Origin: Burkholderiales bacterium
Lineage (GTDB): Bacteria > Pseudomonadota > Gammaproteobacteria > Burkholderiales > SG8-41
Direction of reading: 5' to 3'
DNA length: 64,000 nucleotides
NCBI GenBank assembly: GCA_035524795.1
Contig: DATKOF010000007.1
Span: 19,732 to 83,731, forward strand
Shown piece by piece: positions 1 to 64,000 of this stretch. The notes beneath the pieces are model-generated. The model worked only from the letters and a program-made list of their open reading frames with translations. It searched no databases and had not been told where the DNA came from. Numbering within the stretch: the first letter of the stretch is position 1; every line of letters starts with the position of its first letter. Made by a program: the position numbers and the translations under genes.

Positions 1-70
1 CGAGAGTGTCGGCCAGCGACGCAAGCCCCGGCGCAAAATAGCCATCGTCGTTGCTGAGCAGAATGCGCAT
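1..70 (-). CDS. surE: 5'/3'-nucleotidase SurE, N-terminal fragment (gene runs off the left edge)
   Basis: The reverse complement of 1-70 translates to [23 protein letters not shown], the canonical SurE N-terminus. The ATG is at 68-70. Confidence 0.75.
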
Positions 71-118
71 GCTTCGGGATCCGCCGTCACCGTGGGAAAA
101 CCGCCGCTGCAACCGACA

Positions 119-646
119 TCACTTGGCCGGCCTGTCCTTCGCGTCGATCCGTTTTGCCATTTCGGCCAGCACCTGGTCGGTGATGTCGATGCGCTGCCCG
201 CTGAAAACCGCGTCCTGCACGATCAGATCATATTTGCCGGAATCGGCGATCTGCCTGATCACGACGTTGGCTTCGGCGCTTAACCGCCCGAATTCTTCGC
301 GTTTGCGCTGATCGATGTCCTCAGCGAGATCCTGCTGCATCTGCTGGAGTTGCGTGGCCATTTTCGTAAAGGCTTTTTCCTTCGCCTGCCGCTCATCGGG
401 TTTCATCGTGCTTGAATTCGCGTCGAGATCAGCCTTGAGGTCAGCGACGCGTTTCTGGAAATTGGCGACGTCGTCTTCGCGCCCCGCAAATTCCTTCTTC
501 AGGTTTTCCAGCGCCAGCCGCGCGGTCGCGGATTCGTTCTGGATGCGGAAAGGATTGATGTATCCGATCTTGACGCCCTGCGCGACGGCATGCCCGCCCG
601 CGACCACAAGCATCAACGCCAGGCAAACGCCGGGAAGAAACTTCAT
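119..646 (-). CDS. Skp/OmpH-family periplasmic chaperone
   Basis: 175 aa with a signal peptide (MKFLPGVCLALMLVVAGGHAVA). The body is coiled-coil-like and rich in K/E/Q, as is typical of OmpH/Skp. Confidence 0.75.
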   Translation of the reverse strand: MKFLPGVCLALMLVVAGGHAVAQGVKIGYINPFRIQNESATARLALENLKKEFAGREDDVANFQKRVADLKADLDANSSTMKPDERQAKEKAFTKMATQLQQMQQDLAEDIDQRKREEFGRLSAEANVVIRQIADSGKYDLIVQDAVFSGQRIDITDQVLAEMAKRIDAKDRPAK

Positions 647-752
647 CGGATATCCACCAGATTTGAACCGTCAGTCACGTAAGTCCTGGCCACTCGCTTT
701 ATCCCATCCGGCCAACGGAGGGCCGGCAGTATTCCTGTGTTCATATCAATTC

Positions 753-829
753 TGGTCGGGGCGGCGAGATTCGAACTCGCGACCACCTGCACCCCATGCA
801 GGTACGCTACCAGGCTGCGCTACGCCCCG
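753..829 (-). tRNA. tRNA-Pro (anticodon GGG)
   Basis: The reverse complement is CGGGGCGTAGCGCAGCCTGGTAGCGTACCTGCATGGGGTGCAGGTGGTCGCGAGTTCGAATCTCGCCGCCCCGACCA. It folds as a cloverleaf with a 7-bp acceptor stem, anticodon loop AUGGGGU, a TPsiC arm and an encoded CCA. Confidence 0.9.
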
Positions 830-876
830 TAGCGGGCAATTATATAACAGAGGTAAAGCAGCTTATCGGACGACGC

Positions 877-1239
877 TCAATGACTGAGGAAATTGATTAT
901 GTTTTTGATTTCCTTACGCACGGCGGCAAAACTTACCACAGCCGAAACGCGGTTTGACTTGGGGTGGCTGGTAGCGGATTCGTCAAGACGATTGCGGGCG
1001 CCACTGATGGTAAAACCCTGATCGTACAGCAGATCGCGGATGTGGCGGATCAGCAGAACTTCATGATGCTGATAATAACGCCGGTTGCCGCGGCGTTTGA
1101 CCGGCTTGAGCTGCGCAAACTCCTGTTCCCAATAACGCAATACATGCGGTTTGACGCCGCACAAATCACTGACTTCGCCAATCGTGAAATAGCGCTTTGC
1201 GGGGATCGGCGGCAGCGTTTCTTTAGGATTTGCTTCCAT
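877..1239 (-). CDS. MerR-family transcriptional regulator
   Basis: The N-terminal HTH region [25 protein letters not shown] is typical of MerR. The ATG at 1237-1239 (MEANPK) is preceded by AAGGG. The track ORF begins at a TTG at 1260. The gene overlaps the 3' end of ihfA. Confidence 0.8.
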
Positions 1240-1531
1240 TGCCCTTATGGTTTTGCTCAACCAGCGCCTTCAATTTCTGCGAGGCATGAAAGGTCACCAC
1301 GCGCCGCGCAGTAATCGGAATTTCCTCCCCCGTTTTCGGATTACGCCCCGGCCGCTGCGGCTTGTCGCGTAACTGAAAATTGCCGAATCCGGAAAGCTTC
1401 ACCCCCTGACCGGCTTCCAGCGCGGTGCGAATCTCCTCGAAAAAAGATTCAACCATGTCTTTCGCTTCGCGTTTGTTGAAACCGACTTTCTCGAACAGCA
1501 GGTCCGCCAACTCAGCCTTGGTCAAGGTCAT
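1223..1531 (-). CDS. ihfA: Integration host factor subunit alpha
   Basis: 102 aa. [73 protein letters not shown] is the IHF/HU fold with the alpha-type N-terminus. The gene follows pheST as in many proteobacteria. Confidence 0.93.
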
Positions 1532-1540
1532 GTTTTCCCC

Positions 1541-3562
1541 TTATTTTCTGAGTACTGCATTGAATTCTTCTTCTAACACCTTAATAAACTGTTCGATGAC
1601 GAGATCGACTTCGGCGTCAGTCAAGGTCTTGGAAGTATCTTGCAATAATAGCCGAAACGCAATACTTTTTTTATCTGAATCAATGCCTTTGCCACGATAT
1701 ATATCAAATGGCATGATTTCCAGCAGTGTTGCCGGAGCGTTCTTTCTCAGCGCGATCAGAATCGCTTCCCAAGTCGCATTCGCCACGATTTCGACCGAGA
1801 TATCCCGCCGCACTACAGGAAACTTTGAAATATTTTTATATACAGTTACTTGTGAGAATTTTCTCGCGTCAAGATTTAACTCGAAGAGCACCGGTGCCAA
1901 AAGCAGATCGTATTGCTGACACAACCGCGGGTGCAGTTCCCCCATCCAGCCGACAAGTGTCCCATTGATACTGACCGCAGCAGACCGGCCGGGATGCAAC
2001 GCGGGATGCTGAGCAGGTTCCAGGTGGACGACATCCGGGACAAGCAATGCTTCCAAATCGGATTTGACGTCGAAAAAATCCGTTCCGCGCTTCGTTATCC
2101 CCCATTGCTCCGGCAACGCTTCGCCGCAGGCCAGCGCGGCCAGTCGCAGGGACTGCCGGTACCCCTGCTTTTCGCCGCGAGCGAAACAATGCCCGATCTC
2201 AAACAGCCGCACACGATCATGCTGGCGGTTGATATTGAGCTTCAGGCAGTCAACCAGACTCGCGATCAGGCTGGAGCGCATCACGTTCAGGTGCACGGCG
2301 ATCGGGTTGAGCAGCGGCACCGGTTCATGATTGGAATAAAAATCCTCTTCCCAGCGGCGGTTGACGAAGCTGTAGGTGATGACCTCCTGATAGTCACGCG
2401 CTACAAGCAGCGAACGCAGCTTGCCGACGCCGGCGCGGCCACGGTCCACCGGCAGCATTCTCGCGGCACCGCCGGGGCGGCGCGCCGGTATGTTGTCATA
2501 ACCATGGATGCGGGCGATTTCCTCGATCAGGTCCTCTTCGATCGCAAGGTCGAAACGATAGCTGGGCGGCGTCACCGCGAGTTCGGCCCCCTGCACTCGA
2601 TGCGCGAATCCCAGACGCTGAAGAATTTCGATGATCTGGCGCTCGTTAAGAGCGACGCCGAGCACGCGCTCCACCCGCTTCTGCCGCAACTGCACCGGTT
2701 TGCGTTGTGGCAACGAGGCGCCGGTTTCACATACCGGCCCGGCCCGGCCGCCGCATATTTCCAGCATTAGGCGGGTAGCATATTCGATCGCCGACCGGGT
2801 CGCGGCGAAATCGACGCCGCGCTCGAAACGGTACGCGGAATCCGAGCCGAAACCGAGCACGCGCGATTTGCCTGCGATCGATTCCGGTTGGAAAAATGCG
2901 CTTTCGAGAAGAATGGCCGTCGTTCCCATTACGACCGCGCTGTCCTCGCCTCCCATGATGCCGGCCAGGGCCAGTGGTTTTTCGTAGTCAGCGATGACCA
3001 GCAGGCGATCATCGAGTGTGACCTGCTGTCCGTTAAGAAGCTTGAGCGTTTCGCCCCCCCGGCCGAAGCGCACATGAATGCCGCCATCGATGCGGGCAAA
3101 GTCGAAAGCGTGCAGCGGCTGGCCGAATTCCAGCATCACGTAATTGGTGACGTCCACAATCGCGTGCACGCTGCGCAGGCCGCAACGCTCGAGACGCGTT
3201 ACCATCCAGTCCGGAGTAACGGCACGCGGATCGACGCCGCGAATGACGCGCGCGCAATATCGCGGGCACGCGGTCGGCGCTTCCAGCGCCACTTCCACGC
3301 GGTCGGCAATTGTCGCCGGCACCGCTACAGTGTCCGGCGGCATCAACTTGCTTCCGGTAACCGCGGCAACTTCGCGCGCGATGCCGATCACGCTCAGGCA
3401 ATCCCCGCGATTGGGCGTCGGCTTTATCGTGAATATGCGGTCCGAGCCGGCAGGTTCGACGCTCTCGACTTCGATGCCGGACATGGTCAGAACTTCGGCG
3501 AGCTCCCGGTCGGTCAACGCCGGATCGACGAAACTGCGCAACCAGTTTTCCAAAAATTTCAT
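1541..3562 (-). CDS. pheT: Phenylalanine--tRNA ligase beta subunit, apparently lacking the OB-fold tRNA-binding (B2) domain
   Basis: 673 aa. The N-terminus MKFLENWLRSFVDP..., the B3/B4 region, the B5 region and the C-terminal anticodon-binding-like region are all recognisable. About 115 residues present in E. coli PheT between the VEP... and ...TPNR(A/G)DC motifs are missing. Confidence 0.9.
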   Translation of the reverse strand: MKFLENWLRSFVDPALTDRELAEVLTMSGIEVESVEPAGSDRIFTIKPTPNRGDCLSVIGIAREVAAVTGSKLMPPDTVAVPATIADRVEVALEAPTACPRYCARVIRGVDPRAVTPDWMVTRLERCGLRSVHAIVDVTNYVMLEFGQPLHAFDFARIDGGIHVRFGRGGETLKLLNGQQVTLDDRLLVIADYEKPLALAGIMGGEDSAVVMGTTAILLESAFFQPESIAGKSRVLGFGSDSAYRFERGVDFAATRSAIEYATRLMLEICGGRAGPVCETGASLPQRKPVQLRQKRVERVLGVALNERQIIEILQRLGFAHRVQGAELAVTPPSYRFDLAIEEDLIEEIARIHGYDNIPARRPGGAARMLPVDRGRAGVGKLRSLLVARDYQEVITYSFVNRRWEEDFYSNHEPVPLLNPIAVHLNVMRSSLIASLVDCLKLNINRQHDRVRLFEIGHCFARGEKQGYRQSLRLAALACGEALPEQWGITKRGTDFFDVKSDLEALLVPDVVHLEPAQHPALHPGRSAAVSINGTLVGWMGELHPRLCQQYDLLLAPVLFELNLDARKFSQVTVYKNISKFPVVRRDISVEIVANATWEAILIALRKNAPATLLEIMPFDIYRGKGIDSDKKSIAFRLLLQDTSKTLTDAEVDLVIEQFIKVLEEEFNAVLRK

Positions 3563-3603
3563 GCGGTTATACGCCGGATTCCGGGAAAATAATCCCGTAT
3601 GGT

Positions 3604-4590
3604 TCAGTTGAACTGTTTCAGGAACCGCAGATCATTTTCGAAAAACAAACGCAAATCATCGACGCTGTAGCGCAGCATCGCCAGCCGGTCCGGTCCGAGA
3701 CCGAAAGCGAAGCCTTGATAGCGTTCGCTGTCGATATCGACGTTTCCGAGGACGTTCGGATGCACCATGCCGCAGCCACCGACTTCAAGCCAGTCATCGC
3801 CAAAACTCATATCGATCTCCGCCGAAGGTTCGGTAAACGGAAAAAATGAAGGGCGGAACCGCACCTTGAGATCGTCACGCTCAAAAAAACAACGCAGAAA
3901 ATCGGTAACGACTCCCTTGAGGTCGGCAAAGGTGACTTGCTCGTCGACCCACAGCCCCTCGACCTGGTGGAACATCGGCGAATGCGTCGCGTCGGAGTCG
4001 ACGCGGTAAACCCTGCCCATGGCAATAATCTTGATTGGCGGCCGGTGACGTTCCATATAGTGCACCTGGATCGGCGAGGTATGCGTGCGCAGCAGATGTT
4101 TGCCGTCGTCAAGATAAAATGTGTCGTGCATCGAACGCGCCGGATGGTTCTCCGGCTGGTTGAGCGCGGTGAAGTTGTAGTAATCGGTCTCGATTTCCGG
4201 ACCATCGGCCACCTCGAAACCCAGCGAATGGAACAGCGTCTCGATGCGCTCCAGTGCGAGCGTTACCGGATGCAGCCCGCCGACCCCGCTGCCGCGCCCC
4301 GGCAGCGTGACATCGACGGCCTGCTGCGCCAGACGGGATTCCAGCCCGAGCGCGCGTATTCTCTCGCGCTGTTCTGCAAGCGCCGTCTCGATCCGCTGTT
4401 TCGCGGCGTTGAAACGGGCGCCGAACGCCGGACGTTCGGCGGCGGGCACCTCGGTGATTTTTTTTTGCAGTTCGGACAGTGCGCCGGACTTCCCGAGAAA
4501 GCGCGCCTTTGCCTGCTCGAGTTGCGCGGCATCGGTGATGCCGGCGAACAGCGTCAGCGCCTCCTGGACTATCGTTTCGAGCTTTTCCAT
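3604..4590 (-). CDS. pheS: Phenylalanine--tRNA ligase alpha subunit
   Basis: 328 aa with class II synthetase motifs ([39 protein letters not shown]). It lies immediately upstream of pheT. Confidence 0.95.
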
Positions 4591-4612
4591 CCGCTTGGAA
4601 CCGCTTTAAACC

Positions 4613-4632
4613 AGGAGCAGCGCGCTGCTCCT
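4613..4632 (-). promoter_or_regulatory. GC-rich hairpin between rplT and pheS (possible attenuator or processing structure)
   Basis: AGGAGCAGCGCGCTGCTCCT is a perfect 20-nt palindrome in the 46-nt rplT-pheS spacer. On the transcribed strand it is followed by GGTTTAAAG. Confidence 0.35.
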
Positions 4633-4636
4633 CCGC

Positions 4637-4996
4637 TCAGATACCGAGACCGGCCTTGGCTTTTTCGACGAATTTGCCGAACGCCGGCTTGTCGAGCACG
4701 GCGATGTCGGCAAGCACCTTGCGATCGACCGCGACTGCGGCCTTTTTAAGGCCGTTCATGAAAGCGCTGTAAGACAGCCCATGCTCGCGAACTGCAGCGT
4801 TGATGCGCGCAATCCATAGACTGCGGAAATCACGTTTCTTACGGCGGCGGTCACGATACGCATACTGGCCGGCTCGCATGACTGCTTCGTTGGCGATGCG
4901 GAACACGTTGTTGCGGCGGCCGCGAAAACCCTTGGCGCGCGCGATGACCTTTTTGTGGGCGGCACGTGCGGTAACCCCACGTTTGACTCTGGGCAT
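4637..4996 (-). CDS. rplT: 50S ribosomal protein L20
   Basis: [17 protein letters not shown]... is the canonical L20 N-terminus, with the ATG at 4994-4996. The 25-codon upstream extension in the track ORF has no support. Confidence 0.95.
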
Positions 4997-5006
4997 GGCG
5001 ATCTCC

Positions 5007-5204
5007 TCAGGCGTAGGGAAGCATGGTGCGCACGGAGCGGGTATTGCTGCCGTGAACGCCGGTGGTGCCACGCAGGTGCCGTTTCCGTTTGGTCGACTTT
5101 TTGGTCAGGATGTGGCGCAGATAGGCCCTGGAACGCTTGATGCGGCCGCTGCCGGCGACCTTGAAACGCTTGGCCGCGCCGCTTTTGGTTTTCAACTTCG
5201 GCAT
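5007..5204 (-). CDS. rpmI: 50S ribosomal protein L35
   Basis: [24 protein letters not shown]... is 65 aa. AAGGAG lies 7 nt upstream of the ATG at 5202-5204. Confidence 0.95.
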
Positions 5205-5228
5205 GATTGCTCCTTTTTTAACATAGCG

Positions 5229-5263
5229 CCGGGTGCTTCCGATCGGAAGACTTGCCGACCCGG
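5229..5263 (-). promoter_or_regulatory. Structured rpmI-rplT leader (candidate L20 autoregulatory site)
   Basis: A nested stem is present: outer CCGGGT/ACCCGG (5229-5234 / 5258-5263) encloses the perfect 14-nt palindrome CTTCCGATCGGAAG (5236-5249). The structure lies about 25 nt upstream of the rpmI SD. Confidence 0.4.
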
Positions 5264-5302
5264 ACAACTACTTGTTGAAATTGCAATTAAACCCACTGAC
5301 AA

Positions 5303-5890
5303 CTATTTTCTTTCGGCGCCGGCTGCTGCCGCTGTTTTCTCCGGCGGCTTGCCCTTCTTGGGCGCCGGCTTGGCGCTTTTCTTCGGCGCCAGCACCATCA
5401 CCATCTGGCGCCCTTCCATCTTCGGATACTGTTCGACCGTGCTGTAGGCATCGAGATCGGCCCTGACCCGTTCAATCAGCCTGACACCGAATTCCTGGTG
5501 CGCCATTTCGCGCCCCCTAAAACGCAGCGTCACTTTCGCCTTGTCTCCCTCTTCCAGAAAGCGGATCAGGTTGCGCAGTTTGATCTGGTAATCACCCTCG
5601 TCGGTGCCGGGACGAAACTTGATCTCCTTGACGACGATCTGCTTCTGCTTGAGCTTGGCTTCGTGCCTTTTCTTGCTCTCGCGATAGCGGAATTTGCCGT
5701 AATCCATCAGACGGCAAACCGGTGGAGAAGCGGTCGGGGCAATTTCAACCAGATCAAGCCCGGCTTCCTCGGCTTTGGCATTGGCAATGGCGGCCGATAC
5801 GATGCCGAGCTGTTCGCCGTCGTCGCCGATCAGCCTGATCTCGGGCATGGTGATCTCGCCGTTAATGCGCGGCTCTTTTTCCTGAGCTAT
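5303..5890 (-). CDS. infC: Translation initiation factor IF-3, with a non-canonical ATA start
   Basis: The conserved IF-3 N-terminus [29 protein letters not shown] extends 14 codons upstream of the first ATG. It begins at ATA (5888-5890), which is preceded by GGAG with a 6-nt spacer. Confidence 0.85.
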
Positions 5891-5912
5891 ACAAAACTCC
5901 TATATTAAAAAG

Positions 5913-7829
5913 TTATGCCGCGCGTCCCAGTCGCTGCACCTCATCCTGGAGGCGCTGGATGAAGACCGCTGTCGGCATCTGGCCGAGATCTTCACCCTTA
6001 CGGGTCCGCACGGCAATTGTCTGCGCCGCCATCTCCTTGTCACCCACAATTACCTGATAAGGCAGCTTCTGCAGACTATGTTCCCGAATTTTATAGGTTA
6101 TTTTCTCATTCCTCAAGTCGGCCCCGGCGCGCAATCCGGCGCGCCTGAACTCTTCCGCCACCTGCCCGGCATAAGCCGCCTGGTGTTCAGTGATGTTGAG
6201 AACCACCACCTGCAGCGGCGCCAGCCACAGCGGAAATGCGCCGGCGAAATGCTCGATCAGAATGCCGATGAAGCGCTCCATCGAGCCGACGATCGCCCGA
6301 TGCAGCATGACCGGCGTCCGGCGCGTGTTGTCTTCGGCTACGTACTCGGCGCCAAGCCGGCCCGGCATCGAAAAATCGACCTGGATCGTTCCACACTGCC
6401 AGACGCGGCCGATCGAATCTTTCAGCGAAAATTCGATCTTCGGGCCGTAGAATGCGCCCTCGCCCGCCGCGGTCTCCCATGCCACGCCCTTGCCTTCGAG
6501 CGCGTCGGCGAGCGCCTTTTCTGCAGCATCCCAGGTCGCGTCCGAACCGACCCGCCTGGCGGGACGCGTCGAAAGCTTGTAGATGATTTCGTCGAAACCG
6601 AAATCGCGGTAGACGTCGATCAGCACGTCGATGAAACGCGACACCTCGGGCCGGATCTGCTCCTCGGTGCAGAAAATATGGCCGTCGTCCTGCGTAAACC
6701 CGCGCACGCGCATGATGCCGTGCAACGCGCCCGACGGCTCGTTGCGCAGACATGAGCCGAATTCACCGTATCTGAGCGGCAGGTCGCGGTAGCTGTGCAG
6801 CCCGGCGTTGAAAATCTGGACGTGGCCCGGACAGTTCATCGGCTTGATCGCGTAATCGCGGTTTTCGCTCGAAGTGACGAACATGTGTTCGCGGAAATTG
6901 TCCCAGTGCCCCGATTTCTCCCACAGCGTGCGGTCGAGGATCGGCGGACAGCGCACCTCCTGAAAGCCGTTGTCGCGGTACACCGCGCGCAGATACTGTT
7001 CGATCTGCTGCCAGATTGTCCAGCCTTTCGGGTGCCAGAACACCAGCCCCGGCGCCTCGTCCTGCATGTGGAGCAGATCGAGCTGTCTGGCGAGCCGGCG
7101 ATGGTCGCGTTTCTCGGCCTCCTCGAGCATGCGCAGGTAGGCGTCCTGCTCTTCCTTCCTGGCCCACGCGGTGCCGTAGATCCGTTGCAGCATCTCGTTC
7201 CTTGAATCCCCGCGCCAGTAGGCGCCGGCGACCTTCATCAGCTTGAATACCTTGAGTTTGCCAGTCGATGGCACGTGCGGCCCGCGGCACAGATCAATGA
7301 AATCGCCCTCGCGATAGAGCGATACTTCCTCGCCGGCCGGAATCGAGGCGATGATCTCCGCCTTGTAGTGTTCGCCGATCGATTTGAAAAAATCGACCGC
7401 CTTGTCGCGCGGCCACACTTCGCGCCGGACCGGAATATCGCGCCTGACGAGCTCGGTCATGCGTTTTTCGATCGCGGCAAGATCGTCGGGCGTAAACGGC
7501 CGCTGGAACGCGAAATCGTAGTAAAAACCATTTTCGATCACCGGGCCGATCGTCACCTGCGCTTCGGGAAACAGCTCCTTGACCGCATAGGCCAGCAGAT
7601 GCGCAGTCGAATGGCGGATCAGGTCGAGGCCTTCCGCGTCCTTGTCGGTGATGATTGCAACCTCGCTGTCCCTGTCCAGAACGAACAAAGTATCGACCAG
7701 CCTGCCGTCAACCCTGCCGGCAAGCGCGGCTTTGGCAAGACCCGGGCCAATGGTGGCCGCGAGCGCGGCAACCGACACCGGCTGATCGAAATGACGGATT
7801 GAACCGTCGAGGAGTCTGATGTCAGGCAT
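5913..7829 (-). CDS. thrS: Threonine--tRNA ligase
   Basis: 638 aa starting [10 protein letters not shown], with TGS, second-additional-domain, class II core and anticodon-binding regions. The track ORF starts one codon earlier at a TTG. Confidence 0.95.
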
Positions 7830-7851
7830 CAATCAAATAAGGCAGGCGGCG

Positions 7852-7880
7852 AAAAAAAAGTGCGGGCCAGCCGCACTTTT
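7852..7880 (-). terminator. Rho-independent terminator downstream of tRNA-Val
   Basis: The stem is AAAAGTGCGG/CCGCACTTTT with the 5-nt loop GCCAG (plus-strand sequence). On the minus strand it is followed by a run of 8 T, which appears as A8 at 7852-7859 on the plus strand. Confidence 0.7.
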
Positions 7881-7961
7881 CCCGGATGCGCGTGCGGCTA
7901 GGCCCGGCGACAGGCAGAACGGGTTCGCATTGTCATCAGCATGGCCGCCTCTTCCCATGTG

Positions 7962-8038
7962 TGGTAGGCGCGATTGGAGTCGAACCAACGACCTCATCCA
8001 TGTCAAGGATGCGCTCTAACCAACTGAGCTACGCGCCT
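7962..8038 (-). tRNA. tRNA-Val (anticodon GAC)
   Basis: The reverse complement is AGGCGCGTAGCTCAGTTGGTTAGAGCGCATCCTTGACATGGATGAGGTCGTTGGTTCGACTCCAATCGCGCCTACCA. It has the anticodon loop UUGACAU, a 7-bp acceptor stem and an encoded CCA. Confidence 0.9.
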
Positions 8039-8083
8039 GAAAGCCGCAGATTTTACCCGCTCCGGCGCTCCGATTCAAACGCG

Positions 8084-10291
8084 TCAGCGCCTTGACGCGC
8101 GCGCGACGCCCGACACGCCGCGTATCAATACCAACAGTCTTCGCAGTTGATCAAGGTCGTTGATTTCGACCGTCAGCGTGATCCGCGCTGCCGCGTCGCG
8201 GCTTGTGCTGCGGGTCGCCACGACATTGACCCGCTCGCGCAGCAGTGATTCGGTGACATCGCGCAACAGCCCGGGGCGGTTGGCCGCTTCGATTTCGACA
8301 TCGACCGGAAACACCCTGTCTGCGCCCATATTGGCGCCCCAGTCCGCCGCGATCAGCCGTTCCGTCGCCAGCCGCGCGGCGTTGTGGCAGTTGGCGCGGT
8401 GAATCGTCACGCCGCGGCCGCGCGTGATGAAACCCACGATCGGATCGGGCGGCGCCGGTTTGCAGCATTTGGCGGGCACCGTCAGCAGCTTGTCCACGCC
8501 GACGATCAGAATGCCGCCTGGCTGCGCGCGCGACATTCTGACCGGCGGCTGCTCATCGACCGGTGCCGCGCCGTCGCCCCGGAATTCCGCAAGCAACCGG
8601 GCCGGGCCGATCCGGCCGCGTCCGACTTCGGCCAGGAAATCATCAAGCTTTTCGAAGTCGAACCGCCGCGCCAGTGCGTCCAGCCTGACATCGGTCATGC
8701 CGTGCCGCTGCAGTTCCCTTTCGAGGATCTCGCGGCCCTGCGCCGCGGCCGCCTCGTGATGCTGGCGGTTGAACCACTGCCGGATCCTGGCGCGCGCGCT
8801 GCCGCTGCGCACGAAGCCGAGCGCGGGATTGAGCCAGTCGCGGCTCGGCCCGCCCTGCCTGGCGGCAAGAATTTCGACCTGCTGGCCGTTGCTGAGCGGC
8901 GTATTGAGCGGAACAATCACACCGTCCACCTTGGCGCCGCGACAACGGTGCCCAAGGCCGCTGTGCACATGGTATGCAAAATCGATCGGCGTCGCGCCGC
9001 GCGGCAAATCGATGACTTTGCCTTGTGGCGTCAGCACGTAAATCGTGTCGGCAAACAATTCGCTTTTGAATTGCGCCGCGAATTCCCCGCTGTCGGCGAT
9101 CTCGTCCTTCCATTCGATGACCTGCCGCAGCCACGCGATCTTTTCGTGATAACCGGCATCGCCGCGCGCGCCGCCCTGCGCCCCTTCCTTGTAATGCCAG
9201 TGCGCGGCGATGCCGAGTTCGGCGTCGCGGTGCATTTCGAAAGTGCGGATCTGCACCTCGACCGGCTTGCCCTCGGGGCCGATCACCGCGGTGTGCAGCG
9301 AGCGGTAATGGTTGCTCTTCGGCTTCGCGATATAGTCGTCGAACTCTTTCGCCAGCGGCGGCCACAGGCCATGCGCAATGCCAAGCACCGCATAGCAGTC
9401 CTTGATATCGTCGACCAGCACGCGTACTGCGCGTACATCGTAGAGCGCGTCGAAATCGACACTCTTGCGCCGCATCTTGCTGTAGATGCTGTAGATATGC
9501 TTCGGCCGTCCGCTGACCTCGGCCCTGATACCGGAGCTTTCGAGCTCGTGCCGCAGCGCAAGAATGACCCGCTCGATGTAGCGTTCGCGGTCGTCGCGCG
9601 TGCCGTCGAGGCGGGACGCAATGTCCCTGTAGACATCCGGCTCCAGCACGCGCAGCGCAAAATCCTCGAGTTCCCATTTCAGTTGCCAGACACCCAGCCG
9701 GTTGGCCAGCGGCGCGAAGATATCGAGCGCAAGACGCGCCGCGTCGCGCCGGGACTGGACGTCGTCGGATCTGACGATGAAGCGCATCGTCTGCACGTGA
9801 TCGGCAAGCTTGATCAGAACGACGCGCACGTCCTCGGCCATCGCCAGCAGCATCTTGCGCAGACTCTCGAGCTGCGTCCGATGTTCGCCGCCGGTGTGCA
9901 CCGCGCGGCCGCCCAGAGCTTCGATCAGGGCCATGCGCGCCACACCGTCCGCCAGCGCGGCGATGCGCTCGCCGAACAGGCTGCGCATCGTGGCCAGCGC
10001 GTCGTGCCGGTCGGCCGACAGCGCAACCACCGGCGCCAGCAGCGCCGCGGCGGCACATTCGGCATCGAGACCGAGCCCGCGTAAAATCGCGGTGGTGCCC
10101 TCTGCGTGCACAAGCAGCGGCTCGCCGCCGGCGACCGTACGTCCGTCGAGATACGGCGATGCCCATTGGCGCGCGCGCGCGACCAGGCCGGCATTCGCCG
10201 GCGAACCATCACCCACGGACGTCGGCCAGCTTTCGGCCACGGCGTCCGCAGCCGTCGCGGTGACCAATCGGAGACGGATATTACGCACCAT
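8084..10291 (-). CDS. relA: RelA/SpoT-family (p)ppGpp synthetase (GTP pyrophosphokinase)
   Basis: 735 aa with a degenerate HD region, a RelA_SpoT synthetase core (RPKHIYSIYSKMRRK, YRSLHTAV), TGS (TPQGKVIDLPRGATPIDFAYHVHS) and a C-terminal ACT-like domain. Confidence 0.9.
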   Translation of the reverse strand: MVRNIRLRLVTATAADAVAESWPTSVGDGSPANAGLVARARQWASPYLDGRTVAGGEPLLVHAEGTTAILRGLGLDAECAAAALLAPVVALSADRHDALATMRSLFGERIAALADGVARMALIEALGGRAVHTGGEHRTQLESLRKMLLAMAEDVRVVLIKLADHVQTMRFIVRSDDVQSRRDAARLALDIFAPLANRLGVWQLKWELEDFALRVLEPDVYRDIASRLDGTRDDRERYIERVILALRHELESSGIRAEVSGRPKHIYSIYSKMRRKSVDFDALYDVRAVRVLVDDIKDCYAVLGIAHGLWPPLAKEFDDYIAKPKSNHYRSLHTAVIGPEGKPVEVQIRTFEMHRDAELGIAAHWHYKEGAQGGARGDAGYHEKIAWLRQVIEWKDEIADSGEFAAQFKSELFADTIYVLTPQGKVIDLPRGATPIDFAYHVHSGLGHRCRGAKVDGVIVPLNTPLSNGQQVEILAARQGGPSRDWLNPALGFVRSGSARARIRQWFNRQHHEAAAAQGREILERELQRHGMTDVRLDALARRFDFEKLDDFLAEVGRGRIGPARLLAEFRGDGAAPVDEQPPVRMSRAQPGGILIVGVDKLLTVPAKCCKPAPPDPIVGFITRGRGVTIHRANCHNAARLATERLIAADWGANMGADRVFPVDVEIEAANRPGLLRDVTESLLRERVNVVATRSTSRDAAARITLTVEINDLDQLRRLLVLIRGVSGVARASRR

Positions 10292-10469
10292 GATGAACTA
10301 CCATATATAAAGCGATTCCCGGGAAATGCAACCGGCCTGCCGGTTAGTCGGGATCAGGCGCAGCAAGGTTCACTACGTGCTACCGGAACAGTTTGGCAGA
10401 CCAATTGAACGCAAAATTTTCCTTATTGCACCATAATCATGCGCATCATGTCCCGAATCCTGCTTTTGG

Positions 10470-10508
10470 TGCATTCCGATGCCCGTATCGAGCGGGCATC
10501 GGAATGCA
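10470..10508. repeat. Perfect 16-bp inverted repeat (hairpin or operator candidate) in the relA / ATP-grasp divergent intergenic region
   Basis: The arms are TGCATTCCGATGCCCG (10470-10485) and CGGGCATCGGAATGCA (10493-10508), separated by the 7-nt spacer TATCGAG. Confidence 0.6.
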
Positions 10509-10619
10509 ATTTGACGCGTCATGCATCGTCCGCTTTGCCGGGCGCCGGAACGGTTGCGGCTATCGGGCACGGCCATTGCTTCATGATAGAAATAAAGATT
10601 CGGCTGGATTAACACGAAC

Positions 10620-12056
10620 ATGTTGGCCGCAGTGAGACCCGCCAGCGCCCGTTGCTACGACGAAATGTACGATGCCGCCGGCATCCCGTACGCGCATTAT
10701 GGCGCCTATGCCGAATGGCTTTCCGGCAAGCCGCGCGATTTCATGCTGCAGAAGCAAAGGGAAGCCGACACGCTTTACGCGCGGCTCGGCATCACGTTCG
10801 CGGTCTACGGCGACGAGGGCGGCGTCGAGCGCTCGATCCCGTTCGACATCATCCCGCGCATCATGCCGGCCGCGACGTGGAAAAAAATTTCCGACGGCTG
10901 CTGCCAGCGCGTGCGCGCGCTGAACGCGTTTCTCAGCGACATCTATCATCGGCAGGAAATCGTCCGGGCGGGCATCGTTCCCGAACGGCAAATCCTCGGC
11001 AACAGCCTGTTCCGCCGCGAAATGCAGGGTGTCGATGTGCCGGGCGGCGTCTACGTGCATGTCGCAGGCGTCGACATCGTGATGGTGGACGCTGAAACCT
11101 TCTACGTGCTCGAAGACAATCTGCGCACGCCGTCCGGCGTTTCATACATGCTGGAAAACCGCAGGATGATGATGCGCCTGTTCCCCGACCTGTTCGCCCG
11201 CATCGCGGTCGCGCCGGTGGATCACTATGCCGATGTCCTGCTCGACAACCTGCGCGCGGTCGCGCCGACCGGCAGCGCCGATCCGGTGGTCGTTGTGCTG
11301 ACGCCGGGTTCCTATAACTCCGCCTACTTCGAGCACGCGTTCCTCGCGCAGCAGATGGGCGTCGAACTGGTCGAGGGACAGGATCTGTTCGTTTCCGACG
11401 ATACGGTGTTCATGCGCACCACGCATGGCCCGAAACGGGTCGACGTCATCTACCGGCGCATCGATGACGATTTTCTCGATCCGCTGGCGTTCCGCCGCGA
11501 TTCGATACTCGGCGTGCCCGGCCTGTTCGCCGCCTATCGCGCCGGCCATGTGACGCTGGCCAACGCGATCGGCACCGGCGTCGCCGACGACAAGTCCACT
11601 TATACCTACGCGCCGGAAATGATCCGTTTCTATCTCGGCGAGGAACCGATCCTGCAGAACGTGCCGACCTGGCAGCTCGGCAGGCCCGATGACCTCAAAT
11701 ACGTGCTCGACCATCTGCCGGAACTTGTGGTCAAGGAAGTGCAGGGTTCCGGCGGCTACGGCATGCTGGTCGGCCCCGCCGCCGGGAAGTCTGAAATCAG
11801 GGCCTACCGCGAGCGCATCCTGGAACATTCCGCCAACTTCATCGCCCAGCCGACGCTCGCGCTTTCAACCTGCCCGACGTTCGTGCAGTCGGGAATCGCG
11901 CCGCGCCACGTCGACCTGCGTCCGTACGTGCTATCGGGAAAATCGGTGACGCTGGTGCCGGGCGCGCTGACGCGCGTTGCGCTGCGCGAAGGCTCGCTGG
12001 TCGTCAATTCGTCGCAGGGCGGCGGCACCAAGGACACCTGGATCCTCGAATCCTGA
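10620..12056 (+). CDS. Circularly permuted type-2 ATP-grasp protein (DUF404/DUF407 family)
   Basis: 478 aa. The N-terminus ...YDEMYDAAGIPYAHYGAYAEWL and the length and architecture are typical of the cpATP-grasp proteins that accompany alpha-E, transglutaminase and Anbu genes. Confidence 0.8.
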   Translation: MLAAVRPASARCYDEMYDAAGIPYAHYGAYAEWLSGKPRDFMLQKQREADTLYARLGITFAVYGDEGGVERSIPFDIIPRIMPAATWKKISDGCCQRVRALNAFLSDIYHRQEIVRAGIVPERQILGNSLFRREMQGVDVPGGVYVHVAGVDIVMVDAETFYVLEDNLRTPSGVSYMLENRRMMMRLFPDLFARIAVAPVDHYADVLLDNLRAVAPTGSADPVVVVLTPGSYNSAYFEHAFLAQQMGVELVEGQDLFVSDDTVFMRTTHGPKRVDVIYRRIDDDFLDPLAFRRDSILGVPGLFAAYRAGHVTLANAIGTGVADDKSTYTYAPEMIRFYLGEEPILQNVPTWQLGRPDDLKYVLDHLPELVVKEVQGSGGYGMLVGPAAGKSEIRAYRERILEHSANFIAQPTLALSTCPTFVQSGIAPRHVDLRPYVLSGKSVTLVPGALTRVALREGSLVVNSSQGGGTKDTWILES

Positions 12057-12061
12057 TGTCC

Positions 12062-12089
12062 CCTCAATCCTCAATCCTCGATCCCCGAT
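12062..12089. repeat. Four tandem heptamers CCTCAAT-CCTCAAT-CCTCGAT-CCCCGAT in the ATP-grasp/alpha-E spacer
   Basis: Read directly. Degenerate copies (TCCTCGA, TCCTGAT) extend upstream into the 3' end of the ATP-grasp gene. Confidence 0.7.
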
Positions 12090-12096
12090 CCTTGTC

Positions 12097-13083
12097 ATGC
12101 TGAGTCGCGCCGCCAACAACCTGTACTGGATGTCACGCCAGATCGAGCGCGCCGAGAATGCGGCGCGCATGCTCGATGTGACCTACCGCATGTCGCTGCT
12201 GCCGTACCGCGTGCTCGAGCCCGGGCAGGAATGGGCCGAACCATGGGCGCTGCCGCTCGTCATCACCGGACTGGCCAGCGCCTATTACGAGCGCTATCCG
12301 GGCCGGATCACGCCCGACAACGTGCTGCGCTTCATGGTGCTCGACCCGGCCAATTCCTCCAGCATCTGTTCGTGCATCCAGGCGGCGCGCGAAAATGCGC
12401 GCAGCATGCGCGGCGCAATCACCGAGGAAATGTACGAAGACCTCAACGATTTCTGGCTGAAGATGCGCGAGTTCGACCGCCATCGCGTCGAGGCCGACGT
12501 CGGCGGGTTTTTCGGCTGGGTCAAGATTCGCTCGCACCAGTTCCGCGGCGTCACGTTCGGCACCATGCTGCGCGACGAGAGCTACCACTTCATCCGCCTC
12601 GGCACGTTCATGGAGCGCGCCGACAACACCGCGCGCATCCTCGACGTCAAATACCATACGTTGCTGCCGAGCGTCGCCGACGTCGGCGGCGCCGTCGATT
12701 ATTACCAGTGGGGCGCATTGCTGCGCTCGGTCAGCGCCTTCGATTCCTATCGCAAAATCTATCACGACGTGATCACGCCGATGCGGGTCGCCGAACTGCT
12801 GATCCTGCGTGCCGACGTGCCACGCTCACTGCACGCCTGCATGAACGAAATCTACGAAATCCTGCAGGAGCTGTGCGATGACACCCAGCGCGAGGCCGAA
12901 CGGCTGGCCGGCGAACTGCACGCGAAACTGCACTACGGACAGACGCAGCAGATCATTCAGATCGGACTCCACGAATATCTGACCGGTTTTCTCGACGGCA
13001 CCAGCCGGTTGACCGATGAAATCGACAAAACCTTCCTGGTTCCGGTCTATCCGTCCCATCTGGCACAGACCGTCGCCGCATGA
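12097..13083 (+). CDS. Alpha-E domain protein (DUF403 family)
   Basis: 328 aa from the ATG at 12097 (MLSRAANNLYWMSRQIERAEN..., the characteristic alpha-E N-terminus). The 40-codon upstream extension in the track overlaps the ATP-grasp gene. Confidence 0.8.
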   Translation: MLSRAANNLYWMSRQIERAENAARMLDVTYRMSLLPYRVLEPGQEWAEPWALPLVITGLASAYYERYPGRITPDNVLRFMVLDPANSSSICSCIQAARENARSMRGAITEEMYEDLNDFWLKMREFDRHRVEADVGGFFGWVKIRSHQFRGVTFGTMLRDESYHFIRLGTFMERADNTARILDVKYHTLLPSVADVGGAVDYYQWGALLRSVSAFDSYRKIYHDVITPMRVAELLILRADVPRSLHACMNEIYEILQELCDDTQREAERLAGELHAKLHYGQTQQIIQIGLHEYLTGFLDGTSRLTDEIDKTFLVPVYPSHLAQTVAA

Positions 13084-13164
13084 ACGTCCTGCCCTGCTGC
13101 AAAAAGCCGGCCGCGAACGATTAAAATAGGTGTTTTCAACAACCCCGTCCGGAGCATTGCCCGC

Positions 13165-13890
13165 ATGACGTATTGTGTCGGATTGATACTCGATGCAGGA
13201 ATGGTATTCGCGTCGGATTCGCGCACCAACGCCGGCGTCGATCAGGTCGCTTCGTTCCGCAAGATGCGCATCTTCGCCCAGGACGGCGAGCGCGTGATCG
13301 TGATCCTGAGTTCAGGCAATCTTTCCATCACTCAGAGCGCGATCAACCTGCTGGAACATCCTGCCGGCGACGGCGTCAAGACGCTGCTGAACTGCGCCTC
13401 GATGTTCGAGACCGCCGAACTCATCGGCCACGCGCTGCGCGAAGTGCGGCAGCGCGACGGGCCGCACATGGCGCAGAACAACATCGACGCCAGCGCCTCG
13501 TTCATTGTCGGCGGCCAGATCCGCGGCGAACCGCAGCGGCTGTTCAATATCTACAACGAGGGCAACTTCATCGAAGCGACGCCGGAGACGCCGTATTTCC
13601 AGATCGGCGAGAGCAAGTACGGCAAACCGGTGCTCGACCGCGTGATCAACCGCGCAACCGGCCTGCTCGACGCGGCGAAATGCGTGCTGGTTTCATTCGA
13701 TTCGACGATGCGCAGCAACATTTCGGTCGGGCTGCCGATCGATCTGATGATCTACCGCAACAACGAGCTGCGCATCGGCATCCAGCGCCGGATCATGAAG
13801 AGCGATCCCTACTTCGACATGATCCACACCCAGTGGGGCGAGGGACTGAAGCGCGTGTTCGCACAGCTGCCCAACCCGCAATGGGACTGA
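13165..13890 (+). CDS. Anbu-type proteasome-like Ntn hydrolase (peptidase T1 family, COG3484-like)
   Basis: 241 aa beginning M-T-YCVGLILDAGMVFASDSRTN. The Thr directly follows the initiator Met, as expected for an N-terminal nucleophile without a propeptide. The gene sits in the canonical Anbu gene neighbourhood. Confidence 0.8.
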   Translation: MTYCVGLILDAGMVFASDSRTNAGVDQVASFRKMRIFAQDGERVIVILSSGNLSITQSAINLLEHPAGDGVKTLLNCASMFETAELIGHALREVRQRDGPHMAQNNIDASASFIVGGQIRGEPQRLFNIYNEGNFIEATPETPYFQIGESKYGKPVLDRVINRATGLLDAAKCVLVSFDSTMRSNISVGLPIDLMIYRNNELRIGIQRRIMKSDPYFDMIHTQWGEGLKRVFAQLPNPQWD

Positions 13891-13909
13891 ACCGTCCGGG
13901 CCGCCGCGC

Positions 13910-16900
13910 GTGAGCATCCGCGTCGCTCTGCACCATCAGACCCGCTACCGCTACGACCGGCTGGTCGCGCTGTCGCCGCAGGAGGTCCGTCTGCGGCCGG
14001 CACCGCACTGCCGCACGCCGGTGCTCTCCTATTCGCTGACCGTCGAGCCGGAACGGCATTTCATCAACTGGCAGCAGGATGCATTCGGCAACTACATCGC
14101 GCGCTTCGTGTTCCCCGAAAAAACGCGCGAACTCGATATCACGGTCGATCTGGTCGCCGACATGACGGTGATCAATCCGTTCGACTTTTTCATCGACAGC
14201 AGCGCCGAGAAATTCCCGTTCTCGTACGATGATCGGCAGCGCGGCAACCTCGCGCCGTTTCTCGCCGTGGAGGAACCGGGGCCGCTGTTCGCGCGCTGGC
14301 TGGCCGACTTCCGCGCCGCGCATAGCGGCGCGATCAACACGGTGGACTATCTGGTCGCGATCAACCGGCGCCTGCAGCAGGATATCCGCTATCTGGTGCG
14401 GATGGAGCCCGGCGTGCAAGGCTGTGAACAGACCCTCGCGCTCGGCAGCGGCTCGTGCCGCGACAGCGGCTGGTTGCTGGTGCAACTGCTGCGCCATTGC
14501 GGACTCGCCGCGCGCTTCGTCTCCGGCTATCTGATCCAGCTCGCCGCCGATCTCAAGCCGCTCGACGGCCCGGCCGGTCCTGAACGCGACTTCACCGATC
14601 TTCACGCCTGGGCCGAAGCCTACATTCCAGGCGCGGGCTGGATCGGGCTCGATCCGACCTCGGGGCTGCTCGCCGGCGAAGGCCACCTGCCGCTCGCCTG
14701 CACCGCGGCGCCCGCCGACGCGGCGCCGATCACCGGCCACACCGAACCGTGCCAGTCGCAATTCGATTTCGCGATGCAGATCACGCGCGTTCACGAAGAC
14801 CCGCGCGTGACCAGACCCTATTCCGGCGAACAGTGGCAGTCGATCGACGCGCTCGGTCGCCAGGTCGACGCCGAACTCAAGGCCAGCGACGTGCGGCTGA
14901 CACAGGGCGGCGAACCGACTTTCATTTCCGCCGACGACATGGACGGCGAGGAATGGAATTTCACCGCGCTGTCGCCGGCCAAGCGGGCGCTCGCCGAAAA
15001 TTTGCAGCGCCGTTTGCAGGCACGCTTCGCACCGGGCGGAATGCTGCATTTCGGTCAGGGCAAATGGTATCCGGGCGAAGCCGCGCCGCGCTGGGCGCTC
15101 GGCATCCACTGGCGCAAGGACGGCAAGCCAATATGGAATGATGCCGCGCTGTTCGCTGCCGGAGAAGACAGCGGCCATGGCACGACGGAAGCAAAGCGGT
15201 TGATCGAGGCGATCGCCGGCCGGCTTGGTTTGTCCGCACAATTCATAATCCCGGCCTTCGAGGATGCCTGGCAGGCGCTGGACCAGGAAAGCCGGCTGCC
15301 GCCCAATATTGACCCGCTCAACGCCGACCTCGACAACGACGTCGAGCACGCGCGGCTGGCGGCGCAGTTGCGGCAAGGGCTCAACCAACCGGCCGGCTTC
15401 GTGCTGCCGCTGCGCGCCGCAACCGCGAACGACAAATCCGGCGCGCGCTGGGAAAGCAGCCGCTGGCCGCTGCGGCGCAGGCATCTGTTCCTGCTCGCCA
15501 GCAGTCTGTCGATCGGCTACCGCCTGCCGCTCGACAGCCTGCCGGCGACCGAAGAGCGCGACGACGACCTGCCGCGCGATCCGTTCGAACCGGTCGAAGC
15601 GCTCGACGACGCCGACATCGCGCTCGCGGCTGCGCGCACCCGACGCAAACCCAAGGCCGACCCCAAGCCGCGCGAAGTGGTGCGCACCGCGCTGTGTGTG
15701 CAGGCGCGCGACGGCTGCCTTTACGTCTTTCTGCCGCCGCTTCCGCTGCTCGAAGATTACCTGGCGCTGGTGGCGACCGTCGAAACGGCTGCCGCCGATC
15801 TGCGGCTGCCGCTGCATCTCGAAGGCTACGAGCCGCCGCTTGACGCGCGCATCAGCACGCTCAAAATCACGCCCGATCCCGGCGTGATCGAGGTCAACAT
15901 CCATCCGGCGGCGGACTGGGACGGACTCGCCTCGAACATAACGGCGCTCTACGAGGAAACGCGCGCGGCCCGGCTGAGCGCCGAGAAATTCATGCTCGAC
16001 GGCCGCCACACCGGCACCGGCGGCGGCAATCACGTGACGCTCGGTGGCGCGACGCCCGCCGACAGCCCGCTGCTGCGCCGGCCCGACCTGCTCAAGAGTA
16101 TGATCACCTACTGGCAGAACCATCCCGCACTGTCCTACCTGTTTGCGGGATTATTCATCGGCCCGACCAGCCAGGCGCCGCGCATCGATGAAGCGCGCGA
16201 CGACAATCTGTACGAACTCGAAATCGCTTTCCAGCAACTGATGCAGCAGCATCTCACGGGCGAAGAATCGCCGAAACCGTGGCTGGTCGACCGCCTGCTG
16301 CGCAATCTGCTGGTCGATCTGACCGGCAACACCCACCGCACCGAATTCTGTATCGACAAGCTTTATTCGCCCGAGGGTTCGTATGGCCGGCTCGGTCTGC
16401 TGGAGTTCCGGGCATTTGAAATGCCGCCGCATCCGCGGATGAGCCTGGTGCAGATGCTGCTGCTGCGCGCGCTGACCGCGCGTTTCTGGAAAACGCCGTA
16501 TGCAGGCCGGCTGGTGCGCTGGGGCACGCAGTTGCACGACCGCTTCATGCTGCCCCATTTCGTTGTTGCCGACATGCAGGACGTGGTGCGCGACCTGCAG
16601 GCGGCGGGTTACGCGTTTGACTTCGCATGGTTTGCGCCGTTCATCGAATTCCGCTTTCCGCGCTTCGGCACGGTCGTCTATGACAATATCCGGATCGAAC
16701 TGCGGCAGGCAATCGAACCGTGGCACGTGCTCGGCGAGGAAGTCGCCTCCGGCGCCACTGCGCGCTATGTCGATTCGTCGGTCGAGCGCGTGCAGGTCAA
16801 GGTCAGCGGCATGACCGGCGCGCGCCACGTCGTCACCTGCAACCATCGCGCGCTGCCGCTGTGCGCGACCGGCGTGCCCGGCGAATTCGTCGCCGGCGTG

Positions 16901-17197
16901 CGCTACCGCGCCTGGCACCCGCCGTCGGCGCTGCATCCGACGATCGGCGTGCACACGCCGCTGGTCTTCGACATCGTTGACACCTGGAGCAACCGCTCGA
17001 TCGGCGGCTGCACCTATCACGTCGCCCATCCGGGCGGGCGCAACTACGAAACCCTGCCGGTCAACGCCAACGAGGCCGAAGCGCGGCGACTGGCGCGCTT
17101 CTGGGATCACGGTCACACGCCGGGACCGATGGCGGTCGCGCCTGAACCCGTCAATCCGGATTTCCCGCTGACGCTGGATTTGCGCTGGTCTGCGTAA
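13910..17197 (+). CDS. Large transglutaminase-family protein (N-terminal Bact_transglu_N and transglutaminase core, long DUF2126-like C-terminal region)
   Basis: 1095 aa with a GTG start. Candidate catalytic residues are visible: Cys in GSGSCRDSGW, His in DLHAWAEAY and Asp in GLDPTSG. Confidence 0.8.
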   Translation: MSIRVALHHQTRYRYDRLVALSPQEVRLRPAPHCRTPVLSYSLTVEPERHFINWQQDAFGNYIARFVFPEKTRELDITVDLVADMTVINPFDFFIDSSAEKFPFSYDDRQRGNLAPFLAVEEPGPLFARWLADFRAAHSGAINTVDYLVAINRRLQQDIRYLVRMEPGVQGCEQTLALGSGSCRDSGWLLVQLLRHCGLAARFVSGYLIQLAADLKPLDGPAGPERDFTDLHAWAEAYIPGAGWIGLDPTSGLLAGEGHLPLACTAAPADAAPITGHTEPCQSQFDFAMQITRVHEDPRVTRPYSGEQWQSIDALGRQVDAELKASDVRLTQGGEPTFISADDMDGEEWNFTALSPAKRALAENLQRRLQARFAPGGMLHFGQGKWYPGEAAPRWALGIHWRKDGKPIWNDAALFAAGEDSGHGTTEAKRLIEAIAGRLGLSAQFIIPAFEDAWQALDQESRLPPNIDPLNADLDNDVEHARLAAQLRQGLNQPAGFVLPLRAATANDKSGARWESSRWPLRRRHLFLLASSLSIGYRLPLDSLPATEERDDDLPRDPFEPVEALDDADIALAAARTRRKPKADPKPREVVRTALCVQARDGCLYVFLPPLPLLEDYLALVATVETAAADLRLPLHLEGYEPPLDARISTLKITPDPGVIEVNIHPAADWDGLASNITALYEETRAARLSAEKFMLDGRHTGTGGGNHVTLGGATPADSPLLRRPDLLKSMITYWQNHPALSYLFAGLFIGPTSQAPRIDEARDDNLYELEIAFQQLMQQHLTGEESPKPWLVDRLLRNLLVDLTGNTHRTEFCIDKLYSPEGSYGRLGLLEFRAFEMPPHPRMSLVQMLLLRALTARFWKTPYAGRLVRWGTQLHDRFMLPHFVVADMQDVVRDLQAAGYAFDFAWFAPFIEFRFPRFGTVVYDNIRIELRQAIEPWHVLGEEVASGATARYVDSSVERVQVKVSGMTGARHVVTCNHRALPLCATGVPGEFVAGVRYRAWHPPSALHPTIGVHTPLVFDIVDTWSNRSIGGCTYHVAHPGGRNYETLPVNANEAEARRLARFWDHGHTPGPMAVAPEPVNPDFPLTLDLRWSA

Positions 17198-17467
17198 AAC
17201 CGGCCGCAAGCGGACTGCACGGCCGGCCCCGGACTTAAACCATAAAATAAGGTATCGACAGCAACGCAATGATAAATATTTATTTTATGTTTCACTGAAA
17301 GGCTTCGCGACCAACAAACGGGTTCCTTGATCCAGCGCAGATGCAGCATCAAAAAATGTTGAATATGTCACGTCTGTGGAGAGATAATAAAAAAGTTACT
17401 AAGGCACTTGAAAAGATACCAAGGTAACCAAGTAACCCTGTTGGGGTGGGATGGGAGAGTGCACAGA

Positions 17468-17821
17468 ATGCACAGGCTTACAGTATTCGTCGCAACGATA
17501 TTGGCAGCAGCCGGCATCGCGATGGCGCCGTTTGCCGTTGCGCAAAGCGAGGCGTTGCCGGCCCCGTCTTCCCCCTCGCACAATCCAATCAAGCTCAAGC
17601 TCGAAGACTTCACCAATCCCCACAGCAGCGGCATCGTGCTTCCTCTCGACATCAACTACAGCCGCGAGACCCGCAACGTGGTAATGCCGCTGGATGCGCA
17701 GAAACTGTGGGGCGTCGGAGTCAATCTCGACATCGGCAACGCCAGGGACTTCAACACCAACAGCGGGCTCGGCGTCGAGCTGAAGAAAACCCCTGGCGTC
17801 GTCCTGCAGCGCAATTTCTGA
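17468..17821 (+). CDS. Hypothetical small secreted protein
   Basis: The internal ATG gives MHRLTVFVATILAAAGIAMAPFAVAQ, a signal peptide. No family was recognised. The region is lower in GC. Confidence 0.45.
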   Translation: MHRLTVFVATILAAAGIAMAPFAVAQSEALPAPSSPSHNPIKLKLEDFTNPHSSGIVLPLDINYSRETRNVVMPLDAQKLWGVGVNLDIGNARDFNTNSGLGVELKKTPGVVLQRNF

Positions 17822-17822
17822 T

Positions 17823-20243
17823 TCAGTCGGCTTCGGCGGCCACTGACGTCAGGTCGGGGGCTTCGAGCCAGTAACGCCGGTACGCATCGCGCCACGACCG
17901 CACAACCGGCCTGCCTGCCGCGATATCCACGATTACCGCGCCATCGCGGTCGGAACGATAGATCCGGCTGCCGGTCTGCGCATACCGTTGCACGACTTCC
18001 TCCTTCGGATGGCCGAAACGATTACGGTAGCCGACCGTGAAGACCACGACATGCGGATGCACCGTGGCGATGAACGCCGGCGTCGACGAAGTGCGGCTGC
18101 CGTGATGCGGCGCCACCAGCACGTCGGATGCGATCCGCGTTCCGTACTGTTCGAGAATTTCCCGTTCCGACTTCGCTTCGATATCCGCCGGCAGCAGCAG
18201 GGTTCCGCCCGGCGCAGCGATCTTCAGTACGCAGCCGCGATCGTTTTCCTTCAACTTCGGCAGGGCGTAATCGGCGCCGGACGGATGCAGCATTTCAAAA
18301 CGCACGCCGTCCCATTCCCATTGCTGCCCGGCCTGGCAACGCTCGAGATGCTGCGCCCCCGCCACCGCCGGAAAATCCGGTGGAACCGAAGTGAATACCA
18401 TCGCCACCGGCATCGCCTGCAGTACCGAAGCCGCGCCGCCGCTGTGGTCGTTGTCGCGATGGCTGACCACCATTGCATCGAGTGCGCGCACGCCGGTCGC
18501 GCGCAGAAACGGTGCGATGATGCGGTTGCCGCTGTCATAGCCCGGCCCGAAGCCGGGACCGGTATCGAAAAGCAGTGCATGCCGGCTGGTCTGCGCCGCC
18601 ACCGCCAGCCCCTGTCCGACGTCGAGCACGGTGATTTTCAGCGCGCCCTCCGGCAGTGACGGCGGCGCGGTCAGAAACAACGGCAGAAACCCGAACACTC
18701 CGATCCAGCGCGCCGGAAATCCGCGCGGCAGCAGCAACCACAGCGCACCGGCCATTGCAGCAACCACCGCCCACGCCGGCGGCGCATGCTGCTGCCACAC
18801 TGCGGCCGGCAAAGCGCTGAGCCAGCCGAGAAAAACGCCGCACCACGACATGATCAGGTGCGCGAGCTTCAGCACCAGGTCGAACGGCAGCAGCATGCCG
18901 ATCAAGGTCAGCGGCACCACCAGCAGGCTCACCACAGGAATCGCGACCGCATTCGCGAGCGGCGACACGATCGACACCTGCTGGAACAGCGCAATCGTCA
19001 GCGGCACCAGTCCGACCGTGATCGCCCACTGCACGCGCAGCCACGCCGCCGTCCAGTTGGGCTGCGCGATGCGTCCCGTGGACACATAAAAGATCAGCGC
19101 AACCGCGCCGAACGACAGCCAGAAACCGGCGGCATTGACCGCCCACGGGTCGATCACCAGCACCGCGAACAGCGCCGCTGCCAGAACCACCGATGCCGGA
19201 ACGACGGCGCCCGACCACAGCGCGAAGGCGATTACCGCGATCATGTATACGGTGCGCTGCGCCGGCACTTCGAATCCCGCGAGCAGCGCATAGAGCGCGG
19301 CCGCGGCAAGGCCGGCGGCGGCCGCGGCTTTCTGGGCCGGCAGCCGCAGTACGAGCCACTCGCTGCGGCGCCACAGCAGCGACACCAGCGCGAATATCAG
19401 CCCTGAAATCATCGTCACGTGCAGGCCAGAGATCGACATCAGATGATTGACGCCGGTGCGTGTGAACACCTGCCACTGCGGCGACAGTATCGCGCGCTGG
19501 TCGCCGATCGCCAGCGCGGCCAGTACGCCCGCGTACTCGTTGCCAGCGCCCGCGTACGGTGCGCCGGGCAGCGCAGCGAGAATGCGCTGGCGCAGCGTTT
19601 CGCGCGCATATTCGATCAAATACGCGGGGCGTGCGACGAGACCGGCAATGCGCGCATGCTCCTCCTTTTCGCGCACGTAGCCGGTGGCGCGGACGCCGCG
19701 TTCCAGCAGCCACGCTTCGTAATCGAAACCGTTCGGATTCAGCGTGCCATGCGGGCGGCGCAGCCGCACCGTGAAGCGCCAGCGTTCGCCGGCATGCAAC
19801 GACGGCAGTTCGCCCGCCGCATCGCCGTGCGCGCTGCTCCACCATGACAGCGCAATATGCGCAGGCACCCGTGCCTGCGGCGTCAGCACCTGCTCGACAT
19901 CGAAATCGAAGCGCATGCTGCGCTCGTACGGCTGCGGCAGACTGGCGACCACACCGACCACCGCGATATCGCGCCCTTCCCACGCCGCCGGCAACTCATC
20001 GGCGAGCCGCTCCTGCGCGCGCCACGCCGCCCAGCCGAAACCGCAGACCGCGGCCAGCAGGCACAGCGCCAGCCGCCGCGACACACGCAGGGCAACCGGC
20101 AGCGAAACCGCACGCGGCCGCAGCAGGGCAAGCGCCGCGAAAACCGCCGGCGCGAGCAGCCAGTACCAGCCGAGCGCCGGCAACTGCGCCTGCTGCTGCA
20201 GCCACCACACTCCCAGCGCGAAAGCGATGACATTGAGCCGCAT
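17823..20243 (-). CDS. comEC: DNA internalization competence protein ComEC/Rec2
   Basis: 806 aa with a polytopic membrane core and a C-terminal metallo-beta-lactamase domain (VSHRDNDHSGG). Confidence 0.88.
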   Translation of the reverse strand: MRLNVIAFALGVWWLQQQAQLPALGWYWLLAPAVFAALALLRPRAVSLPVALRVSRRLALCLLAAVCGFGWAAWRAQERLADELPAAWEGRDIAVVGVVASLPQPYERSMRFDFDVEQVLTPQARVPAHIALSWWSSAHGDAAGELPSLHAGERWRFTVRLRRPHGTLNPNGFDYEAWLLERGVRATGYVREKEEHARIAGLVARPAYLIEYARETLRQRILAALPGAPYAGAGNEYAGVLAALAIGDQRAILSPQWQVFTRTGVNHLMSISGLHVTMISGLIFALVSLLWRRSEWLVLRLPAQKAAAAAGLAAAALYALLAGFEVPAQRTVYMIAVIAFALWSGAVVPASVVLAAALFAVLVIDPWAVNAAGFWLSFGAVALIFYVSTGRIAQPNWTAAWLRVQWAITVGLVPLTIALFQQVSIVSPLANAVAIPVVSLLVVPLTLIGMLLPFDLVLKLAHLIMSWCGVFLGWLSALPAAVWQQHAPPAWAVVAAMAGALWLLLPRGFPARWIGVFGFLPLFLTAPPSLPEGALKITVLDVGQGLAVAAQTSRHALLFDTGPGFGPGYDSGNRIIAPFLRATGVRALDAMVVSHRDNDHSGGAASVLQAMPVAMVFTSVPPDFPAVAGAQHLERCQAGQQWEWDGVRFEMLHPSGADYALPKLKENDRGCVLKIAAPGGTLLLPADIEAKSEREILEQYGTRIASDVLVAPHHGSRTSSTPAFIATVHPHVVVFTVGYRNRFGHPKEEVVQRYAQTGSRIYRSDRDGAVIVDIAAGRPVVRSWRDAYRRYWLEAPDLTSVAAEAD

Positions 20244-20317
20244 CGATGAAATCCATCGCCACCAATGGCGCCGCCAATATACGATAGAATGGGCTGCTCC
20301 AGCGATTGCACCGATTC

Positions 20318-20878
20318 ATGCCGCGCAAGTTCTTCCGCAAGTATCTGCCGACGCACGAAACCATCCTGCGCAACCGCTGGATCGCGCGGTTCGGCAGTCT
20401 GCTCAGGCATCCGAACCTGTGGCACCTGAACCGGCGCTCGGTCGCCGGCGGCTTTGCGGCGGGCCTGTTCGCCGGGCTGATCCCCGGTCCGTTTCAGATG
20501 ATCGGCGCCGCGGTCCTTTCGGTCATCTTCCGCATCAACCTGCCGGTCGCAGTGTTCACCACGCTCTACACCAATCCGGTCACCATCGTGCCGCTCTACC
20601 TTGTCGCCTACCAGATCGGCCGCTTGTTCGCGGGCGGCAGCGGCGTTTACTCCGCGCCGCCGCCGTTCACGCTCGAACAGGGCTGGCGCGACTGGCTCTC
20701 GGACCTGCTGGCGTGGGCCGCGCACCTCGGCGAGCCGCTGCTGATCGGCGTGCCGCTGCTTGCGCTGCTGCTGGCCGTGATCGGCTATTTCGTCGTCGAT
20801 CTCGGCTGGCGCTGCTATACCGTCACCGCATGGCGCACGCGCCAGCGCCGCCGCGGAAAGGCAGCATCGGCGCGATGA
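20318..20878 (+). CDS. DUF2062-family membrane protein
   Basis: MPRKFFRKYLPTHETILRNRWIARFGSLLRHPNLWHLNRRSVAGGFAAGLFAGLIPGPFQ is a typical DUF2062 N-terminus. The ATG is at 20318. Confidence 0.7.
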   Translation: MPRKFFRKYLPTHETILRNRWIARFGSLLRHPNLWHLNRRSVAGGFAAGLFAGLIPGPFQMIGAAVLSVIFRINLPVAVFTTLYTNPVTIVPLYLVAYQIGRLFAGGSGVYSAPPPFTLEQGWRDWLSDLLAWAAHLGEPLLIGVPLLALLLAVIGYFVVDLGWRCYTVTAWRTRQRRRGKAASAR

Positions 20879-21495
20879 AAACGCCGCGCTACTGGAAGCG
20901 CGCCGCGCGCGAACTGTCCGAGCGCGACGCGGTGATCCGCAAAATCGTCCTTGCCACGCCCGGCCTTGCGCTGCGCTCGCGCGGCGATGCGTTTGCGACG
21001 CTGGCGCGCGCCATCGTCGGCCAGCAGATTTCGTTGAAGGCTGCCGACAGCGTATGGCTGAAATTCAATGGCGCGGTACACACCATAACACCGCACGCGG
21101 TCCATAAGCACAACGCGGATCTGCTGCGCGCGTGCGGCCTGTCGCAAGGCAAAGTGACCTACCTGAAAGACCTCGCGCACCATTTCCTGGAAAAGAAACT
21201 GGCGCCCGATCGCTGGGAAGAAATGAGCGATGACGAACTGATCGCCGAGCTGACGCAGGTCAAGGGCATCGGCCGCTGGACCGCCGAGATGTTCCTGATC
21301 TTCCATATGACGCGGCCCAATGTATTTCCGATCGCCGACCTTGGCCTGCAAAAAGCGATGAGCCTGCATTACAACAAGGGCAAGCCGCTGTCGCAGCGGA
21401 AAATCAAGAATATCGAGCAGAACTGGCAGCCGTGGCGCTCGGTGGCGACCTGGTATATGTGGCGCAGCCTTGACCCAGTTCCGGTGGAATACTAA
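20875..21495 (+). CDS. DNA-3-methyladenine glycosylase II-like HhH-GPD base-excision enzyme
   Basis: 206 aa from the ATG at 20875, which overlaps the upstream stop as ATGA. An HhH-GPD motif is present (LTQVKGIGRWTAEMFLIF, ...PIADLGLQKA). The upstream 377 codons of track ORF 19744.. are antisense to comEC and to the DUF2062 gene. Confidence 0.8.
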   Translation: MKTPRYWKRAARELSERDAVIRKIVLATPGLALRSRGDAFATLARAIVGQQISLKAADSVWLKFNGAVHTITPHAVHKHNADLLRACGLSQGKVTYLKDLAHHFLEKKLAPDRWEEMSDDELIAELTQVKGIGRWTAEMFLIFHMTRPNVFPIADLGLQKAMSLHYNKGKPLSQRKIKNIEQNWQPWRSVATWYMWRSLDPVPVEY

Positions 21496-21634
21496 TCTTC
21501 CATCAATTATCTCGAAACCGGACAATTTGAACGCAAAATAAAAATTCCGCTTTCGGCCAAAAGCGGCCATATCTGACACGCGGTTTTGGTGAAAATGTGA
21601 ATAGGTTAATACCTGTTTGTTACGGACAAAACTT

Positions 21635-22467
21635 ATGCAACGACTGAAGAAGATATTCTTCATTTCTTTGGCATTGTTTGTAAGCGTTGCTCAGGCCGAA
21701 TCCGGTGTCTGGCCGAAATTGCAAAATGGGACTGATATCGCTCAGTGTAGTGAGGCTCTGAAGATCGCCAAAGCAGCATTTCAATCTGATAACTTCAGCT
21801 TATCCGATAATCCACCGATACCGGATGATTTAGGAAGTGCCATTATTTTTTCTCTGGTAGCTATATAGCGGATAGCGATTCTGTTTTTGAGAAAATACCA
21901 ACACCAACGGGAATCGGCGGTGTTTTCTGGCAAAAGAAAGCGAAATATGGAATGCGATTTGTAATATTAGATGAACATCCTTCGATATATAGCGGTGAAT
22001 CATATTCACTCTTTTCCATTAAGGACGAGATTACACCCGATCAATTCTTGCCTCAAAGCGGGGAGGCAAATAATGTGAGGCAGGAGGGTGTTGCCACTCC
22101 GACTATAAACCCACTGATCGATGATGGGATTCTGCCGTTAGTATTGCAAGAAAAAAAGTCCGGGGACATTTGGGCTATCGACCTTGGACCTACTAATGTT
22201 TATTTTAACGATTGGCAAATATATTTGGTTAATACCGAAGGAATAAAGCAGCCCTGTACAATAAATTTTCGCCCTGATGTGCATCCTGCAACAACCCTTT
22301 TGCCTAAACCGGTTCGTAAATTAGCCGATCTTCTCAGGGATACGATGGGAAAAGATGCAAACTTTGGAGTTGATGTGGAGACCACTTGGACGAATGCTCT
22401 TTTACGCCCATGGGCATTAAGTGTCCGTATATGGACTCCTCCTCGTTTGCAAGCACTCCGTTTTTAG
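21635..22467 (+). pseudogene. Secreted protein of unknown function, disrupted by a frameshift in a T6 run and by the IS110-family insertion
   Basis: The signal peptide is MQRLKKIFFISLALFVSVAQA. Frame A stops at 21866-21868, while frame B is open from 21829 and continues into track ORF 21952..22467. The two frames meet at the T6 run (21846-21851). The present C-terminus runs into the IS terminal repeat. Confidence 0.6.
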
Positions 22468-22719
22468 GCGTTCGGTACGACTGCTCACGTATATCCGGCC
22501 TCTAACTGGAGCATCAATTCACTGATGCATGGGCCATGATGGGCTATTCGCGCGTCGGTTCCCCATTGCTTTGACGGGCTCTGAGGCCTCGGACAATTGC
22601 GGGTTTTACCAACGCCGGTTCGACCGGTTTGCCATCAAATGGCTTGCTACGCAATCGCGATGGAAGCACTCCTCTAACTAGGGTTACGTTTCCCTGCTAC
22701 AGATGATTTGCTCTTTGGC
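22431..22719 (-). ncRNA. Candidate bridge (guide) RNA region in the long 3' non-coding end of the IS110-family element
   Basis: This is 289 bp of non-coding sequence with short hairpins at 22511-22528, 22615-22627 and 22631-22643. It also contains segments identical to the DNA flanking both IS ends (see findings). No covariance model could be run. Confidence 0.3.
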
Positions 22720-23751
22720 TCAGCCTGCCGCCAGCTCTGGCTGGTAATCCTTGCCGCTTGTCATCATCGCCCAGGCGATGCGTGCGGTCTTGTTGGCCAT
22801 GGCCACTGCCGCAATGTTCGGGTGGCGGCGTGTCGCAATGCGGGTGCCCCACTGGCTTAACCGGTCATCCTTGGTCTTGGCGGTTCGAATCATGGCGCGG
22901 GCGCCGTGAACCAATAACGATCGTACATAGGCATCGCCGCGCTTGCTGATGCCTAACAGGCGGTCTTTGCCTCCTGAGCTCACTTGCTTCGGCGTCAGGC
23001 CGAGGGACGCCGCCATCTGCCGGCCGTTGGCAAACGGATGGGCATCGCCGACACTCGCCAGCAAAGCCGTGGCAATCATCGGCCCCACGCCGCGCAGTTG
23101 CTGCAGACGCTTGGCCATCGGATCGGATGCCGCAATCAGTGCCACCTCCTGATCCAGCTCTGTCACCCGATCATTCAGCTGCTGCAGATCCTGCCACAAG
23201 CCGGCAAGAAGCCTGCGAAACCGGCTGCTCAAGCCGTTCTCCGCATCTTCCAGCCAGCAGGGGATAGCTTGGCGCAAGTGCAACCATTCTTTAGGAGCGA
23301 CGATGCCATATTCCGCTGCCAGACCCCGCACCTGATTGGCCTTGGCCTTGCGCTGATCCATCAGGGCGGCGCGCACCCGATGCAGGGCCTGAATATCCTG
23401 CTGTTCGACTGTCTTCACCGGCACAAACCGCATGTGCGGCCGGCTCATCGCCTCACAAATCGCTTCTGCATCGTTGGCGTCGTTCTTGTTGCTCTTCACA
23501 TAGGGCTTCACAAACCGTGGAGCCATCAGCCTTACCGTAAAGCCTTTGGCCTGCAGCTGGCGCGCCCAATGGTGCGCACCCCCACAGGCTTCCATTCCGA
23601 TCTCGCAGTCAGGCTCGATCTTCTCCAGCAATACCCTCAGCCATTCCGCCCGATTGAGCTTCCGCCGCCACACCGGCTTCTCGTTGCAATCCACCCCATG
23701 CACTTGAAACACGTTCTTGGCCAAATCTACTCCAACGCGGATAATCTTCAT
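22720..23751 (-). CDS. IS110-family transposase (DEDD/RuvC-like N-terminal domain, C-terminal Transposase_20 domain)
   Basis: 343 aa. MKIIRVGVDLAKNVFQVHGVD...MEACGGAHHWARQL...NDANDAEAICEA shows the typical IS110 N-terminal motifs. AAGGAG lies 7 nt upstream of the ATG. Confidence 0.9.
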   Translation of the reverse strand: MKIIRVGVDLAKNVFQVHGVDCNEKPVWRRKLNRAEWLRVLLEKIEPDCEIGMEACGGAHHWARQLQAKGFTVRLMAPRFVKPYVKSNKNDANDAEAICEAMSRPHMRFVPVKTVEQQDIQALHRVRAALMDQRKAKANQVRGLAAEYGIVAPKEWLHLRQAIPCWLEDAENGLSSRFRRLLAGLWQDLQQLNDRVTELDQEVALIAASDPMAKRLQQLRGVGPMIATALLASVGDAHPFANGRQMAASLGLTPKQVSSGGKDRLLGISKRGDAYVRSLLVHGARAMIRTAKTKDDRLSQWGTRIATRRHPNIAAVAMANKTARIAWAMMTSGKDYQPELAAG

Positions 23752-24111
23752 CTTGGACTCCTTCTCGCTCTATCGACTGGTTAATGACATTTCCAGTCTG
23801 GCACATCGATGCCGCTTAGGTGAGGAGGAGTCCATCCCATTGCTTTGGGTCGAAAGCAGGCCTTTTAAATTTTTGTTGAAGCTGTCTAATTCATTTTTCA
23901 GAAACGGTTTATCGAACACGGCCAGTCGCTTTCGTAAGCGCAACACCCGCTCCTGCCAACAGCACTGGGCGTGAACGCGTATCCTTCCGCTTGTTACAGT
24001 CCTGCCTGTAATTTTCGGAGCAGCGTAACTAGTCGCGGGAAATAAAGTAAACCGCGAGCACGATGCAGACTACGGTAATGGTAAGGCCAATTTCGAACAT
24101 GGGAACCCTCT

Positions 24112-24660
24112 TTATTTGGTGAGCAGATCGGCGAGCGGCTCTTTCATCGACTTCCGGTCGGACGGCCGCATCTCCTCCAGAACGCGCTTCAGCATTCGAT
24201 CGAACGACACCAGAAACCCTTGCGGCAGGCGGTGCATCGTCTCGGCCAGTATGCCCCGCGCGGGCTTGGGGGCCCGCCGCAGCAGCTTCTTTCCGGCATC
24301 GGTCAGAAATAAAGTCACTACACGTTGGTCTTTACCGGACCGTTTGCGTTCAATCAGTTTTTCCCTTGCCAGCCTGTCGACCATATTGCTCACGGTCGAT
24401 TGATGAAACGCCATCGCCGCCGAAAGCTCGGTAACGCGCAAGCCCGGGAATTGCCGGATTTCCCATAACGCCCACAAGTACGCACCGCTCAGCCCACACT
24501 GTTTTTCCACCCATTTGAAATGATGCTTGGCGGAATTGATGATGAGGCGGAATTTCATCAATACGGCAAGAGCGTGTTTTCGGCGATCCTCATCAACACC
24601 ATTCCCGAGGCTGATGGCGGTGGCGCGGCTTTTTCGCGGCCGTCTGTTTCTGCCCTTCAT
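24112..24660 (-). CDS. MarR-family transcriptional regulator
   Basis: The winged-HTH region is GLRVTELSAAMAFHQSTVSNMVDRLAREKLIERKRSGKDQRVV. The ATG at 24658-24660 (MKGRN...) lies downstream of a near-consensus promoter. The track ORF starts at a TTG inside that promoter. Confidence 0.85.
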   Translation of the reverse strand: MKGRNRRPRKSRATAISLGNGVDEDRRKHALAVLMKFRLIINSAKHHFKWVEKQCGLSGAYLWALWEIRQFPGLRVTELSAAMAFHQSTVSNMVDRLAREKLIERKRSGKDQRVVTLFLTDAGKKLLRRAPKPARGILAETMHRLPQGFLVSFDRMLKRVLEEMRPSDRKSMKEPLADLLTK

Positions 24661-24687
24661 GCAAAGTCGGTCTCCGATGACCTGCTT

Positions 24688-24715
24688 ATTATATTTGTAC
24701 AAATATTATTTGCAA
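24688..24715 (-). promoter_or_regulatory. Sigma-70-type promoter of the MarR gene with an embedded palindromic operator
   Basis: On the minus strand the promoter reads TTGCAA-N16-TATAAT, with the -35 at 24710-24715 and the -10 at 24688-24693. The perfect 16-bp palindrome ATATTTGTACAAATAT (24691-24706) overlaps the spacer and the -10. Confidence 0.6.
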
Positions 24716-24723
24716 AAATATTT

Positions 24724-25716
24724 TCAGCCCGCCTCCAGCGGCGACTCGTCGAGCGCCGCCAGCTGTTCGCGCAGTTGCAGCACCTGCTCCTGCCAGTAGC
24801 GCTGGGTGTTGAACCACGGAAACGCGGCGGGAAACGCCGGGTCGTCCCAGCGGCTCGCCAGCCACGCCGAGTAATGGATCATCCGCAGCGCGCGCAACGG
24901 CTCGATCAGCAGCAGTTCGCGCGTGTCGAAGTCGTGGAACTCGCGGTAGCCCGACAGCACTTTCCCGAGCTGCTGCGCCATTTCCTCCCGACTGCCCGAA
25001 AGCAGCATCCACAAATCCTGCACCGCCGGCCCGCTGCGGCAATCGTCGAGATCGACGAAATGTGGTCCTTTGTCTGTCCACAGTATGTTTCCGGCGTGGC
25101 AATCTCCGTGCAGGCGCAGCGTCCCGATCTGACCCGCTTCGGCGTAACGCCGTTCGATCGCGTCGAGCAGTTGCCGCGCGATGGTTTCGTACGAAGCGCG
25201 CAGATCGGCGGGCAGCCAGTTGCCGTCGAGCAGCAATTGCAACGGCGCGCGGCCGAAGGTTTCCGGAGTCAGCGCCGGCCGCTCGCGGAACCGGCGCACC
25301 GCGCCGACTGCGTGGATGCGTCCCAGAAAACGGCCGAGCCACTCAAGCGTATCCGCACGATCGAGTTCGGGCGCGCGTCCCGGCTGCCGCGGAAACAACG
25401 CGAAGCGGAACCCGGCGTGCACGGACAGCGTTGCGCCATCGTCGCCGGCAAGCGGCGCAACCACCGGGATCTCGCGTTCCGCGAGTTCGAGCGCGAACGC
25501 ACGCTCTTCCAGAATCTGCGCATCGCTCCAGCGGCCGGGACGGTAGAACTTGACGATGACCGCGCCTCCCCGATCTTCCTCCAGCAGGACTTGAAACACG
25601 CGGTTCTCGTAGCTGTTCAGCGCGATGAAGCGGCCGTCGCAGCGCAGACCGCGGCTTTCGACGGCGTCGAGCACACAATCGGGAGTCAGTGCTGAATAGG
25701 GATGCGGATCGGCCAT
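24724..25716 (-). CDS. srkA: Stress-response serine/threonine kinase SrkA (YihE/RdoA family)
   Basis: 330 aa. ...LNSYENRVFQV...VKFYRPGRWS...LHGDCHAGNILW...FVDLDD shows the aminoglycoside-phosphotransferase-like kinase motifs of YihE. Confidence 0.85.
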   Translation of the reverse strand: MADPHPYSALTPDCVLDAVESRGLRCDGRFIALNSYENRVFQVLLEEDRGGAVIVKFYRPGRWSDAQILEERAFALELAEREIPVVAPLAGDDGATLSVHAGFRFALFPRQPGRAPELDRADTLEWLGRFLGRIHAVGAVRRFRERPALTPETFGRAPLQLLLDGNWLPADLRASYETIARQLLDAIERRYAEAGQIGTLRLHGDCHAGNILWTDKGPHFVDLDDCRSGPAVQDLWMLLSGSREEMAQQLGKVLSGYREFHDFDTRELLLIEPLRALRMIHYSAWLASRWDDPAFPAAFPWFNTQRYWQEQVLQLREQLAALDESPLEAG

Positions 25717-25738
25717 CAGTGCAGCCGGTTGGTCCGGA

Positions 25739-26110
25739 CTAGACGATGCTGCACGGGATCACCGCGTCCTCGTCGAAGGAATAGACCGCGCACATCCGGT
25801 GGTATCCATCGGCAACGACGACCCTGCCGCGCCTGCTGTCCCGCACCAGCAGGATCGGCGAGAGCTTCGCGCCGTCGAGGATTTTCTCGCGGTCCTTTTC
25901 GACGTGGAAATTGCTGACGCCCAGCAGCGACAGCCCTGACGCCCTGAAAATGTCCTTCGCCTTGAACTCGATCACGGCGGCGCGCCGGAGCTGCCGCACA
26001 TATTTTGCCGCTGTCCGCGCGTCGTAGATCAGGTTCAGGAAAGATTCGGCCGCCGGATAATCCTGCTCCTCGGATTCATCCAGCCACTTGATTCTGGTCT
26101 TTTTGCCCAT
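25739..26110 (-). CDS. Hypothetical protein with a ParB/sulfiredoxin-like motif
   Basis: 123 aa. PILLVRDSRRGRVVVADGYHRMCAVY resembles the ParB-like nuclease/Srx DGxHR core. No family assignment was possible by eye. Confidence 0.4.
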   Translation of the reverse strand: MGKKTRIKWLDESEEQDYPAAESFLNLIYDARTAAKYVRQLRRAAVIEFKAKDIFRASGLSLLGVSNFHVEKDREKILDGAKLSPILLVRDSRRGRVVVADGYHRMCAVYSFDEDAVIPCSIV

Positions 26111-26152
26111 GTTTCACCTCCGTCCGGAGAACGGCCGGAATCAGGCCGCAAT

Positions 26153-26527
26153 CTATTTGGGAGCGGCCTGCTGCTCCGACTTGTTGTTGACAGTGGCGTC
26201 ATGCACCTTGTAATCGGTCAGCACGCCTTTCGCGTCGAATTGGAAAATCACGCTGTGCGTCGTGGTATCCACGCTGCCCGCCAGCGTGCCGACCAGCGGG
26301 ATGAAGGTCGCGGCATCGGGCTGCGCGACGCGGCTCAGATAAACCAGCGTCTGCTCGCCGTCCGGCGACCTGACCCGGCTCGTTGGCTGTCCGAAGCGGC
26401 CGATCACGTCCTCGATCGTGGACTTGCCCTTGACGACCTCCGACAGCCGGTCGACATCGATGCGGTTGCCGGTGCTGACACAGCCGGCGAGCGCGCATGC
26501 GATGATGAATACGAAACTACGCCGCAT
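26153..26527 (-). CDS. Lipoprotein (BamE/SmpA-OmlA-like)
   Basis: 124 aa with a lipobox ([10 protein letters not shown]) followed by a small beta-rich domain. The start overlaps the lolD stop region. Confidence 0.6.
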
Positions 26528-27215
26528 CCAGCACTCCGTCCCGCAATTTCAATCTGCGTCCGGCCTTCGCCGCGATTTCCTGATCGTGCGTCGCGATCAC
26601 CAGGCTGGTGCCGAGATCGCGGTTCAATCCCAGCATCAGACCGAACACGTCGGCGGCGGTCTGGCGATCGAGATTGCCGGTCGGTTCGTCGGCGAGAATG
26701 CACGCCGGCTTCGTCACCAGCGCGCGCGCCAGCGCGACGCGCTGGCGCTCGCCGCCCGACAGCTCGGACGGCGCGTGATCGAGGCGGTGGCCGAGCCCGA
26801 CCTTGTTCAGCATCTCGACCGCCGACGCTCTCGCCTCTTCGTCGGGCAGGCGGCGGATCAGCAGCGGCATCGCGACGTTTTCGACCGCGTTGAATTCCGG
26901 CAGCAGGTGATGAAATTGATAGACGAAGCCGAGCGCCCGGTTGCGCAGCTCGCCGCGCTCGGTCTCGTTCAGCGACTGCATGTCACGGCCATTGACGAAC
27001 ACCTGCCCGCCGCTCGCGCTGTCGAGGCCGCCGAGCAGGTGCAGCAGCGTGCTCTTGCCCGAGCCCGAGGCGCCGACGATCGCGACGCACTCGCCGCTGC
27101 CGACCGCGAAATCGACGCCGAGCAGCACCGGCACCGCAGTCCTGCCCTGATGATAGGTCTTGCGCAGATCGCGGCAGGCAAGCACCGCTTCCGGTTTTAT
27201 CCCTTCACCCTTCAC
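26517..27215 (-). CDS. lolD: Lipoprotein-releasing ABC transporter ATP-binding protein LolD
   Basis: 232 aa with Walker A (GASGSGKST), the signature [15 protein letters not shown] and Walker B ([11 protein letters not shown]). The GTG start lies inside the heptamer repeat. Confidence 0.9.
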
Positions 27216-27228
27216 CCTTCACCCTTCA
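27201..27228. repeat. Perfect 4 x 7-bp tandem repeat (CCCTTCA on plus, TGAAGGG on the coding strand) spanning the lolC stop and lolD start
   Basis: Read directly. The copies are at 27201-07, 27208-14, 27215-21 and 27222-28. Confidence 0.9.
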
Positions 27229-28470
27229 CTCATATCGGAGCGCTTCCGCGGGATTGATCTTCGCCGCGCGCCAGCTCGGATAGATCGTCGCCAACACGCA
27301 GACGATGAACGAGAACAGCGCGGTCAGCGCGACGTCGCCGGCGCGCAGCTCGGACGGCAGCTCGCTGATGTAATAGACGTCCTTCGCCAGAAACTTGAAA
27401 CCGAACACATTCTCGATGAACGGCACCACCGTCTCGACGTTCAGCGCGAGCGCGATACCGGCCGCAACGCCGGCGGCGGTGCCGACCACGCCGACCAGCG
27501 TGCCCTGCACCAGGAAGATCTTGGTGATGCTGGCGGGACTGACGCCGAGCGTGCGCAGGATCGCGATGTCGGGCTGCTTGTCCTTGACCGCCATGAACAG
27601 GCTCGACACGATGTTGAACGCGGCGACGACGATGATCAGGAACACGATCAGGAACATCATCCGTTTCTCGATATCGACCGCGCGGAAATAGTTTCCGTAC
27701 TGGCGCGTCCAGTCGGATACCATGTAGTCATAGCCGAGCGAGCGCGACAGTTCGCCGACCACGCGATTCGACTGGAACATGTCGTTGAGCTTGAGGCGCA
27801 CGCCGCTGACCGTGTCGCCCATCCGGTACAGCTTCTGCGCGTCCTGCAGGTCGATCAGCGCGAGGCCGGAATCGAATTCGTAATGGTCGATGCGGAAAAT
27901 GCCGACCACGGTGAAGCGCCGCAGCCGCGGCAGTACTCCGGCCGGCGTGACCTGCCCTTCCGGCGCGATCAGCGTGACCCGGTCGCCGACCATCACGCCG
28001 AGCGCACGCGCCAGTTCGACGCCGAGCACGACGCCGAACTCGCCGGGTTTCAATGCGCCGAGCCCACCCGCCAGCATGTGCTGCGAGATTTCCTCGACCC
28101 TGTCTTCGTATTCGGGCGCAACGCCGCGCACGAACGCACCGCGCACCGCGCTACCGTTCATCAGCAGCGCCTGCTGCGATACATACGGCGCGGCGGCGGC
28201 CACTTCGCCGTTTTTTTCCGCCACCGCGGCGACCGCGCGCCAGTCCCCGACCACGTCATCGGAGCCGGTGATCTGGACGTGCGCGGCGACGTCGAGGATG
28301 CGGGTGCGGATCTCGCGCTGGAAGCCGTTCATCACCGACAGCACGGTGATCAGCACGGTGATGCCGAGCGCGATCGCGACGATCGAGATCAGCGAGATGA
28401 AGGAGATGAAGCGGCTGCGCTGGCGTGAGCGCGTGTAGCGCAGTCCGATGAAAAGCTCGTAGGGTTGCAT
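27226..28470 (-). CDS. lolC: Lipoprotein-releasing ABC transporter permease LolC/LolE
   Basis: 414 aa from the ATG at 28468-28470 (MQPYELFIGLRYTRSRQRSRFISFISLISI..., the canonical LolC/E start). The 196-codon upstream extension in the track ORF is Arg/Ala-rich and unsupported. Confidence 0.9.
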   Translation of the reverse strand: MQPYELFIGLRYTRSRQRSRFISFISLISIVAIALGITVLITVLSVMNGFQREIRTRILDVAAHVQITGSDDVVGDWRAVAAVAEKNGEVAAAAPYVSQQALLMNGSAVRGAFVRGVAPEYEDRVEEISQHMLAGGLGALKPGEFGVVLGVELARALGVMVGDRVTLIAPEGQVTPAGVLPRLRRFTVVGIFRIDHYEFDSGLALIDLQDAQKLYRMGDTVSGVRLKLNDMFQSNRVVGELSRSLGYDYMVSDWTRQYGNYFRAVDIEKRMMFLIVFLIIVVAAFNIVSSLFMAVKDKQPDIAILRTLGVSPASITKIFLVQGTLVGVVGTAAGVAAGIALALNVETVVPFIENVFGFKFLAKDVYYISELPSELRAGDVALTALFSFIVCVLATIYPSWRAAKINPAEALRYE

Positions 28471-28543
28471 CACGATGCACGCAAGTTTGCCATAACCGCG
28501 CGGCAAACGCCGCCGCGGATGATAAACTGCGCGCGATTCCGCG

Positions 28544-29536
28544 ATGCATTGCACCGTCTTCATCTCCGGCCTGCTGCCGCTGCCGCCCGGCCTGCATCCG
28601 CGCGCGACTGCGCTTGAAACCCTGCTCGCGCGCGGCAACACCCGGACTGGCGAGGCGCTTGACCGCGCCGCCTGGCTGTGCCGGACGTTCGGCGTCCCCG
28701 CGCGCAACGACTGGCCGGTCGCGCCGCTGCTGCTGCGCGCCGACGGCGTCGATCCTGAAAACCATTTCTGGCTGCGCGCCGACCCGGTGCATCTGCAGCC
28801 CGGCCTCAATCGTCTGGTGCTGGCCGCCGCGATCGACGATCTCGGCAATGAGGAGGCCGCAGCGCTGGTCAACGCGCTGAACCGGCACTTCGCGCCCGAC
28901 GGCGTCATCTTCGGCATCGCGCCCTCCGGCCGCTGGTATCTGCGCACCGCAGGTGCACCGGACATTGCGACCACGCCGCTGGCGCAGGTCGTCGGCCACG
29001 ACATCGATCCGCATCTGCCGCGCGGCCGCGACGCACTGACCTGGCACCGCATCATCAACGAAGCGCAGATGGTGCTACACGCTCAGCCGGTGAACGCCGC
29101 GCGTGAAGCGCGCGGACTGCCGGCGATCAACAGTATCTGGCCGTGGGGCGGCGGCACGCTGCCGGTGCCGACCGCCTCACCGTACGCAGCGGTATTGAGC
29201 GACGATCCGCTGACACGCGCGCTGGCGGGAAACATCCACCGCGAACTGCCGGCCGACCTTGGCGCGTGGCTGGCGGAATCTCCCGCCGCTACAGCGCTGC
29301 TGGTATTCAGCGCGCTGGAACGCGCCGGCAGCGACCTCAATGCGTGGCAGGCCGCGGTGATGCAGACCGACCGCGACGGGCTCGCGCCGCTGCTTGCGGC
29401 GCTGTACAGAAAGCAGATCACCGGCCTCCGGCTCGTCACCCCCGGCTCCGACCACTCGATCGAATCCGAAGCGCTGCCCGCGCACCGCTGGCGCTGGTGG
29501 CGACGCCAACGCCGCCTTGCCGACCTGCTGGCATGA
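28544..29536 (+). CDS. Conserved hypothetical protein, translationally coupled to recJ
   Basis: 330 aa with coding-like composition. Its stop overlaps the recJ start (ATGA at 29533-29536). No family was recognised with confidence. Confidence 0.6.
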   Translation: MHCTVFISGLLPLPPGLHPRATALETLLARGNTRTGEALDRAAWLCRTFGVPARNDWPVAPLLLRADGVDPENHFWLRADPVHLQPGLNRLVLAAAIDDLGNEEAAALVNALNRHFAPDGVIFGIAPSGRWYLRTAGAPDIATTPLAQVVGHDIDPHLPRGRDALTWHRIINEAQMVLHAQPVNAAREARGLPAINSIWPWGGGTLPVPTASPYAAVLSDDPLTRALAGNIHRELPADLGAWLAESPAATALLVFSALERAGSDLNAWQAAVMQTDRDGLAPLLAALYRKQITGLRLVTPGSDHSIESEALPAHRWRWWRRQRRLADLLA

Positions 29537-31230
29537 CGCTCAACATCAAGGTCCGCGTGCCGCCCGCCGCCGCCGTCGCCGCGCTGACCGATGGCGGCGT
29601 TGATCCGCTGCTTGCGCGCATATACGCCGCGCGCGGCATCGTCTCGCCGCAACAGCTGGCAACCGGCACCGGCGGCCTGCTGCCGCCGGAGCGCATGCAC
29701 AACCTCGAACGGATGGCGGCGCTGCTCGCCGACGCGATCGCAGCCGGAAAAAAACTGCTGATCGTCGCCGATTACGACGCCGACGGCGCGACCGCATGTG
29801 CGGTCGGCATCCGCGCACTGCGCGCGTTCGGCGCGCGCGTCGATTATCTGGTGCCGAACCGCTTCGAGTACGGTTACGGTCTGACGCCGGAGATTGTCGA
29901 GCTCGCGCACCGCGAAAAGAATCCTGATCTGCTGATCACGGTGGACAACGGCATCGCCAGCGTCGACGGTGTCGCCACCGCCAACCGGCTCGGCATGCGC
30001 GTGCTGGTCACCGACCATCATCTGCCCGGCGCGCAGCTGCCGGATGCGCTGTGCATCATCAACCCGAATCAGGCCGGTTGCGGCTTTCCGAGCAAAAATC
30101 TGGCCGGCGTCGGCGTGATGTTCTACCTGATGCTTGCACTGCGCGCGGAACTGAGAAAACGCGGCGCGTTCGACGGGAAAACGGGACCCAATCTGAGCGC
30201 ACTGCTAGACCTGGTTGCGCTCGGCACCGTCGCCGATGTCGTCAAACTCGACGACAACAACCGGATCCTCGTGCAGCAGGGCCTGCAGCGGATGCGCGCC
30301 GGCAGGACCTGGCCCGGCATCGCGGCGCTGATGAAAGTCGCGGGCCGCGATCCGGCGAAAACTTCGACCTACGATCTCGGCTTCGTACTCGGTCCGCGGC
30401 TTAACGCCGCCGGCCGCCTCGAAGACATGGCGCTCGGCATCGAGTGCCTGATCACCGACGACGTGGCGACCGCCGAGCGCTGCGCGAGCGAGCTCGACCG
30501 CATCAATCGCGAACGGCGTTTGATCGAGAACGACATGCATGCCGACGCGCTGGCGGTTCTCGGACAGTTGCCGCAGACCGACAGCTACAGCCTGAGCCTG
30601 TTCGACGCCGGCTGGCATCCGGGAGTGATCGGCATCCTCGCTTCGCGCATCCGCGAGCGGCTGCACCGGCCGGTGATCGCGTTCGCGCCGGGCAGCAACG
30701 GCGAGATCAAGGGTTCCGGCCGCTCGATTCCGGCGCTGCACCTGCGCGACGCGCTCGACCTCGTCGCCAAGCGCGATCCCGGTCTGCTGCTCAAATTCGG
30801 CGGTCACGCGGCGGCGGCCGGACTGACGCTGCGTGCCGGCGACTTCGAACGCTTCCGCGACGCGTTCGAGGCGGCCGCGTGCGAACTGCTGTCGCCGGCC
30901 GACCTCGAGCGCGTGATCGAAACCGACGGCGCACTCGCGCCGGAACTGATGACGCTGGAAAACGCGGCACTGCTCGAACGGGTGGTATGGGGCCAGGGTT
31001 TTCCGCCGCCGACGTTTGACGGCGAGTTCGTCGTCGTCCGCCAGCGCGTGGTCGGCGAGCGTCATATGAAGCTGCGCGTCGCGTGCGGCGGCCGCGAATT
31101 CGACGCGATGCTGTTTGCGCGCGCGGAACCGCTGCCGCCGCGCGTGCGCACGGTCTATCGCCTCGCCAGCAACGAGTACAATGGACAGCGCAGCGTGCAA
31201 TTGACGATCGAACAATGGGAAGCACTTTGA
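29533..31230 (+). CDS. recJ: Single-stranded-DNA-specific exonuclease RecJ
   Basis: 565 aa from the ATG at 29533. DHH motifs are present (IVADYDADGATA, LITVDNG, VTDHH) along with DHHA1 (GGHAAAAG). Confidence 0.92.
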   Translation: MTLNIKVRVPPAAAVAALTDGGVDPLLARIYAARGIVSPQQLATGTGGLLPPERMHNLERMAALLADAIAAGKKLLIVADYDADGATACAVGIRALRAFGARVDYLVPNRFEYGYGLTPEIVELAHREKNPDLLITVDNGIASVDGVATANRLGMRVLVTDHHLPGAQLPDALCIINPNQAGCGFPSKNLAGVGVMFYLMLALRAELRKRGAFDGKTGPNLSALLDLVALGTVADVVKLDDNNRILVQQGLQRMRAGRTWPGIAALMKVAGRDPAKTSTYDLGFVLGPRLNAAGRLEDMALGIECLITDDVATAERCASELDRINRERRLIENDMHADALAVLGQLPQTDSYSLSLFDAGWHPGVIGILASRIRERLHRPVIAFAPGSNGEIKGSGRSIPALHLRDALDLVAKRDPGLLLKFGGHAAAAGLTLRAGDFERFRDAFEAAACELLSPADLERVIETDGALAPELMTLENAALLERVVWGQGFPPPTFDGEFVVVRQRVVGERHMKLRVACGGREFDAMLFARAEPLPPRVRTVYRLASNEYNGQRSVQLTIEQWEAL

Positions 31231-32495
31231 ACTTCGGCGAACTGTTCGACAATGCAGGACTCGACCTGCTGCCGGCGTTCGCGACCAGCCTTGCGATCGG
31301 CCTGCTGATCGGGCTCGAGCGCGAACGCCATCCGAACGCGAAGGCCGGCCTGCGCACGATCGCATTGACCTCGCTGTTCGGCACGCTGACTGCGCTGCTC
31401 GGCGCGGCCACCGCCACGCCGTGGCTGCCGGCCGCCGGCCTGCTCGCAGTCGGCGCGATGATCGTTGCCGTCTACTTCGGCGAACCGGACGGCACCGCCC
31501 AGGGCGATCCCGGCACCACCACGGTGATCGCAGTGCTGCTCGCCTACGGCCTCGGCATGCTGGTCTATCTGGAACACGGCAACCTCGCAATCGCGCTCGC
31601 GATCATCATCACCGCGCTGCTCTACTTCAAGCCGGAACTGCGCGGCATTCTGCAGCACTTCAGCCGCCACGACCTGCTTGCGGTGCTGCAGTTCGCGGCG
31701 CTGACTTTCGTCGTGCTGCCGGTGCTGCCCGACCGCGGCTACGGGCCGTACGGCGCGCTCAATCCGCACCGGATCTGGCTGATGGTGGTGCTGATCTCCG
31801 GGCTGAGCCTGACCGGCTACATCGCGCTGAAGCTGGCGGGCGGCCGGCGCAGCGCGATCATGCTCGGCATTTCCGGCGGCCTGGTGTCGACCACCGCGAT
31901 TACTCTGCTGTTCTCGCGCCTCGGCCGCGACAGGAGCGCGGTGCCGCTGGCGGCGCGCGTGATCATCATCGCCAACCTCGCGCTGCTGGTGCGGCTCGCT
32001 GTGCTGACCGCGGTCGCCGGACGCGACCTGCTGCCGCATCTGCTGCCGGTGCTGGGTCTCGCGCTGTTCGCCGGCGTGGCCGCGGTCGCGCTGCGGCCGC
32101 GCCTGACGCTGCATCACGACCTGCCACCACCGCGCACCGCCAATCCGATGGAGCTGCGCACCGCGCTCGGTTTCGGCCTGCTGTTCGGCGTCGTGCTGTT
32201 CGTCTCCGCCTGGCTGACCGATGTCGCCGGCAACCGCGGCCTCTATATCGGAGCGCTGATCGCCGGTCTGCCCGACGTCGACGCGATCACGCTCTCCGTG
32301 CTGCGGCTGCACGAGGTCGGCAGCGTGCCGCCGGCGACTGCGGTCACTGCGATCGTGCTTGCGCTGCTGGCCAATCAGACGACCAAGCTGCTGCTGGTGG
32401 CAGCACTCGGCGGCGCGCGGCTGTTCCGTTCCTGCGCGCTGCCGCTGGCGGCGACGGGCATCACCGCGGTCGCCGCCAGCGCGCTGCTCGCCTGA
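31215..32495 (+). CDS. MgtC/SapB-family membrane protein with a DUF4010 domain
   Basis: 426 aa, polytopic. The N-terminus LAIGLLIGLERERHPNAKAGLRTIAL is a typical MgtC-family motif. The gene overlaps the recJ 3' end by 16 nt. Confidence 0.7.
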   Translation: MGSTLNFGELFDNAGLDLLPAFATSLAIGLLIGLERERHPNAKAGLRTIALTSLFGTLTALLGAATATPWLPAAGLLAVGAMIVAVYFGEPDGTAQGDPGTTTVIAVLLAYGLGMLVYLEHGNLAIALAIIITALLYFKPELRGILQHFSRHDLLAVLQFAALTFVVLPVLPDRGYGPYGALNPHRIWLMVVLISGLSLTGYIALKLAGGRRSAIMLGISGGLVSTTAITLLFSRLGRDRSAVPLAARVIIIANLALLVRLAVLTAVAGRDLLPHLLPVLGLALFAGVAAVALRPRLTLHHDLPPPRTANPMELRTALGFGLLFGVVLFVSAWLTDVAGNRGLYIGALIAGLPDVDAITLSVLRLHEVGSVPPATAVTAIVLALLANQTTKLLLVAALGGARLFRSCALPLAATGITAVAASALLA

Positions 32496-32537
32496 CGCGC
32501 GTCCTGTATAATCGGCGCTTTTCCGGAAACGATCTCG

Positions 32538-33642
32538 ATGGAAGCCGAACAGCTCAACGCCATCGCGCGGCGCCTGCACGATCTCGATCAGCGCAACGCC
32601 GAATTGCGGAGGTATCTTTGACTTCGAAGCCAGTCAGCAACGCCTCGCTGAAATCATCAGGCTGAGCGAAGACCCGGCGGTGTGGAGCGACGCCAGGCGC
32701 GCACAGGAACTCGGCCGCGAACGCAAGACGCTCGAAGCGCTGGTGCTGAAGATGGAGCGCCTCGACCGCGACCTGCATGACACCGCCGAGTTGCTCGAAA
32801 TGGCGCGCGCCGACAACGACGACGCGGCGCTTGCAGCAATCGCCGCCGACAGCGTCACGCTCGAAAAGACCGTCGCCGAGATCGAGTTCCGGCGCATGTT
32901 CGCCAACCCGCTCGATCCGAACAACTGCTTCGTCGACATCCAGGCCGGCTCCGGCGGCACCGAGGCGCAGGACTGGGCGCAGATACTGGAACGGATGTAT
33001 CTGCGTTACTGCGAACGCAAGGGTTTCAAGGTCGAGGTGCTCGAGGAATCGCCGGGTGAAGTCGCCGGCATCAAGAGTGTTTCGCTGAAGGTCAACGGCG
33101 ATTATGCCTATGGCCTGTTGCGCACTGAAAGCGGCGTGCACAGACTGGTGCGCAAATCCCCGTTCGATTCGAACAACCGCCGCCATACCTCGTTCGCCAG
33201 CGTGTTCGTCTATCCCGAAATCGACGAAACGATCGAGGTCGAGATCAACCCGGCCGATCTGCGCATCGACACTTTCCGCGCGTCGGGCGCCGGCGGTCAG
33301 CACGTCAACAAGACCGATTCGGCGGTGCGCATCACGCACAATCCCACCGGCATCGTCGTGCAGTGTCAGAACGACCGTTCGCAGCATCGCAACCGCGCCG
33401 AGGCGATGGCAATGCTGAAGGCGCGTCTCTACGAACTCGAGCTGCGCAAACGCAACGAGGAAAAAATGGCGATGGAGGAAAGCAAGACCGACATCGGCTG
33501 GGGCCATCAGATCCGCTCCTACGTGCTCGACCAGTCGCGGATCAAGGATCTGCGCACCGGCGTCGAAATCGGCAACACCCAGGCAGTGCTCGATGGCGAC
33601 CTCGACGATTTCATCGAGGCCAGCCTGAAACAGGGCGTCTGA
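32538..33642 (+). CDS. prfB: Peptide chain release factor 2 (programmed +1 frameshift at 32616-32622)
   Basis: Frame 0 reads [27 protein letters not shown], then TGA at 32619. The site GGAGG-TAT-CTT-TGA-C matches the classical RF2 recoding signal. The +1 frame continues [12 protein letters not shown]... to 33642 and contains GGQ ([11 protein letters not shown]). Confidence 0.95.
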
Positions 33643-33644
33643 CG

Positions 33645-35150
33645 ATGAGCGACGAACCGATTCCGCCGCCGGACGAGAACGAGAACCATGTGATCGCCGA
33701 GCGCCGCGCCAAGCTGCAGGCGCTGCACGAACAGGGCAACGCCTACCCCAACGATTTCAGTCGCAACGATCTGGCCGCGGCGCTGCACGAAACATACGGC
33801 GGCCGCGACCACGACTGGTTCGAAGCGAATCCGGTCGCGGTCACCGTCGCCGGCCGCATCATGCTGAAGCGCGTGATGGGCAAGGCCAGCTTCGCGACAA
33901 TCCGCGACATGAGCGGCGACCTCCAGCTTTATCTGAACGACGGCGACACCGGCGCGGAGCAGCACGCGGCGTTCAAGCATTACGACATCGGCGACATCAT
34001 CGGCGCCGCGGGCACGCTGTTCAAGACGAAAAAAGGCGAGTTGACGGTGCGCGTCAAACGTGTGCGCCTGCTTGCCAAGTCGTTGCGGCCGCTGCCGGAG
34101 AAATTCCACGGCCTGACCGATCAGGAACAGCGCTACCGCCAGCGCTATCTCGACCTGATCGCGAACGCCGATTCACGGCAGGTATTCATGCTGCGCTCGC
34201 GGATCATCCAGGCGATCCGCAATTTCCTGCTCGCGCAGGGCTACCTCGAAGTCGAGACGCCGATGATGCATCCGATTCCCGGCGGCGCGGCGGCGCGGCC
34301 GTTCGTGACCCATCACAACGCGCTCGATATGGACCTCTATCTGCGGATCGCACCCGAGCTCTACCTGAAGCGGCTGGTCGCCGGCGGTTTCGAGCAGGTG
34401 TTCGAGATCAACCGCAGTTTCCGCAACGAGGGCATCTCGACCCGCCATAATCCCGAATTCACGATGCTCGAGTTCTACGCCGCCTACCGCGACTATGAAT
34501 ACCTGATGACGTTCATCGAGCAGCTGCTGCGCGACACCGTGCAGACCGCGCTTGGCGGCACACAGATCGCCTACCAGGGGCGCACCATCGATTTCGGCAA
34601 GCCATTTGCACGGCTGCGCATCACCGAGGCATTGCGGAAATATCACCCGGAATTCAGCGACGCGATGCTGAACGACCGCGCCGCACTGACCGAGAAACTG
34701 AAAACCCTCGGCATCCCGTTCCGCGCTCAGGACGGTATCGGCGGACTGCAACTGACGCTGTTCGAGAACACGGTCGAGTCCGAACTGTTCGAGCCGACCT
34801 ACATCTACCATTACCCGGCCGAGGTGTCGCCGCTGGCGCGCCGCAGCGACCGCGACCCGGAATTCACCGACCGCTTCGAGCTCTATATCGCCGGACGCGA
34901 GATCGCCAACGGTTTTTCGGAACTGAACGACCCCGAGGACCAGGCCACGCGCTTCGCCGAGCAGGCGAAACAGAAGGAAGCCGGCAACCCGGAGGCGATG
35001 CACTACGACGCCGACTACATCCGCGCGCTCGAATACGGATTGCCGCCGACCGCCGGCACCGGCATCGGCATCGACCGGCTGGTGATGCTGCTGACCGACC
35101 GCGCGTCGATCCGCGACGTGATTCTGTTTCCTCTGCTGCGGCCGGAATAG
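33645..35150 (+). CDS. lysS: Lysine--tRNA ligase (class II)
   Basis: 501 aa from the ATG at 33645 ([24 protein letters not shown]...). Class II motifs are present (FRNEGIS..., [20 protein letters not shown]). It follows prfB as in E. coli. Confidence 0.95.
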
Positions 35151-35214
35151 CCGCAGGTCATCCTGAAGGCACCGGCACCGCCTCCGCCAGCGTCATCGAT
35201 TCCGAGCATTTCAG

Positions 35215-35874
35215 CTAAAGCAGGCCGATCGCCCTCGACACCAGAAGCGCCACGATGACGAGCGAAATCAGCGCCTGAATCATCGTCAATATTTTCGCCC
35301 ATCGCGAGAGCACCGGCGTGTCGGTCGGCGAAAAAGCGGTGCTCGTATTGAAAGCGATGAACAGGTAATCGATGAACTGCGGCGCCCATCGTGTCCTGGA
35401 CGACAGGTCGCCCCTGTACTGGGTCATTTGAGGGAATAGAAATGATCCTTCGGCATGCACATCACGGCGATCGCGCCGATGCGGGCCCCCGGCATCCAAT
35501 CGCCAGTACCAAAGCGAAAAAACGACAACATTGGTAATCCAGAGCAGTCCGGCGGAACGCAGAAGTTCGGTAGCGGATTCCTTGTGTTGCGGCAGCGCTT
35601 TTATCAGCAGGAACAGAGAAAATATGAGGGCGATCGTAATGATGCCGTTTACGATATACCCCAGAACCCGATTCAGCCGGTCACGGCCGATGTAATGGGA
35701 GATCAGCAGCGGCACCAGCAGGGCACTGACGGCAACCAGCACCAGCCAGCCCGGCCCCATGACCAGATATTCGGGCAACGCAGTATAGATGCCGCCCACC
35801 GCCAGCAGCGCGACGATGGCCGGCCAGCGCGGTTCATGAAAAACAGCCGCTCCCGACGACGGTGTCTTCATCAT
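35215..35874 (-). CDS. DUF1345-like integral membrane protein
   Basis: 219 aa with 4-5 TM segments. The FLFPQM...FIDYLFIAFNTSTAFSPTD motif resembles DUF1345. Confidence 0.55.
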   Translation of the reverse strand: MMKTPSSGAAVFHEPRWPAIVALLAVGGIYTALPEYLVMGPGWLVLVAVSALLVPLLISHYIGRDRLNRVLGYIVNGIITIALIFSLFLLIKALPQHKESATELLRSAGLLWITNVVVFSLWYWRLDAGGPHRRDRRDVHAEGSFLFPQMTQYRGDLSSRTRWAPQFIDYLFIAFNTSTAFSPTDTPVLSRWAKILTMIQALISLVIVALLVSRAIGLL

Positions 35875-36000
35875 TGAAGCAGATGCATCATTCGCTGAGA
35901 GCTTCTCCCGCTGATTTCAATCAACGCGGCACGATGGTCATGGTGGACACGGAAATCCGGCGGCGCGATGCACGCGGGCGCACCAACCGCGCTGCGCCGC

Positions 36001-36804
36001 CTACTCGCTGCCCTCGTTCCAGATCTGCCACCAGCGCTTGCCGCTCGGCACTTCGCCCTTCAGGTATTTGCTGTCGGGAAAATTTGTCTTCATCACGCGC
36101 TCGGCGTCGTTGCGCAGATCGGTCAATCCGAGCGCGTCATAGGCCTTGACCAGGATCAGCAGCCCTTCTTCGTTGGCCGGCGCCTGCGGATATTCCTTCA
36201 GCGAATACTGGACGCGGTTGGCCGCGCCGACGTAGGCGCCGCGCCTCAGATAGTAGCGCGCAACGTGGATTTCGTACGAGGCCAGCGCGTCGACCAGGTA
36301 ATGCATGTGCTGGATCGCGTCCGGCGCATATTTGCTGTTCGGAAAACGCGTCGCCAGATCCTTGAACCCTTCGAACGCCTCGCGCGCAGCCTTGGGATCG
36401 CGCTCGGTCGGATCCTGACCGATGTAGGAAGAAAGAAATCCCAGATCGCCGTTGAAATGGCACAGCGCCTTCAGGTAGTAGGCGTAGTCCACCGCCGGAT
36501 TGTTCGGGTGCAGCTTGATGAAGCGTTCGATCGCGTTGATCGCCGCTTCGGTATCGCCGCTTTTGTACTCCGCATAAGCGAGGTCGATCTGCGCCTGGAT
36601 CGCGAACCGGCTGTAGGGGTAGCGGATCTCGATCTGCTGATAGTACTTGATCGCCTTGTCCCAGTCGTGTTTGTCCATCGCTATCTTGGCTTCGCTGAAG
36701 AACTTGTCGTCTTTCCAGTTCTCGGTCTCGTCAGCCTTGTTTTTCAGCATGCCGCACGCGGCGAGACACAACGCGAGAAATATCGCTAAACTAGCCCGCT
36801 TCAT
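36001..36804 (-). CDS. bamD: Outer membrane protein assembly factor BamD
   Basis: 267 aa with a lipobox (LALCLAAC) and TPR-like repeats. It is divergent from rluD as in E. coli. Confidence 0.9.
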   Translation of the reverse strand: MKRASLAIFLALCLAACGMLKNKADETENWKDDKFFSEAKIAMDKHDWDKAIKYYQQIEIRYPYSRFAIQAQIDLAYAEYKSGDTEAAINAIERFIKLHPNNPAVDYAYYLKALCHFNGDLGFLSSYIGQDPTERDPKAAREAFEGFKDLATRFPNSKYAPDAIQHMHYLVDALASYEIHVARYYLRRGAYVGAANRVQYSLKEYPQAPANEEGLLILVKAYDALGLTDLRNDAERVMKTNFPDSKYLKGEVPSGKRWWQIWNEGSE

Positions 36805-36823
36805 GAAAATCGCTCCGAAATTG

Positions 36824-37789
36824 ATGCCCGATTATAGCCGATCGATCGTCGCAGCCGAGACGATCGAACTGACGCTGCCGCACCACTGCGCCGGGCAACG
36901 ACTGGATCAGGCATTGTCACTATTGTTGCCGCAGTATTCACGCAGCCGGCTCGCGCGCTGGATACGCGATGGCCAGGTCGAGCTCGACGGCCGGGCCGCG
37001 CTGCCCAAAGCCAAAATGTACGGCGGCGAGAAAATAAGGATCGCGCCGCTGCCCGACCCGTCCGCGACCGCCGCGCAGCCGGAAGCGATCGCGCTCGACG
37101 TCGTCTACGAGGACGACGCGCTGCTGGTCGTCAACAAGCCGGCTGGCCTCGTTGTCCATCCCGGCAGCGGCAACTGGAGCGGCACGCTGCTCAACGCGCT
37201 GCTCGCGCACGCGCCGGCGCTCGCCGCGCTGCCGCGCGCTGGCATCGTGCACCGGCTCGACAAGGACACCAGCGGCCTGCTGGTCGTCGCCAAGACGCTC
37301 GAAGCGCAGACCAGTCTGGTGCGCCAGCTGCAGGCGCGCAGCGTCAAACGCGAATATTTCGCGCTGGCACACGGCAAGATCGTGCGCGGCGGCAGCATCG
37401 AAGCGCCGATCGGCCGTCATCCGGCTCGGCGCACGCGGATGGCGGTCACCGCGCGTGGCAAGCCGGCAACCACGCATTACGAAATTCTGCGCCGCTACCC
37501 GCATGCGACGCTGCTGCGCTGCCGGCTCGAAACCGGCCGCACCCATCAAATCCGCGTCCATCTGCAGTCGATCGGCCATCCGCTGGTCGGCGATCCGGCC
37601 TATGGCCGCCGCGCTCATTCACGTGATGGGGCCGGCGCCGATCCGCTGCTCACCGCCTTTCCGCGGCAGGCGCTGCATGCACAACGCCTCGAACTGATCC
37701 ATCCTGCAAGCGGCAAACGCGTTGCCTGGGAGGCGCCGCTGCCGCCGGATTTAGAGGCACTGCTCGCCGCGCTCGACACGCAAAAGTGA
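36824..37789 (+). CDS. rluD: 23S rRNA pseudouridine synthase RluD
   Basis: It has an S4 domain (GQRLDQAL...SRSRLARWIRDGQV) and an RluA-family core (HRLDKDTSGLLVVAK, GRTHQIRVH). The start is uncertain: ATG 36824 (MPDYSRS) or ATG 36803 (MKIAPKL). Confidence 0.9.
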   Translation: MPDYSRSIVAAETIELTLPHHCAGQRLDQALSLLLPQYSRSRLARWIRDGQVELDGRAALPKAKMYGGEKIRIAPLPDPSATAAQPEAIALDVVYEDDALLVVNKPAGLVVHPGSGNWSGTLLNALLAHAPALAALPRAGIVHRLDKDTSGLLVVAKTLEAQTSLVRQLQARSVKREYFALAHGKIVRGGSIEAPIGRHPARRTRMAVTARGKPATTHYEILRRYPHATLLRCRLETGRTHQIRVHLQSIGHPLVGDPAYGRRAHSRDGAGADPLLTAFPRQALHAQRLELIHPASGKRVAWEAPLPPDLEALLAALDTQK

Positions 37790-38553
37790 ACATCCCCGCC
37801 GACTGGATCATTCCCGACTGGCCGGCGCCGGTAAACGTCAAAGGCCTGATCACGACGCGCCGCGGCGGCATCAGCAGCGGTCCCTATGCAAGCTGCAATC
37901 TCGGATTGCATGCCGGCGACGATGCGGCCGCAGTCGCCGCCAATCGCCGCCGGCTGCGCGAACTGCTGCCCGCCGAGCCGAAATGGCTCGAACAGGTGCA
38001 TGGCAACCGCGTGGTCGCCGCCGACGGTCTGACGGAAACCGCTGCAGCCGACGCCAGCGTCGCGCGCCAGCCGGGAACCGTCTGCGCGGTGATGATGGCC
38101 GATTGCCTGCCGGTGCTGCTGTGTGACCGCGACGGCAGTGTGGTCGGCATCGCGCACGCCGGCTGGCGCGGGCTCGCCGCCGGCGTCATCGAAAACACCG
38201 TGGGCACGATGGCGCTGCCGCCGCAACGCCTGCTCGCCTGGCTCGGACCCGCGATCGGCCCGGCCGCGTTCGAGGTCGGCGCCGAAGTGCGCGATGCTTT
38301 TGTCACGCACGATCCGGCGGCCGCCGCAGCGTTCGTGCCGTCGCGGCAGACCGACAAATGGCGCGCCGACCTTTATGCGCTCGCGCGACAGCGTCTCGCG
38401 CGCTGCGGGGTCGCACCAATATATGGCGGCGGCCTGTGCACCGCGAGCGATCCGGCGCGCTTCTATTCGCATCGCCGCGACCGCGTCACCGGCCGCATGG
38501 CGGCGCTGATCTGGCTCGCGCCCGGCGCGGAAAAGTTGACGCGTCATCTATAA
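37786..38553 (+). CDS. pgeF: Peptidoglycan editing factor PgeF (YfiH/DUF152 laccase-domain protein)
   Basis: 255 aa. The GTG start overlaps the rluD stop (GTGA). Motifs include QVHG..V, ADC.P, HAGWRG and CT....FYSHRRD. Confidence 0.88.
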   Translation: MNIPADWIIPDWPAPVNVKGLITTRRGGISSGPYASCNLGLHAGDDAAAVAANRRRLRELLPAEPKWLEQVHGNRVVAADGLTETAAADASVARQPGTVCAVMMADCLPVLLCDRDGSVVGIAHAGWRGLAAGVIENTVGTMALPPQRLLAWLGPAIGPAAFEVGAEVRDAFVTHDPAAAAAFVPSRQTDKWRADLYALARQRLARCGVAPIYGGGLCTASDPARFYSHRRDRVTGRMAALIWLAPGAEKLTRHL

Positions 38554-38566
38554 TGACTGCACTACC

Positions 38567-39340
38567 TTGAACGCCCTGACCGGAATTCTCGTTGCGACGG
38601 TGGCCGGCGGCGCGCTGAGCGCGACCGCCGCGGCGGCATTCGCCTTCAGCGCGCGCCCGGTCCATGTGCCAGCGCTGATCAGCTTCGCGATCGGCGCGCT
38701 GCTCGGCGCCGCGTTCCTCGAAATCCTGCCGCATGCATTTGAAACCTCGCCCAGCCCGACGCGCATCACCGCAATGGTGCTGGCCGGCATCCTGCTGTTC
38801 TTCGTCCTCGAGAAGCTGGTGCTGTGGCGTCACTGCCACGAGGAGCAGTGCGAAGCGCATGAATTGCGCGCGGCGCCGCACGATCACGGCCGCAGCGGCC
38901 TGATGATCATGATCGGCACCACTTTCCACAATTTCGTCGACGGCATCCTGATCGCGACCGCCTTCCTCGCCGACCTGCAGGTCGGCGTGGTGACCGCAAT
39001 CGCGATCATCACGCACGAGGTGCCGCAGGAAATCGGCGACTTTCTGGTGCTGTTGCATTCCGGCTATCCGCGGCGCGTCGCGTTCGCGGTCAACATCCTG
39101 TCGAGCCTGGCGATGACGGCGGGCGGCGTGTTCGCCTATTTCGCGCTGAAGACGATGCAGCAGTGGATACCGCCGCTGCTCGGGCTTGCCGCCGCCAGCA
39201 TGATCTATGTCGCGGTCGCCGATCTGATTCCGGGCCTGCACCGCCGCCCCGAACTTCACGCCACTTTTCAGCAGGTCACTCTGATCTGCGCCGGCATTTT
39301 CACGGTGTGGGGCGTCGGCGCGCTGGTACGCGAGTCCTGA
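38567..39340 (+). CDS. ZIP-family divalent metal (zinc) transporter
   Basis: 257 aa with a TTG start. It has a His-rich loop (HCHEEQCEAHELRAAPHDHG) and the ZIP signature HNFVDGILIA...ITHEVPQEIGDF. Confidence 0.8.
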   Translation: MNALTGILVATVAGGALSATAAAAFAFSARPVHVPALISFAIGALLGAAFLEILPHAFETSPSPTRITAMVLAGILLFFVLEKLVLWRHCHEEQCEAHELRAAPHDHGRSGLMIMIGTTFHNFVDGILIATAFLADLQVGVVTAIAIITHEVPQEIGDFLVLLHSGYPRRVAFAVNILSSLAMTAGGVFAYFALKTMQQWIPPLLGLAAASMIYVAVADLIPGLHRRPELHATFQQVTLICAGIFTVWGVGALVRES

Positions 39341-39353
39341 GATCCGCGCCGCG

Positions 39354-41120
39354 ATGAACTCTCCGCAAACCCTGATGCAGGCGCTGCTCGACCAGGCCGG
39401 CCGCGCCAGCGCCGAACAGGCGCAAAGCATCGTTCAGTCACTGGCGACTGAACAGCGGATACGGGACACCACGCTGCTCGACGCACTGACCGCCGCCCTC
39501 GCGCAGGACAGCGAGCAGCTGAACGAAATCCAGCAGCGCTACTACCGGCAGCATCTCGAACTGTGGAAACGCGTGATCGCGCGCGCCGACCAGGGCGCGG
39601 CCGCCGCGCCGGTGATCGCACCGGAGAAAACCGACCGCCGCTTCCAGTCGCCGGAATGGAATGAATTGCCGTTCTTCGATTATCTGAAACAGGCCTATTT
39701 GCTGAACTCGCGCTGGCTCGGAGAAATGGTTGAAGCGGCGGCGCTTGACGCGCCGGCCAAGCACCGGCTGCGCTTCTTCACGCGCCAGTGGCTCGATGCC
39801 GTGGCCCCCGCCAATTTTCCGGCGACCAACCCGGAAGTTCTGAAACTGGCACAGCAGACCGGCGGCGAAAGCCTGTTGCGCGGCATCGAAAACCTGAATG
39901 CCGATCTGAAAAAGGGCCGCATTACGATGACCGACGAGGCGGCGTTCGAAGTCGGCCGCAATCTCGCGGTCACTCCCGGCGCGGTCGTATTCGAAAACGA
40001 TCTGATGCAGCTGATCCAGTACGCGCCGTTGACCGAGACCGTGCACGAAAAACCGCTGCTGATCGTGCCGCCGTGCATCAACAAGTACTATATCCTCGAT
40101 CTGCAGCCCGACAATTCATTCGTGCGCTACGCGGTCGCGCAGGGCCATACCGTATTCATGGTGTCGTGGCGCAACGTGCCGCAGGAAATGGGGCGCGTGA
40201 CGTGGGACGAATACCTCGAGCGCGGCGTGATCCGGGCAATCGATGCCGTGCTCGAAATCTGCGGCAGTGGACAGCTCAACGCGCTTGGTTTCTGCATCGG
40301 CGGCACGCTGCTGGCGCCGGCGCTCGCGGTGCTGCGCGCGCGTGAACGCGAGCCGGCGGCAAGCCTGACGCTGCTGACCGCGATGCTCGATTTCAGCGAC
40401 GTCGGTGATCTTGCGGTGTTCGTCGATGAGAATTACGTTACGAAACGCGAGCAGGATTTTGCCGCGGGCGGCGTGCTGAACGGCCGCGAACTGGGGCTGA
40501 CGTTTTCGAGCCTGCGCGCCAACGAGCTGATCTGGAACTACGTCGTCAACAATTACCTGAAGGGGCAACAGCCGGAACCATTCGACCTGCTCTACTGGAA
40601 CAGCGACAGCACCAACCTGCCGGGCGCGATGTACGTGTATTACCTGCGTAACACCTATCTCGAGAACAACCTGCGCGTGCCGGGCAGGCTGACGATGTGC
40701 GGCGTACCGATCGACCTCGACACGGTCGCCGCGCCGGCCTATGTGCTCGCCGCGCGCGAGGACCACATCGTGCCGTGGAAGACCGCCTACCAAAGCACCC
40801 AATTGCTCGGCGGGCAGTGCGAGTTCGTGCTGACCGCGAGCGGCCACATCGCCGGCGTCGTCAATCCTGCAGCGAAGAACAAGCGCCACTACTGGCTCAA
40901 TACGGATCTGCCGGCCGACGCCGATGCGTGGTTCGCCGCCGCCGCGCAGCGGCCGGGCAGCTGGTGGTCGCACTGGAGCGGATGGCTCGCGCCGTTCGGC
41001 GGCATGCAAGTGCCGGCGCGCCCGCCCGGCGGCGCGAAATATCCGGCCATCGAACCCGCGCCCGGACGCTACGTGAAAGAGAGGATTCAGGATACAGGAT
41101 TCGGGATTCAGTCTGACTGA
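39354..41120 (+). CDS. phaC: Class I poly(3-hydroxyalkanoate) synthase
   Basis: 588 aa with the lipase-box-like GFCIGG carrying the catalytic Cys. The conserved PhaC N-terminal region (RFQSPEWNELPFFDYLKQAYL) is present. Confidence 0.92.
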   Translation: MNSPQTLMQALLDQAGRASAEQAQSIVQSLATEQRIRDTTLLDALTAALAQDSEQLNEIQQRYYRQHLELWKRVIARADQGAAAAPVIAPEKTDRRFQSPEWNELPFFDYLKQAYLLNSRWLGEMVEAAALDAPAKHRLRFFTRQWLDAVAPANFPATNPEVLKLAQQTGGESLLRGIENLNADLKKGRITMTDEAAFEVGRNLAVTPGAVVFENDLMQLIQYAPLTETVHEKPLLIVPPCINKYYILDLQPDNSFVRYAVAQGHTVFMVSWRNVPQEMGRVTWDEYLERGVIRAIDAVLEICGSGQLNALGFCIGGTLLAPALAVLRAREREPAASLTLLTAMLDFSDVGDLAVFVDENYVTKREQDFAAGGVLNGRELGLTFSSLRANELIWNYVVNNYLKGQQPEPFDLLYWNSDSTNLPGAMYVYYLRNTYLENNLRVPGRLTMCGVPIDLDTVAAPAYVLAAREDHIVPWKTAYQSTQLLGGQCEFVLTASGHIAGVVNPAAKNKRHYWLNTDLPADADAWFAAAAQRPGSWWSHWSGWLAPFGGMQVPARPPGGAKYPAIEPAPGRYVKERIQDTGFGIQSD

Positions 41121-41176
41121 GGTCTCCTGTATCCTGTAATGCCGCGGCTCTGCGGTTCACTTGTAAGGATTATTAT

Positions 41177-41920
41177 ATGTCTCAACGCATCGCTGTCGTG
41201 ACCGGCGGCATGGGCGGCCTCGGCGAGGCCATCTGCGCCAAGCTGTCGGACATGGGATACCGGGTTGTCGCCACTCATTCGCCGGGCAACGCAAAGTCCG
41301 CATCGTGGCTGGCCGAAATGAAGAAACGCGGCCGTTCGTTCCATACCGTCGAGGTCGATGTCGCCGATTTCGATTCGTGCGCACAGGCCGTGGCGCGGGT
41401 CGAAGCCGAGGTCGGCCCGATCGACGTGATGGTCAACAATGCCGGTATCACGCGCGACATGACGTTCAAAAAGATGGGCAGGCCGGACTGGGACGCCGTG
41501 CTGCGCACCGATCTCGACAGTGTATTCAACATGACCAAGCCGGTGTGCGACGGCATGGTCGAGCGCGGCTGGGGTCGCATCATCAACATCTCATCGGTCA
41601 ACGGCCAGAAAGGCGCGTTCGGGCAGACCAACTACGCGGCGGCCAAGGCCGGCATGCACGGCTTCACCAAGGCGCTCGCGCTCGAGGTCGCGAAGAAAGG
41701 CGTCACCGTCAACACCATCTCGCCGGGGTACATCGCGACCAGGATGGTGCTGGCGATCCCGCAGGAAATCCTCGATACCAAGATCATCCCGCAGATTCCG
41801 CTCGGCCGCCTCGGCAAACCGGAGGAAGTCGCCGGCCTCGTCGCCTATCTATGTTCGGACGAAGCGGCGTTCGTGACCGGCGCCAACATCGCGATCAACG
41901 GCGGGCAGCACATGTATTGA
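41177..41920 (+). CDS. phaB: Acetoacetyl-CoA reductase (SDR family)
   Basis: 247 aa. MSQRIAVVTGGMGGLG..., NNAGITRD, YAAAKAGMHGFTKALA. Sequence and context match PhaB. Confidence 0.9.
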   Translation: MSQRIAVVTGGMGGLGEAICAKLSDMGYRVVATHSPGNAKSASWLAEMKKRGRSFHTVEVDVADFDSCAQAVARVEAEVGPIDVMVNNAGITRDMTFKKMGRPDWDAVLRTDLDSVFNMTKPVCDGMVERGWGRIINISSVNGQKGAFGQTNYAAAKAGMHGFTKALALEVAKKGVTVNTISPGYIATRMVLAIPQEILDTKIIPQIPLGRLGKPEEVAGLVAYLCSDEAAFVTGANIAINGGQHMY

Positions 41921-41931
41921 CCGCGGTTTGC

Positions 41932-41960
41932 TTGAACCGCCGTCCGAGCGGTGCTAGATT
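41932..41960 (+). promoter_or_regulatory. Candidate sigma-70 promoter for phaR
   Basis: TTGAAC (41932-41937), N17, TAGATT (41955-41960), about 105 nt upstream of the phaR ATG. Confidence 0.3.
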
Positions 41961-42065
41961 ACTTCCTCGCGCGCCCGCCGGGCGACCGATCCATGCGAGC
42001 GCTGACGGCCGACTGCCGGGATATGGCGGACAACCGATCAGCGCCACTCTGACCAAAGGCCTGAC

Positions 42066-42701
42066 ATGAGCAATGACGTTCGGATCATCAAGAAATACCC
42101 GAACCGCCGCCTCTACGACACGGCGACCAGCAGCTATATCACGCTCGAAGACGTCAAGAAGCTGGTGCTCGACCAGGTCGAGTTCAAGGTCGAGGACGCC
42201 AAGACCCACGAAGATCTGACGCGCAGCATCCTGCTGCAGATCATTCTCGAAGAAGAAAGCGGCAACGGCGCGCCGATGTTTTCGAGCGGCGTGCTGGCCC
42301 AGATCATCCGCACCTACGGCCAGACGATGCAGGGCATGATGGGCAGTTACCTCGAAAAGAACATCCAGACCTTCATCGACATCCAGAAGAAACTGCAGGA
42401 ACAGTCGCGTTCGTTGTACGGCGACACCGCGCCCCTTTCGAATGCCGACGCATGGAGCGAATTCCTGAAGATGCAGGGGCCGGCGATCCAGGGGCTGATG
42501 GGGCGCTACCTCGAGCAGAGCGCCAACGCGTTCCTCGAAATGCAGAAACAGATGCAGAAGCAGACCCGCAGCCTGTTCGGCAATTTCCCGTTTCCGAATT
42601 TCACGCCCCCTGTCGCGCCTTCGAAACCCGAGAACGACCATGCCGCCGATAACAAAAGCACCCCGTCCAAGGACGAAGGCGGCGAAAAAACCGGTACCTG
42701 A
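42066..42701 (+). CDS. phaR: Polyhydroxyalkanoate synthesis repressor PhaR
   Basis: 211 aa. [34 protein letters not shown] is the canonical PhaR N-terminal DNA-binding motif. Confidence 0.9.
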
Positions 42702-44025
42702 GCACGCGCGGGCGCGGCCTGCGCCCAGAATCGGCTTCGTCTCGCTCGGCTGTCCGAAAGCGCTGGTCGATTCCGAGCGCGTGCTGACGCAGCTGCGCGC
42801 CGAAGGCTACCTGATCGCGCCGAGTTACGATGACGCCGATCTCGTCGTCGTCAACACCTGCGGTTTCATCGACAGTGCGGTCGAGGAATCACTGGCTGCG
42901 ATCGGCGAGGCGCTCGCCGAAAACGGCAAAGTAATCGTCACCGGTTGCCTCGGCGCCAAGGGCGACATCGTCAAGCGCAATCATCCGCGCGTGCTGGCAG
43001 TGACCGGCCCGCATGCGACCGATGAGGTGATGGCGGCGGTGCATGCGCAGCTGCCCAGACCGCATGATCCGTATAGCGACCTCGTCCCTGCGCAAGGCAT
43101 CAAACTGACGCCCGGACATTACGCGTACCTGAAAATCGCCGAAGGCTGCAACCATCGTTGCACGTTCTGCATCATTCCCTCGATGCGCGGTGATCTGGTC
43201 AGCCGGCCGGTCGGCGACGTGATGCAGGAGGCCGAAAATCTGGTCAGGGCCGGCGTCAGGGAACTGCTGGTGATCTCGCAGGACACCAGCGCCTACGGTG
43301 TGGACATCAAATACCGCACCGGTTTCTGGAACGGCCGGCCGCTGAAAACGCGGATCACCGAACTCGCCGCCGCGCTGGCAACTCTGGGCGTCTGGGTGCG
43401 GCTGCATTACGTCTATCCCTACCCGCATGTGGACGAAGTAATTCCATTGATGACCGAAGGCAAGCTGTTGCCCTATCTCGATGTGCCGTTCCAGCACGCG
43501 AGCCCGCGCATACTGAAGGCGATGAAGCGCCCCGCGAGTTCAGAGGACAACCTGACGCGCATCCGGCGCTGGCGCGATACCTGTCCCGAGCTGACGATCC
43601 GCAGCACCTTCATCGTCGGTTTTCCCGGCGAGTCCGAACGGGATTTCGAGCAGCTGCTTGAATTTCTCGAAGCGGCGCAGCTCGACCGCGTCGGCTGCTT
43701 CGCCTATTCGCCGGTCGACGGCGCGCGCGCCAACACGTTGCCCGATCATGTGCCGGAAGAGATCAAACAGGAACGCCTGGCGCACTTCATGACGTTCCAG
43801 GAAAGAATCAGCGCCGCCAAATTGAAGCGCAAGGTCGGCGCCACGCTGTGCGTGCTGGTCGACGAGATCACGCCGCATGGCGCAATCGCCCGCAGCGCCG
43901 CCGATGCGCCGGAGATCGACGGCATTGTGCGCGTCGCCCCTTCGCCCGCGCTGAAAGCCGGTGAATTCGCGACGGTGCGCGTCACACGCTCCGACGCTCA
44001 CGATCTGTGGGCCGGGATTTCGTGA
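42640..44025 (+). CDS. rimO: Ribosomal protein S12 methylthiotransferase RimO
   Basis: It has UPF0004 ([16 protein letters not shown]), the radical-SAM motif CNHRCTFC and a C-terminal TRAM domain. The only start in the track (42640) overlaps phaR by 62 nt, so the true start may be downstream. Confidence 0.9.
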
Positions 44026-44054
44026 CTCCCGCTTCCGCCCGGAGGCGAAACGAA

Positions 44055-45251
44055 ATGAAGAACGGCAATGCCCCGGCGGAGTCGTCGCTGCTGTCGCTGC
44101 CGATGATGGCAGTGATGACGGCACAGTTTCTCTCCGCGTTCGGCGACAACGCGCTGCTGATCGCCGCGATAGCGCTGCTCAAGAGCCAGAACGATGCGAA
44201 TCTGGTGCCCTGGCTGCAGGAATCGTTCATCGTTCCCTACATCCTGCTCGCGCCGTTTGCCGGGCCGATCGCGGATTCGTTTCCGAAAGGGCGCGTGATG
44301 TTCGGCAGCAACGCGCTCAAACTCGCCGGCACCGCGCTGATCGTCGCCGGAATCCATCCCCTGTCAGGCTATGCGCTGGTCGGCGTCGGTGCCGCGATCT
44401 ATTCTCCGGCCAAATACGGAATACTGACGCAACTGTTCGATACCACGAAACTGGTGCGCGCCAACGGCCTGCTCGAAGGTTCGACGATCGCCGCGATCCT
44501 GCTCGGCACCGTCAGCGGCGGCGAACTCGCCGACCATTCGGTAACCCTGGCGCTGCTTGCAGTAGTCATCCTCTACGTGTCGGCAGCGGCGGTCAACCTG
44601 CTGATCCCGCGCCTGCCGCCCGAACATCCGCTGTCGCAGTTCAGGCCATCGCTGCTGGTCAGGGATTTTTTCAGCGCGCTCGCAGCGCTGACCGCGGACC
44701 GCGACGCGCGCTTCAGCCTGATCGGCACCAGTGTGTTCTGGGGCGCCGGCGCCGCACTGCGGCTGCTGCTGTTCGCCTGGGTGCCGGTCGCGCTCGGCAT
44801 CGCGGACAATAAAACGCCGTCGTATCTGATGGCCGCGCTGTCGATCGGCATCGTGTTCGGCGCGCTGGCGGCGGGCGGCTTCGTTACGCTCGTCCGCGTC
44901 AATCGCGCACTGTTCGGCGGACTGCTGCTCGGCCCGCTGATCCTTGCTTTCGCTTACTCCTCGGGAATCGCGCCGGCCGCCGTTTTGCTGATATCGATCG
45001 GGATCTGCGGCGGGATTTTTGCAGTGCCGCTCAACGCGCTGCTGCAGGAACGCGGCCACCAAAGCACCGGTGCCGGTCATGCCGTTGCGGCGCAGAACCT
45101 GTTCGAAAATCTGAGCATGCTGCTGTTCGTCGGTCTCTACGCCGGCATGCAGGCATCACTGATGACCGCCATAACATCGGTAGCGGCGTTCGGCGGCCTG
45201 CTGCTCGCAGGCTTGACGGCGCTTTCCCTCTGGCGCCTGAAGCGGCGCTAG
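44055..45251 (+). CDS. lplT: MFS lysophospholipid transporter LplT
   Basis: The product is polytopic MFS. FLSAFGDNALLIAAIALL...PFAGPIADSFPKGRVM is typical of LplT. The ATG at 44055 (MKNGN) is preferred over the overlapping 44007. Confidence 0.75.
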   Translation: MKNGNAPAESSLLSLPMMAVMTAQFLSAFGDNALLIAAIALLKSQNDANLVPWLQESFIVPYILLAPFAGPIADSFPKGRVMFGSNALKLAGTALIVAGIHPLSGYALVGVGAAIYSPAKYGILTQLFDTTKLVRANGLLEGSTIAAILLGTVSGGELADHSVTLALLAVVILYVSAAAVNLLIPRLPPEHPLSQFRPSLLVRDFFSALAALTADRDARFSLIGTSVFWGAGAALRLLLFAWVPVALGIADNKTPSYLMAALSIGIVFGALAAGGFVTLVRVNRALFGGLLLGPLILAFAYSSGIAPAAVLLISIGICGGIFAVPLNALLQERGHQSTGAGHAVAAQNLFENLSMLLFVGLYAGMQASLMTAITSVAAFGGLLLAGLTALSLWRLKRR

Positions 45252-45258
45252 CGGCACG

Positions 45259-47181
45259 TCAACACTTGAAGAACGCGAGCACGTCCGCCAGTTCGCGCGT
45301 GCGCCGCATCGGCGGCAGGCTGGCGACAATCTTTCTGCCGTAGCCGCGGCTGACGAGGCGCGGATCGCAGATCATCAGCACGCCGCGGTCGTGCTCGTCG
45401 CGGATCAGACGCCCCGCGCCCTGCTTCAGCGCGAGCGTCGCTTCCGGCAATTGAAATTCCATGAAGGCATCGCGTCCGTCGCGCTTCATCCGTTCGATGC
45501 GCGCCGCCAGCAGCGGATCGTCGGGCGGCGCAAACGGCAGCTTGTCGATCACGACCAGCGACAGCGCCTCGCCGCGCACATCCACGCCCTCCCAGAACGA
45601 CTGGCTGCCGACCAGCACCGCATTGCCGAGCCGGCGGAAACGTTCGAGCAGTTCGGTGCGCGAACCCTCGCCCTGCGCCAGCAACGGAAAATCGAGCTTG
45701 TGCCGCTTGAACGCCTCGGCCAGCAGTTCGCGGCCTTCGCGCATCGCGCGCAGGCTGGTAAACAGCACAAACGCGCGGCCGCCGCTCGCCTCGATTACCG
45801 GCAGTGCGGCCTCGATCACCGCGCGCGTGTAATCGGGCGTATTCGGCTCCGGCATGTCCTTCGGCACATAGAACAGTGCGTGTGCGGCGTAATCGAACGG
45901 GCTTGGCCATGACTGCGCGTGCACGTCGTCGAGCCCCAGTTGGCTCCGGTAATGCGCGAAGTCGCCACCGACCGACAGCGTCGCCGAAGTGAGAATCCAC
46001 GCTCGCGCATGGCCGGCGATCTGCTGCTGGAATATCCCGGCCACCGACAGCGGCGTCGCGTTCAGTTGCAGCGCGTGGCCGAACAATTCGATCCAGCGTA
46101 CGTTGTCGGGATCATCGTGATCGCGCCAGTGCTTGACGGCTTCCGTCAGCGCCAGCGCGCGTTGCCAGCATTTTTCAAGACCCTCGCTGCGCTGCGCCTG
46201 AGATTCAAGCACTCCCGCCAAAGCTTCGAGTTTTTCGATGACCGCGGCCAGCGCGGGCTCAAACCCCCGATTTCTCTCAAGCTCGTGATAAGGAATGCGT
46301 CCGCCGTCCCCGCTGAAGGCCAGCCGCAGGTCGCGCGCCGCCTTGTCCAGCGCCTGCGCCGCGTCCGGCAACGACTTATAGTCCTTCGCCGCGGCGAGTC
46401 CTTCCATCCGTGCGTCGCGCGCCAGTTCGAGCAACTGCGAAGTCGAAACGGTCTGCCCGAAGAACAGGCTGGCGGTTTCCGGCAACTGATGCGCTTCGTC
46501 GAGAATGATGGTGTTCGACGCCGGCAGCAGCTCCGATACGCCTTCATCGCGCAGCACGACGTCGGCGAAAAACAGGTGGTGATTGACGACCACGACGTCG
46601 GCCGTCAGCGCCTGCTTGCGCGCCTCCATCACGAAGCATTTCGAATGGTGCTTGCACTCCGCGCCGAGACAGTTGTCGCGCGTCGAGGTCACGTACGACC
46701 AGATACCGGCGCTCTCCGGCACGTCGGGCAGGTCACTCTTGTCGCCGCTCGTGCTGTGCCTGGCGAAATTGACGATCTTCGGCAGATAACGCGCGTCGTC
46801 GCGGCTGGGAAAGCGGCCTTCGCTCTGCGCGCGTTCGAGATGGTAATGGCAGACGTAATTGGCGCGTCCCTTCAGCAGCGCGACGGTGACCGGCGCCTTC
46901 AGCGCCGCGCGCACGGTCTGGATGTCGCGGTCGAACAACTGGTCCTGCAGCGTCTTGGTGCCGGTCGAAATGATGACCTTTCCGCCCGACAGCAGCGCAG
47001 GTACCAGATAGGCGAAGGTCTTGCCGGTGCCGGTGCCGGCCTCCGCAATCAGCACCGAGTTGTGTTCGATCGCGTCGGCCACCGCGCGCGCCATTTCGAG
47101 CTGACTCTCGCGCACGCGGAAATCCCCGACCGCGCGGGACAGCGCGCCACTCGCAGAAAATATCGCTTCGAGATCGATCAA
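45259..47181 (-). CDS. yoaA: DinG-family ATP-dependent DNA helicase (YoaA-like, Fe-S)
   Basis: It has Walker A (AEAGTGTGKTFAYL), DEAH (ILDEAHQL) and an Fe-S Cys cluster (CLGAECKHHSKCF). The homologous region starts near a TTG at 47179-47181. The longest track ORF extends to 47394 with an unsupported 71-aa N-terminus. Confidence 0.85.
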   Translation of the reverse strand: MIDLEAIFSASGALSRAVGDFRVRESQLEMARAVADAIEHNSVLIAEAGTGTGKTFAYLVPALLSGGKVIISTGTKTLQDQLFDRDIQTVRAALKAPVTVALLKGRANYVCHYHLERAQSEGRFPSRDDARYLPKIVNFARHSTSGDKSDLPDVPESAGIWSYVTSTRDNCLGAECKHHSKCFVMEARKQALTADVVVVNHHLFFADVVLRDEGVSELLPASNTIILDEAHQLPETASLFFGQTVSTSQLLELARDARMEGLAAAKDYKSLPDAAQALDKAARDLRLAFSGDGGRIPYHELERNRGFEPALAAVIEKLEALAGVLESQAQRSEGLEKCWQRALALTEAVKHWRDHDDPDNVRWIELFGHALQLNATPLSVAGIFQQQIAGHARAWILTSATLSVGGDFAHYRSQLGLDDVHAQSWPSPFDYAAHALFYVPKDMPEPNTPDYTRAVIEAALPVIEASGGRAFVLFTSLRAMREGRELLAEAFKRHKLDFPLLAQGEGSRTELLERFRRLGNAVLVGSQSFWEGVDVRGEALSLVVIDKLPFAPPDDPLLAARIERMKRDGRDAFMEFQLPEATLALKQGAGRLIRDEHDRGVLMICDPRLVSRGYGRKIVASLPPMRRTRELADVLAFFKC

Positions 47182-47626
47182 CGGTATTCCGGCCGGAACG
47201 ATTCCGGCCGCGTCAAGGGCAAAGCGCGGAATTATCCCGAAAAAACCGTCGCCTGTCGCTGATTGCCGATCGGGATAACAAGCGTTACCGGAAAGCTGTT
47301 GGCGCTGCGTGGATGCCGCTGAGACCGCACCACAATAGCGATCACCGCGCGGTCTCCGCAGCAAGAGGCGCACTGCGCCACTCTGCGTCACCAATGCGTG
47401 CGTACAGGCGGCAGGCGGGTCAATCCCGGTTCGGTGGGTCGACGATTTTCATGCCCCGCCTGGGACATGAGGATCTGTCCTTTCGCAATCTTCTGCAGAA
47501 AGGGCTGTCGGCCGTGCTGGTGGCCGTCGGTGTCACTCTAGTCAGCAGTTGACTGGCTGAAATATTTTTTACATTTTGCGATTGGGAATTTTTTTGACGG
47601 ATCGCGGGTCATAAAGACTTCCCGGG

Positions 47627-47642
47627 CATTTATTGATAAATG
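47627..47642. promoter_or_regulatory. 16-bp palindrome CATTTAT-TG-ATAAATG upstream of the His/Gly-rich secreted protein gene
   Basis: This is a perfect 7-bp inverted repeat with a 2-bp spacer, about 80 nt upstream of the likely start. TTTATTGAT recurs at 47677-47685. Confidence 0.35.
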
Positions 47643-47722
47643 TCAAATCGGCCGTGATTCCATACCCTATTCTTAAATTTATTGATCATCCATTCCGGGC
47701 GTATAAACATGCTTCCGTGACG

Positions 47723-48172
47723 ATGGCTAATATGAGGCCGATGAAAATCATCATTTTTCTGATGGCGGGGGCAGTCGCCATCGTAGCGAGCAGGTCGTCC
47801 TTGGCCGTGTCCTCTGCCATGGTGGCAGGACATGCCGGTGGGCATTCGCCGGCAGGCGGACATTTCCCAGCCGGTGGACACGCCCCATACAGAGGTGGTG
47901 GACATGCAGGTGTCGGCGTTTATATCGGCGTTCCGCTATTCGTTCCCGATTTTTACTATGCTCCTTACTACTATTACCCGCCGGTAGTAACGCTCCCTGC
48001 AGTACCGCCGGCCTACATCGAGCAAGACGACAGCGGCACGGCGCATGAGCCGGCGCAAGCAGAACAGGCATATTGGTATTATTGCGTCGAGGCGAAAGCC
48101 TACTATCCTTACGTCAAGGACTGCCCCGGTGGCTGGCAGCGCGTCGTGCCATCGCTGCCGCCTGCGCAATAA
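47723..48172 (+). CDS. Secreted His/Gly-repeat protein with a C-terminal YWYYC...AYYPYV..CPGGW motif
   Basis: It has a signal peptide (MKIIIFLMAGAVAIVA), the repeats GHAGGHSPAGGHFPAGGHAPYRGGGHAG, a Tyr/Pro-rich linker and a two-Cys C-terminal motif. Alternative starts are at 47732 and 47741. Confidence 0.6.
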   Translation: MANMRPMKIIIFLMAGAVAIVASRSSLAVSSAMVAGHAGGHSPAGGHFPAGGHAPYRGGGHAGVGVYIGVPLFVPDFYYAPYYYYPPVVTLPAVPPAYIEQDDSGTAHEPAQAEQAYWYYCVEAKAYYPYVKDCPGGWQRVVPSLPPAQ

Positions 48173-48216
48173 TTTTCGCTCTCTTCGCGTCTGTTCATAT
48201 GATTAGGACAATAGAC

Positions 48217-48756
48217 ATGATCAATTACCGGAAAATGTGCTGGGCGATGCTGATTGCATTGGGCGTTCTGGGATGGAATACAATCGGGTGGACGGCCGAT
48301 GAACCATCAGGCGACGCTCACGCCATCGCGCCTCAGAGTGGCTATCAGGCGGATCGCAAGCCGCTCCATGTCTGGCGCGGTCCCATCAATCTTTCCTACG
48401 TGGAAATCGACGAGTTGAAGCTTTCCCCCGCTCAGCAGCAACTGTGGGAAAAAGCGCAGCAACGGACGAGCGAGGCGTTCGATCAGGCGCGGGTCATCGG
48501 CCGCAACATGCGCGACCAATTGCGGGTTGACCTCGACAAACCCGGTACCGATCTGAAGCAGATCATCCTGCGCGAAGAGGAAATCAGGCCGCAAATCGAA
48601 GCCGCGTTCAAACCGGCAAGGGATGCCTGGTTCACCGCCTACGATTCGCTGGACGCCGATCAAAAGGAGCGGTTGCGTGAAGCCGTCCGTGAAGGCATGG
48701 AATTTTCGCCCGCCTTCCCGGTGCCCCCCGCGCCCATCCCCGCCCAGCCTCACTGA
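48217..48756 (+). CDS. Periplasmic Spy/CpxP/ZraP-like protein (LTxxQ-type)
   Basis: AGGA lies 9 nt upstream of the ATG at 48217. The product has a signal peptide and a helical, charged body with LSPAQQQLWEKAQ and DADQKERLREA motifs. Confidence 0.45.
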   Translation: MINYRKMCWAMLIALGVLGWNTIGWTADEPSGDAHAIAPQSGYQADRKPLHVWRGPINLSYVEIDELKLSPAQQQLWEKAQQRTSEAFDQARVIGRNMRDQLRVDLDKPGTDLKQIILREEEIRPQIEAAFKPARDAWFTAYDSLDADQKERLREAVREGMEFSPAFPVPPAPIPAQPH

Positions 48757-48897
48757 GTGATTCTGACTGGCACTTTAGTCGCGAATAGTTGTACCCTCGT
48801 GTTTGTTGCGACTCCAGCGCCCGCTTTTAGTCTTATTCCGCGTTGGTAACGAAAGTCCGCGGGATTTTTTCTGAGGAATTCAGAAAAAGAGGATACC

Positions 48898-49611
48898 GTG
48901 AATAATCTTTATGATCTGTCCACCGGATTGATCCGCCGGCTCTACGACAAGCGCCTTTCCGATTCTCCGGTACTGGATATGGCAGCGCGGTTTCCGGAAG
49001 CCCGGCGCTTCGTCGCGGACTGGCGCGCGCTGCGCGACGAGGCTTTGATGCTCGCGGAAAACCTCGGGCAGGTGCCGCGTTTTCACGAACTGATGATGGA
49101 ACAGGCAAGCATTTCAGCGAACGACGGCCGCGACTGGCGGATGTTCGTTCTGAAAGCTTATGGTGTCCCGGTTTCCAGGAACATGTCCCGGTGTCCGCGA
49201 CTGGCCGCACTGGTGGAAGAGACGCCCGATGTATTGTCCGCCGCGCTGTCTTTCCTGGCTCCGCACAAACACATTCCGTCCCACCGCGGTCCTTTCCGCG
49301 GAGTACTGAGATTCTACCTCGGCCTGGCGGTACCGATCGCGCCCGACGGCCGTCCCGCCACCGTGCTGACAATCGACGGCATTGAATACCATATCGCCAG
49401 CGGAGAGGCTCTGCTCTGGGACGACACTTTCCCGCATGAGGTTCGCAACGATAGCGAAGCTCCGCGCATCGCGCTGCTGCTCGATATACGCCGCCGTGGC
49501 ATGCCGCCGGACATGGAGTTGCTGTCGAGGCTGTTGATCGGGGTCGCCGGCACCGCTGTATGGATGCGGAGCAGAAATGAAAACCATGGGTCGGAAGCGC
49601 GCCGCCAGTGA
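48898..49611 (+). CDS. Aspartyl/asparaginyl beta-hydroxylase-family 2OG-Fe(II) oxygenase
   Basis: 237 aa. HKHIPSHRGPFRGVLRFYLGLAVP...WDDTFPHEVRNDS..RIALLLD matches the Asp_Arg_Hydrox signature. Confidence 0.75.
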   Translation: MNNLYDLSTGLIRRLYDKRLSDSPVLDMAARFPEARRFVADWRALRDEALMLAENLGQVPRFHELMMEQASISANDGRDWRMFVLKAYGVPVSRNMSRCPRLAALVEETPDVLSAALSFLAPHKHIPSHRGPFRGVLRFYLGLAVPIAPDGRPATVLTIDGIEYHIASGEALLWDDTFPHEVRNDSEAPRIALLLDIRRRGMPPDMELLSRLLIGVAGTAVWMRSRNENHGSEARRQ

Positions 49612-49632
49612 CGCCACGGCGAATCATCTTCA

Positions 49633-50187
49633 ATGCTGATTCAGGGGGATGACGTGAAAAGAAGCCTGCCGTTGTCCGGGGTCTATCGCCTGCTCGAGCC
49701 GGGGCCGGTGGTGATGCTGACCACTTCCCGCAAAGGCCGGCCGAACGTGATGACGATGTCGTGGCACATGATGATCGACTTCGAGCCGCCGCTCGTCGGC
49801 TGCGTGCTCAGCGACCGCGATTTCAGCTTCGATACGCTGCGAGTCACCAGGGAATGCGTGATCAACATCCCGACCGTGAACCTGGCAAAGCAGGCAGTCG
49901 GCTGCGGCAATACTTCGGGACGGACGGTGGACAAGTTCAGAACCTTCCGCCTGACCCCGCTGCCTGCATCGCGCGTCGCCGCGCCGCTGATCGCCGAATG
50001 CTACGCCAGCCTCGAATGCCGCGTGGCCGACACCCGCCTGGTGAACAAGTACGGCCTGTTCATCCTCGAAGTGGTCAAGGCCTGGATCGATCCCTCGATC
50101 AGGCATCCGAAGACGATCCACCATCTCGGCAATGGCCGTTTCATGATCGCCGGCAGGACGATCAAGCTGCCGTCGAAAATGAAATAA
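49633..50187 (+). CDS. Flavin reductase-like FMN-binding domain protein
   Basis: 184 aa. PVVMLTTSRKGRPNVMTMSWHMMIDFEPPLVGCVL is typical of the Flavin_Reduct split-barrel family. Confidence 0.75.
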   Translation: MLIQGDDVKRSLPLSGVYRLLEPGPVVMLTTSRKGRPNVMTMSWHMMIDFEPPLVGCVLSDRDFSFDTLRVTRECVINIPTVNLAKQAVGCGNTSGRTVDKFRTFRLTPLPASRVAAPLIAECYASLECRVADTRLVNKYGLFILEVVKAWIDPSIRHPKTIHHLGNGRFMIAGRTIKLPSKMK

Positions 50188-50190
50188 CCC

Positions 50191-51096
50191 TCAGCGCGGG
50201 GCAGCCGCCGCTGTCGCGGCCGTAGTGGTGATCGTCTTGTCGGCGATTTTCTGGCGGATCAGCGGAATCACGGCGAGCGCCGCCCTTTCACCCACCCCGA
50301 TCGCAAGCTCGCGGTCGTCGAAATCGGCGCTGCCCAGCGCGCCGACTTCGGGCCGGATCACGACGTCGGCGTCGGCCAGTTCGTGGCCGGCGATCGACTG
50401 CTCCATGATGGAGAACGTCTGCAACAGGATGTCTATGCTGTCGCCGGTTTTCCTGAATTGCGGCTTGCCGGAAATATCGACCGCGATCACGATACCGGCG
50501 CCCAGCGCACGCGCCACGCCGACCGGCACCGGACTGGTCAACCCGCCGTCCACGTATTCGCGGCCGTCGATCATGACCGGCTGGAACACGCCGGGCACGC
50601 TGCTCGACGCGCGCACCGCGACGCCGGTGTCGCCGCTCTGGAGCACGCGGCGCTCGCCGGTCTTCAGATCGGTGACGACGACGGCGAACGGCTTGTTGAG
50701 TTTTTCCAGCGGCCGGTTCTGCGCCATGCGATCGACGAAATCCTGCAGCGCCTGGCCCTTGATGAAACCGCGATCGGGCAACGACCAGTCGGCGACCATC
50801 GCGCTGTCCATCCGCAGCGCGACACGCTCGAGGTCGGCGGCGCCGTAGCCCGCCGCATACAGCGCGCCGACCACGCTGCCGGCGCTGGTGCCGACGATAA
50901 TATCGGGCGCGATGCCGCTGGCCTCGAGCGCCTTGATCACGCCGATGTGCGCGAAACCGCGCGTGCCGCCGCCGCCCAGCACCAGTGCGATCTTCGGCGG
51001 CACCTGTACGATCTGCGGCGGCGGCGCGGTGGGCAGCGTCGTGCAGCCGCCAAGCATCAGCAGTAAAAAAACAACCCGGATATGCGGCGAACGCAT
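50191..51096 (-). CDS. Patatin-like phospholipase (lipoprotein)
   Basis: It has a lipobox (LLMLGGC), an oxyanion GGGGTRG, the GTSAGS nucleophile motif and DGG. Confidence 0.88.
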   Translation of the reverse strand: MRSPHIRVVFLLLMLGGCTTLPTAPPPQIVQVPPKIALVLGGGGTRGFAHIGVIKALEASGIAPDIIVGTSAGSVVGALYAAGYGAADLERVALRMDSAMVADWSLPDRGFIKGQALQDFVDRMAQNRPLEKLNKPFAVVVTDLKTGERRVLQSGDTGVAVRASSSVPGVFQPVMIDGREYVDGGLTSPVPVGVARALGAGIVIAVDISGKPQFRKTGDSIDILLQTFSIMEQSIAGHELADADVVIRPEVGALGSADFDDRELAIGVGERAALAVIPLIRQKIADKTITTTAATAAAAPR

Positions 51097-51210
51097 GGCG
51101 AGAAGCGGAGTTCAGTATTTCAATTGTAACCGCGCACGCCTCCAACGCAAGGCGTGTCCGTTGCCGCGCCATACGCTGCCCCCCCCGCCTTGCGGCGAGG
51201 CGGACGCTGC

Positions 51211-51432
51211 TTACTGGAAGGTGGTCTGCTGGCGGCCGTTCACTTCCGCTTCCGCACGCAGCCAATCTTCGAGTTCATGCCCCTGCTCGAAACCCCGTCG
51301 TTCGGCAATGAAATACGCAGCCTCCGCAATCTGCCTGTCGCGGTCTGCTACCAAATTGTTTTTCGCCTGCAGCTCGAGTTTTTCGTCGGTTTTCTGGCGG
51401 CGTTTGCTGCTATCGCTGATTTGCGCACTCAT
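51211..51432 (-). CDS. DUF2934-family small protein
   Basis: 73 aa. The IAEAAYFIAERRGFEQGHELEDWLRAEAEV motif is present. Confidence 0.7.
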   Translation of the reverse strand: MSAQISDSSKRRQKTDEKLELQAKNNLVADRDRQIAEAAYFIAERRGFEQGHELEDWLRAEAEVNGRQQTTFQ

Positions 51433-51660
51433 CGTAATCTCCTTTCAAATATCTTATTTCATGCCATCGATTTCTTGTTTCCCGTGAAAATCCCACAATC
51501 CCAGAAACCCTAGTTTGATTTATATCAGCTTTCATTCACATACCGGCTGCAGCCACCGATTACCATGCCTGCAGATCATTTCAACCAGATGACAACCGTC
51601 CGCGGCTATCGTTCCGATTACCATCATGAAAACTGCCGGCCGGTGGACAAGGCGCGGAAC

Positions 51661-54336
51661 TCAGCCCAACACCCGCGTGATTTCGATGACAGTGGAAGCC
51701 ATCGCAGTAGCGGGCACCTCAAAACCGAGACTACGCGCAAGATGCAGCATCGCATCGTTGTCCGGCAGCACATTGCCGGTCATGCGCCGGTAACCGGCGT
51801 CGCGCGCCGCGTCCATCAACCGTTCCATCAGCAGCGTGCCCGCGCCGCGGCGTTGCCAGGCGTCGGCGACGGTAACCGCGAACTCGCACGACTCGCCGTC
51901 GGGATTCGGGTTGTAGCGCGCAACGCCGATCATTTGATCGGTATCCTCTGATAGCGCGATCAGCGCCAATTCGCGTTCGTAATCGAGCTGCGTCAGGCGC
52001 GCCAGCATTTCCGGCGTCAGTGTGCGCACCGCGCCGAGAAAACGCGTGCGGCGCGACTGTTCCGAAATCTGATGCTCGACGAAATCCCGTTCCAATGCCG
52101 CATCCTCCGGCCGTATCGGCCGCACGCGCAGCGCGGTGCCGTCGGCCAGTGCCGCCCGCGTTTCCAGGTGCGCCGGATACGGATGGATAGCGAGATGGCG
52201 ATAATGGCGGTCGGGCTGCAGGCGCGCCGGATCGATCACCACCCGCGCGTCGAGCGCGACGCAGTCGGCGTCGTCGACCAACAGCGGGTTGATGTCCATT
52301 TCCACCAGCCACGGCAGCGCGCACACCATGTCCGAGACGCGCGTCAGCGCATCGACGATCGCCGCCGCGTCGGCGGCGGGCACCTGGCGGTAGGCGCCGA
52401 GGACGCGGGAAATCCGGGTGCGGGCGATCATCTCCTGCGCCAGCAGGCGATTCAGCGGCGGCAGGCCGATCACGTTGTCGCGCAGCAGTTCGACCGCGAC
52501 GCCGCCGGCGCCGAAGCTGAGCACGCGGCCGAACACCGGATCGGTCGCAACGCCGATCATCAACTCGCGCCCGAAACGTTTTTCGATCAGCGGCTGGACG
52601 ACGACGCCCTCAATCCGCGCGTCCGGCCGCGCCGCGCGCACCTCTGCCAGCAAGCGCTCGTACTCGCGCGCCAGCCCGGCCTCATCGCGAATGCCGAGCC
52701 GCACGCCCTTGACGTCGGATTTATGACTGATGTCGGGCGACAGGATTTTGAGCGCCAGCGGATAACCGAGCCGCTGCGCCGCGGTGTGCGCGTCTTCCAT
52801 GGTCTTCGCGATCAAAACGGGTGGTGCGGCGACACCGAAACACGCCAGCAACTGCTTGGATTCCGGTTCGGTCAGCACCGTGCGGCCGGCGGCGGCGGCG
52901 GCCGCGGCGAGCCGCTGCGCCGCGTCGACATCGTGCGCGCTGTCCCGCGTGCGCGGCGGCGGCACTTCGTGCAGCAGCCTCTGCACGCGCCGGTATTCCG
53001 CCAGCATGCCGAACGCGGCGACCGCGCTTTCGGGCGAGCGGAATGCCGGCAGCCCGGCCGCTTCGACCACCGCGGATCCGGCCTGCATCTCGGCGCCACC
53101 CAGCCACGCGGTCAGCACCGGCCTGGCCGAGGCGCGCGCGGTATCGGCGATGACTTGAGCGGCAATCCGTGCCGGCAGCAACAGCTGCGGATAGAACAGC
53201 GCGAGCACTGCGTCGCTGCCGTCGTCCGCGAGCAAGGACGCCAGCGCCGCCTGCAGCCGCGCCGCGTCGGCATCGCCCAGGATATCGACCGGGTTGCCGT
53301 GCGACCACTGCGGCGGCAACCGGGCGTTCAGCGCTTCGAGCGTGGCGGGCGCCAGTCCGGCGAGTTCGACGCCAGCGTCGGCGGCGTAATCGGCGGCCAG
53401 CACGCCGGGACCGCCGCCGTTGGTCAGTATCGCCAGGCGGCCGCCCTGCGGCAGCCGCGCAGCGCCGAGCAGGCCGGCGGCAGTGAGCATGCCGTCGTAA
53501 GTGCGTACTCTGACTACGCCGCAGCGACGCAGCGCCGCATCGAATACCGCATCGTTGCCGGCAAGCGCGCCGGTGTGGCTCATCGCCGCCTTTGAACCGG
53601 ACAGATGGCGCCCCGCTTTGATGACGACGATCGGCTTGATGCGGGCGGCGGCGCGCAGGCCGGAAACGAAGCGGCGCGCATCGTGCACGCCTTCGATGTA
53701 AAGCAGGATGGTGCGGGTCGCGGAATCCCAAGTCAGGAAATCGAGGATTTCACCGAAATCGAGGTCGCTGCCGGCGCCGGTCGAAATCACGCTCGAAAAG
53801 CCGATGCCGAGCCCGGTCGCGGCATCGACCAGCGCGGTGATCAGCGCCCCCGACTGCGAAACCAGCGCCACCGCACCGGCGCGCGCGGCGCCGCGCGCGA
53901 AAGTCGCGTTGAGCCCGATCGACGGGCGCATGATGCCGAGGCAGTTGGGGCCGATCAGCCGGACGCCGTGCTCGCGTACGGCCGCCGCAACCTGTGCTTC
54001 GAGTTCGCGGCCCGCCGGTCCGGTTTCGCCGAATCCCGCCGACAGCACCACCATATGTCGCACGCCGGCCGTGCCGGCATCGCGCACGATCGACGGCACG
54101 GCTGCGCCGGGCGTGGCGACCACCGCGAGATCGACCGGATGCCCGATCGCCTCGAGCGACGGATAACAGCGCACGCCGGCGACCTGGCTGTATTTGGGAT
54201 TGACCGCAATGATCTCGCCGGCGAAACCGCCGCCGCGCAGATTTTCGAGGACGATGTTGCCGAGTGATCCGCTGCGCTGGCTGGCGCCCACCACCGCCAC
54301 GCTGCGCGGTGCGAACAGCCGTTCAAGATAATGCAT
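51661..54336 (-). CDS. pat: Bifunctional ADP-forming acyl-CoA synthetase-like / GNAT protein lysine acetyltransferase (Pat/PatZ family)
   Basis: 891 aa with an N-terminal CoA-binding and succinyl-CoA-ligase-like region, an ATP-grasp and a C-terminal GNAT (QRRGAGTLLMERLMDAARDAGY). Confidence 0.85.
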   Translation of the reverse strand: MHYLERLFAPRSVAVVGASQRSGSLGNIVLENLRGGGFAGEIIAVNPKYSQVAGVRCYPSLEAIGHPVDLAVVATPGAAVPSIVRDAGTAGVRHMVVLSAGFGETGPAGRELEAQVAAAVREHGVRLIGPNCLGIMRPSIGLNATFARGAARAGAVALVSQSGALITALVDAATGLGIGFSSVISTGAGSDLDFGEILDFLTWDSATRTILLYIEGVHDARRFVSGLRAAARIKPIVVIKAGRHLSGSKAAMSHTGALAGNDAVFDAALRRCGVVRVRTYDGMLTAAGLLGAARLPQGGRLAILTNGGGPGVLAADYAADAGVELAGLAPATLEALNARLPPQWSHGNPVDILGDADAARLQAALASLLADDGSDAVLALFYPQLLLPARIAAQVIADTARASARPVLTAWLGGAEMQAGSAVVEAAGLPAFRSPESAVAAFGMLAEYRRVQRLLHEVPPPRTRDSAHDVDAAQRLAAAAAAAGRTVLTEPESKQLLACFGVAAPPVLIAKTMEDAHTAAQRLGYPLALKILSPDISHKSDVKGVRLGIRDEAGLAREYERLLAEVRAARPDARIEGVVVQPLIEKRFGRELMIGVATDPVFGRVLSFGAGGVAVELLRDNVIGLPPLNRLLAQEMIARTRISRVLGAYRQVPAADAAAIVDALTRVSDMVCALPWLVEMDINPLLVDDADCVALDARVVIDPARLQPDRHYRHLAIHPYPAHLETRAALADGTALRVRPIRPEDAALERDFVEHQISEQSRRTRFLGAVRTLTPEMLARLTQLDYERELALIALSEDTDQMIGVARYNPNPDGESCEFAVTVADAWQRRGAGTLLMERLMDAARDAGYRRMTGNVLPDNDAMLHLARSLGFEVPATAMASTVIEITRVLG

Positions 54337-54364
54337 CCGCTATCCCATGGCGCCGCGCCGTTTT

Positions 54365-56350
54365 TCACGCCGCCGGCTGCAACTCCTGCCGGATTGCCGG
54401 GTCGAGCTTCACTTCCAGCAGGTCGAGCACGGCGAGCGCGCCCTCGGCGACTGCGTCCGTGATGCGGCGCGGCCGCATCGCGTCGCCGACGATGTAACCG
54501 CGTATCCCGCGCTCCTTCAGTACCGCGGCGAGGTCATTGACCGGCCTCGATCCCAGGCACAGCACCACGGTATCCGCCGGCAATTTACGAGTTTCGTGTG
54601 GGGCATGCACGACGACACCACCTGCCTCCATGCTGAGGAGCCGCGTGTTCGGCAGGATGTTGACGGCGTAACCATGCAGCCTCTGCAGCAGCAGATTGCG
54701 TTCATCCATCGGCACATCGGTCGCGATGTCGCCCATCGCTTCGATCAGCGTCACCGGATGTCCGCGGCTGGCCAGGTATTCGGCGGTCTGCGCGCCAGCG
54801 CAGCCGCCGCCGGCAACGACGATGGCGCCGTCTTCGCGCGCGGATTTTTCGAGCACGTCGCGACCGGTGACGACGGCAAGATTTTCGGCGCCGGCGATGC
54901 GCGGACGGACCACTTCGGAACCGGTCGCGACGATCACCGCCCACGGCCTGATCCGTTCGATGTCCGCCGGCGTCAGCTTCGAATTCAAATGCAGCTCGAC
55001 GCCGTGGTGCGCGATTTCGCGCGTCAGATGCTCGCGCAGCAGGTTCCAGTCTTCGCGGTGCGGTGCGGCGGCGGCGGCCCACAGCTGCCCGCCCAGACGC
55101 GGCCCCGCTTCGTACAGCGACACCTTGAACCCCGCCACCGCCGCCCAATATGCGGCCGTCATTCCCGCCGGCCCGCCGCCGACCACCAGCAGCGTGCGGC
55201 CGGCGCCGCCGCCCAAATTCGCGAACGCCTGCTCGCGGCCGGCCTCGGGGTTGATCGCGCACCAGATCGGCGCCTGCTCGAACAACCGGCTGATGCAGCC
55301 CTGGTTGCAGGTCACGCAATGGCGCACCTGGTCGCTGCTGCCCGCCGCCACTTTGGCCGGCCAGTCGGGATCGGCCAGCAGGCTGCGGCCGAGAGCGACG
55401 AAGTCGGCCTGGCCGTTCTGCAGCACCGCCTCGACCATCTCCGGTGTGCGCAGTTTACCGACCGCGATCACCGGGATCGCGACCGCGGTCTTGACGCGCT
55501 GCGCCAGCCGCACCAGCACGCCGTCGTGAACCGCCATCGGCGGAATCATCACGCCCTGCGCATAGGTCGCGTAGTTGCCGCAGGAAATATGCAGTGCCGC
55601 GGCGCCGAGCTGCTCGAGCCGCTGTGCCGTCGCGACGGTCTCCTCGAGCGGCAGGCCGCCCGGCAGCGGTTCCTCGCCGGAAAGACGCACGGTAACCGGA
55701 AAATCCCTGCCGGTCGCGGCGCGAACGGCGCCGTACACTTCCTCCAGAAAACGGCGGCGTTTTTCCGGCGTGCCACCGTAAACGTCGTTGCGTTTGTTGC
55801 TGAACGGCGACAGGAACTGCGCGACCAGATAGCCGTGCGCGCCGTGGATTTCGACGAAATCGAAGCCCGCCGCCTTGGCGCGCGCCGCCGCCGCGCCGAA
55901 CGCGGCGACGAGCTCGCCGATCTCGGCGAGCGTCAACTCGTGCGGCAGTTCGTTGATCAGCGGATCCGGAATCGCAGAAGGCGCGACCGGCTGGCCGCCG
56001 GCGGTCAACGACGAAGCCTGGCGGCCGCCGTGGAAAAGCTGGATGCCCATCAGCGCGCCGTGCCGGTGCCCGGCGTCGACCAGCGCGCGCAGGCCGGGGA
56101 TCACCGCGTCGTCGTGCAGCCCGAGCTCGCGGACGAACCCCCGGCCGTCACGCCGCACGAAAGTGGCTTCGATGATGATGGTGCCGACGCCGCCGCGCGC
56201 GACGCGGTCGATATGCGCGATATAGCGCGGCGTCGCACGGCCGTCTTCATCCGCATAGTTGTGCACCATCGGCGGCATCACCAGCCGGTTTTTCGGCGCC
56301 AGCTTGCCGATCCGGCCGGGACTGAACATCATCAGGTTCGAGGCATTCAT
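54365..56350 (-). CDS. 2,4-dienoyl-CoA reductase-like NADH:flavin oxidoreductase (OYE domain, 4Fe-4S, FAD/NAD(P) domain)
   Basis: 661 aa with an OYE-like N-terminus, CVTCNQGC and VVGGGPAGMTAA. Confidence 0.85.
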   Translation of the reverse strand: MNASNLMMFSPGRIGKLAPKNRLVMPPMVHNYADEDGRATPRYIAHIDRVARGGVGTIIIEATFVRRDGRGFVRELGLHDDAVIPGLRALVDAGHRHGALMGIQLFHGGRQASSLTAGGQPVAPSAIPDPLINELPHELTLAEIGELVAAFGAAAARAKAAGFDFVEIHGAHGYLVAQFLSPFSNKRNDVYGGTPEKRRRFLEEVYGAVRAATGRDFPVTVRLSGEEPLPGGLPLEETVATAQRLEQLGAAALHISCGNYATYAQGVMIPPMAVHDGVLVRLAQRVKTAVAIPVIAVGKLRTPEMVEAVLQNGQADFVALGRSLLADPDWPAKVAAGSSDQVRHCVTCNQGCISRLFEQAPIWCAINPEAGREQAFANLGGGAGRTLLVVGGGPAGMTAAYWAAVAGFKVSLYEAGPRLGGQLWAAAAAPHREDWNLLREHLTREIAHHGVELHLNSKLTPADIERIRPWAVIVATGSEVVRPRIAGAENLAVVTGRDVLEKSAREDGAIVVAGGGCAGAQTAEYLASRGHPVTLIEAMGDIATDVPMDERNLLLQRLHGYAVNILPNTRLLSMEAGGVVVHAPHETRKLPADTVVLCLGSRPVNDLAAVLKERGIRGYIVGDAMRPRRITDAVAEGALAVLDLLEVKLDPAIRQELQPAA

Positions 56351-56460
56351 CGGCCCTCCTTTTATGCGCCGCGCGTCTCTGCGTGACCCCGGCGCGAAAT
56401 GTTACAGACGCTCCTCGCTCTCGCGTCGTCGTTCTCGGGCCACGGTGCCCGCCATCTCCG

Positions 56461-56715
56461 TCATCCGTCTTCGGAACGGCGGCCATGGCTGCCCTCGGAA
56501 ACAGGTGGAGGGGAAGCCTCGCCGTCTTTCAGGTCGGCGCGCTCGCGGCTCACCACTGCGCCGATGGTTTCGAACGCGACCGCTACGCCGAATAACAGCA
56601 GCGCCAGCACGACGTCTTCGTACGATCCATAGATGAAAAAGTAGGTGCTGAAGACCGCGCTGATGATGCCGACGATCAAACTCAGCCTGAAGCCGTACTT
56701 ATTGGCAGTTCTCAT
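56461..56715 (-). CDS. Hypothetical small membrane protein
   Basis: 84 aa with two predicted TM helices. No family was recognised. Confidence 0.4.
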   Translation of the reverse strand: MRTANKYGFRLSLIVGIISAVFSTYFFIYGSYEDVVLALLLFGVAVAFETIGAVVSRERADLKDGEASPPPVSEGSHGRRSEDG

Positions 56716-56736
56716 CGTTCGCTTTCCGTCTTCCGG

Positions 56737-57321
56737 TTACGTTTCCCGCGGGAAACCCACTGTCTGGGCGAGTAGTATATGCTGCGGGTTGGTCAAATTC
56801 ATGACCGACGCGAGCGCCGGCCGGTCGATCATCGCGCGCACCACGGTGGCGAGCCCGCACGAAGCGCAGAACAGATAGACATTCTGCGCGATGAAACCGG
56901 CGTCGAAATATGAGTACTGCGCCTGCTCGTCGGGAGTCGCCCCGGCCATTCGCGAATGATCGGAAACATATACAAGATCGAGCGGAGCCTCGGTGACGAA
57001 CGGCTGCATTCCGGTACAGGCGCGCACGTCCCGCACCACTACCCGACGAAGAACATGATGATGTGCGTCGTACACGTCAACCCCCTGTGCGCCCGCGACG
57101 TAGATATCGATGTCTTCCCAGTGGCGTGCCGAGGGCGCGGTACGGCCGCCGGTTTCAGGCCGGTTGATGCCGAACGCCGCCCATAACAGATCGGACATCA
57201 ACTGCAGCGGGAGCGGCCGGCTGCTGAACTCACGGGACGAGCGGCGATTCTTCAATGCCTGCATCAGCGGTTGGCCGCCGTCGGTGCGCGCCGGGGGAAG
57301 GCTGGTGATGTGAGGCGTCAT
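56737..57321 (-). CDS. Nitroreductase-family protein
   Basis: 194 aa. ALKNRRSSREFSSRPLPLQLMSDLLWAAFGINR is a typical nitroreductase N-terminal motif. Confidence 0.75.
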   Translation of the reverse strand: MTPHITSLPPARTDGGQPLMQALKNRRSSREFSSRPLPLQLMSDLLWAAFGINRPETGGRTAPSARHWEDIDIYVAGAQGVDVYDAHHHVLRRVVVRDVRACTGMQPFVTEAPLDLVYVSDHSRMAGATPDEQAQYSYFDAGFIAQNVYLFCASCGLATVVRAMIDRPALASVMNLTNPQHILLAQTVGFPRET

Positions 57322-57534
57322 GCAGATTCTCCCTTTCCGAAAATACCCGCTCTTGCTCTGCGGGAAAAAACATCGATTTTTTTACTGCGCGTTTATCCTG
57401 TGCCTATATTCGGAAAAACCGGTCGCATTGATATTGAGAAAAATCAAAGTTAAGGGGTTTTTCCCGCCGCCTGCCATGGGTGGAAGCCGGGACCGGAACG
57501 CATGCACCCGTGCAGGAATGCATGCGCGCGGCAA

Positions 57535-58809
57535 TCAAGCGGCATCGCGTGCCAGGCGTATCCCGGAAAACTGCCAGCGTGCGGACGCCGGAAAGAAATT
57601 GCGGTAGGTCGCCCGGATATGGTCGCGCGGCGTCGCGCATGATCCGCCGCGCAGCACGTACTGGTTGACCATGAATTTGCCGTTGTATTCGCCGAGCGCA
57701 CCCGTCGCCGGGCGGAAGCCCGGATAAGGCGCGTAGCTTGATTGCGTCCACTCCCAAACGTCGCCGAACATCTGCGCCAGCCCCCTGCCGCGTGCCGGCA
57801 GCGGATGGAACAGGTTGTCGTCAGCGAAATTGCCGTCGAGCCGGCAGGTAACGGCGGCGCGCTCCCACTCCGCCTCGGTCGGCAGACGCGCCTGACGCCA
57901 GTGCGCGTAGGCATCGGCCTCGAAATACGACAGATGAACAACCGGGCGCCGCGGATCCAGCGGCGCGAGGCCGCCCAGCGTGAATTCATGCCAGCCGTCA
58001 CCGCCGTCGCGCCAGTAAAGCGGCGCTGAAATCTGCTGCGCCCGCACCCAATCCCACCCCTCGGACAGCCAGTGCGCCGGATCGCGGTAGCCGCCGGCCG
58101 CGATGAATTCGAGGTATTCGCCGTTGGTCGTCAGTCGTGACGCCAGCCGGTACGGCTGCAGATAATGCTTGTGCCTGGGCAACTCGTTGTCGAAGCAGAA
58201 CGCGCTGCCGCCGTGGCCGATTTCGACCACGCCGCCGGCGCAGTCCAGCCACCGGAGCGGGTCCGCCGCTGACGAAAACGCGGCCGGCGGCGCGCCGTAC
58301 GCCGGTTGCAGCGGATTCATCGACAGCAGGTGCTTGACGTCGGTCAGGATCAATTCCTGATGCTGCTGCTCGTGATGGATGCCGAGCATCGCCAGCGCCC
58401 GCAACTCCGCATCCTCGCCGCGCCGTTCCAGCAGCCGCTGCATGCGCTGGTCCGCGTCGCGGCGGTAGGCGTGGATTTCGGCGAGACCGGGCCGCGTCAG
58501 CAGGCCGCGCCGCGGACGCGGAAACTGTTCGCCGATGCTGTTGTAGTAGGAATTGAACAGCGCCTCGAACGCAGCGTGAAACGGCCGGAAGTCCGGCTCG
58601 TAGCGTTTGAGCAGGAAAGTCTCGAAAAACCAGGTGGTGTGCGCGAGATGCCATTTGACCGGGCTGGCGTCCGGCATCGACTGTGCGCCACAGTCCTCCT
58701 CCGACAGCGGCGCGGCAAGCTGCGCGCTGCGCGCCCGCGTCCGCAGGTAGCGCGCGCCGATCTCCTCCTGCTGCGCGCGCGCGGAAAACAGCGGCTCCGG
58801 ATTACTCAT
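57535..58809 (-). CDS. egtB: Ergothioneine biosynthesis sulfoxide synthase EgtB (DinB_2 plus FGE-sulfatase domains)
   Basis: 424 aa. HLAHTTWFFETF and HHEQQHQEL are the DinB-type metal ligands. The C-terminal FGE-like domain includes GDVWEWT and RGGS. Confidence 0.88.
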   Translation of the reverse strand: MSNPEPLFSARAQQEEIGARYLRTRARSAQLAAPLSEEDCGAQSMPDASPVKWHLAHTTWFFETFLLKRYEPDFRPFHAAFEALFNSYYNSIGEQFPRPRRGLLTRPGLAEIHAYRRDADQRMQRLLERRGEDAELRALAMLGIHHEQQHQELILTDVKHLLSMNPLQPAYGAPPAAFSSAADPLRWLDCAGGVVEIGHGGSAFCFDNELPRHKHYLQPYRLASRLTTNGEYLEFIAAGGYRDPAHWLSEGWDWVRAQQISAPLYWRDGGDGWHEFTLGGLAPLDPRRPVVHLSYFEADAYAHWRQARLPTEAEWERAAVTCRLDGNFADDNLFHPLPARGRGLAQMFGDVWEWTQSSYAPYPGFRPATGALGEYNGKFMVNQYVLRGGSCATPRDHIRATYRNFFPASARWQFSGIRLARDAA

Positions 58810-58827
58810 GCATCGCTCCGCGATCCG

Positions 58828-59844
58828 TCATGCCGCGGCATGGCACACCGCGAACCATTGCTGCGCATCGGCCCAGACGCGCGCGCGGCTGAATCCCGCC
58901 TGCCGCAGCAACGCGGTGAAGGCATCGAGCCGGTACTTGTAGCTGTTTTCGGTGTGGATGGTTTCGCCGCGGGCGAAGCGCCGGCTGCCGCCCGGCCACA
59001 CCACGCGCAACGCATGGCGGGCCTCCAGATGCATCTCGACGCGCGATTGGCGCGCGTTGAAGAACGCCCGGTGCCGCCAGTCGTGCGCGGCGAAATCGCT
59101 GCCGATGATGCGGTTCAGGTTGCGCAGCAGGTTCAGATTGAACGCGGCGGTCACGCCGAAAGCATCGTCATAAGCGGGTTTGAGAACGGCCTCCGGTTTG
59201 ATCAGATCGACGCCGATCAGCAGACCGCTCGTCTCATCGCACTGCACGCGGAGGTTGGTCAGAAACCGCAGCGCCTCGTCGGGCGTGAAGTTGCCGATCG
59301 AAGATCCCGGATAAAAGAACAGCCGCCGCGACCGCCGCACCGTGTCCGGCAGCTGCGGCGCCGGATAAATGTCGGCGCCGACCGCCCGCATTTCGATGCC
59401 GGGAAACGCCGGCCGCAGACGCTCCAGCGCGCGGCGCAGAAAATCCGTCGAAATGTCCACCGCGACGTATTGAAGCGGCTGCAAGGTCGGAAACAAACTC
59501 GCGGCCTTTGCGCAATTGCCGGCGCCGAGATCGATCAGCGTGGCGCCGGTTCCGGCAACGGCGGCGATGTCGGCCGCGTGCGCGGCGAAAATCTCCCGCT
59601 CGGTGCGGGTCGGATAGTACTCGGGCAGCGCGGTGATCATCTCAAACAGGCGCGAACCGCGCGCATCGTAGAAATACTTCGGCGCAACCGCCGCCTGCGG
59701 CGCACTCAATCCGGCGATGATTTCCTGCTGCGCCGGATCGTCAGACGAGACAGGTAACGCGGCCGGCCGTCCATATACCGCGCCGGCGGAATTGACGCCG
59801 GTCTCGACCGCAGGAAATTTTTCGCTGTCCATGGCCGCCTCCAA
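58828..59844 (-). CDS. egtD: L-histidine N(alpha)-methyltransferase EgtD
   Basis: 338 aa. KYFYDARGSRLFEMITALPEYYPTRTE, LIDLGAGNCAK and FFYPGSSIGNF are EgtD signatures. It lies directly upstream of egtB. Confidence 0.88.
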   Translation of the reverse strand: MEAAMDSEKFPAVETGVNSAGAVYGRPAALPVSSDDPAQQEIIAGLSAPQAAVAPKYFYDARGSRLFEMITALPEYYPTRTEREIFAAHAADIAAVAGTGATLIDLGAGNCAKAASLFPTLQPLQYVAVDISTDFLRRALERLRPAFPGIEMRAVGADIYPAPQLPDTVRRSRRLFFYPGSSIGNFTPDEALRFLTNLRVQCDETSGLLIGVDLIKPEAVLKPAYDDAFGVTAAFNLNLLRNLNRIIGSDFAAHDWRHRAFFNARQSRVEMHLEARHALRVVWPGGSRRFARGETIHTENSYKYRLDAFTALLRQAGFSRARVWADAQQWFAVCHAAA

Positions 59845-59868
59845 TGATGGCCCTTTGCGGTTTCTTTT

Positions 59869-60948
59869 TTATTTCTCGCGCGGATCGCGCAGGCCGTCGT
59901 CGGGCGCCTGATATTTGCCGCTTCGGATCTGCGCCACCATGCGGGCGAGGCTCAGCGCGGCGTTATTGATTTCGGTGAACAGTTCCGGATCCTTGTCGAG
60001 ATCGTCGTGGCTGGTCGCATACGGCTGATACCAGCCGATCCAGGTGTCGAGCGCCGCGCTCGGCCCGGCCTGGATCATGCCGATGTCGGTCAGCCAGTCG
60101 GCCAGCATGCGCCGCAGATTTTCCGGCCCCGCCGCATCGCCGTGGGCGACCACCGCGAACGCACGCCCCGCCAGATGTTTGGGGTAATCCCAGCCTTTCA
60201 GTTCAATTTCCTTGGCCAACTCCGGATCCTTGCCGTGCGTGGTGGTCGGATCGGGATTGCCGCCGTCGGCGCACACCAGCCGGTCTATCATCAGCTTCAG
60301 GCTGGCCGGCGCCTGATACCAGTGCACCGGGCACAGGACCATCACGCCGTGCGCCGCGACCCAGCGCGGATACAGCTCGGCCATCCAGTCGTTGGTCTGG
60401 CCGAGCGCGTGGTTCGGATAGCACGAACACGGCCAGTGGCACAACGGCATCGCGGTCGACAGGCAGGCCTTGCACGGATGGATCACCTTCCACGGCTCGT
60501 CGGCCAGTGTCGACAGGTCGAGAAAATCCACCTCGTAACCGGGCAATGCGGCGATCGCCTGCTGCGCTGCCTGCGCCAGCCGCCGCGTTTTCGACAGCTC
60601 GCCGGGGCAGGTGTACTCGCTGCGCGTCGAGCCGTTGACGATCAGGACGCGCGACGGTGATCTGGAATCCTGCCAGCGCTGCTGCGCGGCCCGGATGTCG
60701 GCGCGCGTCGCCAGCCATTCCAGCGACAGCTTGCGTTCGGGATGCGCGAATTCGTCGCCGGCCAAGGTCAGGCGCGGATTCTTGCGGTAATGGATGTAGC
60801 CGTCCCACGCCCGCTCGAAAACCTTTTCCAGCTCCGGTTGCACGTCATCGAACGCCGGGTCGTAGAAGCGCGCGAAAAAACGTGTGCGGAACTGCTCGCG
60901 GGTCAGCGGGACGTAGCGGTTTTCCTTCCTTACCTCGGGTTTCGCCAT
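59869..60948 (-). CDS. Flavodoxin-like / NADPH-dependent FMN reductase-family protein with a Cys-rich motif (iron-sulfur flavoprotein-like)
   Basis: 359 aa. VLIVNGSTRSE is an FMN_red-type phosphate loop. The Cys cluster is HPCKACLSTAMPLCHWPCSCYP. An N-terminal extension of about 100 aa has no recognised family. Confidence 0.6.
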   Translation of the reverse strand: MAKPEVRKENRYVPLTREQFRTRFFARFYDPAFDDVQPELEKVFERAWDGYIHYRKNPRLTLAGDEFAHPERKLSLEWLATRADIRAAQQRWQDSRSPSRVLIVNGSTRSEYTCPGELSKTRRLAQAAQQAIAALPGYEVDFLDLSTLADEPWKVIHPCKACLSTAMPLCHWPCSCYPNHALGQTNDWMAELYPRWVAAHGVMVLCPVHWYQAPASLKLMIDRLVCADGGNPDPTTTHGKDPELAKEIELKGWDYPKHLAGRAFAVVAHGDAAGPENLRRMLADWLTDIGMIQAGPSAALDTWIGWYQPYATSHDDLDKDPELFTEINNAALSLARMVAQIRSGKYQAPDDGLRDPREK

Positions 60949-61152
60949 GATTCCCTCCGAAACCGGCCGACCGATGATAACGACACCGGTCTATTGCAAA
61001 ACGGGATTCGCCGGATTATGCGCCTGTTTGCGTCTCCGGCGCGAGGTTGGTCGAGCGGACAGGGAAAAGCTTACTCTCCAGCCAGCACTTTCGTTACGCC
61101 CGCTTGATTTGGCGCGGCGCAGCCCACGTCAGATGCTGCCTGATTACGAAAT

Positions 61153-63237
61153 TCACCGGGCAACCGATGCCAGCACCATCACGGCATGCGCGGGCAGCGT
61201 AACGGTATTCTCGACCATTCGCTCGGACACAGCAGGATCGGCGCTGTCGAGCAGCGTCGTCCACGCGGCGCCGGGCGCGGGCGGCAGCGTAAATGGAATT
61301 TCTGCCGGGTCGCCGTTGATCAGCACCAGCAGCGCGGTTTCCGCGGCATCGGCGCGGCCGAGCCGGAAACCGAAGCAGTTGTTCGACCATTCCTGCCAGT
61401 GATCCGACGTCATTTCACCGCCGTGGCGCGACAGCCAGGTGATGTCGCGCTCGTCGAGCGCCGTCAGCGAGCCGTCGAACCAGCTGGTGCGGCGCAACGC
61501 CGGATGGCGGCGGCGCAGTTCGAGCAGACGGCGCGTGAAATCGACCAGCGCAACATCGGCGCCCCGCCAGTCCAGCCATGACAACGGCAAATCCTGACAA
61601 TAGGCATTGTTGTTGCCGTGCTGGGAACGCCCCTGCTCGTCGCCGGCGAGCAGCATCGGCACCCCCTGCGACAGAAACAGCGTTGCGAGCAGTGCCCTCC
61701 GCGAACGCTGACGCACGGCAACGATAGCATCATCCGTACTCGGCCCTTCGACCCCGTAATTGACGCTGCGGTTGCTGTCCATGCCGTCGTGGTTGGACTG
61801 GCCGTTCGCCTCGTTGTGCTTGCCCTGATATGACGTCAGATCGGTAAGCGTGAATCCATCGTGCGCGGTGATGAAATTGATGCTGGCCTGCGGCGCGCGG
61901 CCGTCGTGGCGGAACAGGTCGCTCGACGCGGTCAGCCGCTTCGCCAGTTCACTGCAGTGCGCGTCCCTGGTCAGCCAGAAGCCGCGCGCAGTGTCGCGGA
62001 ATTTGTCGTTCCATTCCGAAAAACCCGATGGGAAACGTCCGGTTTCGTACGACGCCGTGTCCCACGGTTCGGCGATCAGTTTGACCTGCGACAGCAGCGG
62101 ATCCTGACGCAGAACGTCGAGAAAAGATGCCCCGGGATTGAACCCGCCGCCGTCGCGTGCGAGCGCGGTGGCAAGGTCGAAACGGAAACCGTCGACATGC
62201 ATCTCGGCCACCCAGTAACGCAGCGAATCCATCACCAGCTGCAGGGTGCGCGGATGGGAAAGATTGAAAGTGTTGCCGCAACCGGTGACATCGACGTAGT
62301 TGAAATTGGCCTGCTCGTTGAGCCAGTAATAGCCTGCATTGTCGATGCCGCGGAACCCCAGCGTCGGACCGAACTTGTCTCCTTCGCAGGTATGTCCGTA
62401 AACCACATCGAGAATGACTTCGATGCCGGCCGCGTGCAGCGCCCTGACCAGCGCGCGGAATTCGACAACCGGATCGCGACCACCCGCATAGCGCGTGGCC
62501 GGCGCGAAATAGCCGAGCGGATTGTAACCCCAGTAATTGACCAGTCCGTTGCGCACCAGCGCATGTTCGTCGATGAATTCCTGCACCGGCAGCAGTTCGA
62601 CCGCGGTGACGCCGAGCCGCCGCAGGTAATCGATCGCCGCCGGATGCGCGAAACCCGCGTAGGTGCCGCGCAGATCTTCGGGGATGTCCGGATGGGTCAT
62701 CGTGAAGCCCTTGACGTGGACCTCGTAGATCACGGTGTCGGCCCACGGCGTGCGCGGCGGGCGGTCGCCGCCCCAGTCATGTGCGGAGTCGATGACGCGG
62801 CATTTGACCATCGCCGCCGCGTTGTCGCGGTTGTCCACGGTCGTCGCAGAAGGTTCGGTGCCGTTCTGATAGTCGTAATGCGCGGTGTCCCAGCGGAAGC
62901 GGCCGGCGAACGCGCGGGCATAAGGATCGATCAGCAGCTTGTGCGGGTTGAAGCGGTGGCCGCCGGCGGGATCGTAACGCCCGTGCACGCGGTAGCCGTA
63001 GACGAGGCCGGGCTGCGCGCCCGGAAGATAGCCGTGCCAGACCTGGTCGGTGCAGGCGGGAAGCGCGACGCGCGCCACTTCGGTGGCCGCCCCGGCATCG
63101 AACAGGCACAGTTCGACGCGCTCGGCGTGCGCCGAAAACAGCGCGAAATTGACGCCGTTGCCGTCCCAGTGCGCGCCGAGCGGCCACGGCCGGCCGGCAG
63201 CGAGACGCGCCGCAGGCGGTTCAGCGGATGACTGCAT
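61153..63237 (-). CDS. glgX: Glycogen debranching enzyme GlgX
   Basis: 694 aa with a CBM48 N-terminus (GVNFALFSAHAERVELCLFD) and GH13 catalytic regions (GFRFDLA, EPWD, FITAHDGF). Confidence 0.92.
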   Translation of the reverse strand: MQSSAEPPAARLAAGRPWPLGAHWDGNGVNFALFSAHAERVELCLFDAGAATEVARVALPACTDQVWHGYLPGAQPGLVYGYRVHGRYDPAGGHRFNPHKLLIDPYARAFAGRFRWDTAHYDYQNGTEPSATTVDNRDNAAAMVKCRVIDSAHDWGGDRPPRTPWADTVIYEVHVKGFTMTHPDIPEDLRGTYAGFAHPAAIDYLRRLGVTAVELLPVQEFIDEHALVRNGLVNYWGYNPLGYFAPATRYAGGRDPVVEFRALVRALHAAGIEVILDVVYGHTCEGDKFGPTLGFRGIDNAGYYWLNEQANFNYVDVTGCGNTFNLSHPRTLQLVMDSLRYWVAEMHVDGFRFDLATALARDGGGFNPGASFLDVLRQDPLLSQVKLIAEPWDTASYETGRFPSGFSEWNDKFRDTARGFWLTRDAHCSELAKRLTASSDLFRHDGRAPQASINFITAHDGFTLTDLTSYQGKHNEANGQSNHDGMDSNRSVNYGVEGPSTDDAIVAVRQRSRRALLATLFLSQGVPMLLAGDEQGRSQHGNNNAYCQDLPLSWLDWRGADVALVDFTRRLLELRRRHPALRRTSWFDGSLTALDERDITWLSRHGGEMTSDHWQEWSNNCFGFRLGRADAAETALLVLINGDPAEIPFTLPPAPGAAWTTLLDSADPAVSERMVENTVTLPAHAVMVLASVAR

Positions 63238-63285
63238 CAGAGTAGCGTATCAGTACCCGGCTCCGCGTGCGGAACTGCGCCACAG

Positions 63286-64000
63286 TCAGAACACCATCGG
63301 TTGCACGTGCCAGATGCCGTCCGCGTATTCGCGGATGGTGCGGTCGCTCGAAAACACGCCCATCGCGGCGACATTGCGGATCGCCATCGCCGTCCATGCG
63401 TCGCGATCGGCATAGAGCGCGTCCACCCGCTGCTGCGTCGCGACGTAATCGGCGAAATCGGCGAGCAGCATGTAATAGTCGCCGTGGTCGAGCAGCGCCT
63501 GCACGATCGGCCGGAAGCGCTGCGGATCGTCCGGCGAGAAATCGCCGGAACCGATCTGATCGAGAACGCGGGCCAGCTCGCGGTTCTCGCCGTAAATGCG
63601 GCGCGGATCGTAATCGGCGGCGCGGCGCGCGCGCACCTCGTCCGCCTTCAGTCCGAAGATGAAAATGTTGTCGGCGCCGACCGCATCGCGGATCTCGATG
63701 TTGGCGCCGTCCTCGGTGCCGATCGTCAGCGCGCCGTTCAGCGCGAGCTTCATGTTGCCGGTGCCCGAGGCTTCGGTGCCGGCGGTCGAAATCTGCTCCG
63801 AAAGATCGGCGGCCGGGATGATCAGGTTGGCCACCGAAACGCCGTAGTTGGGAACGAACACGACTTTAAGTTTACCGTCGATACGGGGATCGGCGTTGAT
63901 GACCTTCGCGACATCGTTGATCAGTTTTATCACGAGCTTGGCCATCGCATAGGCAGATGCCGCCTTGCCGGAAAAAATCACCGTCCGCGGCGCACACGGA
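63286..64000 (-). CDS. glgP: Glycogen/maltodextrin phosphorylase, C-terminal part (gene continues beyond the right edge)
   Basis: [36 protein letters not shown] contains the PLP-Lys motif. The frame is still open at 64000. Confidence 0.9.

Follow-up and report, generated by a model that had tools for sequence, protein, structure and literature searches.

The window analysed here, a stretch of 64,000 nt, carries at positions 10620-17197 four genes that all lie on the + strand, with a relA-type gene running divergently from them. The features of the locus are as follows, with positions counted along the window and no strand given for the symmetric or half-site elements.

8084-10291, - strand: divergent relA-type gene (NF008124, 657 bits; SpoT profile, 489 bits)
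10327-10342, - strand: weak candidate σ54-like element CGGCAGGCCGGTTGCA, facing relA, 36 nt before the relA ATG
10427-10445: degenerate NtrC-type site TGCACCATAATCATGCGCA, at about -156 relative to the predicted start of transcription
10464-10473: TTTTGGTGCA block, perfect as an NtrC-type half site; the -24 element follows about 95 nt downstream
10470-10485 and 10493-10508: perfect 16-nt inverted repeat TGCATTCCGATGCCCG / CGGGCATCGGAATGCA with a 7-nt loop (folding and shuffles)
10565-10580, + strand: σ54-type -24/-12 element GGGCACGGCCATTGCT, 55 nt before the ATP-grasp ATG, with a predicted start near 10592
10620-12056, + strand: ATP-grasp gene (ORF call, 478 aa)
12097-13083, + strand: Alpha-E gene (ORF call, 328 aa)
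13165-13890, + strand: Anbu gene (ORF call, 241 aa)
13910-17197, + strand: TGase-DUF2126 gene (ORF call, 1,095 aa)
13910-14743, + strand: N-terminal third of that gene, Bact_transglu_N plus transglutaminase-like core (Pfam)
13925-14158, + strand: Bact_transglu_N, residues 6-83 (Pfam)
14336-14656, + strand: Transglut_core, residues 143-249 (Pfam, 54 bits)
14744-17197, + strand: DUF2126, residues 279-1092 (Pfam, 1,305 bits, model positions 1-826)

The four open reading frames and the gaps of 40, 81, and 19 nt between them were reproduced exactly as the initial annotation had given them, and its four family assignments all hold, through Pfam for three of the ORFs and through solved Anbu chains for the fourth. 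Anbu lies here on one strand with a circularly permuted ATP-grasp gene (COG2308), an Alpha-E gene (COG2307), and a transglutaminase-like gene (COG1305), the combination that characterizes Anbu operons. The cluster is real and belongs to a kind that thousands of bacteria are already known to carry, and its description as a known Anbu neighborhood without an established function is in line with the literature (PMC3235984, PMC5666114, PMC6376114, PMC8665760). A simple consensus scan of the gaps and of the intergenic region upstream found no σ70-like site, and we infer that the four genes are cotranscribed as a single unit.

The first gene product matches the Pfam profiles CP_ATPgrasp_2 (4e-165) and CP_ATPgrasp_1 (3e-158) over their full length, with scores of 550 and 527 bits against cutoffs of 32 and 23, and its residues 8-477 match PDB entry 3N6X (1.6e-225), an ATP-grasp orthologue deposited as a "putative glutathionylspermidine synthase." These matches identify it as a circularly permuted ATP-grasp ligase; the corresponding protein of Y. 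bercovieri frees phosphate from ATP (PMC6376114). The second product covers the full Pfam Alpha-E model (PF04168, positions 1-294; 1.6e-98, 330 bits), its translation contains two ER(A)(E/D)N..AR.LDV motifs, IERAENAARMLDV and MERADNTARILDV, and a structure search returned no solved homologue for it.

In the profile-HMM searches, ORFs 1, 2, and 4 thus matched the Pfam families expected for them, whereas the Anbu ORF had no Pfam match at an E value of ≤0.01 but matched solved Anbu proteins over its whole length (residues 1/2 to 235-241; E values from 1e-98 to 1e-70), namely 5LOY (1e-98), 5NYW (9e-79), 5LOX (4e-73), and 5NYJ/5NYF (about 1e-71). The protein begins M-T-Y-C-V-G-L and has no propeptide, so that, as had been proposed, loss of the initiator methionine would expose Thr2 (codon 13168-13170) at the N terminus; removal of this methionine in Anbu proteins has been inferred from crystal structures and mass spectra (PMC5666114). 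Thr2, Asp18, and Lys33 are invariant in 13 homologues, and in a larger set of 81 relatives Thr2 is kept in 80 and the other two in all. The S1 pocket of Pa-Anbu, of the amphiphilic Anbu-1 type, is formed by T20, F30, T48, L52, and S55 (PMC5666114). Mapped by numbering offset rather than by structural superposition, the equivalent positions here are T21, F31, S49, L53, and T56 (precursor numbering), three of them identical and two exchanged between Ser and Thr, with no Arg among them. On these residues, the protein is assigned to the Anbu-1 subtype, with a predicted S1 pocket that is not of the basic Anbu-2 kind.

The product of the last gene combines two domains. Its N-terminal part contains the motifs GSGSCRDSGW, DLHAWAEAY, and GLDPTSG, and the catalytic triad read from them stands, since Cys183 (codon 14456-14458), His232 (14603-14605), and Asp248 (14651-14653) are invariant in 29 homologues; the triad is also kept in 19 of 21 aligned small TGases from canonical operons. 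Fold and profile searches match this domain to 3ISR (E value of 2e-12), which is a C. hutchinsonii protein annotated as a putative cysteine protease, and to TgpA (6G49), placing it by homology in the transglutaminase-like superfamily with a papain-like Cys-His-Asp center. The remaining ∼800 aa had been described as a C-terminal extension particular to this locus. The giant form is indeed present, but the extension is neither plain nor locus specific: it is DUF2126, an abundant domain with 6,278 clusters at 50% identity. Sequence profile searches found no solved homologue of DUF2126. The top 50 PDB matches of its AF2 model (pLDDT of 84.3, pTM of 0.87) in Foldseek are all glutamine synthetase (GS)-like ligases (YbdK, GS, GmaS, 1-naphthylamine GS, and Dop), with marginal scores, as the match to YbdK (1TT4/1R8G) has an E value of 1e-3 and a probability of 0.99 and the TM score reaches at most 0.36. 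Within the clade of the window, the motifs GGEPTF, IEVN, GGGNH, and EFRAFE do not vary, and a minority of distant members depart from them; candidate metal/ATP residues E335, E661, H708, E832, R834, and E837, matched to GS catalytic residues by eye and not by structural alignment, are likewise clade-invariant and replaced in 4 to 7 of 27 distant members. Because the model matches GS-like carboxylate-amine ligases alone, if weakly, DUF2126 is probably a second ligase rather than a simple extension, that is, a predicted GS-like carboxylate-amine ligase fused to the TGase domain.

The published "conserved order" of Anbu operons is ATP-grasp, Alpha-E, transglutaminase, Anbu (PMC6376114), as in the canonical operons of P. 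aeruginosa (PA1733), P. putida (PP_2685-PP_2688), and Y. bercovieri, which likewise lie on one strand and encode a TGase of roughly 270 to 300 aa (Valas & Bourne 2008, PMC3235984; PMC5666114; PMC6376114). The window departs from this order: Anbu precedes the TGase, which, unlike the small canonical enzyme, is fused to the 815-aa ligase-like DUF2126 domain. This arrangement, once thought specific to the locus, is clade-wide. Of 80 related loci, 26 have ATP-grasp, Alpha-E, Anbu, and TGase-DUF2126 in this order and complete, and 8 more have it in part, through contig truncation; the published order is therefore not universal. Anbu proteins adjoining a large TGase-DUF2126 gene form one clade in the Anbu tree, apart from those of canonical operons.

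That the four genes are merely adjacent and do not form a functional unit is scarcely credible and already contradicted by the comparative data assembled here. Linkage of the same families is kept across Betaproteobacteria, Gammaproteobacteria, and Nitrospirota, even where the genes are rearranged: the TGase-DUF2126 gene stands first in L025 and L030, it separates Alpha-E from Anbu in L008 and, probably, in L040, and the ATP-grasp and Alpha-E genes of L024, a Nitrospiraceae locus, remain linked on the opposite strand. The Anbu subtree tracks the TGase type, and a single conserved promoter-like element lies upstream. In L085, the Alpha-E start abuts the ATP-grasp stop.

The TGase-DUF2126 family also occurs in a different setting. 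Appended in three loci (L049, L050, and L053) is a module of DUF2126, a fused ATP-grasp-Alpha-E protein, and a small TGase, a kind of module represented in M. tuberculosis by Rv2566-Rv2569c; there, TGase-DUF2126 accompanies a paralogous circularly permuted ATP-grasp and a small TGase, unlike in the window, where it stands alone after Anbu and where all 64 kb contain neither a second ATP-grasp nor a small TGase. The B. cenocepacia H111 cluster I35_5080-5083 (BCAM1233-1236), strongly NtrC and σ54 dependent under nitrogen limitation, also differs, with both a small and a large TGase and no Anbu gene listed (PMC5491218).

The upstream region carries conserved signals of the promoter type. The σ54-type element GGGCACGGCCATTGCT scores 10, the highest value in the window, tied with one other site (14496-14481, - strand) that falls inside the TGase-DUF2126 gene, so that only the element at 10565-10580 is intergenic and faces a gene. 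In most loci, an equivalent element lies 23 to 72 nt upstream of the ATP-grasp gene; 38 of 55 loci have one scoring at least 9 within 120 nt, where the background rate predicts about 0.7. NtrC-type sites, assigned by the enterobacterial consensus GCACC-N5-GGTGC, are similarly enriched, with 36 sites of at most one mismatch across the loci against 2.3 expected. Those of the window are degenerate, comprising one site with two mismatches (10427-10445) and one perfect, conserved half site. The block GCACYAYWWTCAKGCRC at the former is kept in the sister lineages L084, L085, and L087, and TTTTGGTGC is identical in the window and these three lineages, save for a final G in place of A in L087; the remaining spacer diverges around these blocks and the σ54 element, which is kept as well. 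A σ54/NtrC-type upstream region also occurs in loci with the canonical gene order.

These conserved signals point to nitrogen limitation as the signal, rather than to relA, and fit the published induction of homologous clusters. Induction by nitrogen limitation dependent on rpoN/ntrC is documented for homologous clusters only, those of B. cenocepacia (PMC5491218) and of P. putida (PMC3235984, PMC8050072). The Anbu operon was the most upregulated gene set in nitrogen-limited P. putida (note added in proof, PMC3235984), and the log2 fold change on nitrate relative to ammonium was 4.4 for PP_2685 and 4.0 for PP_2688 (PMC8050072, Table 2). In the organism studied here, the operon would, by analogy of its control elements, be induced under nitrogen limitation through NtrC.

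The initial annotation had instead seen in the divergent relA gene and the 16-nt inverted repeat of the shared control region a hint of coupling to the stringent response. Both observations are real: the neighbor is of the RelA type by profile score, and the repeat is unique in the window and folds far beyond chance (-35.5 kcal/mol, z = -6.5; none of 200 shuffles folded as well). Its center is some 100 nt ahead of the predicted σ54 start, the usual position of enhancer-binding proteins, and it has neither a T-run nor an Rfam match. Such coupling, with the repeat as a shared operator, is nevertheless very improbable, because the repeat is not conserved in any of the relatives examined (L004, L013, L021, L027, L084, L085, and L087), including lineages with 89 to 91% identical Anbu, and its absence from all relA-adjacent relatives leaves no conserved regulatory link through it; judged from these alignments, the repeat is specific to this lineage. 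Adjacency to relA is itself confined to a few close relatives (L013, L021, L027, L084, and L085, plus contigs of the same species), is already broken in the sister lineage L087/L088, and is absent from the other large TGase-DUF2126 loci that have upstream sequence. The σ54-like element facing relA, expected by chance about 0.04 times per intergenic region, has a similar counterpart in L085 and is missing in L084, L013, L021, and L027, and its role here is speculative. Since E. coli relA is activated by NtrC and σ54 (PMC4066584), this element suggests that a local link to relA through shared NtrC sites is possible, if weakly supported.

Given the observed domain identities, conserved catalytic residues, gene linkage, and conserved σ54/NtrC-type motifs, we propose that the large-transglutaminase subtype of the Anbu-1 operon is a nitrogen starvation module that ligates and hydrolyzes amide bonds in protein or peptide turnover, a reading to which we give a probability of roughly 40% and for which we infer both the substrates and the order of steps. 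Upon nitrogen starvation, which would switch the operon on through the σ54 promoter with its NtrC-type upstream sites, the ATP-grasp ligase would act with Alpha-E as its obligate partner, and the GS-like DUF2126 domain would serve as a second ligase; both would spend ATP on amide or isopeptide bonds in peptide or protein substrates. The fused Cys-His-Asp domain and Anbu, as a Thr1 hydrolase, would then cut amide bonds, such that proteins or peptides would be marked, processed, and broken down and their amino acid nitrogen recycled, in a logic analogous to that of Pup ligase, depupylase, and proteasome. GS-like and GspS-like ligases act mostly on small molecules, which counts against turnover. 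So do the inactivity of Anbu on standard substrates, the lack of complexes between operon proteins, the absence of an AAA+ unfoldase and of a tag ORF, the degenerate NtrC-type sites of the window, and the marginal fold match of DUF2126.

Alternatively, the two ligases may make, and the TGase-like domain and Anbu hydrolyze, a low-molecular-weight amide, such as a γ-glutamyl- or peptidyl-amine conjugate, for nitrogen scavenging, storage, or detoxification, akin to E. coli GspSA or to γ-glutamylation (PuuA/PuuD, GmaS). We regard this as possible but somewhat doubtful. E. coli GspSA is a thiol (Cys) amidase fused to an ATP-dependent amide ligase, which the Cys hydrolase-ligase fusion here mirrors; its ligase is an ATP-grasp-like domain and its amidase a CHAP domain, whereas the window fuses a TGase-like to a GS-like domain and encodes the ATP-grasp as a separate protein. 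The name given to 3N6X points the same way, as do the small-molecule ligases heading the DUF2126 fold matches (YbdK, GS, GmaS, and 1-naphthylamine GS) and the lack of a tag gene in flanks or gaps. NtrC regulons consist mainly of functions that scavenge nitrogen compounds (PMC5491218), none of the Anbu proteins assayed to date cleaved standard proteasome substrates (PMC6376114, PMC5666114), and some Ntn hydrolases are nonpeptide amidases (PMC6376114). Against a small-molecule product, Anbu is a large multisubunit assembly, and the S1 pocket of Pa-Anbu resembles that of a proteasome, with the protein binding peptide-based inhibitors of proteasomes (PMC5666114). In the surveyed loci, the flanks of which were annotated unsystematically, neither transporter nor oxidoreductase genes recur as constant neighbors, and Rv2411c/Rv2567 did not make GABA-trehalose, the one metabolite covered by a very narrow test (bioRxiv 10.64898/2026.04.15.718621).

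A further reading, which we consider unlikely, is a self-contained, Pup-like "tag and degrade" pathway for nitrogen starvation in Proteobacteria and Nitrospirota. In the large-TGase subtype, ATP-grasp and Alpha-E would build a nonribosomal tag, for example, an oligo-amino-acid chain, which DUF2126 would ligate to target proteins. Removal or trimming of the tag would fall to the fused Cys-His-Asp domain, and degradation of the marked proteins, with no unfoldase involved, to Anbu. The Pup-proteasome system of Actinobacteria (PafA, Dop, and 20S), which has a role in amino acid recycling during nitrogen starvation in mycobacteria, also places a GS-like ligase fold beside a proteasome-family Thr hydrolase, and Dop (7OYH) is among the DUF2126 fold matches, a marginal likeness of PafA/Dop at the level of the fold only. 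Unlike that system, the cluster lacks a Pup-like tag gene, an AAA+ unfoldase (Mpa), and an α subunit: no conserved small ORF able to encode a tag or precursor peptide was found in the operon flanks or gaps, and no AAA+ gene in its neighborhood. Membership in a Pup-proteasome-like class was rejected on these two absences and on the open split ring, rather than closed barrel, formed by Anbu (PMC8665760), which leaves at most an analogous way of working. Complexes between Anbu operon proteins were not detected either (PMC6376114, PMC5666114).

The missing precursor ORF bears equally on the original comparative-genomics view, attributed to Iyer et al. 2009 in PMC5666114 and PMC6376114, in which ATP-grasp/Alpha-E, and at this locus also DUF2126, would assemble a nonribosomal peptide or modify a ribosomal one and the TGase-like peptidase and Anbu would act as maturation peptidases. 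Two ligase-type domains in one cluster suit such a pathway. Yet no exporter or immunity genes were seen in the operon neighborhood, a nitrogen-rich product would be odd in a nitrogen starvation regulon, and Fuchs et al. deemed peptide synthesis less likely after structural work (PMC5666114), so that we hold it to be quite unlikely.

The Anbu operon is among the most widespread bacterial clusters with solved structures but no known substrate, and it bears on the origins of the proteasome. Although the locus described here adds no new kind of system, the comparison built around it shows that the "conserved gene order" of the literature is one of two major architectures. In the other, the place of the small transglutaminase is taken by a fusion of a TGase with a probable second ligase. 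The relA neighborhood and the striking palindrome should not be read as functional clues. The σ54 promoter and NtrC-type sites are, in turn, a conserved feature of the family at the sequence level, which matches scattered transcriptome reports and indicates the condition that experimenters should use.

The four genes lie on the + strand with intergenic gaps of 40, 81 and 19 nt, just as the initial annotation had placed them, and the families proposed for them (CP_ATPgrasp_1/2, Alpha-E, Bact_transglu_N, Transglut_core and DUF2126) were all matched strongly by Pfam profile HMMs, DUF2126 with 1305 bits:

10620-12056, + strand: circularly permuted (CP) ATP-grasp gene; very strong, full-length match to Pfam CP_ATPgrasp_1/2
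12097-13083, + strand: Alpha-E gene; very strong, full-length match to Pfam Alpha-E
13165-13890, + strand: Anbu gene; full-length match to all solved Anbu proteins
13910-17197, + strand: transglutaminase (TGase)-DUF2126 gene; Pfam Bact_transglu_N (residues 6-83), Transglut_core (143-249) and DUF2126 (279-1092)

The Anbu ORF had no Pfam match at E≤0.01; its full length did align with every solved Anbu protein (1e-98 to 1e-70). The protein does begin M-T-Y-C-V-G, and Thr2, which had been put forward as the N-terminal nucleophile, is kept in its relatives, together with Asp18 and Lys33; the residues lining its S1 pocket fit the Anbu-1 type as defined in PMC5666114. In the fourth ORF we recovered the three motifs that had been quoted for a transglutaminase Cys-His-Asp triad. 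All of 29 homologues carry these residues (Cys183, His232 and Asp248), which line up with the triad of small transglutaminases from canonical Anbu operons; there, the cysteine is kept in 19/21 proteins. Two small transglutaminases of canonical operons that have lost the catalytic cysteine, at 8820-9821 of related locus L041 (GGGTANDHAH) and at 8176-9930 of locus L076 (GFGDARDLAH), may be inactive variants. NCBIfam returned no match for three of the four operon proteins. The window comes from an uncultured Burkholderiales bacterium, and operon proteins of the same sequence, in the same gene order, occur on soil-metagenome contigs.

The position of the giant transglutaminase after Anbu had been taken as specific to this locus. 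A scan with an Anbu alignment, restricted to a single genome for each species, yielded 80 loci, whose gene content we mapped by tblastn with the window's proteins; 26 of them have all four genes in the order ATP-grasp, Alpha-E, Anbu, TGase-DUF2126, and in 8 more the large gene directly follows Anbu, either up to a contig end or within a rearranged locus. The order known from the literature, with a small TGase between Alpha-E and Anbu (PMC6376114), accounts for 15/80. In a neighbor-joining tree, the Anbu proteins encoded beside the large TGase-DUF2126 gene group together in one major clade, with members from Casimicrobiaceae, Rhodocyclales, Gallionellaceae, Nitrosomonadales and Nitrospirota, and those linked to the small TGase form the other, with three clear exceptions. 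The window operon is thus an inherited subtype of a known operon and not a local novelty. Other arrangements exist: the TGase-DUF2126 gene comes first in loci L025 and L030 and lies between Alpha-E and Anbu in L008 and probably L040. In L049, L050 and L053 (at about 14200-17900 in each), it is followed by a second CP ATP-grasp gene (35-37% identical), to which a small TGase gene is also appended in L049 and L053; these loci look like an Anbu operon joined to a separate DUF2126 module. No second ATP-grasp or small TGase gene was found elsewhere in the 64-kb window.

The loci also share a promoter-type signature. In most of them, a sigma-54-type −24/−12 element (consensus TGGCAC-N5-TTGCT) precedes the ATP-grasp start by 23-72 nt; a match scoring at least 9 lies within 120 nt upstream in 38/55 loci, where the background rate of those same loci would give about 0.7. 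Further upstream, NtrC-type palindromes (GCACC-N5-GGTGC) are enriched, with 36 sites at ≤1 mismatch compared to 2.3 expected. The sigma-54-type elements predicted in the window's control region are:

10565-10580, upstream of the ATP-grasp gene: predicted sigma-54 element GGGCACGGCCATTGCT; top score in the window
10327-10342, − strand, 36 nt before the relA start: weak sigma-54-like element CGGCAGGCCGGTTGCA

One site within a gene (14496-14481, − strand) equals the score of GGGCACGGCCATTGCT; of the two, only GGGCACGGCCATTGCT is intergenic and faces a gene. When the window is compared with three sister lineages, the spacer has diverged around three conserved blocks: the −24/−12 element, TTTTGGTGCA and a GCACYA...GCRC block. 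Terminator and sigma-70 scans gave no excess over the shuffled expectation. The conserved sigma-54/NtrC-type signature agrees with nitrogen-limitation experiments: in P. putida under nitrogen limitation, no gene set is more strongly up-regulated than the Anbu operon (PMC3235984, note added in proof; PMC8050072, Table 2), and in B. cenocepacia a cluster of the same families, with a large TGase protein, ranks among the genes most strongly dependent on NtrC and sigma-54 (PMC5491218).

A different regulatory link, to the stringent response, had been suggested from the divergent relA gene and a perfect inverted repeat in the shared control region. Both features exist: the upstream gene is RelA-type, not SpoT-type, and the 16-nt repeat (10470-10508), whose left arm begins within the conserved TTTTGGTGCA block, is far beyond chance. 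Neither is a conserved feature of the operon. relA lies upstream only in same-species contigs and in loci L084, L085, L013, L021 and L027; in L087 and L088 (89% identity in Anbu), different genes intervene, and the remaining large-TGase loci with upstream sequence have a different neighbor. This distribution, with the loss in L087/L088, rules out relA as a conserved neighbor. In eight Casimicrobiaceae-type loci (L006, L007, L012, L014, L016, L018, L019 and L038), a tRNA-like sequence, called by eye, takes its place on the opposite strand, some 200-300 nt before the ATP-grasp gene. The repeat has no further copy in the window, which excludes a repeated element, and is absent from every relative examined, which excludes a conserved operator; L084 retains only a 6-nt remnant (CATGCC...GGCATG). 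Its hairpin has no T-run, and an Rfam search of the control region gave no match. The repeat is a real feature specific to the species-level lineage and provides no evidence for stringent-response coupling, which we consider very unlikely as an account of the operon. The relA-facing element CGGCAGGCCGGTTGCA, also found in L085 and not in L084, L013, L021 or L027, might by analogy reflect NtrC-driven relA expression as in E. coli, where relA is NtrC activated (PMC4066584); it is conceivable, if weakly supported, that the operon and relA share NtrC sites locally.

Between the operon and comEC, an AT-rich stretch (17250-17400) precedes a hypothetical ORF (17408-17821, + strand; called as 17468-17821 in locus L001) with no Pfam or NCBIfam match. 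The sister lineages L084, L085 and L087 have ORFs of 99-119 aa at this position, and no counterpart was found in more distant loci. Elsewhere, the window contains the following:

22720-23751, − strand: IS110-family transposase gene, in the window's lowest-GC patch (0.545; GC dip at 20-24 kb)
29790-29882, + strand: 93-nt ARAGORN tRNA-Glu call inside the recJ ORF, probably a false positive because Rfam did not report it at gathering score
51661-54336, − strand: gene for an 891-aa Pat-type protein with CoA-binding, succinyl-CoA-ligase-like, ATP-grasp_5 and GNAT domains, the architecture of a protein lysine acetyltransferase
57535-59844, − strand: EgtB-like gene (DinB_2 + FGE-sulfatase) adjoining an EgtD-type histidine methyltransferase gene, an ergothioneine-type biosynthesis pair

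The C-terminal 815 residues of the "giant transglutaminase" are a DUF2126 domain, a family of 6,278 clusters at 50% identity for which a literature search on "DUF2126" returned no paper. An AF2 model of the full-length protein, built on 29 close homologues, was of poor quality (pLDDT 61), and its PDB matches, the putative cysteine protease 3ISR and TgpA, covered the N-terminal TGase part only. It was superseded by a confident model (pLDDT 84, pTM 0.87) that covered the DUF2126 domain only and drew on a more diverse alignment. All of its top 50 PDB matches are glutamine synthetase (GS)-like carboxylate-amine ligases: YbdK/GCS2, glutamine synthetases, gamma-glutamylmethylamide synthetase and the depupylase Dop. 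Because the match scores are marginal (E about 1e-3, TM ≤0.36) and no solved relative came up in a profile search of PDB sequences, we regard DUF2126 as a probable, rather than demonstrated, second ligase. Two sub-fragments matched no Pfam family besides DUF2126 at E≤10. The candidate active-site motifs GGEPTF, IEVN, GGGNH and EFRAFE are invariant within the window's clade, and the candidate ligase residues E335, E661, H708 and E832 are replaced in about 4-7 of 27 diverse DUF2126 proteins (alignment A3). Some DUF2126 representatives are forms of about 800 aa without any TGase domain (e.g., proteins P0254, P0262 and P0267).

Given the domain identities, conserved catalytic residues, linkage and promoter-type motifs observed here, a single transcript induced by nitrogen limitation would carry all four genes and supply two amide ligases that use ATP, the ATP-grasp/Alpha-E pair and DUF2126, together with two amide hydrolases, the Cys-His-Asp domain and the Thr1 protease Anbu. 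We favor, with a probability of roughly 0.4, an operon that acts on proteins or peptides for nitrogen recycling, because Anbu, with its proteasome-like pocket, binds proteasome inhibitors (PMC5666114), because the operon is predicted to belong to a starvation regulon, and because a probable GS-like ligase adjoining a proteasome homologue recalls the PafA/Dop-proteasome system. The main rival, somewhat less probable, is a cycle of small-molecule amides as in glutathionylspermidine metabolism or gamma-glutamylation; it would account for the missing in vitro peptidase activity of Anbu (PMC6376114), for small-molecule ligases heading the DUF2126 fold search and for the absent tag gene: the upstream region, gaps and downstream region hold no small ORF, as a candidate tag or precursor, conserved beyond the species. 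Peptide biosynthesis is an improbable third explanation.

This kind of operon has been known since 2008-2009, and the window locus adds one member of a widespread subtype. The function of such operons was still called unknown in 2021 (PMC8665760), and in a 2026 preprint two paralogues of the CP ATP-grasp protein from M. tuberculosis, Rv2411c and Rv2567, were negative in the one reaction tested (bioRxiv 10.64898/2026.04.15.718621); for solving that function, the present locus is no more tractable than existing model organisms. Two misleading clues, the relA adjacency and the palindrome, have been removed, and what is gained is the picture of two operon architectures and a conserved sigma-54/NtrC signature.

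What the first reader, a model, noticed from the sequence alone, without database searches (positions are those of the whole stretch)
22431..23835. IS110-family element whose long non-coding end contains sequences identical to both flanks: a candidate bridge-RNA guide
The transposase ORF (22720-23751, minus strand) sits in a 1405-bp unit bounded by the perfect 14-bp inverted repeat ATGGACTCCTCCTC / GAGGAGGAGTCCAT, with AT on each side of both junctions. The 5' non-coding end is 84 bp and the 3' non-coding end is 289 bp (22431-22719). Four observations concern that 3' end. (i) CCCATTGCTTTG (22562-22573) is identical to the 12 nt of host DNA that directly abut the opposite end of the element (23836-23847). 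(ii) CGTATAT (22488-22494) is identical to the junction at the near end (22426-22432). (iii) ACTCCTC (22668-22674) repeats part of the terminal repeat (22435-22441), and AAGCACTCC (22451-59 and 22664-72) and CCTCTAACT (22499-507 and 22671-79) each occur twice. (iv) Short hairpins (22511-28, 22615-27, 22631-43) lie between these segments. From established knowledge, IS110/IS1111 recombinases use an element-encoded bispecific bridge RNA whose two loops pair with target flanks and donor ends. For the IS1111-like subgroup the RNA lies 3' of the transposase. The match pattern here is what such guides would look like, and it implies the target GTGTCCGT-AT-CCCATTGCTTTG. A self-complementary TTGCAA (22447-22452) 16 nt from the end could serve as an outward -35 for a junction promoter after circularisation (inference).
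Basis: partly seen in the sequence, partly recalled or inferred. Interest (0 to 1): 0.6.

Follow-up and report, generated by a model that had tools for sequence, protein, structure and literature searches.

The report
IS1111-type insertion sequence with bridge RNA
This is an intact insertion sequence of the IS110/IS1111 family that carries, downstream of its transposase gene, a structured guide ("bridge" or "seek") RNA; this class has been known since 2024, so the copy is a new member and not a new kind of system.

Summary
The general idea is right: this is an IS1111-group element with a guide RNA 3' of the transposase. Several details are wrong. Comparison with 65 full-length relatives and two plasmid relatives gives four results.

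1. The 14-bp inverted repeats are subterminal. The element runs about 22427-23841 (1415 bp), with extensions AATGGG on the left and ATA(C) on the right. The empty target is CAAAGC^GGACACTT, a terminator-like hairpin repeat.

2. A 182-nt RNA (22658→22477, minus strand) has a conserved fold: 97% of cells paired and 17 pairs with compensatory changes. A covariance model built without the window hits it at E=1e-46.

3. Four guide segments covary with DNA across relatives.

4. Joining the corrected ends creates TTGCAA-N17-TACAAT, a junction promoter.

RNA expression and transposition activity were not tested.

The parts
22427..23841 (-). Whole insertion sequence with corrected ends, 1415 bp. One C/G base is ambiguous, so 22428-23842 is equally valid.
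   Evidence: Homology to 65 relatives ends at the inverted repeats. The next 6 nt on the left and 3-4 nt on the right are invariant and are absent from uninterrupted copies of the target repeat. They covary with RNA guides.
22720..23751 (-). Transposase/recombinase gene, 343 aa. [quoted passage not shown]
   Evidence: Pfam PF01548 and PF02371. NCBIfam NF033542 'IS110 family RNA-guided transposase', 353 bits against a cut-off of 140. The C-terminal domain aligns to the IS621 transposase 8wt6 at E=1.3e-9.
23822..23835 (-). Left subterminal inverted repeat (ATGGACTCCTCCTC in element orientation).
   Evidence: (I3); conserved in all relatives.
22431..22444 (-). Right subterminal inverted repeat (GAGGAGGAGTCCAT in element orientation).
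   Evidence: I3.
23836..23841 (-). Left terminal extension AATGGG, the right-donor (RD) half-site read by the RDG.
   Evidence: It is absent from empty target repeats. Variants ATGAG, ATGGT and ATGGA are matched by RNA CUCAU, ACCAU and UCCAU.
22427..22430 (-). Right terminal extension ATA(C), the left-donor (LD) half-site read by the LDG. Base 22427 is the shared crossover base.
   Evidence: Variants ACAC (L065, L075, L081) and CTAT (L090) are matched by RNA AUACACG and AUCUAUG.
22477..22658 (-). Core of the bridge/seek RNA gene, about 182 nt, enclosed by helix P1 (22651-57 pairs with 22478-84).
   Evidence: Covariance model R1, built from 61 relatives without the window, scores 185.9 bits at E=1.3e-46 and gives the only hit in 64 kb. 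The fold has 97.4% of cells paired and 17 pairs with double changes, and 0 of 500 shuffles reach this.
22590..22598 (-). Right-target guide (RTG), RNA AAUUGUCCG, on the 5' strand of the target-binding internal loop (loop 22589-22600). It is complementary to the top strand of CGGACACTT.
   Evidence: 8 of 9 positions are complementary to the window's right flank. It covaries with the flanks in relatives: L012 10/10, plus L013, L016 and L090. Permutation p<5e-5.
22568..22573 (-). Left-target guide (LTG), RNA CAAAGC, on the 3' strand of the same loop (loop 22564-22575). It is identical to the top strand of the left target.
   Evidence: 6 of 6 positions match 23842-47. It covaries in relatives (GATAGC, GCGAAC, ATAAAC, CGGAAC, AAGAGC, and GCUUUGU in L090). 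Permutation p<5e-5.
22539..22543 (-). Right-donor guide (RDG), RNA CCCAU, complementary to ATGGG of the left terminal extension. It overlaps the 3' strand of predicted helix P7.
   Evidence: Three independent variant pairs occur in relatives. One relative (L080) and the nested IS in L004 are mismatched at one position.
22488..22494 (-). Left-donor guide (LDG), RNA AUAUACG, in the multiloop between P5 and P1. It is identical to the right end of the element plus the crossover base.
   Evidence: It covaries with the right extension in L065, L075, L081 and L090.
22511..22528 (-). Hairpin P6 inside the donor-binding domain.
   Evidence: All five pairs show compensatory changes among relatives (helix 9).
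22447..22452 (-). Outward -35 hexamer TTGCAA of the predicted junction promoter. The -10 hexamer TACAAT forms only when 22429-22427 (TAC) abuts 23841-23839 (AAT).
   Evidence: The best sigma-70 match across the reconstructed circle junction is 9/12 with a 16-18 nt spacer in nearly all 65 relatives, against 6-7/12 in the integrated state. Promoter activity was not tested.
23842..23875 (+). Left half of the target (GCTTTG = LT) and the rest of the host hairpin, followed by a T-run. Joined to 22419-22426 it restores GTCCGCTTTGGGTCGAAAGCAGGCC-TTTTAAATTTTT.
   Evidence: Terminator-like call at 23847-63. The same hairpin repeat type is found uninterrupted in the window (21541-66) and in many loci.
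22419..22426 (+). Right half of the target (AAGTGTCC on the + strand, GGACACTT in element orientation).
23754..23767 (-). Third copy resembling the inverted repeat (GAGAAGGAGTCCA), overlapping the Shine-Dalgarno sequence of the transposase gene.
   Evidence: D5 and I7. It is conserved in relatives and tracks inverted-repeat variants in part. Its function is inferred only.

Best explanation
The feature is an intact insertion sequence of the IS1111 group of the IS110 family, about 1415 bp long (22427-23841, transposase on the minus strand).

Its 3' non-coding end encodes a structured RNA of about 180 nt of the bridge/seek RNA type. One internal loop holds two target guides. The RTG pairs with the top strand of the right target half (C)GGACACTT. 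The LTG pairs with the bottom strand of the left target half CAAAGC.

A multiloop domain holds two donor guides. The RDG (CCCAU) pairs with ATGGG at the element's left tip. The LDG (AUAUACG) pairs with the bottom strand of ATATAC at its right tip.

By analogy with IS621, ISEc11 and related elements, the DEDD/serine recombinase bound to this RNA would bring the circularised element (junction ...GTCCATATAC|AATGGGATGGAC...) together with the host site CAAAGC^GGACACTT. The strands would be exchanged at a single shared C, with no target duplication. The host site is a terminator-like hairpin repeat.

Circularisation would also assemble the promoter TTGCAA-N17-TACAAT, which would drive the transposase gene and, further downstream, the RNA.

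Shown here: homology, the conserved fold, guide-DNA covariation, the corrected ends and the empty-site sequence. Inferred: RNA expression, protein binding, circle formation, promoter activity and strand-exchange chemistry.
For: - Protein family.
- 65 full-length relatives share the inverted repeats and the invariant extensions.
- The RNA core is more conserved than the element overall: 82% mean column identity in A2 against 68-79%.
- Consensus fold: 97.4% of cells paired, 17 pairs with compensatory changes, 0/500 shuffles reach this, and slid controls give 25-45%.
- A leave-window-out covariance model hits 22477-22658(-) at E=1.3e-46 and nowhere else in the window.
- Target guides covary with the flanks: LTG 250/378 matches against 185 on permutation, RTG 349/540 against 286, both p<5e-5. 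Explicit cases are L012, L013, L016, L026, L035 and L065/L075.
- Donor guides covary with the terminal extensions.
- A 51%-identical Klebsiella plasmid relative has all four guides re-written on the same scaffold to fit its own ends and flanks.
- Uninterrupted paralogous repeats read ...RAAGC-RGAC... and lack AATGGG and ATA.
- The junction promoter appears only with the corrected ends.
- The 5'-to-3' order of top-strand guide then bottom-strand guide matches the published IS1111 order (PMC11187229).
- Donor guides in a multiloop match the description of IS1111 elements in PMC11208160.
Against: - There is no expression, binding or transposition data.
- No Rfam family matched, and the published covariance models were not available.
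- No second copy of this exact element was found, and no circle junction either.
- The single-sequence fold is only modestly better than shuffles (z=-2.0).
- Donor-guide covariation rests on few independent events. L080 and the nested IS in L004 are mismatched at one RDG position.
- The RDG overlaps a predicted RNA helix (P7), so its availability for DNA pairing is uncertain.
- Helices P1, P3 and P8 are invariant, so they are untested.
- Permutation tests ignore the shared ancestry of the copies.
Confidence: 0.9

Rival explanations
1. The element is bounded exactly by the 14-bp inverted repeats (22431-23835). The 12-mer and the 7-mer are both guides for host flanks, and the target is GTGTCCGT-AT-CCCATTGCTTTG with AT as the core.
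For: Both matches exist. Homology found by blastn stops at the inverted repeats. AT lies on both sides of one junction.
Against: - The bases outside the inverted repeats (AATGGG and ATAC) are invariant in 55 or more copies in unrelated genomes, while uninterrupted copies of the same host repeats lack them.
- No AATGGGATACGG empty site occurs in 508 kb.
- When these bases vary, they vary together with RNA positions carried by the element, while the target stays the same.
- The RTG complementarity starts 3-4 nt outside the inverted repeat.
- The -10 hexamer forms only with the extended ends.
Confidence: 0.04
2. The 3' non-coding end is conserved as DNA, for example as transposase-binding sites, a terminator or a regulatory region. 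On this view it is not a guide RNA, and the flank matches reflect a shared target preference imposed by the protein.
For: No direct RNA evidence was obtained here. Several conserved segments, including P1, P3 and P8, never vary.
Against: - 17 base pairs keep pairing through changes on both sides, which is a property of RNA helices.
- The unpaired loop segments change in step with the flanking DNA, including the wholesale change in L090.
- One guide is complementary and the other identical to the same DNA strand, as in experimentally proven systems (PMC11187229, PMC11208160).
- The protein belongs to the family shown to be RNA-guided.
Confidence: 0.03
3. The conserved flanks, including the hairpin, are part of a larger composite mobile unit that travels with the IS. 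They are not a pre-existing host target.
For: The left flanks share extended similarity (GGCC-N2-AAGC and further hairpin arms) across many genomes.
Against: - The same hairpin repeats occur many times without any IS, including 60 nt from an occupied one in L011 and at 21541-66 in the window.
- Similarity in the flanks decays within about 15 nt, and the contexts differ: Pseudomonas REP in L027 and several distinct repeat families elsewhere.
- The flank variation is mirrored by the guides.
Confidence: 0.03

Closest known systems
IS1111-group insertion sequences with an experimentally shown seekRNA (ISEc11, ISPa11, ISKpn4, ISPst6; Siddiquee et al. 2024, PMC11187229)
   Same: - The transposase is 330-350 aa, with a DEDD domain and the GL-P----SG motif.
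- The inverted repeats are subterminal, with terminal extensions.
- The long non-coding region lies downstream of tnp.
- The RNA carries a segment complementary to the top strand 5' of a segment complementary to the bottom strand.
- Insertion is into folded or palindromic targets (REP, attC) without duplication.
- A promoter is created at the circle junction.
   Different: - The sequence is distinct. The closest named relatives found here are only 39-47% identical in protein: IS5708, IS1618 and IS4321.
- The target is different (CAAAGC^GGACACTT in a terminator-like hairpin).
- The conserved RNA domain here is about 180 nt and includes a donor-binding multiloop, whereas the minimal seekRNAs described are 82-96 nt.
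- No experiments exist for this clade.
IS621 bridge RNA and recombinase (Durrant et al. 2024, PMC11208160; Hiraizumi et al. 2024, PMC11208158)
   Same: - The RNA is bispecific, with separate target and donor modules.
- Each module has one guide identical to the top strand (LTG, LDG) and one complementary to it (RTG, RDG), adjacent to the crossover.
- The C-terminal domain is homologous (8wt6, E=1e-9).
   Different: - The RNA lies 3' of the gene, not 5'.
- The order of guides within a loop is reversed.
- The donor guides sit in a multiloop, not a simple internal loop.
- The subterminal inverted repeats are long.
- The shared crossover sequence appears to be a single base. The next base is A in the donor and G in most targets, and the left junction always keeps the donor's A. 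IS621 has a CT dinucleotide core instead.
IS4321/IS5075 (IS1111 family; target the terminal repeats of Tn21-type transposons)
   Same: Same family branch by protein (38.9% identity, annotated 'IS110-like element IS4321 family transposase'). That they have subterminal inverted repeats and insert site-specifically comes from the title of a paper cited in PMC11208160; I could not read the paper itself.
   Different: The relationship is much more distant and the target is different. Their RNA was not examined here.

Membership tests
IS110 family, IS1111 group (insertion sequence) | DEDD (RuvC-like) N-terminal domain plus a PF02371 C-terminal domain | tested here: met
   PF01548 at E=4.9e-17 and PF02371 at E=2.7e-22. 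NF033542 scores 353 bits against a cut-off of 140.
IS110 family, IS1111 group (insertion sequence) | C-terminal GL-P----S(T)G motif with the catalytic serine | tested here: met
   The translation contains GLTPKQVSSG. It aligns with GLTPRRYESG of IS621.
IS110 family, IS1111 group (insertion sequence) | Subterminal inverted repeats of 7-17 bp with short terminal extensions | tested here: met
   The inverted repeat is 14 bp and perfect. Extensions of 6 nt and 3-4 nt are inferred from empty repeats and covariation.
IS110 family, IS1111 group (insertion sequence) | The longer non-coding region lies downstream of the transposase gene, and the transposase is 330-350 aa | tested here: met
   The non-coding regions are 293 nt downstream and 90 nt upstream. 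The protein is 343 aa.
IS110 family, IS1111 group (insertion sequence) | Insertion at a specific sequence without target duplication | tested here: met
   65 copies lie in ...RAAGC^RGAC... sites. No repeat other than one ambiguous base is present.
IS110 family, IS1111 group (insertion sequence) | Circular intermediate with abutted ends and a junction promoter | not testable with these tools
   Only a prediction is available: TTGCAA-N17-TACAAT across the modelled junction. A metagenome scan for abutted ends found nothing relevant.
Bridge RNA / seekRNA | A structured non-coding RNA in the long non-coding end, conserved in fold | tested here: met
Bridge RNA / seekRNA | A loop with two segments that pair with opposite strands of the two target halves next to the insertion point | tested here: met
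   In the window the RTG matches 8/9 and the LTG 6/6. Covariation is seen across relatives.
Bridge RNA / seekRNA | Segments that pair with the element's own ends (donor recognition) | tested here: met
   The RDG and LDG covary with the terminal extensions in L063/66, L077/79, L065/75, L081 and L090. The independent events are few, and there are two single-base exceptions.
Bridge RNA / seekRNA | Match to a curated or published RNA model | tested here: inconclusive
   No Rfam 15 family matched even at E≤10. The published IS110/IS1111 models were not available, so only a model built here could be used.
Bridge RNA / seekRNA | The RNA is expressed, binds the recombinase and is required for transposition | not testable with these tools
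   No expression or biochemical data are available.

The most novel reading that the evidence does not exclude
The donor-reading segment CCCAU is normally locked in an RNA helix (P7) by an upstream RNA strand (GAUGG) that has the same sequence as the element's own left tip. In L063/L066 all three change together: RNA G→A, RNA C→U and DNA ATGGG→ATGAG. On this reading the RNA carries a built-in mimic of its donor DNA. Donor recognition would need strand displacement of that mimic, which would gate donor binding; no such gate is described in the bridge/seek RNA papers read for this review. A related oddity is that the strand downstream of the target guide repeats the element's left end (AU-N-GGG), so the loop also matches the integrated left junction.
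Probability: 0.12. Interest if true: 0.55.

Novelty: new member of a known kind. Interest (0 to 1): 0.3.

Why it matters
For annotating this genome, the review gives the exact ends of the element, its empty site, and the observation that it split a terminator-like hairpin and changed the 3' end of the upstream ORF.

More broadly, the roughly 65 relatives form a natural set of re-programmed guides on one RNA scaffold. They span many target variants, and one relative has all four guides rewritten. This could inform design rules for IS1111-type recombinases, which have been studied less than IS621. It does not open a new question, because RNA-guided targeting by IS1111 elements was published in 2024 and NCBI's family model already carries the name.

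Tried and rejected
- **Rfam:** the scan at E≤10 gave only chance snoRNA-type hits.
- **Second copy in the window:** none was found.
- **Identical copies in GTDB genomes:** none; the best relative is 85% identical in protein.
- **Metagenome scan for the exact target-loop 38-mer:** 0 hits.
- **Metagenome scan for abutted ends (IRR-N0-14-IRL):** the 8 loci returned are all unrelated AT-rich palindromes.
- **Direct comparison with ISEc11:** the record NZ_CP053751.1 is not in the collection.
- **Partridge & Hall 2003:** the paper is not held.
- **ISPpu9/Ssr9 as a possible homologue:** ISPpu9 is an IS110-group element without inverted repeats, so it is not comparable.
- **A two-base core (GG, AT or CR):** I considered each and rejected them. 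The left junction never changes when the right-flank bases vary, and it always keeps the donor base.
- **Pairing of AU-N-GGG with CCCAU:** rejected, because CCCAU variants leave AU-N-GGG unchanged.
- **A sigma-70-type promoter for the RNA inside the element:** none was found on the minus strand.
they are not conserved and only marginally non-random.
Full report
**Checking the observation**

A 343-aa ORF lies on the minus strand at 22720-23751. It carries the two Pfam domains of IS110-family transposases. It scores 353 bits on NCBIfam NF033542, 'IS110 family RNA-guided transposase', against a cut-off of 140. Its C-terminal domain aligns with the IS621 recombinase of PDB entry 8wt6 at E=1.3e-9, including the GLTP....SG serine motif.

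The perfect 14-bp inverted repeat is present, as are the 12-mer shared between 22562-73 and 23836-47, the 7-mer CGTATAT, the short repeats, the hairpins and TTGCAA. A 12-mer of the non-coding end equal to an abutting flank is expected about once in 10,000 trials.

One statement is wrong. AT lies on both sides of the junction only at 22430|22431. At 23835|23836 the outer bases are CC.

**Relatives**

A scan of one genome per species returned 80 loci that encode a 69-85% identical protein. None is identical, and the window holds no second copy.

Sixty-five loci align with the element from its first base to its last. In all of them the bases just outside the repeats are also nearly invariant. In element orientation they read ...RAAGCAATGGG|ATGGACTCC on the left and GGAGTCCAT|ATACGGAC on the right. 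This holds in Pseudomonas, Massilia, Dyella, Sulfuricaulis and many uncultured lineages.

**True ends and target**

The held loci and the window contain many uninterrupted copies of the same host repeats. These are short hairpins of the type GTCCGCTTTnGGCCnAAAGCGGAC. They read ...RAAGC-RGAC..., with neither AATGGG nor ATA between the halves. Two cases are especially clear:
- In L011 an empty copy (GCAGAAAACGGCCCAAAAGCGGACATC) lies about 40 nt from the occupied one (GGCAGAAAACGGCCAAAAGC[AATGGG...ATAC]GGACGTTC).
- In L063 a paralogue TTGCATCGACCGGTTGAGGCCGCC....GGAAGCAGACATT matches the occupied TTGCATCGACCGGTTGAGGCCGCC....AAAGC[...]GGACATT.

The inverted repeats are therefore subterminal, as is described for IS1111 elements (PMC11187229, PMC11208160). 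The element is AATGGG-IR...IR-ATA(C), about 1415 bp, at 22427-23841, with one C ambiguous.

The window's empty site on the + strand is AAGTGTCC^GCTTTGGGTCGAAAGCAGGCCTTTTAAATTTTT. That is a hairpin followed by a T-run, and it probably served as the terminator of the upstream ORF.

The left junction always keeps the donor's base after the crossover C (CA). The right junction carries G or A, as the empty repeats do. The shared sequence is therefore effectively one base.

**The RNA**

The last 230 nt or so of the element are more conserved than the rest. Mean column identity is 82%, against 68-79% for the whole element.

RNAalifold and a hand-completed structure give nine helices. Across them, 97.4% of cells form pairs and 17 pairs keep pairing through changes on both sides. 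None of 500 shuffles reaches these values, and sliding the partners drops pairing to 25-45%. Helices P2, P4, P5 and P6 carry the covariation. P1, P3 and P8 never vary, so they are untested.

A covariance model built from 61 relatives without the window finds 22477-22658 (minus strand) at 185.9 bits and E=1.3e-46. It finds nothing else in 64 kb. It also finds the RNA of a Citrobacter IncC plasmid element (58% protein identity, 139.9 bits) and of a Klebsiella plasmid element (51%, 58.9 bits).

The fold of the window sequence alone is only modestly stable (z=-2.0). No Rfam family matches.

**The target guides**

The internal loop between P3 and P4 carries the target guides.

- **RTG.** The 5' strand of the loop (window RNA AAUUGUCCG, 22598-22590) is complementary to the right target CGGACACTT at 8 of 9 positions.
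- **LTG.** The 3' strand of the loop (CAAAGC, 22573-22568) is identical to the left target at 6 of 6 positions.

Both strands track the flanks in relatives. For the right target:

| Locus | Right flank | RNA guide |
|---|---|---|
| L012 | GGACTTAATC | GAUUAAGUCC |
| L013 | CGCCAGTT | AACUGGCG |
| L016 | GTGTATC | GAUACAC |

For the left target, the variants GATAGC, GCGAAC, ATAAAC, CGGAAC, AAGAGC and ACAAGC are each mirrored in the RNA.

Re-pairing guides with flanks at random lowers the match totals from 250 to 185 for the LTG and from 349 to 286 for the RTG. This gives p<5e-5 for each, with the caveat that the copies are related.

The order of the guides, top-strand complement 5' of bottom-strand complement, is the one published for IS1111 elements (PMC11187229).

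**The donor guides**

The donor guides lie in the multiloop domain, as described for many IS1111 elements (PMC11208160).

- **RDG.** CCCAU (22543-22539) is complementary to ATGGG of the left tip.
- **LDG.** AUAUACG (22494-22488) is identical to the right tip plus the crossover base.

When the tips differ, the RNA differs in step:

| Tip | DNA variant | RNA variant | Loci |
|---|---|---|---|
| Left | ATGAG | CUCAU | L063, L066 |
| Left | ATGGT | ACCAU | L077, L079 |
| Left | ATGGA | UCCAU | L090 |
| Right | ACAC | AUACACG | L065, L075, L081 |
| Right | CTAT | AUCUAUG | L090 |

In L090 the target guides are also rewritten, to GCUUUGUUG and UUUAUUCA, and they fit its flanks GGCTTTGTT and TGAATAAA.

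There are two exceptions. L080 and the nested element in L004 each mismatch the RDG at one position.

- The 12-mer is 6 nt of true target guide (CAAAGC) followed by A-AUGGG. In the RNA these six bases are the end of the loop plus the P3 strand. In the DNA they are the element's own left tip. In most relatives this part reads GAU-N-GGG, and it does not follow tip variants. The exact 12-nt identity is therefore partly specific to this copy.
- CGTATAT is the donor guide, not a target guide.
- The repeats in item (iii) lie upstream of the conserved RNA in a region that varies among relatives. Repeats of that kind arise in 4% of shuffles.
- Of the three hairpins, 22511-28 is helix P6 and covaries. 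22615-27 is the invariant P8. 22631-43 exists only in this copy.

**Junction promoter**

Joining the corrected ends gives ...GCTTGCAAACGAGGAGGAGTCCATATAC|AATGGGATGGAC.... This places TTGCAA 17 nt upstream of TACAAT. The arrangement scores 9 of 12 consensus positions with a 16-18 nt spacer in almost all relatives. The integrated state scores 6-7 of 12.

No sigma-70-type promoter for the RNA was found inside the element. The RNA is probably made from the transposase transcript, as PMC11187229 suggests.

**Verdict**

This is a correctly recognised but ordinary example of a system described in 2024, and it is a new member of a known kind. The review adds the corrected ends, the real target, the missing right-target guide and the donor-guide assignments.

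Expression, circle formation and activity remain untested. Searches for further copies or circle junctions in metagenomes found nothing.

Noticed in passing
L004:4257-5594 and L010:4257-5591 (two contigs of one MAG): A sister element sits inside the outer element's RNA gene at AGAGGC^CGGATATAC. It has inverted repeats ATGGACTCCCGCC and its own RNA (83.6 bits). Its own guides (RNA GAUAUAUCCGG and AAGGCC) match that site. It therefore appears to be programmed to insert into the donor-guide region of its relative's bridge RNA gene.
   Followed up: partly
L017:4166-5496 and L045:3991-5246: Other, unrelated insertions interrupt relatives. One carries CAGGCTGCTGAAATAC... terminal repeats and lies within the left-target-guide loop of the RNA gene (L017). 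The other lies in the 3' end of the transposase gene (L045).
   Followed up: no
window 21541-21566: An uninterrupted hairpin of the same repeat type (CCGCTTTCGGCCAAAAGCGG, flanked by an A/T run) lies 0.86 kb from the element. It matches the element's guides only partly and is unoccupied.
   Followed up: partly
window 21400-22430 and 23842-24100: A stretch of 42-52% G+C lies between genes of 60-72% G+C. The element sits inside it. The two small ORFs there (21617-21868 and 21952-22467) have no family match.
   Followed up: partly
window 21952-22467 (+): This ORF runs into the element and ends inside it. Without the insertion it would continue for 12 more codons through the hairpin (...LSVRFGSKAGLLNFC*). 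The insertion therefore changed its 3' end and split its likely terminator.
   Followed up: partly
window 23754-23767: A third copy resembling the inverted repeat (GAGAAGGAGTCCA) overlaps the Shine-Dalgarno sequence of the transposase gene. It can pair with the left inverted repeat 55 nt upstream. It is conserved in relatives and tracks inverted-repeat variants in part. It may occlude translation or act as an internal binding site.
   Followed up: partly
all occupied sites (window 22427 and 23842; L001-L080; L090): The base after the crossover pyrimidine is always A at the left junction (donor type). At the right junction it is G or A (target type). The RNA guides mostly carry G there. The shared core therefore seems to be a single base, unlike the CT dinucleotide of IS621.
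   Followed up: partly
L081 (Citrobacter freundii IncC plasmid pKHM-1, NZ_AP014939.1 163.5-165.1 kb): A 58%-identical relative has the same inverted repeats and a matching RNA. It lies between mobI and a parM-like gene, in a site that fits its own target guides poorly. This may be an off-target or an old insertion.
   Followed up: no
L063:6860-7026, L020:2870-3041 and L020:3434-3613: Additional matches to the RNA model lie close to full copies. One is cut by the end of the locus and one is weak (52 bits). They may be further copies or solo RNA-end fragments.
   Followed up: no
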